A stretch of 50,801 nt of DNA from Bacilli bacterium (GTDB lineage Bacteria; Bacillota_I; Bacilli_A; RF39; UBA660). The notes below the pieces were generated by a model that saw only the letters and a program-made list of their open reading frames with translations, had not been told where the DNA came from and searched no databases. The DNA lies in assembly GCA_051872535.1 (NCBI GenBank), contig JBJEDY010000036.1, positions 1-50,801 of the forward strand. The letters are read 5' to 3'. Position 1 is the first letter of the stretch. The number at the start of each line of letters is the position of its first letter. The position numbers and the translations under genes were made by a program. Of this stretch, positions 1 to 50,801 are shown one piece after another.

Positions 1-6
1 CACAAG

Positions 7-1587
7 TTAATTATTCAACATACTAAATTTATAGATAATTTCTATATTTCTATCTTTATCTATAATAATTTTATCAATTAAGGCTTGAATTAACTCTCTT
101 GATGGATTATCAATATCAATTAATTCTCTTATCTTATCTTCGTAATTTTTTAATTCTGACTTATTAACCTTCTTATCATTTTTTATATCTTGTAGGCTTT
201 GTATTTTTTCTCTTGTTCTAACTAAAGAATTTTCTGTTTCTCTAGAAATTCTTAAATACATTTCTTCAGATACTATTCCATTAAATTTATCTTGATATAG
301 CATATCTAACTTACTAATAAAGTCTTTTTCTTGCTTTCTTAAATCATTTATTTGATTATTAACATCACTATTATCTTTTTTGTTAATATTTTTAGATATT
401 TCAGATATATCTAATTTTTTCAAATACTTTTTACAAGTATTTTTAATAACTTCAAGTAATGCTTCTTCTAATTTATCATACGGGCTGAAATGAGGCTCAC
501 ACATTCTTCTTTTAGGATCTCTTGAATATCTATTACAATTAACAGTCCAATAGTCATGATTTTTTCTATAAGATACTGTTAAAGTATTACCACATTCCTT
601 ACAATATAATAAATTTTCAAATAATCTTTTATCTCTTTTAACAATATTAGATTTATTAGTCCTTTTAATATTATTTTGAACACTTTCAAATATAAATCTA
701 TCTACTAGTGCTTCATGAGTATTTTTAACTATATCCCAATTACTTTTAGGTAATGATTTTTTCTTTTTAGATTTATATGATACTTTAGTCTGTACACTTT
801 GTACCATATCACCTACATACATCTGATTTTTTAATATCTTTTTAACAGAAGAAATAGTCCACATAGGATTATATTTAGCTTTTGAATTAGGATTTTTTCT
901 TTTTAAACTACTTGGTGTTTTTATATTATTATCATTCAAATAAGTAGTTATTTCAGAAAGTCCTACTCCATTGTAAGCCATTTCAAATATCTTTTTTACT
1001 ACCCACGCATACTCCGGATCTGGTATTAAGTGTCCTTTATCATCTGGATCTCTTAGATATCCATAACTTGGAGCACTTCCAATAAATTTTCCATTTCTTC
1101 TTTTATCATTTAAAACATTACGTATTTTAACTGAGTTTTGTTTGCTATAAAAATCGTTACAAGCAAAGATAAATGTTGATGAATCATTGCTTGCTTGATT
1201 AACCGCATTATCATACCCTTCTAGCATAGAAATAAATCTTATTCCATTTTCCGGGAAGAAAGTTTCAACATAATAACCTGTTAAAATATGATCTCTACCT
1301 AATCTTGATAAATCTTTTACTATTACAAGATTAATTCTTCTGGCTTTAATATCTTCAATAAGTCTTTGGAATCCTGGTCTATCAAAAGTAGTACCTGAGT
1401 AACCATCATCTACATATTCATCTACGAAAATAAATCCTTTTTCTTTAATAAAATTCATTAGTATATTTCTTTGGTTAAGGACACTCTCACTTTCAGATTC
1501 GTAAGATTTGCCTTCATCAGCTTCTGATAATCTTATATAAATTCCTGCTTTATAGTATTCTGGCATCTCTTTTAAAGTGTTATACAA
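7..1587 (-). CDS. Large serine recombinase (TnpX/TndX/phage serine-integrase class)
   Basis: The N-terminus has the resolvase catalytic motif GIYIRLSEAD, followed by VKDLSRLGRD. A recombinase domain follows, then a Cys-rich zinc-ribbon (CKECGN...NCNRY...C) and a C-terminal coiled-coil. AAGGAGAG lies 5 nt before a TTG at 1587. The track ORF extends to 1626. Confidence 0.9.
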   Translation of the reverse strand: MYNTLKEMPEYYKAGIYIRLSEADEGKSYESESESVLNQRNILMNFIKEKGFIFVDEYVDDGYSGTTFDRPGFQRLIEDIKARRINLVIVKDLSRLGRDHILTGYYVETFFPENGIRFISMLEGYDNAVNQASNDSSTFIFACNDFYSKQNSVKIRNVLNDKRRNGKFIGSAPSYGYLRDPDDKGHLIPDPEYAWVVKKIFEMAYNGVGLSEITTYLNDNNIKTPSSLKRKNPNSKAKYNPMWTISSVKKILKNQMYVGDMVQSVQTKVSYKSKKKKSLPKSNWDIVKNTHEALVDRFIFESVQNNIKRTNKSNIVKRDKRLFENLLYCKECGNTLTVSYRKNHDYWTVNCNRYSRDPKRRMCEPHFSPYDKLEEALLEVIKNTCKKYLKKLDISEISKNINKKDNSDVNNQINDLRKQEKDFISKLDMLYQDKFNGIVSEEMYLRISRETENSLVRTREKIQSLQDIKNDKKVNKSELKNYEDKIRELIDIDNPSRELIQALIDKIIIDKDRNIEIIYKFSMLNN

Positions 1588-1790
1588 GTTTACTCTCCTT
1601 TCTGATTGTATAACAACTAAAGCCAATTAAATTATAACACATAAATTTAATTAAGAGCATGCTGTCAGTCACTATTTATCACGCTGTTTATAAATTTAGT
1701 TACCAAATCTGTAAAATTAGGAGAATCATCTTTGAAAGTTTCTGTTATATTAAACATAAGCCACCTCATTTAATTTTATGAGTGGACTAT

Positions 1791-2321
1791 TCATAATATA
1801 TCTTCCTCCTTTTCTATAAAATCTTTCAATAAATTCTCCATTTCTTCTTGTTCTTCTATAGTTGCAACACTAGATTTAATAGGAATACCATGCCAATACT
1901 CTATACCATTTTCATCAACATAATAAATTTTATCTAATATATCTTTTTTATTTTTATTATATTTATTATCATGGTTAAAATTATTTTGAATACTAGCATT
2001 AATATTTCCTTGAATACTTGTTATTCTTTTCTTTAATGCTTCAGATAATCTGATTATTCTTTTTGAATTATTTGTTTCACTATTATTTATTTCTATATCA
2101 ATATATCCAAATTTTGATAAACTACTTATACTCTTTGAAACTGTTGGTTTTGTGCAGTTAAATTTATTCATAAAATATCTATTAGTAGGCCAACAATAGC
2201 CATTTTTCTTACATAGTGACACTAGTTCAATTAACAATAACCTTTCAAAGTAAGTAAGACGATTATCTCCTAATACTGATTCTGGTAATACTAAACTAAT
2301 AAATGGTTCTTTTTCCATCAT
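1791..2321 (-). CDS. Winged-helix/HTH DNA-binding protein of the island (HTH_36-like or replication-organiser-like N-terminus)
   Basis: The segment LTYFERLLLIELVSLCKKNGYCWPTNRYFMNKFNCTKPTVSKSISSLSKFGYID matches the HTH pattern common in Firmicute mobile-element Rep/DnaD-like proteins. The C-terminus is acidic. Confidence 0.5.
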   Translation of the reverse strand: MMEKEPFISLVLPESVLGDNRLTYFERLLLIELVSLCKKNGYCWPTNRYFMNKFNCTKPTVSKSISSLSKFGYIDIEINNSETNNSKRIIRLSEALKKRITSIQGNINASIQNNFNHDNKYNKNKKDILDKIYYVDENGIEYWHGIPIKSSVATIEEQEEMENLLKDFIEKEEDIL

Positions 2322-2692
2322 ATCTCCAATATAAGATTATCAAGTTTAGTAGTTCCATGTTATCCTCCTTTCTTTACCAGCCTTTTTAGGAACACGTAAA
2401 AAGAACTGAACACATTAGTCCATAACAAAAACAAGGGGATTTTTTCCAATCTTGTTTGTTGGATTAATATGTACTCAGTTCTTCACTGATTAATTATTTA
2501 TACATTACTCTTAATGCATAATATAACTTTTTTTAATTTCATTTTCTTCATTAATAGCTATTATTTTTTCTTATTTTATATTTATATATATTTAAATGTA
2601 CTAGCCACATTCCCGTATGGCTAATATAATTATAACACCAATTACTTTTATTTCAATAAGTAATCGTTCGACAATATTCGACAAATAATTCA

Positions 2693-3592
2693 CTATTTTT
2701 CATGTTTATTCATTAATATATCAATTTTATCAAACCAATCACTTGTATGATTAACTTTATCTATAACGTCCGGCGTTGATAATACTTCTTGTTTGGATAA
2801 TTGAGATAGCTCTTTCCATTTATCCTTTGGAACAACATAAGTTGCATTTCCATAGTAACCATTTTCCAAAAAACAAGTATTTTTGAAAACAAATGCATAG
2901 TAACCAGTAAAGCCACCAGAGCCAACAAATATCTCAGATGGGTTATAAGAATTTAAAGTATCTAATCTTAATTGATTATAATCAGGTCTTTTTTTCTTTT
3001 TACTCTCCTTTTCTCTATTAATACTTGTTAATGCTATAACTCTAACACCAGGTGGTAATAATTCCCAATTACATCTTTTTATTTTATTATGTACATCAAT
3101 TAAATCTAAATCTTCATTAAATATTTCACAAAAGCCAAATATTTCCAAAAACATATTAATAGTCTGCTTTATTATTTCTTTATCTGTTTTTAAATCTATA
3201 TTTGCTAATATAAAAGATTCTCCAGAATTATTTTTGGCTAATAAAAATTCTATATTACTAGCAGGAATTTCAACTCTAGGATATACTTTTCTCGATATAT
3301 CAAAGTAATTTCCATGCTCGTTGCCACCCCAATCTTGCCAAGTCCAATAAATAGTATTTATTACCCTATCTTCCTTAGGTTTTGTTTTATCTGGAAACGA
3401 ATAACCATTTGAATTTCTGTTACAATTTATGCCAAATTCAGGGGATGGTTGTATAGCAGTTCCTTCTACAAATTCTTTTATACCTAATTTTTCATATTCA
3501 TTATTTGTAACATGAATACCTATTTTTATATTATCATCCTTATACTTATCTAAAAAGTCTAATGATATTATTCTTTTTTTACTTATAATCAT
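2693..3592 (-). CDS. Hypothetical protein of 299 aa with no family or catalytic motif recognised
   Basis: The ORF is long and uninterrupted. GGAGGAATAAAT precedes the ATG at 3592 (MIISKKRI...), so the first 12 codons of the track ORF are probably not translated. Notable segments are WTWQDWGGNEHG and FVGSGGFTGYYAFVFKNTCFLENGYYGNATYVV. Confidence 0.6.
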   Translation of the reverse strand: MIISKKRIISLDFLDKYKDDNIKIGIHVTNNEYEKLGIKEFVEGTAIQPSPEFGINCNRNSNGYSFPDKTKPKEDRVINTIYWTWQDWGGNEHGNYFDISRKVYPRVEIPASNIEFLLAKNNSGESFILANIDLKTDKEIIKQTINMFLEIFGFCEIFNEDLDLIDVHNKIKRCNWELLPPGVRVIALTSINREKESKKKKRPDYNQLRLDTLNSYNPSEIFVGSGGFTGYYAFVFKNTCFLENGYYGNATYVVPKDKWKELSQLSKQEVLSTPDVIDKVNHTSDWFDKIDILMNKHEK

Positions 3593-3648
3593 ATTTATTC
3601 CTCCATTAATTATTTTTGGAGCAACCACATACTTAGATTAATTAATTT

Positions 3649-3726
3649 CTACTTTTTATGTGTACCAGGTCTACATCTATTATGAGCCTTAACATGAACT
3701 GACTTATTGCATTTTTTCTTTGCCAT
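3649..3726 (-). CDS. Small basic Cys/His peptide of 25 aa (MAKKKCNKSVHVKAHNRCRPGTHKK)
   Basis: AAAGGAGGT lies 8 nt upstream of the ATG at 3726. This is far better than any start further up the 95-aa track ORF. The peptide lies 56 nt upstream of the 299-aa gene. The spacing C-x4-H-x3-H-x2-C could bind zinc. Confidence 0.45.
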   Translation of the reverse strand: MAKKKCNKSVHVKAHNRCRPGTHKK

Positions 3727-3940
3727 ATATTTTACCTCCTTTTCATTTAAACTCGAACAATAGAATTTTTTTATGATCAATGACTTGATTTTGTCTTTTT
3801 TTTCTGTTATGCTAATAATAGCAGGAATGACAAAAGTCATGAATATAGTCAAATTCATATTCTCCTGTAATTTTTCATTTTCTAACATTTTGTTTGTTAG
3901 TCTTTGATTTTCGTTTAGTATGGTGGCTGCAACCACTTAT

Positions 3941-3985
3941 ACAAAAGTAAAAGCATTTGTTTATCTCGAAACAAATGCTTTTTTA
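3941..3985 (-). terminator. Rho-independent terminator after the RM operon (bidirectional hairpin)
   Basis: A 14-bp stem AAAAGCATTTGTTT / AAACAAATGCTTTT with a 6-nt loop is flanked by T-runs on both strands. It separates the RM S gene from the small-peptide cassette. Confidence 0.7.
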
Positions 3986-4118
3986 TATTACATCATTAAC
4001 AAGATAAACTCAGGTACTATTACTTCCGTATAATTGCATATTATCATAAAAATAGAATTAATGCAATAGCACTCTGTACTTTATATTGCTAAATTATAAG
4101 GTTATACTTTATTAATTT

Positions 4119-5102
4119 TCATAGCAAATTAGAATATGGTAATTTTTTTATAAATAATTCCATTGAATTCCAATCAATTTCGTTATTTTTATCAACTGGC
4201 AAATATAATTTTTCTTTTTTTATTCTATTTTGTGCCCTTTTGCGTGAGTATTCATATTTATCTAAATAATAATTCAATATAGTTTGTAAATAAACAGCAG
4301 TATAAATATTTAGTTTATTTTTATATTTATCTCTTATTTCTAATATTTCAACATGATCAGATCCAATGAATTTTTCCTGTTGATAAAAAGATTTCCCATC
4401 AGTTGCGCTATCAACAGTAAAAACGTTCCCATTTTCCGAATACTCATTGTGAAATCCACTAAATCCAAAATTTTTATTAGAAGTTGTTATATAATAATAA
4501 TCACCTGAAATTAATAGTTTTGAACTTATCCTTTTATTTATACTCCTAACATTAAAAACTTGTGTTATAGGTATCTCTACACAATTATTTGGCAAAGAAA
4601 TATCCATATTTCTTTTTTGTAATTTTCTGTCATCCCATTTAGCATTAGGAATTATTTTATCCATAAAATTTTCAATATAATTCCAATTAACTTTACCTTC
4701 ATTATCAATAGGCAATTTTATATAATCTTTTGATATTCTCTTATCAGACATTTCCCTATTAAAAAAATAATTATCGCCCAATTTTTCTAATAAAGTTATT
4801 AAATACATAGCTATTTTTTTTGTTAAAGTTCTATCCTTTAACCACATAACTGTCACATGATCACTAGCAACAAATTCATAATCATGATAAAAGGTTGCAC
4901 CTACGCTGCCACTATTTGCAATAGTAATACAATTTTTATATATTTTCATATATTTAGGTGGATTTATATAATTATCTATTCCATTATTGAACTTTGTTGA
5001 GGATACATATGCAATATCACCATCAACCTGATTTAATCTGATTAATCTTTTACCTCTAGAATGATAAAAAATATCATCTATTAAAAAATATTTATACTTC
5101 AT
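4119..5102 (-). CDS. RM specificity subunit (HsdS/BcgIB-like, two target-recognition domains)
   Basis: The two halves resemble each other (NSGSVGATFYHDYEFVASDHV and DSATDGKSFYQQEKFIGSDHV), and each is followed by a conserved helical spacer. GGAGGA lies 8 nt before the ATG at 5102. The gene overlaps the stop of the upstream methyltransferase gene. Confidence 0.85.
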   Translation of the reverse strand: MKYKYFLIDDIFYHSRGKRLIRLNQVDGDIAYVSSTKFNNGIDNYINPPKYMKIYKNCITIANSGSVGATFYHDYEFVASDHVTVMWLKDRTLTKKIAMYLITLLEKLGDNYFFNREMSDKRISKDYIKLPIDNEGKVNWNYIENFMDKIIPNAKWDDRKLQKRNMDISLPNNCVEIPITQVFNVRSINKRISSKLLISGDYYYITTSNKNFGFSGFHNEYSENGNVFTVDSATDGKSFYQQEKFIGSDHVEILEIRDKYKNKLNIYTAVYLQTILNYYLDKYEYSRKRAQNRIKKEKLYLPVDKNNEIDWNSMELFIKKLPYSNLL

Positions 5103-7119
5103 TATGTTCATCCTCCATCAAGTCATTTGCTGAGGCATTATTTTCTTGAAGTATTTCAAGCAAATCTATTTCATTTAAATCTTTATCTAATAAATTCAAA
5201 TCTTTTTTTGTGTTAAATATAACAAATTCTTTCACAGTTTTTTCAAAATCGCTTATTGATAATTTATCAAACTCAACTTTTGAAAAGGCTTGTATCAGCC
5301 ATTCATCGTTTTCTTGTATTTTAACAAAAACATTCTTTATTTCATCAATGTTTTTAGGATTCCTATAATAAGGCGCATCAATATCTTTTAATAATTTATT
5401 TTTAATATCATTCCATTTATTATAGACATCTCTACGACCTTTTTTCTTTGCTAACTCAAATCCATCATCTTTTAAATTATAAAATACTACTGGATTGTTA
5501 TAATCATGTGCTTTATTGGTTTCTATTACTATAATGGAACTACCAGTTGAAGCATTAGGTTGGAACAAATCTTTTGGCATATTTATAACCGCCTTAAGGG
5601 TATTATTTTTAAGAAGATTATTTCTAATTTCATTTTCTCCCATAAATGTTTGCGGTGGGGCTATCATAACAACATATCTGCTACATAATCTGCACATTTT
5701 TTCAAGAAAACTTATTTCTTTCATCCATGGTTTTTTATTTTTGGTTTTAGAATTCTTATCACCTTTAAATTTTTGTAATTCATTATAATCTGTAAATGAA
5801 CCAGAATAAGGTGGATTTATAAAACCAATTGTTGGTTTACTACCTATTTCTTTACATTTCTTTTCAAAATTGATATCAAATTCTTCTGAGAAAAAATCAT
5901 AATTTAAAATGTTTGATTTTCCATCTCCTCTAAATAACATATTTGATATAGCTAAAATATACATATGAGGTTTAAGTTCATTTCCTAACAATTGATATTT
6001 TCTAACATGCTCTATGCCTTTAGAGTCAGTTTGTAAGTCAAACAATTTGTTCATTCCAGCAATTAAGAATGATCCAGTGCCACAGCAAGAATCAAAAATA
6101 ACATCATTCTTTTTTAAATCTATTAAATTTGTAAATAAATCTGTAACATGTTCAGGCGTTAATACTATTCCTGATTGTACATCTACTATACCGGCATACC
6201 TTAAAAATTCCTGATAAAATTTTCCTATAATATCATAATTGTGACGTGTTTCAAATAAAGGAATTACATCATCACGTAATATCGTTAAAATAGTTTTTAT
6301 AGTATCACTTTCTAATAATACTTTTTCACTAGATAACGCTCCGAATTTTGACATTATCATATCAATTTTTTCTTTTGGTAAATTTTCTCCATCTTCACCT
6401 AAAATATCTGGAACAACTATACCTATTTGCTTCATTAATTGCTTTGGACTGTATTCTTCAAATTGTTCTCTAAATGTATTCCTATATTTGGAATTTTTAG
6501 ATTCAAACAATGCTATGAGCAAAATACTTAATAACGTTGGTCTCTCATCTTCTTTAACATCATATAAAAGATTATTAATAGTACTTGAAGCCTGAGAAAT
6601 ACGAGAAGATATTTCTTCTAAATTTAAATTATCAAACAATGCTAAATAATCTTTTTCATTATGAATTTCATTAATATTCATATCAATAATTTTATCTATT
6701 TGTATATAAAAAGTATCTATCCTATAACCATATTCAATATCCATATCACCTGATATTGCAAGTCCTAAAATATTCCACGAACGTAAATTAATAAGTGCTT
6801 TATTTATTTCAGGAGAAATAGCGCCATAGCTTTCTAACGTTCCTGGTATAAAACAATTCAAATAATGTTTTATTTGTGGAATTGCTTCTTTTTCGTGTTG
6901 TGCAATAGTAGATTTCAACTCTACTAAAATTAATAATTTTTTCTTTTCATTAACGTATATAAAATCAGGCAAGCCAATATGTCCGCTCTTATTTTTTGAA
7001 GAATGATCTAATATAGTATTAATATCCTTATTTTCACATAATTCCTTCCATTGATTTTCAAAATCCAAAGTCAATAAATGCTTATATAAATCTAAAAATG
7101 TTTTATCATTTCTTGCCAT
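5092..7119 (-). CDS. Fused PD-(D/E)XK endonuclease and gamma-class N6-adenine DNA methyltransferase (BcgIA-like Type IIB/IIG RM subunit)
   Basis: The N-terminus carries GLPDFIYV...LLILVELK, a PD...ExK nuclease motif. The methyltransferase part has motif I (VIFDSCCGTGSFL) and motif IV (GFINPPYSG), plus GIVLTPEHV. The gene is translationally coupled to the S gene. Confidence 0.8.
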   Translation of the reverse strand: MARNDKTFLDLYKHLLTLDFENQWKELCENKDINTILDHSSKNKSGHIGLPDFIYVNEKKKLLILVELKSTIAQHEKEAIPQIKHYLNCFIPGTLESYGAISPEINKALINLRSWNILGLAISGDMDIEYGYRIDTFYIQIDKIIDMNINEIHNEKDYLALFDNLNLEEISSRISQASSTINNLLYDVKEDERPTLLSILLIALFESKNSKYRNTFREQFEEYSPKQLMKQIGIVVPDILGEDGENLPKEKIDMIMSKFGALSSEKVLLESDTIKTILTILRDDVIPLFETRHNYDIIGKFYQEFLRYAGIVDVQSGIVLTPEHVTDLFTNLIDLKKNDVIFDSCCGTGSFLIAGMNKLFDLQTDSKGIEHVRKYQLLGNELKPHMYILAISNMLFRGDGKSNILNYDFFSEEFDINFEKKCKEIGSKPTIGFINPPYSGSFTDYNELQKFKGDKNSKTKNKKPWMKEISFLEKMCRLCSRYVVMIAPPQTFMGENEIRNNLLKNNTLKAVINMPKDLFQPNASTGSSIIVIETNKAHDYNNPVVFYNLKDDGFELAKKKGRRDVYNKWNDIKNKLLKDIDAPYYRNPKNIDEIKNVFVKIQENDEWLIQAFSKVEFDKLSISDFEKTVKEFVIFNTKKDLNLLDKDLNEIDLLEILQENNASANDLMEDEHNEV

Positions 7120-7142
7120 ATCATATCACCTCTACATAATAA

Positions 7143-7160
7143 ATTATATCATGTCAAGTA
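7143..7160 (-). promoter_or_regulatory. Extended -10 promoter of the RM operon
   Basis: The minus strand reads TTGACATGATATAAT, which contains TGnTATAAT. It lies about 25 nt upstream of the GAGGTGA RBS and the ATG at 7119. Confidence 0.5.
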
Positions 7161-7231
7161 AAAAAAGAAAAGAGTTTGGCCAACAAAATGTAACATTTTA
7201 TTTTAAAGATGTAAATCTATTAATAAACGAT

Positions 7232-7334
7232 CAAGGGTTTGGGACACTTCCCACAAAAGAATTTCGTGCGGGAGTACAAATTCAGTGCTGGCTAGACAAT
7301 GGATTTACTCCCAAAATAATTAGTTGCACTAAAA
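7232..7334 (+). ncRNA. Candidate structured RNA or recognition element in the tnpV-module/RM intergenic region (function unknown)
   Basis: This patch is visibly GC-richer than its surroundings. It has nested stems TTTGGGA-CACT-TCCCA(C)AAA (7238..7257) and GGGAGTA-N29-TACTCCC (7270..7312). A strong hairpin with a T-run follows at 7335..7370. The overlapping 73-aa ORF has no RBS. Confidence 0.25.
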
Positions 7335-7370
7335 AACTCTATCAATTTGATTCGATAGAGTTCTCTTTTT
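7326..7370. terminator. Bidirectional rho-independent terminator; it ends the tnpV-orf99 transcript on the minus strand
   Basis: A 9-bp stem AACTCTATC / GATAGAGTT with a 10-nt loop is flanked by an A-run and a T-run. It abuts the orf99 stop codon (7369..7371). Confidence 0.7.
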
Positions 7371-7668
7371 AAAAAAATTTCTTTAGTATCATTGGATTAT
7401 CTTTTTCTATTTTTAAATTATATTTTATTCTTAATATCTTCTTTATAGATGGTATAAGTTTATTTATATCACATCTTACATTAAATACATCTATTGCAGA
7501 GTTAATATGATTATAAAGTGGTGCTTTAGATAATGCTTTCTTGTAAAAACTATCTGCTATATAGAAGGCTACTACATCTGGTATTATAAATTCTTTTAGA
7601 AAGTTATCATAATTAATGCATACAGGTAAATATATTCTTTCAAATTCTTCATCAGTTATATCACACAT
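7369..7668 (-). CDS. Hypothetical protein of 99 aa, coupled to the tnpV-like gene
   Basis: The ORF overlaps the tnpV-like stop by 8 nt. No motif was recognised. Confidence 0.45.
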   Translation of the reverse strand: MCDITDEEFERIYLPVCINYDNFLKEFIIPDVVAFYIADSFYKKALSKAPLYNHINSAIDVFNVRCDINKLIPSIKKILRIKYNLKIEKDNPMILKKFF

Positions 7669-8011
7669 AGATATACTCCTTTAGAATTATTTCTTCTGCA
7701 ATATTTTTAATATTATTCATTTTACTTACCCATAGTATTTGATTATTTTCTTTTAACTGTTCATTAATATTTTCTTTTTCAGCCAGTTCTGTAATTAATT
7801 TCTGCACCTTCTCCATAACAGTAGTATCTATATTATGAAGATATTCATTTAAAGTATCATTAACAAGTAAATCAAAATATAATCCAAGTTTGTATTTCTT
7901 AATATATTCTAGTCTTAATAATCCATATTTTCCTATATTAAATTGTTCTTTATCTTTTAATATTAAATTAGGTAATAAATAATCACCTTTTCTAGTGTAA
8001 CTAATATTCAT
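7661..8011 (-). CDS. tnpV: TnpV-like transposon protein
   Basis: YTRKGDYLLPNLIL...IGKYG...LNEYL..ID......LI.ELAEKE.I.EQLK..NQ.LWV.KMNNI.N.AEEI matches my recollection of the TnpV family of Tn4451/Tn4453-type elements. An ATGGAGAAATGTT RBS precedes the ATG. Confidence 0.65.
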   Translation of the reverse strand: MNISYTRKGDYLLPNLILKDKEQFNIGKYGLLRLEYIKKYKLGLYFDLLVNDTLNEYLHNIDTTVMEKVQKLITELAEKENINEQLKENNQILWVSKMNNIKNIAEEIILKEYIYV

Positions 8012-8053
8012 AACATTTCTCCATTTCTTTCTATTTTTATTTGGCTTTAATTG

Positions 8054-8341
8054 TTATACATTTGTTACACAATGACCATCGCCACCTCCCGCATTAATAT
8101 GATTACTAACAACTATTACATCGTTACCATTTCCATAAAAATCTAATGCTTTTTCTACTCTTTCATTAGGATCGAGAGTTATATCAGTAGACCTTGTTAT
8201 AGATACTGGTACTCCAAGTTCTTTCAATCTATCATACATATAATTAGAAATTTTTAATGTATAATCCTTTTCTACAATTCCATTAGCAGTTGCTCCACCA
8301 TCACTTCCACCATGACCTGCATCAATTACAATCTTTTTCAT
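8054..8341 (-). pseudogene. 5' fragment of an N-acetylmuramoyl-L-alanine amidase (Amidase_3) gene, truncated at the island junction
   Basis: MKKIVIDAGHGGSDGGA...VVSNHINAGGGDG is followed by six unrelated codons and a stop. About 95 aa remain, whereas intact family members are about 180-230 aa. A GAGGTGA RBS precedes the ATG at 8341. Confidence 0.7.
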
Positions 8342-8416
8342 AAGTTTCACCTCTATGATAAGATATGAAAAAGTCATTTTTAGTTTACTATCATTTGAAG
8401 GCATAAAAAAAACCAA

Positions 8417-9541
8417 CTATTGTTTTTGTGAGTTGGCTTCTAATTTAATCTTAACTTCTTTTTCTTTTCCATCACGGATAAGTTTAATCTTAACAGTATC
8501 TCCTACTTGATGTGAATAAATTTCATATCTAAAATCTGCAGTAGAAGAAATCTTTTCATCATCTACGTAAGTAATAATATCTCCTTTTTTTATACCAGCT
8601 TTATCAGCAGATAACCCATCTGATACTTCATTAACATAAATTCCATTTTTAGTTTCTGAATCAGTATATCCATAATATACAGCATAAGATAATTCCATAG
8701 TACTAATTCCTAGATATGGTCTTTGAATCTCCTTACCTTCTTCTAATATCTTAGCAGTATTTAATGCATCCTCTATAGGAATAGCAAACCCTATACCTTC
8801 AATACCAGTTGATGATACTTTAGATGAAGTAATACCAATAACTTCTCCATTACTATTACATAAAGGTCCACCACTATTACCACTATTTATTGCTACATCT
8901 GTTTGTAATAAACTCATTACAACATTATTAGTACTAAATTGATTATCAGCCATATTTAATGTAACTAAACGATCTTTTCCAGATAAAATACCTCTTGTAA
9001 CTGTCCATCCATATGCACTACTTACAGGACTTCCTACTGCAAATGCAGTATCACCCAACCTAGCATCTTCGCTACTTCCTAATTCAGCTACAGAAATAAC
9101 TTTATCAGAAGATATTTTTAAAACTGCAATATCTGAATACATATCACTACCTACAACTTTAGCATCAACAATATCTCCACTAGTAAATGTAACACTTACT
9201 ACTGATGCACCTTTTACTACATGATAATTAGTTAAAATATAAGCATCATCATCATTAATCTTATAGACAAATCCTGTCCCAGAAGCATATGGTTGTAAAT
9301 CTCCATTAGATTTCTTGAATGTATTAACTGTTACAACTGCATCATACACTTTTTCAACAGAATCAGCTATACCTTCCTCATTTACTGTAACTTCTTTTTC
9401 AGTCTTTGTAATATTAGTAACTGTATCTCCTGGATGTTTCTTAAAATAATAAGTTGTACAACCTATTCCAACAGCTAACATTAAAACTGATACTATTAAA
9501 ATAATTATTACTTCTTTTATAAAATTTTTTCTAGTTTCCAT
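8417..9541 (-). CDS. htrA: HtrA/DegP-family serine protease (S1C) with a PDZ domain
   Basis: There is an N-terminal TM segment. The catalytic motifs TNYHVV (His), DIAVLK (Asp) and GNSGGPL (Ser) are present. The C-terminus is PDZ-like (GLSADKAGIKKGDII). Confidence 0.9.
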   Translation of the reverse strand: METRKNFIKEVIIILIVSVLMLAVGIGCTTYYFKKHPGDTVTNITKTEKEVTVNEEGIADSVEKVYDAVVTVNTFKKSNGDLQPYASGTGFVYKINDDDAYILTNYHVVKGASVVSVTFTSGDIVDAKVVGSDMYSDIAVLKISSDKVISVAELGSSEDARLGDTAFAVGSPVSSAYGWTVTRGILSGKDRLVTLNMADNQFSTNNVVMSLLQTDVAINSGNSGGPLCNSNGEVIGITSSKVSSTGIEGIGFAIPIEDALNTAKILEEGKEIQRPYLGISTMELSYAVYYGYTDSETKNGIYVNEVSDGLSADKAGIKKGDIITYVDDEKISSTADFRYEIYSHQVGDTVKIKLIRDGKEKEVKIKLEANSQKQ

Positions 9542-10472
9542 AACTATCCATCCTTGCTATATCTTTATAATTTTGAGGAAAACCAATAGCATCTAATACT
9601 TTTTTAATACTAATAGTTTTTAGTTTCCCTTCTAATATATCTACTTCATATCCTATTTCGTTCATCATTAAAATAAAATCATCATTACGTAACATATATT
9701 TTAATATAATAATTAATGCAAATAAATCATCTTTACCATAGATATATTCATTATCCTGTTTCGGAATATTTAATGCTTTATGATAATAAGTATCTTCAAT
9801 TACTTTATGAGTTTTATGATTATATAAAATATCTTCATGAGCACATAGATTTCTAAAATTTGCTAAAATAGGAAAATAAATCAATAAATCATTAACAGAT
9901 ACTCCATAAATACATGCTATATCTTTCTGATCTTCTGGTTTCAAAATCGTAAATAATTCACTAACTACACCAAAAGACAATACTTTAACCAAAATCCATA
10001 ACGGTACATATCCATAATTATTAATATAGTGCATTGTAGCTGAGTGTTGAACACCATTAACTCTAATTTGTCTTTTCATTTTCTTAATTAAGTCATTTAC
10101 TTGTTTGGCTTTTTCATTACTTCTATTAAAGTTAGCTGGATTCAAATAATTCTTTTCTTTAATTCCATACTTTTTTGATAATTGATAAGATAAAATGCTT
10201 TTAGCGTTATTTTCAACAATAAGCAAATTTTTAAATACTATATTTCTTATCTGACGGTCAAAATTGAACATCGCATATAACTCATTAAAATTAGTTCCTG
10301 TTATAAACATACGATCTTTTTGAGATTTTAAAAAAAGATGTCTATAACCATTTATAAAGAAATAATTTTCATGAAGTAATATTTCTTTAGTATAATCAAT
10401 GTCATCAATTTCTAAGCCTTTACTTTTAAGAATGTCGATTTGTTCATCTAAAGTCTTAAATGTCTTTATCAT
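9531..10472 (-). CDS. Abi_2 (AbiD/AbiF-like) abortive-infection family protein
   Basis: The protein has YFFINGYRHLF, an FRNLCAHEDILYN motif (R-N-x-x-A-H) and a length of about 310 aa. Its stop overlaps the htrA start by 11 nt. Confidence 0.7.
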   Translation of the reverse strand: MIKTFKTLDEQIDILKSKGLEIDDIDYTKEILLHENYFFINGYRHLFLKSQKDRMFITGTNFNELYAMFNFDRQIRNIVFKNLLIVENNAKSILSYQLSKKYGIKEKNYLNPANFNRSNEKAKQVNDLIKKMKRQIRVNGVQHSATMHYINNYGYVPLWILVKVLSFGVVSELFTILKPEDQKDIACIYGVSVNDLLIYFPILANFRNLCAHEDILYNHKTHKVIEDTYYHKALNIPKQDNEYIYGKDDLFALIIILKYMLRNDDFILMMNEIGYEVDILEGKLKTISIKKVLDAIGFPQNYKDIARMDSYGN

Positions 10473-10570
10473 ATGGCCTCACCTACTATTAAATTATATC
10501 ATATTCTTAGATTTAAAGATATATTTTTATTGACTTAATATGTTATAATTTATTTAAGGTTGGTGATAAA

Positions 10571-11533
10571 ATGCCTTCAATAGTAACACATCATTCTTTT
10601 GCTAATACCGTTTTAAATAAAGCTAATAATATAAATGTTAATAAAGACATCTATAATGTTTTTGCTCAAAGTTTTGATTACTTCTTTTATTATAATTTTT
10701 TTGATTTTAAGAACAAATCAAAAATTGAAAATTTCGGTCATTATTGCCATAAAAATAAAACACAAAATTATTTAATTAATTTAATAAAAAACATTAAAGA
10801 AATGCACTTAGAAGAAAATTCTGATGCTCTTGGTTATTTATATGGATCTATTACTCATTATGTTTTAGATACTAATTGTCATCCTTATATTTTTTATAAA
10901 ACAGGTTGTTTTGATAAAGGAGATAAAGAATCATACAAATATCGTGGAATGCATACAAAAATGGAAAAACATTTAGATGCTTTTTTTAGTAAACAATTCT
11001 TCAAAAAAATTATTTATAAATTAAATATTCGCAAAGAAATAATCGGTAATGCAAAATTTTCTCAAGAACTAATTGACTTATTGAACAAAACATTTGAGGA
11101 TACTTATAATAAAAAAAATATGGCTAAATACTTTATTAAAAGTTATAATTTCAGTAAGTTTACCTATAATGTCTTATGTCAAGATAAATACGGAATAAAA
11201 AGAAAAATATACAAATTTGTTGATTTTGTAGCTAGAAAAAGATTACCTTTATTTGTTGATTACTCAACTTATATTCGTAATGAAGACATTAGTTATTTAA
11301 ATATTGAACATAAACCATGGCATCATCCTTGCAATAATGAAGTTCATAATGACTCTTTTCTTGATTTATATAATGATAGTATTATTAAAGCACTAAAAAT
11401 ATTTAAAGAAGTAGATAAAAATTTAAATGAGCGTGAAGATATAGAAAAAATAACAGATATAATTGAAGATTTATCGTATACAACTGGATTACCTTTAGAT
11501 AAAAATAGAGGATTTAGATATTTTGAATACTAA
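10571..11533 (+). CDS. Zinc-dependent phospholipase C-like family protein
   Basis: The N-terminus MPSIVTHHSF and the His-rich segment GSITHYVLDTNCHPY are typical of this family in Firmicutes. An extended -10 (TGTTATAAT) and a GGTGA RBS lie upstream. Confidence 0.45.
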   Translation: MPSIVTHHSFANTVLNKANNINVNKDIYNVFAQSFDYFFYYNFFDFKNKSKIENFGHYCHKNKTQNYLINLIKNIKEMHLEENSDALGYLYGSITHYVLDTNCHPYIFYKTGCFDKGDKESYKYRGMHTKMEKHLDAFFSKQFFKKIIYKLNIRKEIIGNAKFSQELIDLLNKTFEDTYNKKNMAKYFIKSYNFSKFTYNVLCQDKYGIKRKIYKFVDFVARKRLPLFVDYSTYIRNEDISYLNIEHKPWHHPCNNEVHNDSFLDLYNDSIIKALKIFKEVDKNLNEREDIEKITDIIEDLSYTTGLPLDKNRGFRYFEY

Positions 11534-12192
11534 TTATTCTTATTTATATAATAACTAATTACTCCATCTACTATACCAGAAACTAATTTTTCTTGGTAAT
11601 TTTCATCTACTAGCAGCTTTCTTTCTTTAGCATTTGATATAAAACCACATTCAATTAAAACACCAGAAATATTAAGTTTCCGATACATGTAATAATTCTG
11701 ACTAATTTTTTTAGCATCTCTACTAGCATTTACTTTATCATTTAAAGATTTTTGAATGCTTTCAGCTAAGTCTTTATCTTTAACATTATAAAATACTTGT
11801 GGACCACTATATCTACTATCACTTAAATAATTAATATGAATAGAAAAATACATATCAGCATTGCTATTATTAATATAATTTATTCGATTATCAAAATCGG
11901 ATTTTTTTCTTCTATCAGCTTCAGGATAACTTAAATCATAATCATCATTTCTTGTTAAATAAACTGTTGCTCCTTTACTAACTAATTCTTCCTTTAATTT
12001 TAAAGATAAATCCAAATTAATATCCTTTTCTTCCAATTTCTGAAATGAAGTTCCAGCATCTTTTCCTCCATGCCCTGGATCAATTACAAAAACTAATCCT
12101 TTTAACACATTATTATTGTACTTAGCATATGCAAATATTATAACAAGAAAAAAAGTAATAATTGCAAATAATACATAATAAATTCTTTTCAT
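11530..12192 (-). CDS. cwlD: N-acetylmuramoyl-L-alanine amidase, CwlD-like (germination-specific)
   Basis: There is a signal anchor followed by VIDPGHGGKDAGT, FSIHINY and LIECGFISN. The position next to rplM-rpsI matches B. subtilis. Confidence 0.75.
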   Translation of the reverse strand: MKRIYYVLFAIITFFLVIIFAYAKYNNNVLKGLVFVIDPGHGGKDAGTSFQKLEEKDINLDLSLKLKEELVSKGATVYLTRNDDYDLSYPEADRRKKSDFDNRINYINNSNADMYFSIHINYLSDSRYSGPQVFYNVKDKDLAESIQKSLNDKVNASRDAKKISQNYYMYRKLNISGVLIECGFISNAKERKLLVDENYQEKLVSGIVDGVISYYINKNN

Positions 12193-12490
12193 TAAACCAC
12201 CTATATAATTATATACAATTACTACTTCACATATTTATCATCAAATAATTTATAGAATTCTTTTGTTTTTTTCTTTATTTTTTTTCTAAGTAATAATAAT
12301 AATAAAATTTTTGGAACTATTCCCTTCTTTTTTTTAAGTTTTATTTGGTAATCTATAAGAGGTTTTAAAACATTATTATAATAAGACACTCTAATCATAC
12401 TACCACCAAAGTCATTATATCATATTTTATGAAGTACAACTTAACAGATAATATTTTGATTTTAACCTATATTATTAATAGGTGATTAAT

Positions 12491-12748
12491 ATGACAACAT
12501 TTAAAAGAGACTTTGATTTTGTTGAAAATTTAAATCAAATTATTTCTTATAATGTTAGAAAATATCGAAAACTAGCAGGTATCACCCAAGAACAACTTGC
12601 TGTAGATATTGGTATTTCTCCAGATTATATAAGAAGATTTGAATCTCAAGAAGGAAAGGAAGGAATATCAATTAAAACATTATATAAGATATCTGTTGTC
12701 TTAAATGTACCAATGGATAAATTCTTTGAAGAACTAATTGAAGATTAG
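12491..12748 (+). CDS. XRE-family helix-turn-helix transcriptional regulator
   Basis: LAGITQEQLAVDIGISPDYIRRFE is a classic HTH_3 motif. AGGTGA lies 5 nt before the ATG at 12491. Confidence 0.8.
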   Translation: MTTFKRDFDFVENLNQIISYNVRKYRKLAGITQEQLAVDIGISPDYIRRFESQEGKEGISIKTLYKISVVLNVPMDKFFEELIED

Positions 12749-12792
12749 GTCTTTTTTTATGGAATTATTTACTAGCATTAAATAAAATTAAA

Positions 12793-12823
12793 GCAACAAA
12801 AAAGCCCGTAAATACGAGCTTTT
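12793..12823 (-). terminator. rpsI terminator
   Basis: On the minus strand the stem is AAAGCTCG / CGGGCTTT, followed by TTTGTTGC. Its U-G wobble exists only on the minus strand. Confidence 0.65.
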
Positions 12824-12848
12824 CGAAACATTGAAACTTTGTAATATC

Positions 12849-13268
12849 CTAACGTTTTGAGAATTGTGGAGCACGACGTGCTTTCTTTAAACCTGGTTTT
12901 TTACGTTCTTTGCTTCTTGGATCTCTTGTAACAAATCCAGCAGTTTTAAGAACTTTACGATAAGAATCTTCTCTAGTTTGATCAGTGTTAGCATCAAAAG
13001 CCAGTAAAGCTCTTGTAATACCTAATCTTATAGCACCTGTTTGACCAGAGAATCCACCACCTTTAACAGTAACATCTATATCAAAATTTTTTTCATTTCC
13101 AGTAGCTACCAAAGGTTGTTTTAAATCCATTACTAATGTAGCAAATGGCATATATTCATTAACATCTACACCATTAATAGTTATTTTTCCTTTTCCGTTA
13201 GTTAATCTAACTTGAGCACTAGATCTTTTTCTACGACCTGTTGCAGTCCATACTTGTTTATTAGCCAT
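12849..13268 (-). CDS. rpsI: 30S ribosomal protein S9
   Basis: [26 protein letters not shown] and the C-terminus [24 protein letters not shown] are all present. Confidence 0.97.
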
Positions 13269-13282
13269 GAATAAAAACCTCC

Positions 13283-13714
13283 TTAATTAATTTTCATTTC
13301 TACTGGTTTTTGAGCTTGTTGTTTATGTTCAGGACCAGCATATACAAATAACTTAGTATACATTTGTCTTCCTAATCTTCCCTTAGGTAACATACCTTTA
13401 ACAGCTCTTTCAACCATTTCTTCTGGATATTTAGATATCATTTCTTCTGCATTACGTTCTCTAAGTCCGCCAGCATATCTACTGTGATTATAATACATCT
13501 TATCACTTAGTTTATTTCCAGTTAATTTTACCTTTGCAGCATTTACTATAATTACATAGTCACCACAATCAACGTGAGGTGTAAAAGTTGGTTTATGTTT
13601 ACCTCTTAAAACTGTAGCAGCTTTAGTAGCAACTCTACCTAAACTAATACCTTCTGCGTCAATTACATACCACTTACGTTCAATAGTTTCTTTCTTTTCC
13701 ATAAATGTATTCAT
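13283..13714 (-). CDS. rplM: 50S ribosomal protein L13
   Basis: [15 protein letters not shown]...[19 protein letters not shown] is present, and the gene is adjacent to rpsI. Confidence 0.97.
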
Positions 13715-13737
13715 AATATAAATCCTTTCTTTACCCG

Positions 13738-13785
13738 TATTTCTTCGACTTTCCCAGGGTCTAAAAACGTGGGTAAATAAAATGT
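13738..13785 (-). promoter_or_regulatory. Possible L13 (rplM) autoregulatory leader hairpin
   Basis: A GC-rich hairpin (TTTACCCAC...ACGGGTAAA on the minus strand, with an inner CCC-GGG stem) lies immediately 5' of the rplM RBS. Confidence 0.3.
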
Positions 13786-13842
13786 ACCATTCAAAATTAT
13801 ATGAGAAAACAACAAAAATGTCAACAATAACTAGTACTTTTT

Positions 13843-14562
13843 CTAATATTCAATCTTATCTAAGTATAGTCCACAAGATGGAGCTGTAAATAAAGACATT
13901 GCTTTCTTAGTTTTTAACATTTCTTTAATCTTCTTAATATCCTCTTTTCCTCTACCCACTTCAATTAAAGCACCAATCATATTTCTTACCATATATCGAT
14001 AAAAACTTTTCCCAATAAAAGTTATTTCCAAAATATTATTTCTTTTCTTAAACTTTATTTTGTAAATAATAGCTTTATAATTATCTCTCGATCCAGAAAC
14101 GAAATTATGAAAATCATGTATTCCTTTAAAAGCTTTTGCACATTTCTTCATCTTTCTAACATCTAATTTATATGGACATTGATAAATATAATCAACCATT
14201 ACTGGATCATAGTCTCCTAAATTAATTTTATATGTATACTGTTTTGTTTTAACTGAAAATCTCGCATGAAAATCGTTATTAACAACACTACAATCTATGA
14301 CATGAATATAATCATTGACTAAAGAATTAATCGCATTTTTTAGTCTTTCCGGCGGAATATTAAAATTAAGTTCAAATGAAATTTTCTGACCATGAGCGTG
14401 AACTCCTCGATCTGTTCTTCCTGCTCCTTTAACCTGAACTGATTCTTTATTAATTACAGATAAAGCACCTTCTAAAGACTTTTGAACAGAGTATCCTTTA
14501 TTTAATCTTTGAAACCCTAAAAACTTACTACCATCATATGCAACAGTGGCTAAATATTTCAT
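13843..14562 (-). CDS. truA: tRNA pseudouridine(38-40) synthase TruA
   Basis: YDGS.F.GFQ and [11 protein letters not shown] (catalytic Asp) are present, and the synteny with rplM fits. Confidence 0.92.
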
Positions 14563-14573
14563 AAAACACCTAC

Positions 14574-15362
14574 CTAAGCAATATCTCGATATATTCCTTT
14601 AATTAATTCTTTTATATCAACATATTCATCTATATTATGTCCTTCACTTCTTAAATATTTTATAAAATTAATAAGAAAAGGCATATCTGTATAGTCATAC
14701 ATATCATCATTATAACATGACTCACTACAATTTACTAAATAACCATTGTTAATAACAATATACTTATCAACAATATTTTTCATAAAATCAACATTATTTG
14801 AAATTAATATAATTGTTTTATTATACTTTATTTTTAAAACTCTAAGAAGTCTTTTAAAATTTTCTCTTTCTTTGTAAGTAAGACCAAGCTCAAAATTATC
14901 AAAAACTAATACATCTGGATTATAAGATAAAGCAAGTGCTAGTGATAATTTATTCTTCTCTGTAGCAGATAAGCTATTTGGATTTCTATCTAGAATATCA
15001 GAAGACAATCCAACTATTTTAAACATCCAGCTAGTTAATTTATCAACATTCTCTATATTATAATTATTTATAGTTGATTCTATTTCTTCTTTTACGGTCT
15101 TATTCATATATATATTTCTAGTATAATACTTAATAATTCCTATTTTCTTACTTATTTCTTTTTTATTTACTCTGCATCCCTTTTTAATCATAACATTACC
15201 AAGTCTTATTGTTCCAGAACTTGGTCGATTTTCTAATGATAATAAATCAATAATTCCAGTGTCATAATCAGTAATAATTCCTGTAATCCTATTACTATCA
15301 ATAATAAAATTGGTATCAATTAACTTATCATTATAAGTTAATTGTAAAAATTCTATTTCCAT
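14574..15362 (-). CDS. EcfA2-like ABC ATPase paralog with a degenerate Walker A
   Basis: The ABC signature is LSATEKNKLSLALAL, the Walker-B-like motif is VLVFDNFE, and the EcfA-type C-terminus is DMPFLINFIKYL. There is no GxxGxGK[ST] (GIITDYDTGII instead). The position matches ecfA' of B. subtilis. Confidence 0.6.
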   Translation of the reverse strand: MEIEFLQLTYNDKLIDTNFIIDSNRITGIITDYDTGIIDLLSLENRPSSGTIRLGNVMIKKGCRVNKKEISKKIGIIKYYTRNIYMNKTVKEEIESTINNYNIENVDKLTSWMFKIVGLSSDILDRNPNSLSATEKNKLSLALALSYNPDVLVFDNFELGLTYKERENFKRLLRVLKIKYNKTIILISNNVDFMKNIVDKYIVINNGYLVNCSESCYNDDMYDYTDMPFLINFIKYLRSEGHNIDEYVDIKELIKGIYRDIA

Positions 15363-16138
15363 AATTTATTCACCATCTCTTCTTTATCAAGATAGATTTT
15401 ATCTAATAAACCATAACAACTTAATTGAATAGATAAATCAACCATAAAAGGTAAGTCAAAACCTATACGACGTAATAATTTTTCCTCTTTTAAAACTCCC
15501 ATAGTAGAACCTTCTATTGCTACTTTTCCATTCAATAATATAACTAAGTATTCTGTAAACAATGCATCGTTTATATCCGATATTACATTTATTAAAGTAA
15601 TATTATTACCAATTAAATATTTCGTATATTTCTTTTTAAAATCGCTACTTAAATATTTAAATACATCATCAATTAAAATCATATCTGGTTTAGTAATTGT
15701 TTTAACTAAAACTCTAGATGTCATTTCTTCTCGATAGGTCATTAAAGAAAATTTCTTATCAATTATATTTTCTAAATGAAAATATGATACAAACTCATCT
15801 ATTAAAAACTCTAAATCTCTTTCTCTAAACCCCCTAACTAATAATAAATATTCAAATTCATTTCTTAATGTATCTTTAGAAAACAAATCCATTTCTGTTA
15901 CTGTATGAACAATCGGTACAGTATTTTTAACATAAGTAAATAAAGACTCACTAAGTTTAATACTGCCTTGATAATATAAAGTTCCATTTATACAATTAAT
16001 TAAAGTAGATTTTCCACACGCAGAAGGTCCCATTATTGCATAAGAATTATAATCATTTAAATTAAGACTTAAATCATTTAAAACTTGTACTTTATCATCA
16101 TATGCAAAATTAAGTTTTTGTATGTCGACGTAGACCAT
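15353..16138 (-). CDS. EcfA1-like ABC ATPase paralog (Walker A intact, signature and catalytic residues degenerate)
   Basis: Walker A is GPSACGKST and Walker B is MILIDDV (D-D rather than D-E). No LSGGQ was found, and the H-loop His is replaced. The C-terminus GFDLPFMVDLSIQL is EcfA-like. AGGTGA lies 6 nt before the ATG at 16138. Confidence 0.6.
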   Translation of the reverse strand: MVYVDIQKLNFAYDDKVQVLNDLSLNLNDYNSYAIMGPSACGKSTLINCINGTLYYQGSIKLSESLFTYVKNTVPIVHTVTEMDLFSKDTLRNEFEYLLLVRGFRERDLEFLIDEFVSYFHLENIIDKKFSLMTYREEMTSRVLVKTITKPDMILIDDVFKYLSSDFKKKYTKYLIGNNITLINVISDINDALFTEYLVILLNGKVAIEGSTMGVLKEEKLLRRIGFDLPFMVDLSIQLSCYGLLDKIYLDKEEMVNKLWK

Positions 16139-16195
16139 TTCCACTCACCTTAAATATGTATTATACAATAAAGTTATCTAATATTGAAGAAAAAG

Positions 16196-16222
16196 CATAA
16201 AAAAAAGTGAATAATCACTTTT
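16196..16222 (-). terminator. nrdG terminator
   Basis: The stem AAAAGTGA / TCACTTTT has an ATAA loop and is followed on the minus strand by a T8 run. Confidence 0.65.
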
Positions 16223-16330
16223 TATCAAAAAGATCTCATTATCTTACATTTAAAACTATATATATTTGTAAAAAATCATTAAACACAAAATAATATTAAA
16301 TTTATAATATTTTAAATTGCTTTAGAATAA

Positions 16331-16861
16331 CTATTTGTCCCCTTCATATATATATTTAGGAACTTCTACTATTTTATTACTTTTTAAACTTTCTTTAACA
16401 TCGATAATTCTCTGATTAGAACTACCTCGAAACTTAACTGTAAAATTCTTTTTATCAAGTTCGAATTTACCATCTACTAAAATATCAATTTCATTTAATA
16501 TATCTGCATATATAGGTTTATTCTTACTCAATTCTAATAATTGTTCATATGTAAAGCCTGAATAACACCAAACATTCATCCCACATTCATGGGTACATTT
16601 TGCCAACTCTAAAAGAGCTTCAGGTTGAAACATAGGATCTCCTCCAGAAAATGTGACACCAGATTGAAACTCCAATTCCCTTATTACTTTCTTAACATCT
16701 TCAACATCAATTTCTTCACCAGCATCAAAAGCATGCGATTCGGGATTATGACATCCTTTACAATTATGAGAACATCCTTGAAACCAAATGACAGTTCTAA
16801 TTCCTTCCCCATCAACGATACTATCTGATTCAATTGAACCAGCAAGTCTTACTTTTGTCAT
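16331..16861 (-). CDS. nrdG: Anaerobic ribonucleoside-triphosphate reductase activating protein (radical SAM)
   Basis: The cluster motif is GCSHNCKGCHNP, and GVTFSGGDP is present. The length is about 176 aa from the SD-supported ATG at 16861. Confidence 0.85.
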   Translation of the reverse strand: MTKVRLAGSIESDSIVDGEGIRTVIWFQGCSHNCKGCHNPESHAFDAGEEIDVEDVKKVIRELEFQSGVTFSGGDPMFQPEALLELAKCTHECGMNVWCYSGFTYEQLLELSKNKPIYADILNEIDILVDGKFELDKKNFTVKFRGSSNQRIIDVKESLKSNKIVEVPKYIYEGDK

Positions 16862-16935
16862 ACTACTCACCCACATCTTTATTATACTACACATTAAGAC
16901 AAAGAAAAAGAAGATCACTCTTCCTATAACTCATA

Positions 16936-17235
16936 TTATTGTTGTAAAATTATTACTTCTCCTGGTTTTGATAAATAAAATTTTTCCCTTGCATATCTAG
17001 CAATATATTCAGGATCTTGTAGTTTTGTTACCTCACTTTTTAAAGAAGCTTCTTCTTCAAGTAATTCTTCATATTCACTATTCATACTTTTAATTGCTTT
17101 TTTATTGGTTATGATAGTTGCCCAATCAGAGAATGTCGAACCAACCAAAACAGTAATAAGCACTGCAAAAATAGCTGATGCTAAAACCAATCTTCTACGA
17201 CTTCCAGCATAAACTTTTTTCTTTGATTTAGACAT
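16936..17235 (-). CDS. divIC: Septum formation initiator FtsB/DivIC family
   Basis: A TM anchor, a coiled coil and LQDPEYIARYAREKFYLSKPGE are present. The yabP-yabQ-divIC synteny fits. Confidence 0.85.
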   Translation of the reverse strand: MSKSKKKVYAGSRRRLVLASAIFAVLITVLVGSTFSDWATIITNKKAIKSMNSEYEELLEEEASLKSEVTKLQDPEYIARYAREKFYLSKPGEVIILQQ

Positions 17236-17288
17236 ATTATCACCCCAATTTCAACTTTATTATAGCACTTTTAAAATAGACAAGTTCA

Positions 17289-17579
17289 TCAATAATTGAG
17301 TGATTTACGTTTTTTATATAATTGTTTACACTTAAAGTAAAAATAGTATCCTAAAATAAGCATTGCATAAAAATATATATGAATTATCCCATCACATATA
17401 AAGTAAAGCAGTACTATGTATGAAAGACTTAAAACAACTATTAAAAGCAAATAAATTAAAATATTTATTATTTTATTATATTTAAGTAATCTAGATAAAT
17501 TAAAATTAACTATAAACCCCATACCAAAACCAAATACAAATGATAAAAATAATACAAATAATTGTAAAAAACTATTCAT
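17289..17579 (-). CDS. yabQ: Spore cortex biosynthesis membrane protein YabQ-like
   Basis: This small polytopic membrane protein lies between yabP and divIC, as in B. subtilis. Confidence 0.5.
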   Translation of the reverse strand: MNSFLQLFVLFLSFVFGFGMGFIVNFNLSRLLKYNKIINILIYLLLIVVLSLSYIVLLYFICDGIIHIYFYAMLILGYYFYFKCKQLYKKRKSLNY

Positions 17580-17866
17580 TATTTAAATAATTTGGATAAT
17601 AAACTGTCATTTTCACCTTTTTTACCATCTGTATAAGCAATACTATTAATTTTTCCTTTAATTGAAACATTTCCATCATGTGTATCTAGTCTAATAATTT
17701 CTAAGCCTTCTCCTTTTAAAAGTAAAGTCCCTAAACTTGAATCCATTAAGAATTCTTCGTTATCAAAACTAACAATTCTTTTAATACCTGTCATATGTAT
17801 TTGACTTCTATCACTAATCTTTAAATCGTGTGATGATGTTACGATATTATCTAATATTTTATCCAT
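17579..17866 (-). CDS. yabP: Sporulation protein YabP
   Basis: MTGIKRIVSFDNEEF...LLLKGEGLEI..LD...G.V.I.GKI..I.Y matches the YabP pattern. Confidence 0.8.
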   Translation of the reverse strand: MDKILDNIVTSSHDLKISDRSQIHMTGIKRIVSFDNEEFLMDSSLGTLLLKGEGLEIIRLDTHDGNVSIKGKINSIAYTDGKKGENDSLLSKLFK

Positions 17867-17930
17867 ATTTTTTTCTCCTTACCAAAATATATGATAAAAA
17901 AGAACATAATATGAAAAAAAAAGAGTCAAA

Positions 17931-18206
17931 CTATTCTTCGTTTGAATCTTCACTAGTTTTTTCGTATTCAGCTAATATTGCATCTTGTAAAGTTTGACGA
18001 ACATCTGGATTAATTGGATGTGCAATATCTCTATAGCTTCCAGTAGTAGTTTTTCTACTTGGCATTGCAATAAATAGCCCTGTATCTCCTTCAATAATTC
18101 TAATATCATGTACAGCAAATGAATCATCTAATACAATTGATGCAATTCCTTTCATACGAGATCCTTCTTTTGAAACTTTGTGTACATTAACTGATGTAAC
18201 TTTCAT
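17931..18206 (-). CDS. spoVG: Septation protein SpoVG
   Basis: MKVT.V.V......SR.K.IASIVLDD.F.VHDIR.IEG..GLF.AMPSRKT..G.YRDIAHPIN matches SpoVG. Confidence 0.95.
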   Translation of the reverse strand: MKVTSVNVHKVSKEGSRMKGIASIVLDDSFAVHDIRIIEGDTGLFIAMPSRKTTTGSYRDIAHPINPDVRQTLQDAILAEYEKTSEDSNEE

Positions 18207-18284
18207 AGCAACACTCCTCTTCTAAGTTAAAACTATCTAACTTAATATCATTTTATAACAAAAAACTAATTAACACAACAATTT

Positions 18285-18497
18285 TTAAATATATTCTATT
18301 TTTACATCACCAATTAAAACATCTGAGTATGAAAAACTCTTACTAATATCTTTAGAAACAACTGTAAATATATTTGGATATACATATTTTATAACACCAC
18401 AAATAACATCTTTTCTATTTCGCATACCATAAACTGTTAATCTTACTTTTTTACCTACACTTTTAGCTATTTGGTCTTTTATATCAAGAAAACTCAT
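18285..18497 (-). CDS. veg: Veg family protein
   Basis: LDIK......GK.V.L...G.RN.K....G.I...YPNIF.V.......SFSYSDVL matches Veg, and the gene lies between yabG and spoVG. Confidence 0.8.
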   Translation of the reverse strand: MSFLDIKDQIAKSVGKKVRLTVYGMRNRKDVICGVIKYVYPNIFTVVSKDISKSFSYSDVLIGDVKIEYI

Positions 18498-18505
18498 AAT
18501 TCCCC

Positions 18506-19279
18506 CTATCTAGGATAACCAACAAACATAAGTCCATTAGATACTAAACCACCCATGCCATTTTTACCATACTTTGTTTTATCTAAAAGTAGTGGTAAAT
18601 CTATCTCTTTATTTCGTTCTGTCAATGCAACTGTTGTAGCAATAATTGCCGGATCTAAAGCATGAATATTTATTCTTTTTGGACTAGATGCAAAATTAGC
18701 TCCAGCCTTAATTAATTCTTCATAATTACTTTGACAAGCTCCAGCTATAATAACTAACTTATCATGGCTTTTTTCATACATTCTTGCCTTTTTTACAGCA
18801 TTTACAAAATTAAGTGAATTTTTATAACTATGACTATCTTTAATATTCCCTAACCGCTTATAATAAGCATCATGACCAGTAATAATTACAATATCTGGAT
18901 TATATTGTTTTAATAAACTAACTATCTCATTAGATATTTTATCTTCAGATAAATTTTTCCCAACTGCTAAGACATTTGCTTTCTTATAAAAATTCATGCA
19001 TCTTTCTAAGTAATCATTATCACCATCTATATGAAGAATCTTACCTGGCAAATAAAAAAAATCACTTCTATCCATTTCTATATCATCTATTACTTTTTCA
19101 GCAAACTTATCAGATTCTTCCTCATCATTAGGAGCAAGTATTAGATCAGAAAGAGGACTATCAGCATAAAGTCTTACATCTATACCTTTTAAGATTGCAA
19201 CATTGTCTTTTATTTCTAATATAACAAAAACAGTATCATTATCATGACTATTTCTTGTAACAAAATCTCCTATATGCAT
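18506..19279 (-). CDS. yabG: Sporulation-specific peptidase YabG
   Basis: IGDFV.R.S...D..F.I, PGK.LH.DGD..YL..C...Y, ITGHDAY and AGACQS.YE.LI.AGANFASSP.R.NIHALDP are all present. Confidence 0.9.
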   Translation of the reverse strand: MHIGDFVTRNSHDNDTVFVILEIKDNVAILKGIDVRLYADSPLSDLILAPNDEEESDKFAEKVIDDIEMDRSDFFYLPGKILHIDGDNDYLERCMNFYKKANVLAVGKNLSEDKISNEIVSLLKQYNPDIVIITGHDAYYKRLGNIKDSHSYKNSLNFVNAVKKARMYEKSHDKLVIIAGACQSNYEELIKAGANFASSPKRINIHALDPAIIATTVALTERNKEIDLPLLLDKTKYGKNGMGGLVSNGLMFVGYPR

Positions 19280-19360
19280 TATATATATCACCTAGAAAAT
19301 AGTATGAAAAAAAGGTACTATTTATTCATAGTTCCTTTTAATTTTGAAATATTATAATGT

Positions 19361-20167
19361 TTAGTACTTTATATCATCATAAAGTGCATTAGCTATCTTA
19401 ACGAAAACAATTATAGGAATCTGTTCGGCACGACATAATAGATTATAACCATTATCTTCAAGAATTGCATTTATTTTATCTAAATCATAATGTTTAAGGT
19501 TATTTCTTAAATTTTTTCTCTTAAACTGAAAAGCATCATTTATAAATTTAAATAAAAATTCTTCATTTTTAGCTTCCAATTCCTTTTTTCTACGTTTAGT
19601 AAATTTAACAACTGCACTATCTACATTAGGAATAGGATCAAAACAAGTTCTATGAACATCAAATAAATACTCTGTATCATAATAATAATTGATATATACT
19701 GTTAATGACCCATAGCTTTTGGTTCCTGGTCTTGCCGCAAATCTTTCTGCTACTTCTTTCTGAACCATTAAAACCATTCCTGCTACTGGTATATCTAAAT
19801 TCATTATCTTTTCTAATATTGGTGTTGTAATGTAATAAGGGATATTAGCTATAAAATAAACATTTTCAAATTTATTTATACTTTCTATACAATCTATAAC
19901 ATTAACTTTCATAAAATCATCATAAATAATATGACATTTATCATTTTCATACTTATTTAAATAAGTTTTAACCCTTGTATCTATTTCAAAACAAACTAAT
20001 TCGCTATCTTTTGGTACTAAATATTTCGTTAAAGCTCCTTGCCCTGGACCAACTTCAACTACTAAATCATTAGAAGTAGTTGTAATAGATCCCGCTATTT
20101 TCTTAAGAACATTCTCATCTTTAAGAAAATTTTGTCCTAAACTTTTTTTATGTTGAAATTTTTCCAT
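19361..20167 (-). CDS. rsmA: 16S rRNA (adenine1518/1519-N6)-dimethyltransferase
   Basis: KKSLGQNFL, VEVGPGQGALT and NIPYYITTPI are present. Confidence 0.95.
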   Translation of the reverse strand: MEKFQHKKSLGQNFLKDENVLKKIAGSITTTSNDLVVEVGPGQGALTKYLVPKDSELVCFEIDTRVKTYLNKYENDKCHIIYDDFMKVNVIDCIESINKFENVYFIANIPYYITTPILEKIMNLDIPVAGMVLMVQKEVAERFAARPGTKSYGSLTVYINYYYDTEYLFDVHRTCFDPIPNVDSAVVKFTKRRKKELEAKNEEFLFKFINDAFQFKRKNLRNNLKHYDLDKINAILEDNGYNLLCRAEQIPIIVFVKIANALYDDIKY

Positions 20168-20195
20168 AATTATCACCTAAAAAAGATGGGTTAAA

Positions 20196-20735
20196 CTATC
20201 TTTCCCATCCGAATCTTAAAACATCATATGATATGCTGCTACGCCCAACTAGTCTTCTAGCTTCATCTTCATTTTCCATAAGTAAGTCGATATCTTTACC
20301 TAAAACTCCACGATCTAAAACGATAGCTAATTGATCATTTTCAGCAACTCTATTAGAATTTAATCTAATAATAGTCCCACACGCTAAATTTGATGATGAT
20401 GCTACAATTCTAACTCTTCCGTATAATGAATCATTATAATGAGTAGTACCATCACGAACATCCTGAGAATTACACGCTAAAAACCCTGAACATAAAGGAC
20501 AATTTGCGCCATATCCTGTTAAATCTCCAATATATGTATCTTTAGCTGAATATATATCATTATAAATATCTTCTTGTACTTTTTTAGACATTGCAGTTAA
20601 ATCTAATGTTTTATTTAAATTATTATTTTCTACTTTTGTTTCTTGGATATTTGAGCCTGTTTGAATAACCATGATGACAAAGAATAAAACTATTATTTTG
20701 CTTATAGAACTTAGATGTTTAAAACTCTTACTCAT
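20196..20735 (-). CDS. Secreted or anchored 3D/DPBB-fold protein (YabE-like position)
   Basis: A signal anchor is followed by LTGYGANCPLCSG...VRIVA...CGTII...AIVLDRG...IDLL. The position upstream of rsmA is that of B. subtilis yabE. Confidence 0.45.
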   Translation of the reverse strand: MSKSFKHLSSISKIIVLFFVIMVIQTGSNIQETKVENNNLNKTLDLTAMSKKVQEDIYNDIYSAKDTYIGDLTGYGANCPLCSGFLACNSQDVRDGTTHYNDSLYGRVRIVASSSNLACGTIIRLNSNRVAENDQLAIVLDRGVLGKDIDLLMENEDEARRLVGRSSISYDVLRFGWER

Positions 20736-20783
20736 TCTATTTTCACCTCATTAATATCTAAGATAATTCTAGCATATAACCTA

Positions 20784-21536
20784 TTAAATGTCAAAAATTC
20801 GCTTAATATTTTGATTGGTAACAAATGCTAATTCCTCTGTACTAATACCATATAAATTAGATACATAAGAAGCTATTTCTAACACTCGACCGGGAAAATT
20901 TTGATTTCCACGATAAGGAACAGGCGTTAAATATGGAGAATCTGTTTCTAATACAATATTCTCTTTTGGTATTTTTTCAATTACTTCAAAAATTTTTGCA
21001 TTCTTAAAAGTAATTACACCATTAACACCAATTAAATATCCCATTTTAATATATATGCATGCTGTTTCATAACTACCACTAAAAGAATGAATTACTCCTT
21101 TAACTCGATATTCCTTAAGAATATCTATTGTATCTTGAGTAGCTTCTCTACTATGAATAACAACAGGTAAATTATACTTTTCAGCTAACTCTAATTGTTT
21201 TCGAAATAAAATAATCTGTTTTTCTTTATTTTCCTTCGTATAATAATAATCTAATCCAATCTCTCCAATAGCAATAACATTCGGATCTTTTAAATGTTCT
21301 TCTAAATATTTTAAATCACTATCTTGATAATTATCTACTTCTTCAGGATGAATTCCAATTGCTGCAAACATATTAGGATATTTAGAAGTAAGTTCTAAAA
21401 CTTCTTTAATAGTTTTTAAATCAACAGCATTATTTATATAACGATTAACTCCTAACTCAGTTGATTCTTCAATTATTTTTTCAATATTTTCATAATATTC
21501 ACCATATAAATGACAATGTGTATCAGTAAACATCAT
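20784..21536 (-). CDS. tatD: TatD-family metal-dependent hydrolase
   Basis: FTDTHCHL, GEIGLDYY, VIHSR and ETDSPYL are present. Confidence 0.92.
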   Translation of the reverse strand: MMFTDTHCHLYGEYYENIEKIIEESTELGVNRYINNAVDLKTIKEVLELTSKYPNMFAAIGIHPEEVDNYQDSDLKYLEEHLKDPNVIAIGEIGLDYYYTKENKEKQIILFRKQLELAEKYNLPVVIHSREATQDTIDILKEYRVKGVIHSFSGSYETACIYIKMGYLIGVNGVITFKNAKIFEVIEKIPKENIVLETDSPYLTPVPYRGNQNFPGRVLEIASYVSNLYGISTEELAFVTNQNIKRIFDI

Positions 21537-21548
21537 AATTCTCCTTTT

Positions 21549-21566
21549 TTATTTCCCGGGAAATAA
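21549..21566. repeat. GC-cored perfect palindrome TTATTTCCCGGGAAATAA (family copy 1)
   Basis: This copy lies between the metG stop/hairpin and the tatD RBS. It shares the 14-nt core ATTTCCCGGGAAAT with three other sites. Confidence 0.9.
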
Positions 21567-21594
21567 ATATCTTGGAAAATAATATTTCCCAAGA

Positions 21595-23133
21595 TTAATT
21601 TTCTTTATCAATTCTTGCAAATAAGTGTTCTGGTTCATTAATAGTTAAACCTGCTTCTAATCCACCAAATTCATTAGTTGATTCAATTGAAGTTACTTTC
21701 GTATTTAATTGTTTAATAATTCTTTCTGAAGTTTCAGGTAAAAATGCACTTAAATGAATTGCACATATACGAATTGATTCTAATAAGTTATATAATACTG
21801 TTCCTAATCTGGCTTTTTTAGTTTCATCTTTAGCTAAAATCCAAGGCATTGTATCATCAATATACTTATTACATTTACGAAAAGCATCAATAATTTCTTC
21901 TAATGCATCACCAACACGAAGTTCGTCTATCTTTTTAACAATACGACTATGAAGACTTACAATATTAGAAATTAAATCATCATCAATATTTTCTTTTTCA
22001 CATGGTTTTTGAATAACTCCATTAAAATACTTATGATTCATACTAGCAGTTCTATTAACTAAGTTTCCTAAAATATTAACTAAATCTCCATTAATTCTTT
22101 CAATCAATAAATCCCTACTAAATACACCATCAGCAGCAAATGGTATCTCATGTAAGAAATAATATCTAACAGCATCTACACCAAATTCATTTACTAAATC
22201 ATCAGCATATATTAAGTTACCTTTAGATTTACTCATCTTACCATCACTCATAATTAACCAAGGATGGCCAAATACTTGTTTAGGTAATGGTAAATCTAAA
22301 CTCATTAAGAAACAAGGCCAATAAATTGTATGGAATCTAATTATGTCCTTACCTATTAAATGTAAATCAGCAGGCCATTTATATTTAAACTCTTCAGTAC
22401 TTTCATCAAAATCAAAACCAATATTAGTAATATAATTTGATAAAGCATCTAACCATACATAAACTACATGTTTATCGTCAAAATCTACAGGAATACCCCA
22501 TTTAAAAGATGTTCTAGAAACACATAAGTCTTGTAAACCAGGTTTTATAAAATTATTTATCATTTCATTCTTTCTTGCTACCGGTTGAATAAATTCAGGG
22601 TGTTCCTCTATATACTTTTCAAGTTTATCTTGATACTTAGATAATTTAAAAAAATAAGCTTCTTCACATTTTGGTTGAACATCTCTACCACAATCTGGAC
22701 ATTTTCCATCTACTATTTGACTTTCAGTCCAAAAACTCTCACATGGTGTACAATAAAGACCTTTATATTCCCCTTTGTAAATATCTCCTTTATCATACAT
22801 ATATTTAAAAATATGTTGAACTATCTTTTTATGATGAGGATCAGTAGTTCTTACAAATTTATCATATGAAGTATTCATAATATCCCATATATCTTTAATT
22901 TGTCCAGCAACATTATCAACATATTGTTGAGGTTCAATACCAACATCTTTAGCTTTCAATTCTATTTTTTCACCATGTTCATCTGTACCTGTTTGTAAAT
23001 AAACATCATAACCTTGTAATCTTTTATATCTTGCAATAGCATCTGCCAAAACAATCTCATAAGTATTACCAATATGAGGTTTTCCAGATGTATAAGCAAT
23101 TGCTGTACTTATATAATATTTTTCTTTTTTCAT
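21595..23133 (-). CDS. metG: Methionine--tRNA ligase
   Basis: The HIGH motif (KPHIGN), the KMSKS motif and a CPDCG zinc knuckle are present. AGGAGA lies 6 nt before the ATG at 23133. Confidence 0.95.
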   Translation of the reverse strand: MKKEKYYISTAIAYTSGKPHIGNTYEIVLADAIARYKRLQGYDVYLQTGTDEHGEKIELKAKDVGIEPQQYVDNVAGQIKDIWDIMNTSYDKFVRTTDPHHKKIVQHIFKYMYDKGDIYKGEYKGLYCTPCESFWTESQIVDGKCPDCGRDVQPKCEEAYFFKLSKYQDKLEKYIEEHPEFIQPVARKNEMINNFIKPGLQDLCVSRTSFKWGIPVDFDDKHVVYVWLDALSNYITNIGFDFDESTEEFKYKWPADLHLIGKDIIRFHTIYWPCFLMSLDLPLPKQVFGHPWLIMSDGKMSKSKGNLIYADDLVNEFGVDAVRYYFLHEIPFAADGVFSRDLLIERINGDLVNILGNLVNRTASMNHKYFNGVIQKPCEKENIDDDLISNIVSLHSRIVKKIDELRVGDALEEIIDAFRKCNKYIDDTMPWILAKDETKKARLGTVLYNLLESIRICAIHLSAFLPETSERIIKQLNTKVTSIESTNEFGGLEAGLTINEPEHLFARIDKEN

Positions 23134-23135
23134 AC

Positions 23136-23615
23136 CTATTCTCCTTTTTCTGGTTTTCCTGTCCAACCAGTCCTATCATTCATAATATCTTCACCGCAAG
23201 TTAAATACTTAACAAATATTCCTTGGCAATAAGCTTCTCCTTTTTTCAAAACAAAATCTTTATCACTATGATTTTGTAATGCTACCCACATATGACCTTC
23301 ATTTTCGACATTATTATAAAAGTCGGCATCAATTACACCTACTTGATTACACATTCGAACATTATACTTAAATCCCATACTACTTCTGACTACCAATAAT
23401 AACATTTCATCATCCATATATTTAGCTTTATAACCCGTTGGTATTTTCTTTATTTCACCTGGTTTAATAATAATATCTGATATAGCATAAAAATCATATC
23501 CAGCACTTAATTTAGTCTTTCTGCTAGGCAATTTATAACTTTCATATAATTCTTTATTATCAGATACATCAGTTTTAAACTGTTCGAAACTAATCTTTTC
23601 AAAAAATCTTTCCAC
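23136..23615 (-). CDS. dut: dUTP diphosphatase-like protein (dUTPase/dCTP deaminase fold)
   Basis: SAGYDFYA, RSSMGFKY, QVGVIDADFYNN.ENEGH and KGEAY.QGIF.KYL are present. The C-terminal motif V is degenerate (RTGWTGK). The start is GTG with a GGAGGTG RBS. Confidence 0.7.
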   Translation of the reverse strand: MERFFEKISFEQFKTDVSDNKELYESYKLPSRKTKLSAGYDFYAISDIIIKPGEIKKIPTGYKAKYMDDEMLLLVVRSSMGFKYNVRMCNQVGVIDADFYNNVENEGHMWVALQNHSDKDFVLKKGEAYCQGIFVKYLTCGEDIMNDRTGWTGKPEKGE

Positions 23616-23619
23616 AATG

Positions 23620-23835
23620 ACACCTCCAAAAATAAAAAGTCATAAAACTAAGGACGAGATAACCCGCGGTACCACCTTATTTTATGACTTAACATACACT
23701 TTCTTTCTTAACGCGAATATAACGATTTGACTCCAGAGCCATATTCCTATACCATCATTAATTCTTTTCACCACCCAGAATTTCTCTAAAAAATCCAAGT
23801 ATAGTACTCTTTCCTTCTTCATCAACAAACATAAT
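23620..23835 (-). promoter_or_regulatory. T-box leader (Met specifier) with terminator/antiterminator, controlling dut-metG
   Basis: On the minus strand there is a stem I AGAGA/GGTGGTGA element. A specifier-loop candidate reads AATTAATGATGG, with ATG followed by A at 23756..23758. The T-box sequence GGTGGTACCGCG lies at 23665..23676. The terminator AAGTCATAAAA / TTTTATGACTT plus a T-run spans 23626..23690. Confidence 0.85.
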
Positions 23836-23854
23836 TTACCATAAAAAAAAGAAA

Positions 23855-24370
23855 CTAGCAAGATATATCGACCAACTTAGATACATATTTAGAAATAAAT
23901 TGCAATAAATCTTGATAGTATTCTTTTATTTGTTCTTTCGAATATAAAATAATTGCACCTACAGATGCCAAAGTTGTAATTATTGGTACAAAGTAAAAAT
24001 AACCATCTACTTTTTTATTATCAAAACAATAACTTTCTACTTCATTATTTATTAATCTTTCACTATTTTTAAGTAATATAATTAATTTATTATCAATCTT
24101 GCCAGTAATACTTTCATTTGTCGATAATAAAACACTTTCTTTGTCTGTAAAAGCAATATCTATCCTAAAAGTTTCTTTAAATGCTTCAAAAACTTTTTTA
24201 ATATGTTCAACATTGTATTGTACATCTGAGTACTTAGCTAACTGAATATTTCCGCCATCGACATATATTTTAAGAATATCTCCATTATTAATTTTTAAAT
24301 TTTTACGAATATCTTTAGGTATAACTATACGACCTAATTCATCTAATTTTTTTATAACACCATTATCCAA
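23855..24370 (-). CDS. spoVT: Stage V sporulation protein T (AbrB-type N-terminal domain plus GAF-like domain)
   Basis: KKLDELGRIVIPKDIRKNLKINNGDILKIY is a SpoVT/AbrB motif. The size is about 171 aa and the gene is directly downstream of mfd, as in B. subtilis. The start is TTG. Confidence 0.8.
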   Translation of the reverse strand: MDNGVIKKLDELGRIVIPKDIRKNLKINNGDILKIYVDGGNIQLAKYSDVQYNVEHIKKVFEAFKETFRIDIAFTDKESVLLSTNESITGKIDNKLIILLKNSERLINNEVESYCFDNKKVDGYFYFVPIITTLASVGAIILYSKEQIKEYYQDLLQFISKYVSKLVDISC

Positions 24371-24417
24371 GCTATCACACCATTCTAATAATAGTATTAA
24401 ACTTTAATTATTTTTTA

Positions 24418-24447
24418 TACAAAGAAAAAAGAAGTATTTCTTCTTTC
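24418..24447 (-). terminator. mfd terminator
   Basis: On the minus strand the stem is GAAAGAAG / CTTCTTTT, followed by TTCTTTG. Confidence 0.45.
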
Positions 24448-24482
24448 ATCCTTATTATTCAAAAATAATAGACAATAATATT

Positions 24483-27400
24483 TTAAGTCTCAGATTCCTT
24501 TATTTGACTTAATATTTCTTCCAATAAAGGAATTAAATATAGTAAAAAATGCTTATCTAAATTAACTATATTAATAGAAATAATAATTCTATTTCTGACA
24601 GATTTAAACTGTATTCTAGGACATATTTGGTATGCTCTAATAAATAATTTATCGCCTTTAATTTTGGAAGTTATCTCTTCGCTAATTTCAAATTGCACAT
24701 TATAATTAGTCTGTATTACATTAGTAATTTTTAAATCAGAAGCAAGTTTTTCAAACCATTCTTCATACATATAGATTTCTATTTCTTCTGAAACTTTACC
24801 AAAACGATCTTCTAACTCTGCTTTAACTTCTAATAATTTATTATAACTATCAATTTCATTGATTTTTTGATGAATTTCTATCTTTATTTCTTCATCAGCT
24901 ACATATTCATCAGATATATGTGTTTCAACATCAACTAAAGATTTAGTAGATTCTTCTTCATCCGTAACTTCTTCTCCATTAATTCTCTTCATTTCATCTT
25001 CAATCATTTTCATATATAAATCAATTCCAACAGTATCAACAAAACCAGCTTGTTCACTACCTAAAATATCTCCAGCTCCACGAATAGCTAAATCTCGCAT
25101 TGCTATACGATATCCGCTTCCTAATTCTGTAAAATCTTTGATAGCTTGTAAACGTTTAACTGCAACATCATTTAATACTTTTGACTTATTATACATCAAA
25201 TATGCATAAGCAATTTTATTACTTCTTCCAACACGACCTCTTAATTGGTATAACTGACTTAATCCAAAACAATCTGCATCTAATACTATTAAAGTATTAG
25301 CATTAGCAATATCGATGCCTGTTTCAACAATTGTTGTACAAATCAAAATATCGTACGTATAATCAATAAACTCTTGCATAACATTTTCTAATTCAGTTTT
25401 TTTCATTTGACCATGTGCAAAAGTAATTCGAGCTTCAGGAACTAAATGATGAATACGATTTACCATTGATTCAATTGAATCAACCTTGTTATATAAGATA
25501 AATATTTGTCCATTTCTTGATAATTCTTTATAAATTGCATCTTTAATTAATAGATCATTTTCTTGTAAAACATAAGTTTGAACAGGATATCTATCTACTG
25601 GAGCAGTATCAATTATTGATAAATCTCTTAATCCACTTAGAGCCATTTTTAATGTTCTTGGTATTGGTGTTGCAGATAATGTCAATACATTAACATCATT
25701 TTTATACTCTTTAATTTTTTCTTTATGAGTAACACCAAAACGTTGTTCTTCATCAACAACTAACATTCCTAATCTTTTAAACTTAACATCATTACTTAAT
25801 AAGCGATGTGTCCCAAATACTATATCAATTGTTCCTTTTTCTAGTCCATTTAAAATTCTTTCTGTTTCTTTTTTAGTTGTAAAACGGTTTAATAAAGCAA
25901 TCTCCACTGGAAAATCTTTAAATCTTTCTAAAGCATTTTCATATTGTTGTTTTGACAGTATTGTTGTCGGACATAAATAGAAAACTTGTTCTCCATTATA
26001 AACAGTTTTAAACATTCCCCTAAAAGCAACTTCAGTTTTACCAAAACCAACATCGCCACATAATAAACGATCCATTGGCATACTAGAATTTAAATCAGCA
26101 TTTATATCATTTATCGCTTTTTGTTGATCTGATGTTTCTTGATAAGAAAAACCTTGTTTAAACATTTCTTCTTCAGGAATATTATGATAAGGTCTTACAT
26201 GAACATTTGCCCTAGCTGCATATAATTTTATTAATTCTGCTGAAATATCTTTTACTTTTTTTGTTAATTCTCTTTTTGTTTTTACCCAAGATGTACTATT
26301 TAATTTATTTATTTTTGGTTTATAACCATCTCTAGAAGAATACTTATATATTGTATTAATTTTTTCAACAGGAATATATACCTTATCATTTCCTAAATAA
26401 TTAATTTGAATATAATCCTTCTTCATACCATTCTTTGTAAGGGTTATTATACCATTATAAATGCCAATACCATGTAATGTATGAACAACATAATCTCCTA
26501 TTTGAATTTGATCAAAACCTTTAATTTTTTTACCTATTTTCAAGTTGTTTTTATAATTAATAGAAGTAGTTCTTGATTTAGATATATCATTCTCTGATAT
26601 AACAATATAATCTTCAAAAATAAAACCTTTTCTTATCTTTTGTTTAATTATATTTACAATACCGGATTTTAAACTATCACCTTTAACTATTTGTGCTAAC
26701 CCATCAAATTGTTCTAAAATTGTTTTTATCTGATTATCTCTTGAAAGACATATTATTACTTTCTTATCCTTTAAATTATTTATTGCAAATGTCTTAAGAA
26801 GGTCTAAATCATCATTAAAATTCTCTATTGCTTTAGAAAAATATTCCTTTGAAGTATTTGCTTTAACATTATTAAAAGTTGATAAAAACATTATATTATT
26901 CTCATTAAGATCATTTATTTCAAACATATGCTTTTTATTAATCGCATTAGCATTATTATAACTAGTTATATCCTCTTGTATTTTTAAATATGCCAAATCT
27001 AATTGATCTGGATTAATTTTTATAATAATAGGATCATTCATATAATCAATTAAACTGCTATTTTCATTCGTTTCAATTTCCATATATGGTTTAATTGTAA
27101 TTGGATCTATCTCTTGTAAAGATTTTTGGGTTGATTCATCAAAATATCTAATTGATTCAACATCATCCCCAAAAAACTCTATTCTAATAGGATGTTCTTC
27201 ATCTAAAATAAAAATATCAATAATGTATCCGCGAACTGCATACTCACCCGTTGTTGTTACCATTGATTCTTTCTTATATCCAAATTCTTCTAATAATTCA
27301 ATTAACTTATTATGAGTAATACTCATACCTTTTTTTAAACTTATTTTACTGCTCTTTGTTTTATTTATATCTGGTAAAAATTTTAAATATCCAGTTAGAT

Positions 27401-27719
27401 TAGTAACCACAATATTTGGTTTATCTTGACATTTACATAAAGCTTCCATCGTTTCTAATCTTTTATTTTTTAAATCTGGGGAAATAGCCACAGCTACACT
27501 TGTTAAAAAATCATCCATTGGAAATAAATAAGTATATTTATGTAGCAAAACTAAAGAATCATAAAGAAGATTAGCTTCGTATAAAGAGTTGGTTACAACT
27601 AAAATATCTTTTTTCCCTTTTTTTGAAATTTCATAAACACAAAAAGGGTTTAACTCACTTGTTAAACCAGTATATGTTATTCCGTTTTTGTAATCAAAAT
27701 ATTCACTTAGAAAATCCAT
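24483..27719 (-). CDS. mfd: Transcription-repair coupling factor
   Basis: GDVGFGKTEVA and DEEQRFGV helicase motifs are present, along with a CarD-like segment (GDYVVH..HGIG.Y) and a TRCF C-terminal domain. Confidence 0.95.
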   Translation of the reverse strand: MDFLSEYFDYKNGITYTGLTSELNPFCVYEISKKGKKDILVVTNSLYEANLLYDSLVLLHKYTYLFPMDDFLTSVAVAISPDLKNKRLETMEALCKCQDKPNIVVTNLTGYLKFLPDINKTKSSKISLKKGMSITHNKLIELLEEFGYKKESMVTTTGEYAVRGYIIDIFILDEEHPIRIEFFGDDVESIRYFDESTQKSLQEIDPITIKPYMEIETNENSSLIDYMNDPIIIKINPDQLDLAYLKIQEDITSYNNANAINKKHMFEINDLNENNIMFLSTFNNVKANTSKEYFSKAIENFNDDLDLLKTFAINNLKDKKVIICLSRDNQIKTILEQFDGLAQIVKGDSLKSGIVNIIKQKIRKGFIFEDYIVISENDISKSRTTSINYKNNLKIGKKIKGFDQIQIGDYVVHTLHGIGIYNGIITLTKNGMKKDYIQINYLGNDKVYIPVEKINTIYKYSSRDGYKPKINKLNSTSWVKTKRELTKKVKDISAELIKLYAARANVHVRPYHNIPEEEMFKQGFSYQETSDQQKAINDINADLNSSMPMDRLLCGDVGFGKTEVAFRGMFKTVYNGEQVFYLCPTTILSKQQYENALERFKDFPVEIALLNRFTTKKETERILNGLEKGTIDIVFGTHRLLSNDVKFKRLGMLVVDEEQRFGVTHKEKIKEYKNDVNVLTLSATPIPRTLKMALSGLRDLSIIDTAPVDRYPVQTYVLQENDLLIKDAIYKELSRNGQIFILYNKVDSIESMVNRIHHLVPEARITFAHGQMKKTELENVMQEFIDYTYDILICTTIVETGIDIANANTLIVLDADCFGLSQLYQLRGRVGRSNKIAYAYLMYNKSKVLNDVAVKRLQAIKDFTELGSGYRIAMRDLAIRGAGDILGSEQAGFVDTVGIDLYMKMIEDEMKRINGEEVTDEEESTKSLVDVETHISDEYVADEEIKIEIHQKINEIDSYNKLLEVKAELEDRFGKVSEEIEIYMYEEWFEKLASDLKITNVIQTNYNVQFEISEEITSKIKGDKLFIRAYQICPRIQFKSVRNRIIISINIVNLDKHFLLYLIPLLEEILSQIKESET

Positions 27720-27728
27720 AAATATCAC

Positions 27729-28280
27729 TTATTTTCTATTAAAGTCATTCATTGTTTTATCAATTCCATTAATGATAAAGCTATTTATAATATTGGCAAA
27801 TTTTGTTTTATTATCATCAATATAATCTAACTCTTCTTTTGTAAATTTACCTAAAACATAATCTTTAGTATCAATCATTTTATTATTTGATATTCCAAAT
27901 TTAAAACGACAATATAAATCTGAATTTAAACATTTTGTAATTGACTTAATTCCATTATGGCCACCAGAACTAGATAAATGTTTTAATTTAATATGGCCAA
28001 ACTCCATATCCAAGTCATCATGAATAACTAAAATGTCATTAACATCTACCTTAAAATAATTAACTACTTCTAATACAGATGAACCAGATAAATTCATATA
28101 TGTTTGAGGTTTTAAAAATATAACTTTTTCTCCTTTAACTATACAAGTATAATATAGACCTAAAAACTTTTCTTTCCATTCAACATTTCCTAGATAATTA
28201 TCAAGAATCATAAAGCCAATATTATGTCTTGTGTTTTTATATTCTCGGCCTGGATTACCAAGTCCAACTATAAGTTTCAT
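27729..28280 (-). CDS. pth: Peptidyl-tRNA hydrolase
   Basis: MKLIVGLGNPG..Y..TRHN.GF and GGHNG.KS are present. Confidence 0.95.
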   Translation of the reverse strand: MKLIVGLGNPGREYKNTRHNIGFMILDNYLGNVEWKEKFLGLYYTCIVKGEKVIFLKPQTYMNLSGSSVLEVVNYFKVDVNDILVIHDDLDMEFGHIKLKHLSSSGGHNGIKSITKCLNSDLYCRFKFGISNNKMIDTKDYVLGKFTKEELDYIDDNKTKFANIINSFIINGIDKTMNDFNRK

Positions 28281-28283
28281 AAT

Positions 28284-28997
28284 TCACCTCTTATCAAATA
28301 TTTTTTTATAAGATTTATGTTCTAAGACATTAAGTGGAGGATTAATTTTTACCCCAATTTGACCATTTTTTACTGCTTTTATTAATACCATTATAGCTTC
28401 TTTATCATAACTTGAATAGATAAATTGTAGTTTCTTTACAGCAAATTTGTATTTAGAAAGATAATTAATAATCTCTTGTAAACGATCAGTTCTATGGACA
28501 ATATATAAAGTCCCTTTATTTTTTAAAATGTATTTTGCCGAAACCATAATATCTTCTAAACTTGTTGCTATTTCATGTCTAGCAATCGCTTTTTCATCGT
28601 TAATATTAATTATTGAGTTTTTATTATATTTAAAATATGGAGGATTGCAAGTAACTATATCAACACTTTCTGGCAATATATAATTAAATGTATCTCTTAA
28701 ATTAGCGTTAACAATTTTTATTTGATTATCTAGTTTATTCTCTATAACAGATAAATAACCTAAATCATATATACTTTTTTGCAGTTCAAAACCATATATT
28801 TTCGCTTTCGTTTTTGTCGATAAAATAAGAGGTACTGGTGCATTACCAGTACAGAAATCAACTATTAAAGATGTACTTTCTTTCAATTCAACAAACTCTG
28901 CTAGTAAAATTGAATCAAGTGAAAATTTAAACTTATCTTCATATTGATAAATAGATAATCCTTCATAATCATATAAATCATTTTTAACTCTACTCAT
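28284..28997 (-). CDS. SAM-dependent methyltransferase, YabB/tRNA1(Val) m6A37 methyltransferase-like
   Basis: DFCTGNAP (motif I) and VTCNPPYF (motif IV) are present. The position after ricT matches B. subtilis yabB. Confidence 0.7.
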   Translation of the reverse strand: MSRVKNDLYDYEGLSIYQYEDKFKFSLDSILLAEFVELKESTSLIVDFCTGNAPVPLILSTKTKAKIYGFELQKSIYDLGYLSVIENKLDNQIKIVNANLRDTFNYILPESVDIVTCNPPYFKYNKNSIININDEKAIARHEIATSLEDIMVSAKYILKNKGTLYIVHRTDRLQEIINYLSKYKFAVKKLQFIYSSYDKEAIMVLIKAVKNGQIGVKINPPLNVLEHKSYKKIFDKR

Positions 28998-29778
28998 CTT
29001 TTAAATTTCCTAACTCAATTTTTTTTATATCATTATCAATATCAACTTTATAAATTCTGTTCAAAATATCGACAAAAACAACTTTTCCATTACCATATTT
29101 AGTATTAACTGTTTGGCCTATAAATGGCATTCCATTTTGACATCTTGCATATTCATCATTTTCATAGGCAAGACAACAAAGTAATCTTCCACAGGCACCA
29201 TTTATTTTTGATGGATTTAAAGCAATATTTTGATTCTTTGCCATATTCATAGTTATAGAATCAATATGATTTAAAAACTTTGAACAACAAAGCTCACGAC
29301 CACAAACACCCAAACCAGAAACTTCTCTTGCTTTATCACGAGCACCAATTTGTCTTAATTCAATTCTAGTGCGATATATTCCAGCTAATTTTTTAGCCAA
29401 TTCTCTAAAATCAACGCGATCATCAGCATAGAAATTAATAAGCAATTGTTTTCTATCAAAAGTAAATGATGAGTCAACAACACGCATTTCAAGATTTAGA
29501 GAAGAAGCAAGTTTCTTGCAAGTTTCTGTTACTTCCATAGCTAAAGATTTATTTTTTAAGTACATCTCAAAATCCTCTTCTGTAGCTTTTCTAATTACAG
29601 GTTTCATTGCTTCAAAATCTAATTCTTGAGAATTTTTTATCACAACAACTTTTCCATATTGTAATCCTTTTTCTGTTTCAACAATAACATAATCAAATAT
29701 ATTTGTTTCTACATCATTCTTTGCAAAATAATAAATTTTCCCATCATTTTTAAAAGATATTCCATATACATCATTCAT
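28990..29778 (-). CDS. ricT: PSP1-domain protein RicT/YaaT
   Basis: The PSP1 core is RIELRQIGARD.A....G.G.CGRELCC..FL, with GACGRLLCCL. The gene lies downstream of holB. Confidence 0.88.
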   Translation of the reverse strand: MNDVYGISFKNDGKIYYFAKNDVETNIFDYVIVETEKGLQYGKVVVIKNSQELDFEAMKPVIRKATEEDFEMYLKNKSLAMEVTETCKKLASSLNLEMRVVDSSFTFDRKQLLINFYADDRVDFRELAKKLAGIYRTRIELRQIGARDKAREVSGLGVCGRELCCSKFLNHIDSITMNMAKNQNIALNPSKINGACGRLLCCLAYENDEYARCQNGMPFIGQTVNTKYGNGKVVFVDILNRIYKVDIDNDIKKIELGNLKDE

Positions 29779-30598
29779 ACATATTCCTCAATTCTACCGC
29801 AAAGCAAATTATAAACATTTCTATATTAACATTAGCATTAAGTTTAATCAAAGCATTATTAAATAAATCTATTAGATTTTTATTTTTAATTTTATTTAAT
29901 AATAGATTAATATATTGATTATTACTTTTATGAATTAAACAATTATTAATTTCATAAATATAGTTTTCAAATAAATTAATAAGTTTTTTTCTTTCTATTT
30001 CCGGATTTCTACTTAATAAATCTTTATAAATAAAAGCTGGTTCTTTATTTTCAACAATTATATAGCGGACAATATCATCTATTAAAGTATTATTTATTTC
30101 TACTACTTTCGTATCTTCGTTATATAAAACATTAACTATTTCACATCTACTCTTAACCGTTGAAATAACTTTTTCAGAATTATCTGTAATATAAAACCCT
30201 ATTATATTAGGTTCTGGTTCTTCCAAAAATTTTAAAATAGAATTAGCACTACTACTATTTAAGCAATCACAATGATTAATTATATAAATACTATATTTGG
30301 CATATATAGACTTCGTTAAAAACCTACTTTTTAAATCTAATATTTGCTGCTTTTTAATATTTAAACCATCTGGTTCTATATAGACGATATCTGGAAGATT
30401 TTTTTTATCAACCAAATTACAAATATTACAAAGAGAACAATCTGATTTATATTTACTTTCACAAAGAATGGCTTTTATAAAAATATGTAAATCTTCATGT
30501 AACTTATTAAAATCATTGGTGTTAAACAAATATGCATGTGCTAACTTATTATTTAAAAATCTATCATATAAATCTTTAAAGATTAAGTTATTAAACAT
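29771..30598 (-). CDS. holB: DNA polymerase III delta' subunit
   Basis: LAHAYLF and LKFLEEPEPN are present, and the holB-ricT synteny fits. Confidence 0.75.
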   Translation of the reverse strand: MFNNLIFKDLYDRFLNNKLAHAYLFNTNDFNKLHEDLHIFIKAILCESKYKSDCSLCNICNLVDKKNLPDIVYIEPDGLNIKKQQILDLKSRFLTKSIYAKYSIYIINHCDCLNSSSANSILKFLEEPEPNIIGFYITDNSEKVISTVKSRCEIVNVLYNEDTKVVEINNTLIDDIVRYIIVENKEPAFIYKDLLSRNPEIERKKLINLFENYIYEINNCLIHKSNNQYINLLLNKIKNKNLIDLFNNALIKLNANVNIEMFIICFAVELRNMYE

Positions 30599-30614
30599 AA
30601 TACCACCAACAACA

Positions 30615-30797
30615 TTATAAAATAAAATTAATAATAATTAAAGAAGCTAATCCAGGTACTCCTAAAAAAGTTAATAAACCAACTGAAAAAAAGTTAATTG
30701 GTATCACAAAATTAACACTAATAGTTATTAAATTAAGACAGTATAAAAAAAGAATTGAAAAAACCACTTTTTTAACGAAATGAAATATTTTTTTCAT
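30615..30797 (-). CDS. bofA: Pro-sigmaK processing inhibitor BofA family
   Basis: The C-terminal VIPINFFSVGLLTFLGVPGLASLIIINFIL parallels B. subtilis BofA (HVPINLVTTAISGILGIPGIAALVV). The gene lies downstream of recR. Confidence 0.75.
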   Translation of the reverse strand: MKKIFHFVKKVVFSILFLYCLNLITISVNFVIPINFFSVGLLTFLGVPGLASLIIINFIL

Positions 30798-30842
30798 CTT
30801 ATCACCTTTTTTTAATAGTATGAAAAAAAGAAAAATAATATG

Positions 30843-31439
30843 CTAAGATATTATTTTTCTATCACTTAATGCTCTATCTAAAGTTAATTCATCAAGATAA
30901 TCAATTTCAGCACCCATTGGAATACCATAAGATAAACGAGAAATATTTACTTTTTTCTTTTCAAATATTTTTTTAATATATAAAGTTGTAGCTTCACCTT
31001 CTAGACTTGACTTCAAAGCAACAATAATCTCTGGATTTTCTAACTTTTCAACTCGAGAAATTAATGTTGATAGATTAATATCTTCTGGTCCAATATTATC
31101 TATTGGAGATATTAAACCATTCAAAATATGATAAGTGCCATTATAATTACCTACTTTTTCAATTGCATAAAGACTTTTATAATCTTCTAAAACACAAATT
31201 AAATTTTTATCTCTTTCAGAATCATCACAAATATTACATATTTCCTTATCTGTAATATTTCCACAAATTGGACATTTATGTAATGTTGATTTACATCCTA
31301 ATATTGATTTAGAAAAACCATTTGCATCTTCATCTGACATATCTAAAAGAAAAAAAGCTAATCTTTCTGCACTTTTTTCACCAATACCTGGAAATTTTTT
31401 AAAATATTCAATTGCTTTTGCTAATACTACTGGATACAT
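30843..31439 (-). CDS. recR: Recombination protein RecR
   Basis: FPGIG.KSAERLAFFLL is present, with a C4 zinc finger (CPICGN...CNIC) and a Toprim segment. Confidence 0.95.
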   Translation of the reverse strand: MYPVVLAKAIEYFKKFPGIGEKSAERLAFFLLDMSDEDANGFSKSILGCKSTLHKCPICGNITDKEICNICDDSERDKNLICVLEDYKSLYAIEKVGNYNGTYHILNGLISPIDNIGPEDINLSTLISRVEKLENPEIIVALKSSLEGEATTLYIKKIFEKKKVNISRLSYGIPMGAEIDYLDELTLDRALSDRKIIS

Positions 31440-31441
31440 TA

Positions 31442-31741
31442 TTATAATAACCCATTAAGTTGGCTACTATAAGCACCTAACTTATCTGATACTTCCTTAT
31501 CAATTTGATTTAAACTATCATTAATAGCAATCTTAATCATATCTTCTAAAACTTCCAAATCCTCAGCATCCAATGAAGAATTTTTATTAATAGTAATTGA
31601 TACCATTTCTTTTTTACCATTAAATACAACTTCTACTAATTCTGATTTTCCTGTAAATAATTTTTTATTAATTTCCTCTTTTTTATTCATAATATCTTTT
31701 TGCATTTTTTGAGCTTGTGCCATTAAAGCTTGCATATTCAT
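31442..31741 (-). CDS. ybaB: YbaB/EbfC nucleoid-associated protein
   Basis: MQALMAQAQKMQKD is present, the protein is about 99 aa, and it lies between dnaX and recR. Confidence 0.9.
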   Translation of the reverse strand: MNMQALMAQAQKMQKDIMNKKEEINKKLFTGKSELVEVVFNGKKEMVSITINKNSSLDAEDLEVLEDMIKIAINDSLNQIDKEVSDKLGAYSSQLNGLL

Positions 31742-31756
31742 AATAATTCCTCTTTC

Positions 31757-33382
31757 CTATTCATACTCAACTATACTAGAATCAAATAAATCCTCAGCAA
31801 TAACATTAAGTTCATTATCATCACTTTCTGATTCATTATCATCTTGTATGGAAGTATCATTTTCATTTATATACTCATATATGATACCATCTTTTTTATT
31901 TTTTTTAAATACATCCATATTATAATTCCATTTTTCTTCTGTTAAACAAACAAATTTATAATTTTTATTAGTATAATTAGCAAATTCTTCACTAATAACA
32001 TTAAGTTTTTTGTTTATTAAGGTACAAGTCGAATCATTCTTATCAACTAAAACAGCATATTCATCTGATGCAAGTACTATACTTGAATCTACAAAAATTG
32101 AATATAAACTTTTGTTACTTAAAGAAATTTGTTCTAAGAAACTTTCCCAAATATTAATTAAATCAGCTTTAAATTGCTTATTTGCTTTCACAAAGCAATT
32201 ATTTACTCTTATTTCAATAACTTGATCTGACATAACATTTAATAATTGATCTTTATTTGCTTCTTGAATATTTTCATTTTCAGAAGCTTTTTCATCTTCA
32301 ATTATTTCCCGGGAAATAATTTCATCTTCTTTTTTTTCAAAATTATTTCCCGGGAAATAATTTTGATCTGTTTTCATATACTTAATCATTGTTAGTTCAA
32401 TTAATATATATGGGTTTAAATTAATATTAGCGGAATTTAAGCAATCATTTAAAGAAACTATTAATTCATAGATTAAATCAAATGAGACACTATTCTTTCC
32501 AACTTTTGATTGTAACGCTAATTCTTTCAGTTTGTTGATAATTTTTTCAATTAATACTACATAATTAATACCATTTTCTTTAAACTCATTTATTATTAAA
32601 CAAACATTATTTATATCACCATTTATAAAAGAATTAATTAACCCTTCAATTTTAATAGAAGAAACAGTACCAAAATTTTGATAAACATCATCTATACTTA
32701 TTTCTGATTTAGTTGAAGATAATTGATCAAGTATACTTAATGCATCTCTTAAACCACCGTTTGCAACATAAGCAATTTCTTTTAAAGCTTCGTCAGTAAT
32801 AGAAATATTTTCATTTTTACAAATAAACATTAAACGATCAAATATTTTTTCTTCAGATATAGGTTTAAAATCAAATCTTTGACATCTAGATAAAATAGTA
32901 ACTGGAACATTTTGAACATCAGTAGTAGCTAAAATAAATACAACATTTCCTGGTGGTTCTTCCAATGTAAGAAGTAAAGCGTTAAAAGCACTTGTTGATA
33001 ACATATGAACTTCATCAATTATATAAACTTTATATTTAGAATAAGAAGGAGCTATTTTAACATTATTAATTAATTCTCGAATCTCATCAACACCGTTATT
33101 TGATGCTGCATCAATTTCAATAATATCTGGATTGTTATCATTAATACAACACGCACAATGACCACAAGGATTTCCATCTTTTAAATCAGTACAATTAATT
33201 GCCTTAGCAAATATTTTAGCTGTACTAGTTTTGCCCGTTCCACGAGGACCAGTAAATATGTAAGCATGAGCTATTTTATCTGAAGTTATTGCATTTTTTA
33301 ATACTTGCATTGAATAATCTTGGCCTGAAACATCTGAAAAAGATTGTGGTCGGTACTTTCTATAAAGAACTTTATAATCCAT
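31757..33382 (-). CDS. dnaX: DNA polymerase III subunit gamma/tau
   Basis: YRKYRPQ.F, HAYIFTGPRGTGKTS, LLTLEEPP and a zinc module (CGHCACC) are present. The variable linker contains two palindromic-repeat copies. Confidence 0.95.
   Translation of the reverse strand: MDYKVLYRKYRPQSFSDVSGQDYSMQVLKNAITSDKIAHAYIFTGPRGTGKTSTAKIFAKAINCTDLKDGNPCGHCACCINDNNPDIIEIDAASNNGVDEIRELINNVKIAPSYSKYKVYIIDEVHMLSTSAFNALLLTLEEPPGNVVFILATTDVQNVPVTILSRCQRFDFKPISEEKIFDRLMFICKNENISITDEALKEIAYVANGGLRDALSILDQLSSTKSEISIDDVYQNFGTVSSIKIEGLINSFINGDINNVCLIINEFKENGINYVVLIEKIINKLKELALQSKVGKNSVSFDLIYELIVSLNDCLNSANINLNPYILIELTMIKYMKTDQNYFPGNNFEKKEDEIISREIIEDEKASENENIQEANKDQLLNVMSDQVIEIRVNNCFVKANKQFKADLINIWESFLEQISLSNKSLYSIFVDSSIVLASDEYAVLVDKNDSTCTLINKKLNVISEEFANYTNKNYKFVCLTEEKWNYNMDVFKKNKKDGIIYEYINENDTSIQDDNESESDDNELNVIAEDLFDSSIVEYE
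32300..32321. repeat. Palindrome AATTATTTCCCGGGAAATAATT (family copy 2, inside dnaX)
   Basis: This is a perfect 22-bp palindrome. It is flanked by the 9-bp direct repeat TTCATCTTC (32291..32299 and 32321..32329). It encodes IISREII. Confidence 0.9.
32339..32364. repeat. Palindrome AAAATTATTTCCCGGGAAATAATTTT (family copy 3, inside dnaX)
   Basis: This perfect 26-bp palindrome is identical to the copy at 33997..34022. It is read in a different frame from copy 2 and encodes NYFPGNNF. Confidence 0.9.
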
Positions 33383-33435
33383 AAAAAAAACTCCTCTTTC
33401 ACTGTATAAATTATACCACAGAATAGAGTAGATTG

Positions 33436-33852
33436 TTATCTTTTATCTTTAAAAAAATCACTTAATATTTGCTGATATTCTTTTTTATATTCAATACTAT
33501 TAATTTCCGTCATGTTGTCGATAATTTTTTTTGTTCTTTGACAATCAAGAAGATAAAAAACATGATTAATTCTTGATTCTTCAATTATTCTTTGACACAT
33601 TTCACATGGTTTAAGAGATACATACATATAATATCCATCTAATCGCCAATCTTTTATCTTTTTTTCTGCTTTTTCTATTGCATTTATTTCAGCATGACCT
33701 AAAACGCTATATTTTTTTCGGCGATTATTCATACTCTGGGAAATAATATGATTATCCTTATCAGTAATAATACAAGAAACAGGAACTTCATCTTGTTGTA
33801 CGTTTTTTAAAGCATTATTTATCAATTTTTTATATATTTTTTCTTTTTTCAT
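33436..33852 (-). CDS. tadA: tRNA-specific adenosine deaminase
   Basis: GHAEINAIEKA and PCEMC are present. A GGAG RBS precedes the ATG at 33852. The upstream part of the track ORF covers the ffs gene and is not coding. Confidence 0.88.
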   Translation of the reverse strand: MKKEKIYKKLINNALKNVQQDEVPVSCIITDKDNHIISQSMNNRRKKYSVLGHAEINAIEKAEKKIKDWRLDGYYMYVSLKPCEMCQRIIEESRINHVFYLLDCQRTKKIIDNMTEINSIEYKKEYQQILSDFFKDKR

Positions 33853-33864
33853 AAGTACTCCATT

Positions 33865-33942
33865 AAAAAAGTGCACACAAACATTAATTATTAAAGCTGC
33901 TATCTTCCGATTCTGACTTGGTTCTAATATGTTTGTTGCACG
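33865..33942 (-). ncRNA. ffs: Signal recognition particle RNA, small (4.5S-type)
   Basis: The minus strand reads ...GAACCAAGUCAGAAUCGGAAGAUAGCAGCUUUAAUAA..., matching the domain IV consensus CCAuGUCAGGUCCGGAAGGAAGCAGC. It is closed by GUGCAACAAACAU / AUGUUUGUGUGCAC and followed by U6. An upstream promoter has TTGAAA, a 17-nt spacer and TGATAATAT (33948..33976). Confidence 0.75.
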
Positions 33943-33996
33943 TATTAATATTATCATTTATTATTTTATTTTTCAATTTTATTTATATAATTGTAT

Positions 33997-34022
33997 AAAA
34001 TTATTTCCCGGGAAATAATTTT
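33997..34022. repeat. Palindrome AAAATTATTTCCCGGGAAATAATTTT (family copy 4, gyrA-ffs intergenic)
   Basis: This is a perfect 26-bp palindrome immediately upstream of the ffs promoter. Confidence 0.9.
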
Positions 34023-34048
34023 AATAATGTTTCACGTGAAACATTATT
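34023..34048. repeat. Palindrome AATAATGTTTCACGTGAAACATTATT (second family, copy 1)
   Basis: This is a perfect 26-bp palindrome. Its 18-nt core ATGTTTCACGTGAAACAT is shared with the copy at 34060..34087. Confidence 0.9.
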
Positions 34049-34059
34049 ATGCACATATT

Positions 34060-34087
34060 AAAAGATGTTTCACGTGAAACATCTTTT
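34060..34087 (-). terminator. Palindrome AAAAGATGTTTCACGTGAAACATCTTTT (second family, copy 2); probable gyrA terminator
   Basis: This perfect 28-bp palindrome starts 2 nt after the gyrA stop. On the minus strand its stem ends in TTTTAATAT. Confidence 0.6.
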
Positions 34088-34089
34088 AA

Positions 34090-36561
34090 TTATTCACCAG
34101 TTTTGTTTATGTCTGATAATATACTATTATTTTCTTCTATCTCATTATCATCTTTTTTATCTACCAAACTAATTGTAGAAACTTTTTGTCCTTCACGCAA
34201 ATTAATTAATCTAACACCTTGTGTAACACGTCCAAGAGTTGATATTTGATCAAGTGGCATTCTTATTACCATACCAGAATCAGTAATAATTATTACATCC
34301 TGATTTTCTGAAGTTACTTCAAAATCTGCAATTGGACCATTTTTTTCAGTAATACTTAATGCTTTAACACCTTTACTACCACGCTTAGTTTCTCTAAATT
34401 CACGAACGTTTGTTTTCTTTCCGTAACCTTTTTCAGTAACAATTAAAATAGAATCTTCATCTGTAGCAATTTCTGCTCCAATACAAGTACTGTCATCTAA
34501 ATCAATTCCTTTAACACCTGAAGCTGTTCTACCCATAACACGAACATTGTTTTCGTCAAATTTAACCATACGACCAGCAGATGATCCTAAAAGAACTGAA
34601 TTATTTCCATTAGTCTTTAATACTTGAATCAATTCATCATTTTCTCTAAGTGTGATGGCAATCTTACCATTAGTACGAATATTATCAAACTCAGATAATA
34701 TAGTTCTCTTAACAATACCATCTTTCGTAACAAATAATAAATACTTAGACTCATCTTCCTTAGAAACTTTAACAACTGACTTAATCATTTCATCCTTTTC
34801 GATTTGAAGTAAATTTACAATTGGAATACCTTTAGAAGTACGTCCAAATTCTGGAATCTCATAACCTTTAATACGATATACTTTACCTTTATTTGTAAAG
34901 AATAATACAAAATCATGTGTGGATAAATTAATCATATGTTTAACATAATCTTCCTCATTTGTGGACATTCCTTTAACTCCAACTCCACCACGATTTTGAG
35001 ATTTTACTGCATCAGATACAAATCTCTTAATATATCCATTATTTGTTAAAGAAATCATAATATTTTCTTCTGGAATTAATGATTCATCTTCAATAAATTC
35101 GATTGCTGTCATGTCAATCTTTGTTCTTCTTTCATCACCGAACTTATTCTTTATTTCTGTCATTTCTTCTTTGATTATATTATATACTTTTTCATCACTA
35201 GCTAAAATTGAGCGTAATTCAGCAATTTCTTTCATCAATTCAGCAAGTTCAGATTCAATTTTATCTCTTTCTAATCCAGTTAATCTACGTAATCTCATAT
35301 CTAGAATAGCTTGAGCTTGAATATCATCTAAACCAAATCTTTCAATTAATCCAGATTTCGCTTCTTGATCACTTTTAGAAGCTCTAATTAATTTAACAAC
35401 TTCATCAATATTATCTAAAGCAATCTTTAATCCTTCTAAAATATGTGCTCTTTCTTCTGCTTTCTTTAAATTATATTTAGTTCTACGTATAATAATTTCT
35501 TTCTGATATTCAACGTACTTAGAAATAATATCTTTAAGGCCTAAAGTTTTCGGAACACCTTGATCTAACATCAAAAAGATAATACCAAATGTTGTTTGAA
35601 AATCTGTATGTTTAAATAATTGATTTAAAACAACTTGAGGATTTGCATCTTTTTTTAAAGTAATAGTAATTTTTATACCATTTTTTAAATCTGAATGATA
35701 ATCTGAAATACCTTCAATAACTTTGTTATGCACTAATTCTGCAACCTTGTTCTTAAGATCTAAAGTATTAACACCATAAGGAACTTCATCAACTACAATA
35801 TAATGTCTTCCATTTTTTTCTTCAATAGTAGCTTTACTACGTATAGTAATTGATCCTCTTCCAGTTTCATAAGCTTTCTTTATTCCTGAGTTTCCAAGAA
35901 TAATTCCACCTGTAGGAAAATCTGGACCTTTAATAATTTGCATTAATTCTTCTAAAGTAATGTCTTTATTATCAATATATGCAATACAACCATCAATAAC
36001 TTCACATAAATTATGTGGTGGAATATTTGTTGCCATACCAACAGCAATACCCATTGTACCATTCACTAAAATATTAGGAAATCTTGATGGTAATATAGCT
36101 GGTTCTTTTTCACTATCATCAAAATTTGGAATCATATCAACAGTTTCTTTATTAATATCTCTTAATAATTCTAAAGACATCTTTGACAATCTTGATTCAG
36201 TATAACGCATCGCTGCAGCACCATAACCTTCTATATTACCAAAGTTACCATGCCCATCAACTAACATATAACGATAACTAAAATCTTGAGCCATTCTTAC
36301 CATAGCTTCATAAATACTTGAATCTCCATGAGGATGATATTTTCCCATTACATCCCCGACAATTCTTGCACTTTTTTTATGAGGTTTATCAGGAGTATAT
36401 CCAGATTCATACATTGAATACATTATTCTTCTATGAACTGGCTTTAAACCATCTCTTAAATCTGGTAAAGCTCTTGCTACAATGACACTCATTGAGTAAT
36501 CTAAAAATGAATCTCTAACTTCTTTTTCAATATTATTATTTTCTAATCTATCCATATCCAA
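34090..36561 (-). CDS. gyrA: DNA gyrase subunit A
   Basis: [14 protein letters not shown] and AAMRYTE (the active-site Tyr region) are present, with C-terminal beta-pinwheel repeats. Confidence 0.97.
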
Positions 36562-36569
36562 ATACCTCC

Positions 36570-38483
36570 CTAAGCATCCAAATTCTGTACATATACAGCA
36601 TTTTCTTCAATAAATTGTCTTCTAGGTTCAACTTCATCACCCATTAATTTAGAGAATACTTCATCTGCAGTTCTTGTATCTTCAACTGTAATTCTTCTAA
36701 GAATACGTTTTTCAATATCCATTGTTGTTTCATTTAATTCTTCAGCATCCATTTCTCCTAAACCTTTCATACGCAGAATATCTCTCTTAGTTTCAGGTTT
36801 AAGAGTTGCTAAATATTCATCTCTTTCTTTTTCATCAAGAACATATTTAATAGTTTGTCCATGTTTTATACAATATAAAGGCGGTTGTGCAGCATAAACA
36901 TGACCTGCCTCCACAATTGGTCTAAAAAATCTATAAAACAACGTAAGTAATAAAACACGAATATGAGCACCATCAACATCAGCATCTGTCATAATAATTA
37001 TTTTATTATATCTTAATTTTGATAAATCAAATTCATCACCAATTCCTGTACCAAATGCAGTAATTATAGATCTAATCTCTTCATTATTTAATGCTCTATC
37101 TAATCTTGCTTTTTCAACATTCAAAATTTTACCTCTTAATGGAAGAATTGCTTGTGTCATACTATTACGTCCTTTAATAGCTGAACCACCAGCAGAATCT
37201 CCTTCGACAAGAAATATTTCACATTCAGAAGGATCTTTGCTCTTACAATCTGATAACTTACCATAGAAATTAGTTACATCTAAATCTCCTTTACGACGTG
37301 TAAGTTCTCTTGCTTTCTTTGCAGCAAGTCTTGCACGTGATGCAGTCATTGATTTTTCTAAAATAGTTCTTGCAATTTCAGGATTTTCTAATAAAAATCT
37401 TTCAAGACCATTACTAAAAACATCATCTGCTATTTTTCTAACTTCTGCATTACCTAATTTTGTTTTAGTTTGACCTTCAAATTGTGGATCTGGATGTTTA
37501 CAAGAAATAATCATTGTTAAACCTTCACGAACATCTTCTCCGGTAAGTGGATCATCATTTTCTTTTAAGATTTTATTATTTTTAGCATAAGCATTAATAA
37601 TTCTCGTTAAAGATCTCTTAACACCATCTTCGTGAGTTCCACCTTCATAAGTACTAATATTATTAGTAAAAGAATAAATACTTGAGTTATAGTCTTCATT
37701 ATATTGAAAAGCTACTTCTATAGATATATTATTTTCATTTCCTTCAACATAAACAACATTATCATGAAGAACTTTTTTGTTTTTATTTAATTTATTAACA
37801 AATTCAATAATTCCACCATTATAGATATATTCATTTCTTTTTTCATCTTCTCTTAAATCTTTTAAAATAATACGTAATCCTTTATTTAAAAATGCTAATT
37901 CTTCTAATCTTGTAGCTAAAGTATCATAATTATATATAGTTGTTTCTTTAAATATTTCTGGATCTGGTTTAAATGTTACAGTAGTTCCAGTACGATCTTT
38001 AGAACACTCATCGATTACTTTAAGTGGCTCAACTGAATGACCACCATTTTCAAATCTTTGATAATATACTTTACCATCTTTATAGATTCTTACTTCTAAC
38101 CAAGAAGATAAAGCATTAACTACAGATGCTCCAACACCATGTAACCCTCCTGAAACTTTATATCCACTACCACCAAATTTACCACCAGCATGTAATACTG
38201 TAAAAATAGTCTCGACAGTACTTAAACCTGTCTTAGTATTAATTCCAGTTGGAATACCACGACCATCATCTTTAACTGTAATAACATTGTTTTTTTCAAT
38301 AATAACTTCAATATCATCACAGTATCCAGCTAATGCCTCATCTACAGCATTATCAACAATTTCCCATACTAAATGATGTAATCCCCTTTCACTAGTAGTA
38401 CCGATATACATACCTGGTCTTTTTCTTACTGCTTCTAATCCTTCTAATACTTGAATATCACTATCATTATACTCATGTTGCAT
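36570..38483 (-). CDS. gyrB: DNA gyrase subunit B
   Basis: [40 protein letters not shown] and [12 protein letters not shown] are present. Confidence 0.97.
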
Positions 38484-38484
38484 T

Positions 38485-39576
38485 TTATAAAACCTCCATT
38501 ATACATCCATTTTCTATATGGATTAATTTACTTTTTTCTAATATTTTTTTATCAACTATTGATATATCTGTTGTTGTGATAAAAGTTTGAATATCATTAT
38601 CTAATAAACTCAATAAATTATTAATTTTTGTATTATCTAATTCACTAAATAAATCATCTAATATAAGAATTGGACAATCTTTCTTATGTTGTTTAAATAT
38701 TTCTATTTCTGCTAACTTATACGAAATAATAGCATTTTTTTGTTGTCCTTCAGATCCATAATCTTTTAAACTTTTTTCATTTTTTAAAAATACTATATCA
38801 TCATGATGTATACCAATTTGTGTTTTTCCTAAAATAATATCTCTTTGTCTATTTTTTTTATATAATTCTTTTATTTGCTTTTCATCTAAAGAACTATAAT
38901 TAGAAATATAATTAATTTTAAGACCATCTTCATTGGTAATTTTTTTATAAATTTCTTCAATAAAACTATTAAGTTCATTTATAAATTTTGTACGATAATT
39001 ACAAATAACCATACCAATTTTTATAAGTTTATCTGTTAAAATATCTAAATAATCACCATCAGTATTTGCATTAATATTCATTGTCTTTAAATACATATTT
39101 CTCTGTTTTAAAGTTTTATTATAAGTATTTAATAACTTTAAATAATTAATATTCAATTCTGAAATATCGATATTAAGATTTTTTCTTCGAACACTAGGTG
39201 TATCTTTTATAATCCTTAAATCATCAGGATTAAATAAAATTACGTTAATTTTCGAAATATACTCACTTAATTTCACTACTTTATTATTATTTATTTTAAC
39301 TTTTTTTCCTTCTGAAGAAATTACTATTTGATAATTAGTATCTACTAATTGTTTAACTGTTCCTTCAATTTTTGTCCATTCACAGTTGTTCATAATTAGC
39401 ACTTTATCAACAGTTCCTCTAAATGACTTTGTTAAAGCTAAAACATAAATAGCTTCAATTAAATTAGTTTTTCCCATACCATTATTTCCATAAATTAAAT
39501 TATAACTTGGGGAAAATGTTATATTCATTCTCTCATAATTTCTGAAATTTACTAAATTTAATTGTCGTATTTGCAT
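38485..39576 (-). CDS. recF: DNA replication and repair protein RecF
   Basis: Walker A is [14 protein letters not shown]. The signature GSEGQQK and LILDD are present, and the gene lies between dnaN/comK and gyrB. Confidence 0.93.
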
Positions 39577-39687
39577 TTTTGCCCTCTCTTAAGTCCATAT
39601 AGTAAAATTATGGGTATATGAATACTCCTATACCTAAGTATAATTATATCACAAAATAACCAGTTATTCACAATTTTTTTACATTAT

Positions 39688-39723
39688 TTTATAAAAAATC
39701 ATCAATTTATTTTTTTGATGATT
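39688..39723 (-). terminator. comK terminator
   Basis: The stem AATCATCAA / TTGATGATT is followed on the minus strand by TTTTTATAAA. Confidence 0.6.
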
Positions 39724-39737
39724 CTTTTCTTTTATAT

Positions 39738-40217
39738 TTAATCTTCTTTATCATATGTATTATGTTTTTTTATTTCATTTTTTCGATTTCTAAACATAGA
39801 TTCTAATTTTGTTGCTCTAAGAACTTGATTATCAAAAGAACCAAAAGATACTTTTAATAGTAAATTTTTATTATTTTTAAAATTAACTACAGAATAAATA
39901 TCTTCTTTTTTATAACTATCGATATGATTTAAAGCTATCCAAGCACAATCTTTTAAACGAGGTGATGAAATAGGAAAAAAGATTATACTTTTACTTTCTT
40001 CAACAATTATTGGTACTTTATGTGTAATACCAGTTAAATTTGTTGTACCTTTTTTTCTTCCTTCATAAGAACTACCAAAATATTCGCAGCTATCTTCGAT
40101 AATTTTATTTGCTTCTTTGTTAATAAGAAAACTATTATCTACTTCATAAACTTGTGTAATTTCTTCACTTATTGGTAATAGAGCTATTGTTTCTTCATTT
40201 ATTTCATAATTGTCCAT
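39738..40217 (-). CDS. comK: ComK-family competence transcription factor
   Basis: YEINEETIALLP, SCEYFGSSYEGRKKGT, ITHKVPIIV....IFFPISSPR...C.WI parallels B. subtilis ComK (SCRFFGSSYAGRKAGT, ISHKPPIMV, FLFPTLS). Confidence 0.7.
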   Translation of the reverse strand: MDNYEINEETIALLPISEEITQVYEVDNSFLINKEANKIIEDSCEYFGSSYEGRKKGTTNLTGITHKVPIIVEESKSIIFFPISSPRLKDCAWIALNHIDSYKKEDIYSVVNFKNNKNLLLKVSFGSFDNQVLRATKLESMFRNRKNEIKKHNTYDKED

Positions 40218-40326
40218 CTAAATCCCCCTTTCTTGCACCTCCTTATACCAAAAGAAAATGTCGATATTTATCATTATTTGTCAAATGAATTATAAATTTT
40301 ATATTTTTGTCAAAAAAAAAGACATT

Positions 40327-41445
40327 TTAGTATGTCTTTATTGGTAAAATTAATTGAATTAATGATTCATCTTTAACAGATTTAATAACAATTGGTTTAA
40401 CTTCCCCATTTAATAAGATTAAAATATCTTCATCTTTAATAGTTTTTAATGCATCTAACATATACTTAGCACTAAATGATATATCAATATTAGCATCAGC
40501 ACTAGTTTCTATTGTAAGTTTTTCTTCAACTTTACCAATTTCTGACGCATAAGAATTAATAATCATACTATTATTTTTAATTTTCATCTTAACAATATTT
40601 TTATCTTTTCCTTGAGTTAATAAAGCTGCACGATCAATTGCTGATGAATATTCAGATAATTTTGAATTTACAATAATTTCAAACTCAGTTGGTATTAAAT
40701 TAGAAGTATTTGGATAAGTACCATTTAATAAATTTGTTTGGAAAATAATATTTTTATATTTAAATAATACTTTATTTGTAAATATATGCATTTCAATATT
40801 ACCGTCTTCACTTAATATTTTATCAAGTTCAATAATATTCTTACCAGGTATAACAATATTAACATCATTATCTACAGGTGTTTCCAATTTAATATTCTTC
40901 TTTGCTAATCGATATGAATCAGTTGCAATACATTCTAATACATCACCAACAATCTTAAAATTAATTCCAGTTAGCAATGGTCTTAATTCTTGAGTAGATA
41001 TTGCAAATGATGTTTGATTAATAATTGTCTTAAATAAACTACTTTCTAATACTAAAGGATTTTTACTTTCCTCTAATTTCATACTTGGATAATCTTTTGA
41101 ATCTAAACAATTTAGATCATACTGACTTGTTTCAGTAAAAATCTTTATTTTCAATCCATCCATTAATTCAAAATTAATTATATTACTAGGTAGTTTTCTT
41201 ATAATATCTAATATATACTTGCTTTGGATAATTATTGATCCAGTCTGTTCAACACTTTCTATTTTTTCTTTTTCTATAAATGTTCTTATAGATAATTCTG
41301 AATCACTTGCTGTTAAATATAAACCCTCTTCAGTTAATTCAAACTTAATACCATTTAATATAGGAATAATATTTTTATTTGAAATAGCTTTGGATACATT
41401 TGATAAGTTTTCTAATATTAAATTTTTATCGATTGAAAATTTCAT
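40327..41445 (-). CDS. dnaN: DNA polymerase III beta sliding clamp
   Basis: MKFSI.K..L......V..A.S.K..IPIL.GI is present, the protein has the three-domain length of 372 aa, and it lies downstream of dnaA. Confidence 0.95.
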   Translation of the reverse strand: MKFSIDKNLILENLSNVSKAISNKNIIPILNGIKFELTEEGLYLTASDSELSIRTFIEKEKIESVEQTGSIIIQSKYILDIIRKLPSNIINFELMDGLKIKIFTETSQYDLNCLDSKDYPSMKLEESKNPLVLESSLFKTIINQTSFAISTQELRPLLTGINFKIVGDVLECIATDSYRLAKKNIKLETPVDNDVNIVIPGKNIIELDKILSEDGNIEMHIFTNKVLFKYKNIIFQTNLLNGTYPNTSNLIPTEFEIIVNSKLSEYSSAIDRAALLTQGKDKNIVKMKIKNNSMIINSYASEIGKVEEKLTIETSADANIDISFSAKYMLDALKTIKDEDILILLNGEVKPIVIKSVKDESLIQLILPIKTY

Positions 41446-41584
41446 TTTTCATTCCTTCTTTCTTTTTATTTTAATTTTAATAATAATTATTATAGAGTTA
41501 ATAATGTTGATAACTATAAAATTATCCATATATTAAAGAAAATATCATGTTTATAATTATACATTTATCAACAATTAATTAACA
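41446..41584. other. oriC, dnaA-dnaN part (DnaA boxes plus an AT-rich unwinding region)
   Basis: The boxes are TGTTGATAA (41505..41513), TTATCCATA (41522..41530) and TTATCAACA (41565..41573). An almost pure A/T stretch spans 41461..41500. Confidence 0.65.
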
Positions 41585-42955
41585 TTATAATTTTGATTTT
41601 ATCTCATTTAAAACTTCTTTTAAGTTAGCATCGGTTTTTAAATCACTTTCTATTTTATCACAAGCATGAATTACAGTTGAATGATCTCTTCCCCCAAACT
41701 CTAAGCCAATTTGTGGAAAAGATTCATCTGTTAACATTCTGCATAAATACATTGCAACTTGTCTTGGATAAGCGATATTTGCACTTCTTTTTTTACCTTT
41801 TAATACATCTACAGTAATTTTATAGTAATCTGCAACAGCTCTTTGAATATTAGATATGTCATTTAATATATAAGGATTCTTAGTTATATAATCATTTAAA
41901 GCTTCATTAACAAACTCTAATGTAATTTTTTCTGGTACAATCATTGCAGTATAAGCAACTAATCTATTAATAGCACCTTCTAAACTTCTAACATCAGTAT
42001 CACAATTATTTGCAATATACTCAATTGCTTCATCTGTCATTTTATTAGCCAAATTCAAATATTTTATTTTATCTTTAAGAATTCTACATCTTAAATCAAA
42101 ATCAGGTGGGAAGATATCAACAGGAAGTCCCCAAGTAAATCGGCTACGAAGTCTTTCTTCTAATTTTTTTAAATCTTCTGGTGATCTGTCGGAACTAATA
42201 ATAATTTGTTTTCCTTTCATATGTAAATCATTAAAAGTATTAAAGAATTCTTGTTGAGTTTTTTCCGCCCCAACTAAAGATTGAATATCATCTATTATTA
42301 ATACGTCAATATTTCTATACTTATTCTTAAAATAATTAGAATTATCAAAAGTACTTTTTCCATCTGTAGAATTAGAGATACTAATGAAATCATCTCTAAA
42401 ATCATCACTAGTTGTATACAAAACTTTTAAATTAGAATTTTGACTAATAAAGTTTCCGATTGCATGCATTAAATGTGTTTTCCCAAGTCCACTTTTACCA
42501 TATATAAATAAAGGATTATAAGTTTTACCTGGATTTTCTGCAACTGCAAGAGCAGCCGTTTTAGCAAATCTATTTGTATCGCCAACTACGAAATTGTCAA
42601 AATTAAGAGATGGAATAAGATTTGATTCATGAATTTCATTGTTAATAACTACATTATCAACAACATCTTCTTTTATATCTTCAATAATATCTTTATGAAT
42701 TTCATCTTCAGTTACAAATTCTATATCATAATTTCTACCAGTTAAAAACTGAAATGTTTCTTCAATTAATTCGTAATAAATATTTCCTAAAGTTGACTTA
42801 TGTATAAACATAGGAACGAGGATTATTATCTTATTATCGACAATTTTATGAATACTAATCGTTTTAAACCATGTATTAAAAGATACTGGATTAATTTTCT
42901 CTTTTACTATTTCGAGAAATTTTTCCCAAATATCTTTGGTATTCAAAATCCTCAC
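41585..42955 (-). CDS. dnaA: Chromosomal replication initiator DnaA
   Basis: Walker A is GKSGLGKTHL. IDDIQ, a sensor region and the C-terminal DNA-binding GGRDHSTVIHA are present. The start is GTG at 42955 or TTG at 42946. Confidence 0.97.
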   Translation of the reverse strand: MRILNTKDIWEKFLEIVKEKINPVSFNTWFKTISIHKIVDNKIIILVPMFIHKSTLGNIYYELIEETFQFLTGRNYDIEFVTEDEIHKDIIEDIKEDVVDNVVINNEIHESNLIPSLNFDNFVVGDTNRFAKTAALAVAENPGKTYNPLFIYGKSGLGKTHLMHAIGNFISQNSNLKVLYTTSDDFRDDFISISNSTDGKSTFDNSNYFKNKYRNIDVLIIDDIQSLVGAEKTQQEFFNTFNDLHMKGKQIIISSDRSPEDLKKLEERLRSRFTWGLPVDIFPPDFDLRCRILKDKIKYLNLANKMTDEAIEYIANNCDTDVRSLEGAINRLVAYTAMIVPEKITLEFVNEALNDYITKNPYILNDISNIQRAVADYYKITVDVLKGKKRSANIAYPRQVAMYLCRMLTDESFPQIGLEFGGRDHSTVIHACDKIESDLKTDANLKEVLNEIKSKL

Positions 42956-43240
42956 CCCACAATCATACCAATAACCATATTAATTTTATCTCATCTGTTT
43001 AAATTTTGAAAGTCAATTATTTCAATTTGTAGATAATAAACAACTTATCAACAATATTAAACACAAGATAATTGCTATAATACATTAAAAAAAAAAACTT
43101 ATCAACATTATCCACAAATTTTTTTAATAACATGTTAACAATTGTGTATAAAGTTATCAACATATCCACTATTATTATGTTTATAACTTTATTTCTTGAC
43201 TTTTTCTTTGTTTTATTATTATAATAAGGGAGCAATTTAG
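42956..43240. other. oriC, rpmH-dnaA part (DnaA-box cluster and dnaA promoter region)
   Basis: A perfect TTATCCACA lies at 43108..43116, directly abutting TTATCAACA at 43099..43107. Further one-mismatch boxes lie at 43045..43053, 43154..43162 and 43143..43151 (reverse), and a weaker site lies at 43162..43170. Gene orientation switches here. Confidence 0.8.
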
Positions 43241-43257
43241 ATGCGGAGGTGTAATAT

Positions 43258-43380
43258 ATGAAAAGAACTTATCAACCAAATAATAGAAAAAAAGCAAAGA
43301 AACATGGTTTTTTTGCTAGAAAAGAATCTAAAATTTTAAAGTCTAGAAGAAAAAAAGGACGTAAAGTATTATGTAAGTAA
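43258..43380 (+). CDS. rpmH: 50S ribosomal protein L34 (40 aa)
   Basis: This gene is not in the ORF track. A GGAGGTG RBS precedes ATG, and the product is [40 protein letters not shown]. The position is conserved upstream of rnpA. Confidence 0.9.
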
Positions 43381-43401
43381 ACCACAATTTTGTGGTTTTT
43401 T
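43380..43401 (+). terminator. rpmH attenuator/terminator hairpin
   Basis: AACCACAA / TTGTGGTT is followed by TTTTCTC. Confidence 0.5.
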
Positions 43402-43421
43402 CTCTTAAAAGGATGATGAGA

Positions 43422-43748
43422 ATGAAAAAATGTGAAGTAGTTAAAGATAGTAGAATTTTTAATGATATTATTAAAAACGGATCTAATAAAAAAAATCATG
43501 AATTTATTTTATGTTATCAACCTAAAGAAAAAGAAACTCCTAATTTTGGTATAGCAGTTGGTACGAAAATAGGAAAAGCTTTTCAAAGAAATAAATATAA
43601 AAGACAAATAAGATCAATTATTGATCATAATAAAAAAATATTTCCAAAACATAATGATTATATTATAATAATGAAGAAGGCTTGTTCTTTATTAAATTAT
43701 TCAGAAATGGAGAATAGCTTAAAAAGCCTTATAGAAAAGGTGAAATAA
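43422..43748 (+). CDS. rnpA: Ribonuclease P protein component
   Basis: This small basic protein carries FGIAVGTKIGKAFQRNKYKRQIR (RNR-like motif) and lies between rpmH and yidC. Confidence 0.88.
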   Translation: MKKCEVVKDSRIFNDIIKNGSNKKNHEFILCYQPKEKETPNFGIAVGTKIGKAFQRNKYKRQIRSIIDHNKKIFPKHNDYIIIMKKACSLLNYSEMENSLKSLIEKVK

Positions 43749-44698
43749 TGAAAAAAATTAAAATATTAATACTATGTATGTTTCTATTATGTAGTACTGG
43801 TTGTACAGAATATATGAAAGATGGTAAAGAAAATGTTCAATATAAAGAAACAGGTCAAAATTTAACAGCTAACATATTATGTAAGCCAAAAGAAAATGAA
43901 GATGAAGATAGTTTATATCAACTTTATTTAGAACATGATGATTTATTGAAAACAAAAATAGAAGATTTAGAAGATTGTGAAGATTTTACTCCAAACTCTT
44001 TAAAATATGAAGGTCTATGGGATTCATTCTTAATTAAACCACTTGCTTGGGTAATTTTAAAGGTTGGATATTTAGTAAAAAATATGGGTATAGCAGTAAT
44101 GTTAGTCGGATTAGCAATCAGATTAATTTTACTTCCTATATCTTATAAGAGTTCTCTACAATCTGAAAATATGAAAAAAGCTCAACCAGAAATAAATAAG
44201 ATTGAAAAAAAATATAAAAATAAAACAGATAATGAATCATTAATGGCTAAAAGTCAAGAAACAATGTTAGTTTATAAGAAATACAATATCAATCCAGTTT
44301 CTGGATGCTTACTTGCTTTTATTCAATTACCATTATTTTTAGGTTTCTTAGAAGCAATTAATAGAGTACCTGCAATATTTGAAGGAAGTATTCTAGGTAT
44401 GAACTTAGGAATGACTCCATTAGTAGGATTCTCTCATCATAATTATATTTATATAGCATTAATTGCATTAATTATTTTAAGTACATATTTCTCATTTAAG
44501 ATTTCAATGAGTGCCAATGCATCAACTGGTGGAGAAGCAGAAAAACAAATGCAATTTATGTTTAAGTTTATGATTATTATGATTTCTGTTGCATCATTAA
44601 CATTACCGACAGCAATTGCTTTATATTGGATAGTTACTAACGGATTTGCAGTAATTCAAACTTTAATAATAAGAAAACTAAACGAAAAGAGGAAGTAA
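43748..44698 (+). CDS. yidC: Membrane protein insertase YidC/SpoIIIJ (lipoprotein type)
   Basis: A lipobox (LLCSTGC) is present. The 60-kDa insertase core contains LP...YKS..S...M...QPE...I..KYK and PLFLGF. Confidence 0.92.
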   Translation: MKKIKILILCMFLLCSTGCTEYMKDGKENVQYKETGQNLTANILCKPKENEDEDSLYQLYLEHDDLLKTKIEDLEDCEDFTPNSLKYEGLWDSFLIKPLAWVILKVGYLVKNMGIAVMLVGLAIRLILLPISYKSSLQSENMKKAQPEINKIEKKYKNKTDNESLMAKSQETMLVYKKYNINPVSGCLLAFIQLPLFLGFLEAINRVPAIFEGSILGMNLGMTPLVGFSHHNYIYIALIALIILSTYFSFKISMSANASTGGEAEKQMQFMFKFMIIMISVASLTLPTAIALYWIVTNGFAVIQTLIIRKLNEKRK

Positions 44699-44699
44699 T

Positions 44700-45308
44700 A
44701 TGGAAGTAAGAACTTACGAAGGAAAGAATAAAGAGGAAGTACTAAAAAATATTTTTGAAGAACTAAATTGTAGTGAAAAAGATATTCTCTATAAAGTCGA
44801 AGAAAAAAAAGGTGGATTATTTAAGTCTTCATCTGTAAAAATAAAAGTAATGACTCAAGAAGATATAGCAAATTATTTAAAAGAATATCTAAACGAATTA
44901 TTAAAAAATATGAATATTGAATGTTCTTTTGAATCAAAAATAAGAGATGAACAAATAACTATCAAAATGTTTTCGAATAAGAATTCAATTTTAATAGGAA
45001 AAAATGGTCAAACTCTAAAAGCATTACAAACTATCCTACGTCAAGTAATATATAAAGAATTAGATGTTTATCCATATATCATTTTAGATGTTGAAGATTA
45101 TAAAGAAAAAAAAGATAAGAATTTAGAAAGACTAGCTCATCGTATAGCCAAAGAAGTTCGTCAAACAGGTGTTGAAGTTGCTATGGAAAATATGAACTCA
45201 TATGAAAGAAGAATAGTTCATAATGCATTATCTAAATATGAAGATATATCTACAAATAGTGAAGGAGAAGAACCTAATCGTCATATTATTGTAAAACTAA
45301 AAAAATAG
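44700..45308 (+). CDS. jag: Jag/KhpB RNA-binding protein (Jag_N, KH, R3H)
   Basis: The KH segment is LIGKNGQTL.ALQ and the R3H segment is YERRIVHNAL. The gene is downstream of yidC. Confidence 0.9.
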   Translation: MEVRTYEGKNKEEVLKNIFEELNCSEKDILYKVEEKKGGLFKSSSVKIKVMTQEDIANYLKEYLNELLKNMNIECSFESKIRDEQITIKMFSNKNSILIGKNGQTLKALQTILRQVIYKELDVYPYIILDVEDYKEKKDKNLERLAHRIAKEVRQTGVEVAMENMNSYERRIVHNALSKYEDISTNSEGEEPNRHIIVKLKK

Positions 45309-45330
45309 TTTCTATTAAGAAACTTTTTTT
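45307..45330 (+). terminator. jag terminator
   Basis: AGTTTCT-ATTA-AGAAACT is followed by T7. Confidence 0.7.
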
Positions 45331-45353
45331 ATTAACTAAAAACAATAAATGTA

Positions 45354-45362
45354 TGCTATAAT
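45354..45362 (+). promoter_or_regulatory. Extended -10 promoter element for mnmE
   Basis: TGCTATAAT (TGnTATAAT) lies about 20 nt upstream of the ATG at 45382. It overlaps the first codons of the longer track ORF, which argues for the downstream start. Confidence 0.45.
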
Positions 45363-45381
45363 ACCGGCGGGAAGTGATTAT

Positions 45382-46743
45382 ATGGATGATACAATTTGTG
45401 CTATTGCAACATCATCTGGAGTAGGTGCAATATCTATAATTAGAGTAAGTGGGGAAGAATCTATTAATATAGTAAACAAAATATTTAAGGGTAAAGATTT
45501 AAAAAAAGTAGCAACGCACACAATTAATTATGGACATATTGTTGAAAAAGATAATATTATAGATGAAGTATTAGTATCTGTTATGAAAGCTCCTAAGACT
45601 TTTACAACTGAAGATGTTGTTGAAATTAATTGTCATGGCGGAATAGCTACTACTAAAAAAGTATTAGAACTTCTTCTAACAAATGGATGCCGTCTAGCTG
45701 AAAGAGGAGAATTTACTAAAAGAGCATATTTAAATGGAAGAATAGATTCTAATCAAGCTGAAGCAGTAATGGATTTAATAGATTCAAAAACTGAGATTCA
45801 AAGAAAGTTAGCTATAAATAGTTTAGAAGGAAAAGTATCTGAATTAATTAATAATCTTCGTAATGAAATGATTCAGATAATAGCCAATATTAATGTAAAT
45901 ATGGATTATCCTGAATATGATGATGTTGAAGAAATTACAAATGAAATAATGTTACCAAAAATCAAATCACTTAGAGAAAAAATAGAAAAAATTTTAAAAG
46001 AGAGTAATAATGGTTGTATTATTAAAAATGGAATTAATACTGCTATTATAGGTAAACCGAATGTTGGAAAAAGTAGCTTACTTAATGCTTTAATAAATGA
46101 AGAAAAAGCCATAGTAACTGATATTGCTGGAACAACTAGAGATATAGTTGAAGGTTCAATCAATATAAATGGTATACCATTAAATATTATAGATACTGCT
46201 GGTATTAGAGAAACAGAAGATGTTATTGAGAGCATTGGCGTAAAAAAAAGTCTTTCTATTATGGAAAATGCTGATTTAGTATTATTTATTTTAAATAATA
46301 ATGAAGAAATAGATGATGAAATAATTAAATTATATTCTAAAGTTCAAGATAAAAAAAATATCATTATTGTTAATAAACTAGATTTAGAAACAAAAATAGA
46401 TTATTCCAAATTACCTGTTGATAAAAAACAAGTTGTTAACATGAGTATTAAAAATAAAATAGGAATTGAAGAATTAAAACAAAAAATAATTGACTTATAT
46501 GATTTAGAAGGTCTTGAAAATAATTCTTTAATATTTTTGACTAATGCAAGAAATATCGGTATTTTAAAGACTTGTCTTGAAAAAGTTAACGATGTTGAAG
46601 AATCAATAAATAATAATATTCCTATTGATATGATTGAAATAGATATTAAAGCAATATGGGAAGAATTAGGAAGAATTAATGGAACTACATATGAAGAAGA
46701 ACTATTAGATGAAATGTTTAAAAGATTCTGTCTAGGAAAATAA
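45382..46743 (+). CDS. mnmE: tRNA modification GTPase MnmE
   Basis: DTICAIAT..G.GAI.IIRVSG is present. The G1 motif is GKPNVGKSSLLN, DTAGIR is present, and the C-terminus is FCLGK. Confidence 0.95.
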   Translation: MDDTICAIATSSGVGAISIIRVSGEESINIVNKIFKGKDLKKVATHTINYGHIVEKDNIIDEVLVSVMKAPKTFTTEDVVEINCHGGIATTKKVLELLLTNGCRLAERGEFTKRAYLNGRIDSNQAEAVMDLIDSKTEIQRKLAINSLEGKVSELINNLRNEMIQIIANINVNMDYPEYDDVEEITNEIMLPKIKSLREKIEKILKESNNGCIIKNGINTAIIGKPNVGKSSLLNALINEEKAIVTDIAGTTRDIVEGSININGIPLNIIDTAGIRETEDVIESIGVKKSLSIMENADLVLFILNNNEEIDDEIIKLYSKVQDKKNIIIVNKLDLETKIDYSKLPVDKKQVVNMSIKNKIGIEELKQKIIDLYDLEGLENNSLIFLTNARNIGILKTCLEKVNDVEESINNNIPIDMIEIDIKAIWEELGRINGTTYEEELLDEMFKRFCLGK

Positions 46744-46756
46744 AAAATATAATTAA

Positions 46757-48649
46757 ATGAAAGAAGTTAAAAATATGGAAAACTATGACATTATAGTAGT
46801 AGGTGGAGGTCATGCTGGTTGTGAAGCTGCCTATTCATCTGCTAAAAAGAAATATAAAACATTATTAATAACAAGTAATTATAAAAATATTGCTGATATG
46901 CCTTGTAATCCTCATATTGGTGGAAGTGCCAAAGGTATAGTTGTTCGAGAAATAGATGCTCTTGGAGGAATAATGGGAAAAGTAGCAGATAAAACCCATT
47001 TACAAATTAAAATGCTTAATTTTGCCAAAGGTCCCGCTGTTCAATCTCTTCGTGCCCAAGGAGATAAGATTGCTTATCCAAAGGAAATGCTTAATTACTT
47101 AAAACAAGAAAAAACTTTGACCATTCAAGAAGGTATGGTAGAAGATTTAATAATAGAAGACAATAAAGTGAAAGGTATAATTCTTGAAGATGGTACAAAA
47201 ATAAAATCTAGTATAGTTATTTTAACAACAGGTACTTATTTAAAAGCTGATATTTTAGTAGGAAATACTCGTACAAGAAAAGGACCACATGGGGAAAGAC
47301 CATCTAATTATTTAAGTGATAAATTACAAGAATATGGATTTAAAATCATAAGATTAAAAACAGGAACCCCACAAAGAATTGAAAGAAGTTCTATAGATTT
47401 TTCTAAGTTAAAAGAAGAACCAGGTGATAAAGTCTTCAGATCTTTCAGTTTTGATTTAGAACCATCATATAAAATTGAAGAGCAAGAATCTTGTTATTTA
47501 ACTTATACAACAGAAAAAACTCACGAAATAATTAAGGCAAACTTAAATAAATCCAGTATGTATGGAGCTTTAGATGATATAAAAGGAGTAGGACCAAGAT
47601 ACTGTCCTTCAATTGAAGATAAAGTAGTTAGATTTTCTGATAAAGAAAAACATCAACTATTTGTTGAACCAGAAAGTAGATACTATGATGATATATATTT
47701 ACAAGGTTTCTCAACATCTATGCCCCCATTAGTTCAAGAAGAAATGGTTCATAGTTTACCCGGATTTGAAAATGCTAAAATCTTAAAATATGGATACGCA
47801 ATTGAATATGATGCAATTTATCCAACACAGTTAAATGCCAGTCTTGAAACAAAAATAATAGAAAATTTATTCACAGCTGGTCAAATAAATGGAACAAGTG
47901 GTTATGAAGAAGCTGCTTGTCAAGGATTAATAGCAGGTATTAATGCAACTTTAAAACTAGAAGGCAAGAAACCATTAATATTAAAAAGAAATGATGCTTA
48001 TATTGGAGTTTTAATAGATGATTTAATAACAAAAGGTATAAGAGATCCATATCGTTTATTAACTAGTAGAGCAGAATATCGTTTATTATTAAGACATGAT
48101 AATGCTGATTTAAGATTAAGAAAATATGGTTATGAAGTAGGATTAATTAATAAAGAACAATACCAGAAATTAATTGATAAAGAAGAAAAAATTGAATCTT
48201 TAAAAAAATTTATGAAAGATACAAAATTAAAAGTTAATGATAAAGTAAAAGAAACATTTAATAAAAATTCTATTCCAATACCAAATGGTTCACTAAGTTT
48301 AGAATTATTAATTAAAAGACCAGGAATAACAATGGGGATTCTATCTTCATTAATAGAAATACCATATGAAAATGAAGTAAAAGACCAAGTCGAAATTCAA
48401 CTTAAATATGAAGGATACATTAAAAAAGCATATATTGAAGCAGAGAAAATGCTAAAACTGGAGAAAAAACAAATCCCTGAAAATATTGATTATGATAAAA
48501 TAAAAAATATTGCATCAGAAGCAAGACAAAAACTAAAAGAAGTACGACCAAGAACAATAGCTCAAGCAATAAGAATTAGTGGTGTCAATCCAGCTGATAT
48601 ATCTATTTTATCTGTTTATTTAAAGAAAGAATATGGTAAAAATGAATAA
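46757..48649 (+). CDS. mnmG: tRNA uridine 5-carboxymethylaminomethyl modification enzyme MnmG
   Basis: The FAD motif is YDIIVVGGGHAGCEAA, and GPRYCPSIEDK is present. The start may instead be the ATG at 46775. Confidence 0.96.
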   Translation: MKEVKNMENYDIIVVGGGHAGCEAAYSSAKKKYKTLLITSNYKNIADMPCNPHIGGSAKGIVVREIDALGGIMGKVADKTHLQIKMLNFAKGPAVQSLRAQGDKIAYPKEMLNYLKQEKTLTIQEGMVEDLIIEDNKVKGIILEDGTKIKSSIVILTTGTYLKADILVGNTRTRKGPHGERPSNYLSDKLQEYGFKIIRLKTGTPQRIERSSIDFSKLKEEPGDKVFRSFSFDLEPSYKIEEQESCYLTYTTEKTHEIIKANLNKSSMYGALDDIKGVGPRYCPSIEDKVVRFSDKEKHQLFVEPESRYYDDIYLQGFSTSMPPLVQEEMVHSLPGFENAKILKYGYAIEYDAIYPTQLNASLETKIIENLFTAGQINGTSGYEEAACQGLIAGINATLKLEGKKPLILKRNDAYIGVLIDDLITKGIRDPYRLLTSRAEYRLLLRHDNADLRLRKYGYEVGLINKEQYQKLIDKEEKIESLKKFMKDTKLKVNDKVKETFNKNSIPIPNGSLSLELLIKRPGITMGILSSLIEIPYENEVKDQVEIQLKYEGYIKKAYIEAEKMLKLEKKQIPENIDYDKIKNIASEARQKLKEVRPRTIAQAIRISGVNPADISILSVYLKKEYGKNE

Positions 48650-49361
48650 AAATGAATTTATAAATGCTTTAAAAAAGATTAATATTAATATAACTATAGA
48701 ACAATTAAATCAATTAGAAATATATTGTGATTATTTAATAACTAAAAATAAAGAATATAACTTAACAGCTATTAAGGAACCAGAATCAGTTTATTTAAAA
48801 CATTTTTACGATTGTATTACTATTTTAGATACAATGTCTCTAGATCAATCTACAAAAATACTAGATATTGGGACAGGAGCAGGATTTCCAGGTATGATAA
48901 TAAAAATAATTTACCCTGAAATTAAATTAACTTTATTAGATGCCAATAATAAAAAAATTACTTTTTTAAAAGAATTAGCATCAAAATTAAATCTAAAAGA
49001 TATAAATTTTATTCATGCTAGAAGTGAAGATTATTATCATCAAGTAAAAGATTCTTTTGATTATGTTGTTTCTCGCGCAGTAGCTTCCTTACCAATATTA
49101 GTAGAATTGTGTCTGCCTTTTGTTAAAATTGGAGGATGCTTTATTGCTATGAAAGCTCAAGCCACTGAAGAATTAGAAGAAAGTGCATATGCAATAAAAA
49201 TATTAGGTGGAGAAGTAGAAAATATAAAAAAATTTAATTTACCAATCGAAAATAGTGAAAGAACAATTATAAAAATTAGAAAAAATACTAAAACTCCAGA
49301 AAAATATCCGCGTTCTTATAGCAAAATAGTAAAATATCCATTGAAAAAAATGACAGAATAA
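48642..49361 (+). CDS. rsmG: 16S rRNA (guanine527-N7)-methyltransferase
   Basis: YNLTAI and LDIGTGAGFPG are present, and the gene overlaps the mnmG stop. Confidence 0.93.
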   Translation: MNKNEFINALKKININITIEQLNQLEIYCDYLITKNKEYNLTAIKEPESVYLKHFYDCITILDTMSLDQSTKILDIGTGAGFPGMIIKIIYPEIKLTLLDANNKKITFLKELASKLNLKDINFIHARSEDYYHQVKDSFDYVVSRAVASLPILVELCLPFVKIGGCFIAMKAQATEELEESAYAIKILGGEVENIKKFNLPIENSERTIIKIRKNTKTPEKYPRSYSKIVKYPLKKMTE

Positions 49362-49398
49362 GGTATATTAATAGAAGAATAAGATTGGGGCTGATAGA

Positions 49399-50691
49399 AT
49401 GAATCTAGAAAATGAAGTATTACAAATAAATTTAGATGACATTATTCCAAATAGATTTCAACCAAGAATTGCTTTTGATGAAACAGGGTTGAAAGAACTT
49501 GCGGATTCAATAAAGGAACATGGAATTATTCAGCCTTTAGTATTAAGAAAACTAGGAAATAAATATGAGATAATAGCAGGAGAAAGAAGATATAAAGCTG
49601 CAACATTAGCGGGATTAGTAACAGTTCCAGCTATTATTTCTAATATAGATGATAATAAAAGTGCGGAAGTTGCATTAGTAGAGAATATTCAAAGAAGAGA
49701 TTTAACACCTATAGAAGAAGCAAAATCTTATAAGAGTTTATTAGACAAAGGATATTTGACACAAGAACAATTAGCGAAAAGAATGGGGATATCTCAATCT
49801 GCTGTAGCTAATAAATTACGTCTTTTAAATTTGGATGATGAAGTACAACAAGCATTACTATCTGAAAAAATAAGTGAAAGACATGCTAGAGCTTTGTTAC
49901 AAATAACTGATAAAATGAAACAAAGAGAATGGTTAAATAGAGTTATTAATGAAAGATTAACTGTTCGTCAATTAGATCAAGAAATAAAGAAAACATTAGA
50001 AGATAATGGATCAGATGGAGATATTCCTTTAGTATCATTAACACCAACTATTGAAGATATTAAGAATACAGCACAAGATATTCAACCAATAAAACCAACA
50101 TTTGATTTTATGAATTCATCACCTAGTAAAGAAACTGAATTATTAAAAGAAGAATCAATAGTTAGTATTCCTCCATCAACAGAAGGAAAATTCTTTAATT
50201 TTAGTAATGTAGAACCACTTATGGAAAGTAAAGAAGAAAGTAAAAATATTTTTAATCCAAATAAAGATATTGAAGTTATTGATATGCCTCAATTAAATAA
50301 TAATCTTGAAGAAGAAATAAAATTACCAGAAATAAAAGAAGAAACTTTAAACGATACAATCTCTTCAGATATTAATTTAAGTTCAAATAATAAATTCTTT
50401 ACTCCATTCATGGATGAAACATCAAAAATGTCAGAAATATTAACACCAAAAGAAGAAATTATAATAGATCCAATGGATAGTGTTCAATTTTTAGACTCTT
50501 TTGTTGAAGAACAACCAGAAAAAATTAAAGTTGAAGAACAAAATATTGAAGAAAGCAATTCAAATGTAACCATAGCTATTTCCGAAACAAGAGAACTAGT
50601 AGAAAAACTTAAAAATAAAGGTTTCAAAGTTAATTTAGATGAAATAGATTTAACAAATCAATATAAAATAACAATAACAATAGATAAATAA
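49399..50691 (+). CDS. ParB/Noc-family DNA-binding protein with a long internal low-complexity insert
   Basis: IIPNRFQPR, GIIQPL.LRK, the arginine patch IIAGERRYKAA and the HTH motif TQEQLAKRMGISQSAVANKLRLL are present. The C-terminal end YKITITIDK resembles my recollection of Noc/Spo0J C-termini. About 190 E/K/N/S-rich residues lie in between. Confidence 0.85.
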   Translation: MNLENEVLQINLDDIIPNRFQPRIAFDETGLKELADSIKEHGIIQPLVLRKLGNKYEIIAGERRYKAATLAGLVTVPAIISNIDDNKSAEVALVENIQRRDLTPIEEAKSYKSLLDKGYLTQEQLAKRMGISQSAVANKLRLLNLDDEVQQALLSEKISERHARALLQITDKMKQREWLNRVINERLTVRQLDQEIKKTLEDNGSDGDIPLVSLTPTIEDIKNTAQDIQPIKPTFDFMNSSPSKETELLKEESIVSIPPSTEGKFFNFSNVEPLMESKEESKNIFNPNKDIEVIDMPQLNNNLEEEIKLPEIKEETLNDTISSDINLSSNNKFFTPFMDETSKMSEILTPKEEIIIDPMDSVQFLDSFVEEQPEKIKVEEQNIEESNSNVTIAISETRELVEKLKNKGFKVNLDEIDLTNQYKITITIDK

Positions 50692-50713
50692 TACACTGTA
50701 TTTTAGCAAATTA

Positions 50714-50747
50714 AAAGAAACTATCACTCTATAGTTTCTTCTTTTTG
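50714..50747 (+). terminator. Terminator after the parB/noc-like gene
   Basis: AGAAACTAT-CACTCT-ATAGTTTCT is followed by TCTTTTTG. Confidence 0.7.
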
Positions 50748-50801
50748 TTCAGAACTAACAAAATTACTAACTCCTTCACTTCCTTTTATATAATAAAAAA
50801 T

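What the first reader, a model, noticed from the sequence alone, without database searches (positions are those of the whole stretch)
2693..3936. Uncharacterised two-gene cassette (25-aa basic Cys/His peptide plus 299-aa orphan protein) next to an RM system on a mobile island
A strong terminator (3941..3985) closes the BcgI-like RM operon. Directly after it comes a separate unit. A tiny ORF with a near-ideal Shine-Dalgarno (AAAGGAGGT, 8 nt, ATG) is followed 56 nt later by a 299-aa ORF with its own GGAGG RBS, and the unit ends at a weak hairpin (TAGCCA...TGGCTA, 2603..2624). I recognise no family, nucleotide-binding loop or nuclease motif in the large protein, whose distinctive segments are WTWQDWGGNEHG and FVGSGGFTGYYAFVFKNTCFLENGYYGNATYVV. 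Its position inside a recombinase-bounded island and next to RM is typical of defence or counter-defence cargo. That makes it the best candidate in this window for an undescribed system. Any function is inference only.
Basis: partly seen in the sequence, partly recalled or inferred. Interest (0 to 1): 0.75.

Follow-up and report, generated by a model that had tools for sequence, protein, structure and literature searches.

The report
Modular small-peptide/effector defence-island cassette
Next to a restriction system on a mobile element sits a real two-gene unit: a conserved 25-residue basic peptide plus a 299-residue protein from a very large, unnamed, structurally unrecognisable family. The unit has the genomic signature of a stress-controlled anti-phage or toxin-like module, but nobody has tested it.

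Summary
Three points need correcting.

1. The 299-aa protein is not an orphan. It belongs to a family of at least 2,507 clusters (50% identity) found in Bacillota, Patescibacteria, Proteobacteria, Bacteroidota, Actinobacteria and Archaea. The family has no Pfam, NCBIfam, PADLOC, PDB or Foldseek match.
2. The peptide is a real gene (5 synonymous, 0 non-synonymous variants), but the pairing is modular. Relatives of the protein carry at least 8 unrelated small partners (DUF2188, DUF3892, YjzC-like, PADLOC PDC-S38 and others). The same leader and peptide also precede a ThsB-TIR pair and a pPIWI-type nuclease.
3. The "RM terminator" belongs to a conserved ~340-nt leader of the cassette. This leader holds a promoter with palindromes, a terminator, and a covarying long-range helix next to the sequestered RBS of the large gene.

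Family genes often lie beside LexA or HTH+ImmA regulators, AbiL-like ATPases and RM systems, and are rare in phages. The best reading is a stress-gated defence or toxin-like effector with a swappable small nucleic-acid-binding partner. The biochemistry is unknown, and every functional statement is inference.

The parts
4067..4091 (-). Inverted repeat TAGCA-N15-TGCTA immediately upstream of the leader promoter (candidate operator)
   Evidence: This is the only match in the window. Both half-sites are invariant in 6 diverged leaders (A4).
4034..4066 (-). Leader promoter: -35 TTGCAT (4066..4061), 17-nt spacer, extended -10 TGaTAATAT (4046..4038). It is enclosed by the inverted repeat TTGCA-N23-TGCAA.
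   Evidence: Read. The hexamers, the TG and the spacing are conserved in WIN, L012, L014, L007, L016 and L094. The inverted repeat is unique in the window. The -35 has only 3 of 6 consensus matches, so the simple scan did not list the site.
3949..3982 (-). Intrinsic-terminator-like hairpin (14 bp) plus U-tract 3948..3939, about 50 nt downstream of the leader promoter. It is either an attenuator or the end of a short leader RNA. It may also stop read-through from the RM operon.
   Evidence: Found. It is conserved in all leader-bearing loci, including those without an upstream RM. The alifold stem of 13 pairs is kept in 5-6 of 6 sequences.
3918..3942 (-). Leader hairpin 2. The 5' half is A (GTATAAGTGGTTGC) and the 3' half is B (GCAGCCACCATAC, 3930..3918).
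   Evidence: Predicted. L094 shows a GTGG/CCAC to GTAG/CTAC compensatory change.
3882..3900 (-). Leader hairpin 3, CTAAC-N9-GTTAG
   Evidence: Conserved in all 6 aligned leaders.
3810..3833 (-). Conserved block TTGTCATTCCTGCTATTATTAGCA, containing the palindrome TGCTA-N4-TAGCA. It is not a conserved ORF; the reading frame differs in L016, L094 and L013.
   Evidence: The frame check used the alignments.
3649..3726 (-). Small-protein slot: the 25-aa Lys/Arg-rich peptide MAKKKCNKSVHVKAHNRCRPGTHKK. Cys6, His15, Cys18 and His23 are invariant in all variants seen. A zinc knuckle is inferred.
   Evidence: Translation. Purifying selection. Variants in L007, L099, L103, L107, L109 and L111. No Pfam match.
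3618..3632 (-). Segment A' (GTATGTGGTTGC, 3632..3621), complementary to leader segment B, running into the anti-SD GCTCC (3622..3618).
   Evidence: The long-range complementarity is present in all 9 leader loci. It shows 93% pairing, 5 of 13 pairs with double changes, and 0 of 500 shuffles as good. An SD-sequestering hairpin is predicted in 7 of 8 loci.
2693..3592 (-). Effector slot: the 299-aa protein (SD GGAGG 3604..3600). It has two domains (about 1-165 and 203-299) joined by a disordered basic linker (186-201). Family-invariant residues are N60, N146, W176, L179, P180, G224, Y231, A250, Y252, K267, H282 and W286.
   Evidence: pLDDT 89, pTM 0.73. Family size.

Best explanation
The unit at 4091..2693 (minus strand) is a portable three-part cassette carried on a serine-recombinase element.

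**Part 1: the leader (~340 nt).** It holds an extended -10 promoter flanked by two palindromes, an intrinsic-terminator hairpin and further hairpins.

**Part 2: a small-protein slot.** Here it holds a 25-aa basic peptide that probably binds zinc.

**Part 3: an effector slot.** Here it holds a 299-aa member of a huge unnamed family.

**Most likely function (inferred).** This is a stress-gated defence or toxin-like (abortive-infection type) module.
- The 299-aa protein is the effector.
- The small basic protein is a nucleic-acid- or ribosome-binding partner that senses or tunes the effector.
- Effector output is held down by the leader terminator and by a hairpin that occludes its Shine-Dalgarno sequence.
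- Output is released when leader segment B pairs with segment A' just downstream of the small ORF, which ties effector translation to expression of the small ORF.
- In other lineages the same effector family is placed under LexA or HTH+ImmA/IrrE (CapH/CapP- or RmrA-like) proteolytic switches. This suggests induction by DNA damage or infection stress.

**Shown:** gene reality, family size, partner and effector swapping, neighbour statistics, and conservation and covariation of the leader.

**Inferred:** the defence role, the effector and sensor assignment, and the direction of the RNA switch.

**Unknown:** the biochemical activity.
For: **Cassette and peptide are real.**

**The family is large and unannotated.** There are 2,507 clusters, 528 of them at E<=1e-30. 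None of 61 diverse members hits Pfam or NCBIfam. All source names are 'hypothetical'.

**The small partner is swapped.**
- 38 of 68 non-redundant loci have an adjacent same-strand small gene.
- These genes fall into at least 8 unrelated types: DUF2188 (1.8e-24; PADLOC PDC-S16 at 1e-19), a 57-aa type (PDC-S38 at 1.8e-30), an Ala/Ser/Lys-rich type, a YjzC-like type, DUF3892, GIY-YIG-like, a Myb-like type, and this peptide.
- They often overlap the core gene or lie within 4-18 nt of it.

**Swapping occurs inside one conserved frame.** The same leader and core carry the 25-aa peptide (WIN, L007), a YjzC-like protein (L016) or a 41-aa protein (L094).

**The effector slot is swapped too.** The leader and peptide precede a TM protein plus a ThsB-TIR protein (L107; Pfam 9.6e-8, PADLOC 6e-10). 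In L103 they precede a pP_pnuc_1 nuclease (1.8e-30).

**Neighbour census.** Among the 150 nearest genes of 64 loci:

| Neighbour family | Hits |
|---|---|
| Peptidase_S24 | 10 |
| LexA_DNA_bind | 7 |
| Peptidase_M78 | 8 |
| PADLOC RmrA | 11 |
| capP | 8 |
| capH | 6 |
| AbiLi | 5 |
| AriA | 5 |

**Direct adjacency to known defence genes.** The core gene lies next to type I HsdR, a Schlafen-type helicase and a RES toxin. It also lies next to an AbiE pair (AbiEi/AbiEii) and RM systems of types III, IIG and ISP-like.

**Rare in viruses.** It occurs in 1 of 50,697 phage records and in 9 loci among 2.9 million IMG/VR contigs.

**Leader structure.** The fold has z = -5.1. The helix covaries. The SD is occluded in 7 of 8 loci.

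**Literature.**
- CapH/CapP regulators sit divergently upstream of putative defence operons, including a 'DUF2188 + hypothetical protein' operon (bioRxiv 10.1101/2022.04.27.489752).
- DUF3892 is predicted to sense RNA or ribosomes (10.1101/2025.01.14.632903).
- PDC families are genes embedded in RM, BREX or DISARM systems (10.1101/2024.01.29.577857).
Against: - No experiment exists for any member.
- No catalytic motif or fold could be assigned, so 'effector' is positional inference only.
- About 44% of non-redundant loci have no recognisable small partner. One example is L092, where the core sits behind a consensus promoter. The partner is therefore not obligatory, and the core alone is probably not constitutively toxic.
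- The window copy has no adjacent LexA, ImmA or HTH regulator and no Cheo-type LexA box.
- Adjacency to LexA in Patescibacteria could reflect an SOS repair or cell-cycle role rather than defence.
- Guilt by association with RM and mobile elements also fits addiction modules.
- Segment A' was located by searching for complementarity. The A/B/A' repeats could instead be three DNA operator copies rather than RNA partners.
- The leader is known only from a narrow gut-Bacilli lineage, so few independent sequences support the covariation.
Confidence: 0.45

Rival explanations
1. It is a toxin-antitoxin-type addiction module that stabilises the mobile element or plasmid. One of the two products is toxic and the other neutralises it, without a primary role in phage defence.
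For: - The genes form tight two-gene operons with overlapping or 4-18-nt junctions.
- Partners are swapped combinatorially on both sides, as in hyperpromiscuous TA networks (PMC10440598).
- DUF2188 has been compared with HicB antitoxins (PMC13621843).
- Neighbouring HTH+M78 proteins hit Rosmer antitoxin (RmrA) models.
- The family is present on 16 plasmids and next to recombinases.
Against: - About 44% of loci lack any small partner.
- The same 25-aa peptide precedes three unrelated effectors. A specific protein-protein antidote is hard to reconcile with this.
- The core does not match any PADLOC toxin model.
- TA function and abortive-infection defence are not mutually exclusive.
Confidence: 0.2
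2. The 25-aa ORF acts only in cis, as a leader peptide or uORF. Its translation remodels the mRNA and controls the downstream gene, and the peptide itself has no function in trans.
For: - The ORF lies between leader segment B and its complement A'. The downstream SD is predicted to be sequestered.
- The leader and peptide are re-used upstream of unrelated effectors.
- The slot tolerates unrelated ORFs with the same leader.
Against: - The amino-acid sequence is under purifying selection, with an invariant Cys/His pattern.
- In other loci the same slot holds folded domain families (DUF2188, DUF3892, YjzC-like). These also occur downstream of the core and in lineages that lack this leader.
- Stalling leader peptides are also sequence-constrained, so selection alone does not exclude this reading.
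Confidence: 0.2
3. The family has a cellular DNA-damage (SOS) function, such as repair, replication restart or cell-cycle arrest. It is only incidentally carried on mobile elements.
For: - Canonical LexA (LexA_DNA_bind + S24) lies directly adjacent in 10 non-redundant loci. It is either divergent at 60-150 nt or in an operon 4-8 nt upstream.
- Palindromic LexA-box-like sites occur in those intergenic regions.
- HTH+M78 pairs of the IrrE/DdrO type occur in 11 loci.
Against: - Cores at least 80% identical occur in three different Patescibacteria classes, which implies horizontal transfer.
- Several 'LexA' loci also carry recombinases or two LexA paralogues.
- The distribution is patchy.
- Most other contexts are RM, Abi or helicase defence genes.
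- The window copy has no LexA box.
Confidence: 0.1
4. It is counter-defence or establishment cargo. The cassette protects the incoming mobile element from host restriction or controls the neighbouring RM system.
For: - It lies immediately downstream of RM genes in the window and in several relatives.
- The small partners PDC-S16 and PDC-S38 were defined as genes embedded in RM, BREX or DISARM systems.
Against: - The family is nearly absent from phages.
- It is also found beside non-RM systems and beside LexA alone.
- The same leader and peptide drive TIR and nuclease effectors, which are defence-type rather than anti-defence-type.
Confidence: 0.05

Closest known systems
CapH/CapP-type (HTH + M78 metallopeptidase) and LexA-controlled defence operons, including the 'DUF2188 + hypothetical protein' operon of Lau et al. 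2022 (bioRxiv 10.1101/2022.04.27.489752)
   Same: In 21 of 68 non-redundant loci the family gene sits next to such a regulator, usually divergently. It often has DUF2188 overlapping its 3' end. An example is L067: M78, a 128-aa HTH protein, a 197-aa protein, the core, then DUF2188. This gene order matches the one described for Extensimonas.
   Different: The window copy has neither regulator nor DUF2188. Instead it uses a structured leader with palindromes. I could not verify that the hypothetical protein of Lau et al. (WP_144728457/WP_144728459) is a member of this family. DNA-damage induction is untested.
RosmerTA (RmrT toxin + RmrA HTH/M78 antitoxin)
   Same: HTH/M78 neighbours of the family score up to 1e-107 against PADLOC RmrA models. 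Rosmer toxins are diverse, unrelated and of unknown fold (PMC10440598).
   Different: The core matches no PADLOC model, including RmrT. Most M78 neighbours are divergent split CapH/CapP-like pairs rather than co-directional fusions. There is none in the window, and no toxicity data exist.
PADLOC phage-defence candidates PDC-S16 (DUF2188-like) and PDC-S38 (57-aa protein), Payne et al. 2024 preprint
   Same: These untested 'single-gene' candidates are two of the recurrent small partners of the family. They were found embedded in RM, BREX or DISARM systems, and the window cassette abuts an RM system.
   Different: They were defined without the 300-aa gene. The window's 25-aa peptide is a different sequence type; it has no Pfam match and was not tested against PADLOC.
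Hyperpromiscuous type II toxin-antitoxin networks (Panacea/NetFlax)
   Same: Partners are swapped combinatorially on both sides of a tight two-gene unit. SocA/Panacea-domain HTH proteins occur near some members.
   Different: There is no evidence of toxicity or neutralisation, and many loci lack a partner. The shared element in this lineage is an RNA leader plus a 25-aa peptide, not a protein antitoxin domain.
Leader-peptide or uORF translational attenuation (erm/cat type) and transcription attenuators
   Same: A short ORF lies upstream of a gene whose SD is in a hairpin. Alternative pairings (A:B versus B:A') are possible, and a terminator sits in the leader.
   Different: The sequences are unrelated and there is no Rfam family. 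The slot can hold 41-58-aa folded proteins. The inducing signal is unknown.

Membership tests
RosmerTA | Adjacent RmrA antitoxin (HTH + M78/ImmA peptidase) | tested here: not met
   No M78 or HTH_3 gene lies in the window island. The feature is met only in some distant relatives.
RosmerTA | Large protein matches a known RmrT toxin model | tested here: not met
   The 299-aa protein has 0 PADLOC hits at E<=0.01.
RosmerTA | Toxicity neutralised by the partner; phage protection | not testable with these tools
   Needs expression and plaque assays.
CapH/CapP- or LexA-controlled defence operon | Divergent HTH + M78 pair, or a LexA gene or LexA box, upstream of the operon | tested here: not met
   In the window there is no such gene and no CGAAC-N4-GTTCG within 2 mismatches in 2600..4120. 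The feature is met in 21 of 68 relatives.
CapH/CapP- or LexA-controlled defence operon | Induction by DNA damage through repressor cleavage | not testable with these tools
   Needs transcript or reporter measurements.
DUF2188 / DUF3892 / YjzC small-protein families | The small partner matches the family HMM above its cut-off | tested here: not met
   The window peptide has 0 Pfam families at E<=0.1. Partners in other loci do match: DUF2188 at 86 bits and DUF3892 at 24 bits. The YjzC match is only 14 bits, below the 25-bit cut-off.
PADLOC PDC-S16 / PDC-S38 | The small partner matches the PDC HMM | not tested
Partners of relatives match.
Known nuclease or toxin folds (PD-(D/E)xK, GIY-YIG, HEPN, HNH, TIR, RelE-like) | Profile or structural similarity to a solved or curated member | tested here: not met
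   Pfam, NCBIfam, PHROGs and PADLOC gave nothing. PDB profile searches with the whole protein and with the C-domain gave 0 hits at E<=10. Foldseek against PDB and BFVD gave a best E of 0.06-0.12 with TM at most 0.16.
Type II toxin-antitoxin module (generic) | Obligate two-gene pairing conserved across homologs | tested here: inconclusive
   38 of 68 loci have an adjacent small gene, and 30 have none that I could recognise. Partner types are unrelated.
Rfam cis-regulatory RNA families | Leader matches a curated covariance model | tested here: not met
   Only sub-threshold terminator-like matches were found in 2300..4300.

The most novel reading that the evidence does not exclude
The 299-aa protein may represent a major, so far unnamed effector family with a new fold. 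It would work with interchangeable small nucleic-acid- or ribosome-binding proteins as a widespread two-component immune or stress module, spanning bacteria and archaea and gated by LexA or ImmA-type switches.

In gut Bacilli, a new structured RNA leader (promoter with operators, terminator, and a long-range helix that brackets a mini-ORF) would serve as a portable expression platform. Mobile elements would plug different defence effectors into it: this family, a ThsB-TIR pair with a TM protein, or a pPIWI-type nuclease.
Probability: 0.3. Interest if true: 0.8.

Novelty: new variant of a known kind. Interest (0 to 1): 0.62.

Why it matters
**A large family would gain a function.** If the reading is right, a family of thousands of 'hypothetical proteins' would be assigned a role. 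The family occurs in Burkholderia, Lactococcus plasmids, Leptospira plasmids, gut Firmicutes, Patescibacteria and archaea.

**It would clarify known candidate genes.** The small proteins DUF2188, DUF3892, PDC-S16 and PDC-S38 keep appearing in defence islands. This reading would present them as partners of a larger effector rather than as single-gene systems.

**It links damage sensing to an untested effector class.** The association with LexA and CapH/CapP-like switches connects DNA-damage sensing to a class of effector that nobody has tested.

**The leader is a directly testable riboregulator.** Its conserved long-range helix and occluded RBS can be probed experimentally. It may be re-usable as a 'defence cargo socket' on serine-recombinase elements.

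Tried and rejected
1. **Family assignment.** I scanned the window protein against Pfam, NCBIfam, PHROGs and PADLOC, and 61 diverse members against Pfam and NCBIfam. I also ran PDB profile searches with the whole protein and with the C-domain. Nothing was found.
2. **Fold assignment.** I built two AF2 models (pLDDT 80, then 89) and searched them with Foldseek against PDB (both models) and BFVD (first model). There was no match better than E = 0.06, and TM-scores were at most 0.16.
3. **Domain fusions.** Longer family members (330-392 aa) have N-terminal extensions that look like mis-called starts, not fused partner domains.
4. **A hydrophobic mini-ORF in the leader (MNLTIFMTFVIPAIISI...).** I considered it as a type I toxin. 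I rejected it because the frame is broken in L016, L094 and L013 while the nucleotides are conserved.
5. **By-eye reading of the C-domain motifs (GFxGY ... LE ... YGNAxY ... K ... RxxH).** I compared them with GIY-YIG, PD-(D/E)xK, HEPN, 2H-phosphoesterase and tyrosine-recombinase patterns. The order and spacing do not fit any of them.
6. **Link to the accessions of Lau et al.** A look-up of ten database clusters returned only 'hypothetical protein' names.
7. **Burroughs & Aravind 2020** could not be read because it is not held.
8. **Widening the leader set.** One metagenome scan and one genome scan returned only the same lineage plus one spurious gyrB hit.
9. **LexA box.** There is no Cheo-type LexA box in the cassette.
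10. **Rfam.** No family matched.
Full report
**1. Observation**

All features are on the minus strand. The sequence contains a 25-codon ORF at 3726..3649 (MAKKKCNKSVHVKAHNRCRPGTHKK), preceded by AAAGGAGGT. A 56-nt spacer follows. A 299-codon ORF then runs 3592..2693, preceded by GGAGG at 3604..3600. A 14-bp hairpin with a U-tract lies at 3982..3949, and a 6-bp TAGCCA/TGGCTA hairpin lies at 2624..2603.

| Coordinates | Gene |
|---|---|
| 5092..7119 and 4119..5111 | BcgI-like type IIG/IIB RM gene plus S subunit |
| 1791..2321 | HTH_36/DnaD-like gene |
| 7..1626 | large serine recombinase |
| 7661..8011 | TnpV |
| 9531..10472 | AbiD |

The window also holds dnaA, dnaN, recF, gyrB and gyrA, and rnpA through mnmG, read from the ORF list. 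The element therefore sits close to the chromosomal origin of a small-genome, uncultured gut Bacilli lineage. The nearest relatives are MAGs labelled 'uncultured Bacilli', one of them a 1.31-Mb circular genome.

**2. The peptide is a real gene**

In six loci whose large protein is 90-97% identical, the peptide sequence is unchanged while the DNA shows five distinct codon variants. All five are synonymous, whereas 19% would be expected by chance.

In L007 the large protein is 59% identical and the peptide is MAKKSCRKTVTVKKHKRCKPGTHK. Compared with the window, 17 of 24 residues are identical, with 14 differences at third positions and 8 at first and second positions.

Cys6, His15, Cys18 and His23 are invariant in every variant seen. 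From this spacing I infer a small zinc knuckle. That is not tested.

**3. The 299-aa protein is not an orphan, but it is unannotated**

- The window protein has no match in Pfam, NCBIfam, PHROGs or PADLOC.
- A word-index search found 54 relatives.
- A profile search of 1.84 billion representatives found 2,507 clusters at E<=1e-3, 1,647 at 1e-10 and 528 at 1e-30. Nearly all are about 300 aa and match end to end.
- Sixty-one diverse members have no shared Pfam or NCBIfam hit.
- Every source name is 'hypothetical' or 'uncharacterized'.
- A scan of one genome per species found members in Bacilli, Clostridia, many Patescibacteria, Burkholderiales, Gammaproteobacteria, Bacteroidota, Actinomycetota, Omnitrophota, and in Bathyarchaeota and Methanobacteriota.

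An AF2 model built from the 61-sequence alignment is confident (pLDDT 89, pTM 0.73). It shows a beta-rich N-domain (about residues 1-165), a disordered Lys-rich linker (186-201), and an alpha/beta C-domain (203-299).

Foldseek found nothing better than E = 0.06 with TM at most 0.16, against the PDB or against BFVD. PDB profile searches with the whole family and with the C-domain returned nothing at E<=10.

Invariant polar residues cluster in the C-domain: Y231, E243, N249, Y252, K267, R279 and H282. Others lie in the N-domain: N60, N146 and E150. I could not fit them to any known catalytic pattern.

**4. Small partners are swapped**

I examined 68 non-redundant loci, defined as core proteins less than 80% identical to each other. 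In 38 of them a small gene on the same strand lies directly before or after the core gene. These small genes fall into at least eight unrelated types:

- DUF2188 (Pfam 1.8e-24; PADLOC PDC-S16 at 1e-19). It overlaps the core stop codon in LexA and ImmA loci, and lies 4 nt upstream of the core in Bacteroidales.
- A 57-aa protein identical in length to PADLOC PDC-S38 (1.8e-30).
- A 41-83-aa Ala/Ser/Lys-rich protein.
- A YjzC-like protein (below the Pfam cut-off).
- DUF3892.
- A GIY-YIG-like protein.
- A Myb/SANT-like 68-aa protein.
- An 88-90-aa protein.
- The 25-aa peptide.

Within the window's own subfamily, the same leader and core carry the 25-aa peptide (WIN, L007), the YjzC-like protein (L016) or a 41-aa basic protein (L094). 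L090 and L091 carry the PDC-S38 type, and L092 carries none.

**5. The effector slot is swapped as well**

A degenerate-DNA scan for the peptide found three loci in which the same leader and peptide are followed by something other than this family:

- In L099 and L107, a 205-aa protein with hydrophobic, membrane-like segments plus a ThsB-type TIR protein (Pfam 9.6e-8, PADLOC 6e-10).
- In L103, a 273-aa protein with the pPIWI-associated nuclease domain (1.8e-30).

Downstream in L107 come the same HTH_36-like gene and serine recombinase as in the window. The 299-aa gene therefore occupies a position that related elements fill with recognised defence-type effectors.

**6. Neighbourhood**

Clustering of flanking ORFs, together with Pfam and PADLOC scans of the 150 nearest genes of 64 loci, showed the following:

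| Family | Hits |
|---|---|
| Peptidase_S24 | 10 |
| LexA_DNA_bind | 7 |
| Peptidase_M78 | 8 |
| HTH_3 | 8 |
| PADLOC RmrA | 11 |
| capP | 8 |
| capH | 6 |
| AbiLi | 5 |
| AriA | 5 |
| RloB | 2 |

The census also listed integrases, resolvases and DNA methylases.

LexA is either divergent at 60-150 nt or sits 4-8 nt upstream in the same operon. LexA-box-like palindromes are visible in several of these intergenic regions.

A four-gene order recurs in Bacilli, Lachnospiraceae and Bacteroidales: AbiL-like ABC ATPase, a small RloB-like/TOPRIM-type gene (Pfam RloB confirmed for two), small partner, core. The three lineages use three different partner types.

Elsewhere the core follows type I HsdR (L025, L035), a Schlafen-type helicase (L028) or a RES toxin (L038). 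In other loci it is followed by an AbiE pair (AbiEi/AbiEii) or a type III RM system, or has an MwoI RM system nearby, and on Lactococcus cremoris SK11 plasmid 5 it follows a 1,560-aa helicase-type enzyme that looks like a type ISP RM enzyme.

The family is rare in viruses. It occurs in 1 of 50,697 phage records and in 9 loci among 2.9 million IMG/VR contigs. It occurs on 16 PLSDB plasmids.

Cores at least 80% identical occur in three different Patescibacteria classes, which indicates horizontal transfer.

**7. The leader**

About 340 nt upstream of the peptide are conserved with the cassette, whatever lies further upstream. The leader contains these elements:

- An extended -10 promoter: TTGCAT at 4066..4061, a 17-nt spacer, and TGaTAATAT at 4046..4038.
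- Two palindromes enclosing the promoter, at 4091..4067 and 4066..4034. Both are unique in the window.
- The terminator hairpin at 3982..3949.
- Hairpin 2 at 3942..3918.
- CTAAC/GTTAG at 3900..3882.
- TGCTA-N4-TAGCA at 3823..3810.

The leader RNA folds much better than shuffled controls (z = -5.1). No Rfam family matches.

The 3' half of hairpin 2 (segment B, 3930..3918) is complementary to a segment A' (3632..3621). A' lies just after the small ORF and 25-45 nt before the effector start. This holds in all nine leader loci, regardless of which small ORF or effector is present.

- 93% of cells pair.
- 5 of 13 pairs show double compensatory changes.
- No shuffle out of 500 reaches this.
- Slid controls pair at 20-64%.

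In 7 of 8 loci, A' runs into a pyrimidine stretch predicted to occlude the effector's SD. I read this as an RNA switch that couples effector translation to expression of the small ORF.

Two caveats apply. A' was found by searching for complementarity, and a DNA-operator explanation (three copies of one motif) is not excluded. Further collection scans found the leader only in this narrow lineage.

**8. Interpretation**

The best-supported reading is a stress-gated defence or toxin-like module. A new effector family works with a swappable small nucleic-acid- or ribosome-binding partner. Expression is set by an RNA leader here, and by LexA or HTH+ImmA proteolytic switches elsewhere.

This fits several published observations:

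- Lau et al. observed that CapH/CapP-like regulators sit divergently upstream of putative defence operons, including a 'DUF2188 + hypothetical protein' operon.
- Aravind's group predicted that DUF3892 senses RNA or ribosomes.
- Mushegian-type analyses compared DUF2188 with HicB.
- RmrA antitoxins pair with diverse toxins.
- PADLOC's PDC families were defined as genes embedded in RM, BREX or DISARM systems.

None of these sources names or tests the 300-aa family.

The rivals are an addiction or TA module, a purely cis-acting leader peptide, a cellular SOS function, and counter-defence. They are weighed in the report sections. The first two overlap with the preferred reading rather than excluding it.

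**9. Verdict**

The finding is real and more interesting than 'orphan next to RM', but in a different way. It is one instance of a very widespread, unnamed, modular system whose components others have flagged piecemeal. It is a new variant of a known kind (regulated two-gene defence or TA-like cassettes), with an uncharacterised effector fold and an undescribed regulatory leader. All functional statements remain inference.

Noticed in passing
window 4091..3600 (minus strand): A conserved ~340-nt structured leader lies upstream of the peptide. It holds an extended -10 promoter between two palindromes, a terminator hairpin, three further hairpins, and a covarying 12-13-bp long-range helix (B at 3930..3918 with A' at 3632..3621). 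The helix brackets the small ORF and abuts an SD-occluding hairpin. No Rfam family matches.
   Followed up: yes
L107 (reverse strand 2295..2912 and 1886..2335); L103:5708-6529: The same leader and 25-aa peptide precede a membrane protein plus a ThsB-TIR protein in L107. In L103 they precede a pP_pnuc_1 (pPIWI-associated) nuclease. In L107 the same HTH_36 gene and serine recombinase as in the window follow. This looks like a 'defence cargo socket' on this element family. One MAG (SRR15604593_bin.36) carries two such cassettes, L016 and L107.
   Followed up: partly
L019, L030, L031, L037, L080, L088 (about 2.5 kb upstream of the family gene): A four-gene order recurs: AbiLi-like ABC ATPase (AAA_15/21), an RloB/DUF4276-like protein, a small partner, then the 300-aa gene. 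It appears in Bacilli, Lachnospiraceae and Bacteroidales with three different small-partner types. This may be a functional link to AbiL/OLD-like systems.
   Followed up: partly
L059:7258-7992, L087:7262-7852 and 6873-7265, L067:7264-7857: In Proteobacteria and Balneolaceae loci, two further unannotated genes (about 196-244 aa and 128-235 aa; the two checked have no Pfam hit, one also no PADLOC hit) sit between the M78 peptidase and the family gene on the opposite strand. They may be extra components or the HTH partner.
   Followed up: no
window 2684..2603 (minus strand): Directly after the stop codon of the 299-aa gene comes a direct repeat TTGTCGAA x2 (2684..2667). It is followed by a near-consensus promoter, TTGAAA-16-TGnTATAAT (2656..2629), and then the TAGCCA/TGGCTA hairpin (2624..2603). 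These are probably the control region of the HTH_36/DnaD-like gene, not a terminator of the cassette.
   Followed up: partly
window 8054..10472: A truncated N-acetylmuramoyl-L-alanine amidase fragment (8054..8416; only profile positions 1-79 of 174) lies next to TnpV. This suggests the right-hand insertion boundary of the element. Beyond it lie an HtrA-like protease and an AbiD gene (PADLOC 2.7e-55), which is a second defence gene outside the element.
   Followed up: no
L047, L050, L054: Family proteins at least 80% identical occur in Magasanikbacteria, Minisyncoccales and Roizmanbacteria MAGs. L047 and L050 have an adjacent LexA-like gene, and in L047 it is unusually long (417 aa); L054 is too short a contig to tell. 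This indicates recent horizontal transfer among Patescibacteria, possibly with the regulator.
   Followed up: no
L095 (Lactococcus cremoris SK11 plasmid 5, NC_008507.1 4299..5210): Family member WP_011669131.1 lies 18 nt downstream of a 1,560-aa 'DEAD/DEAH helicase' that looks like a type ISP restriction-modification enzyme. It sits on a dairy-strain plasmid, which makes it a tractable system for testing phage resistance.
   Followed up: no
L061:8917-9840: In a Paceibacterota locus the operon reads lexA, family gene, then a 307-aa protein with weak SMODS/nucleotidyltransferase similarity (1e-4). This hints at a possible link to nucleotide signalling.
   Followed up: no
window 34090..50691: The window contains the replication-origin gene set: gyrA, gyrB, recF, dnaN and dnaA on the minus strand, and rnpA through mnmG and rsmG on the plus strand. 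I judged this from ORF sizes and order only. The mobile element therefore lies about 30 kb from oriC.
   Followed up: no
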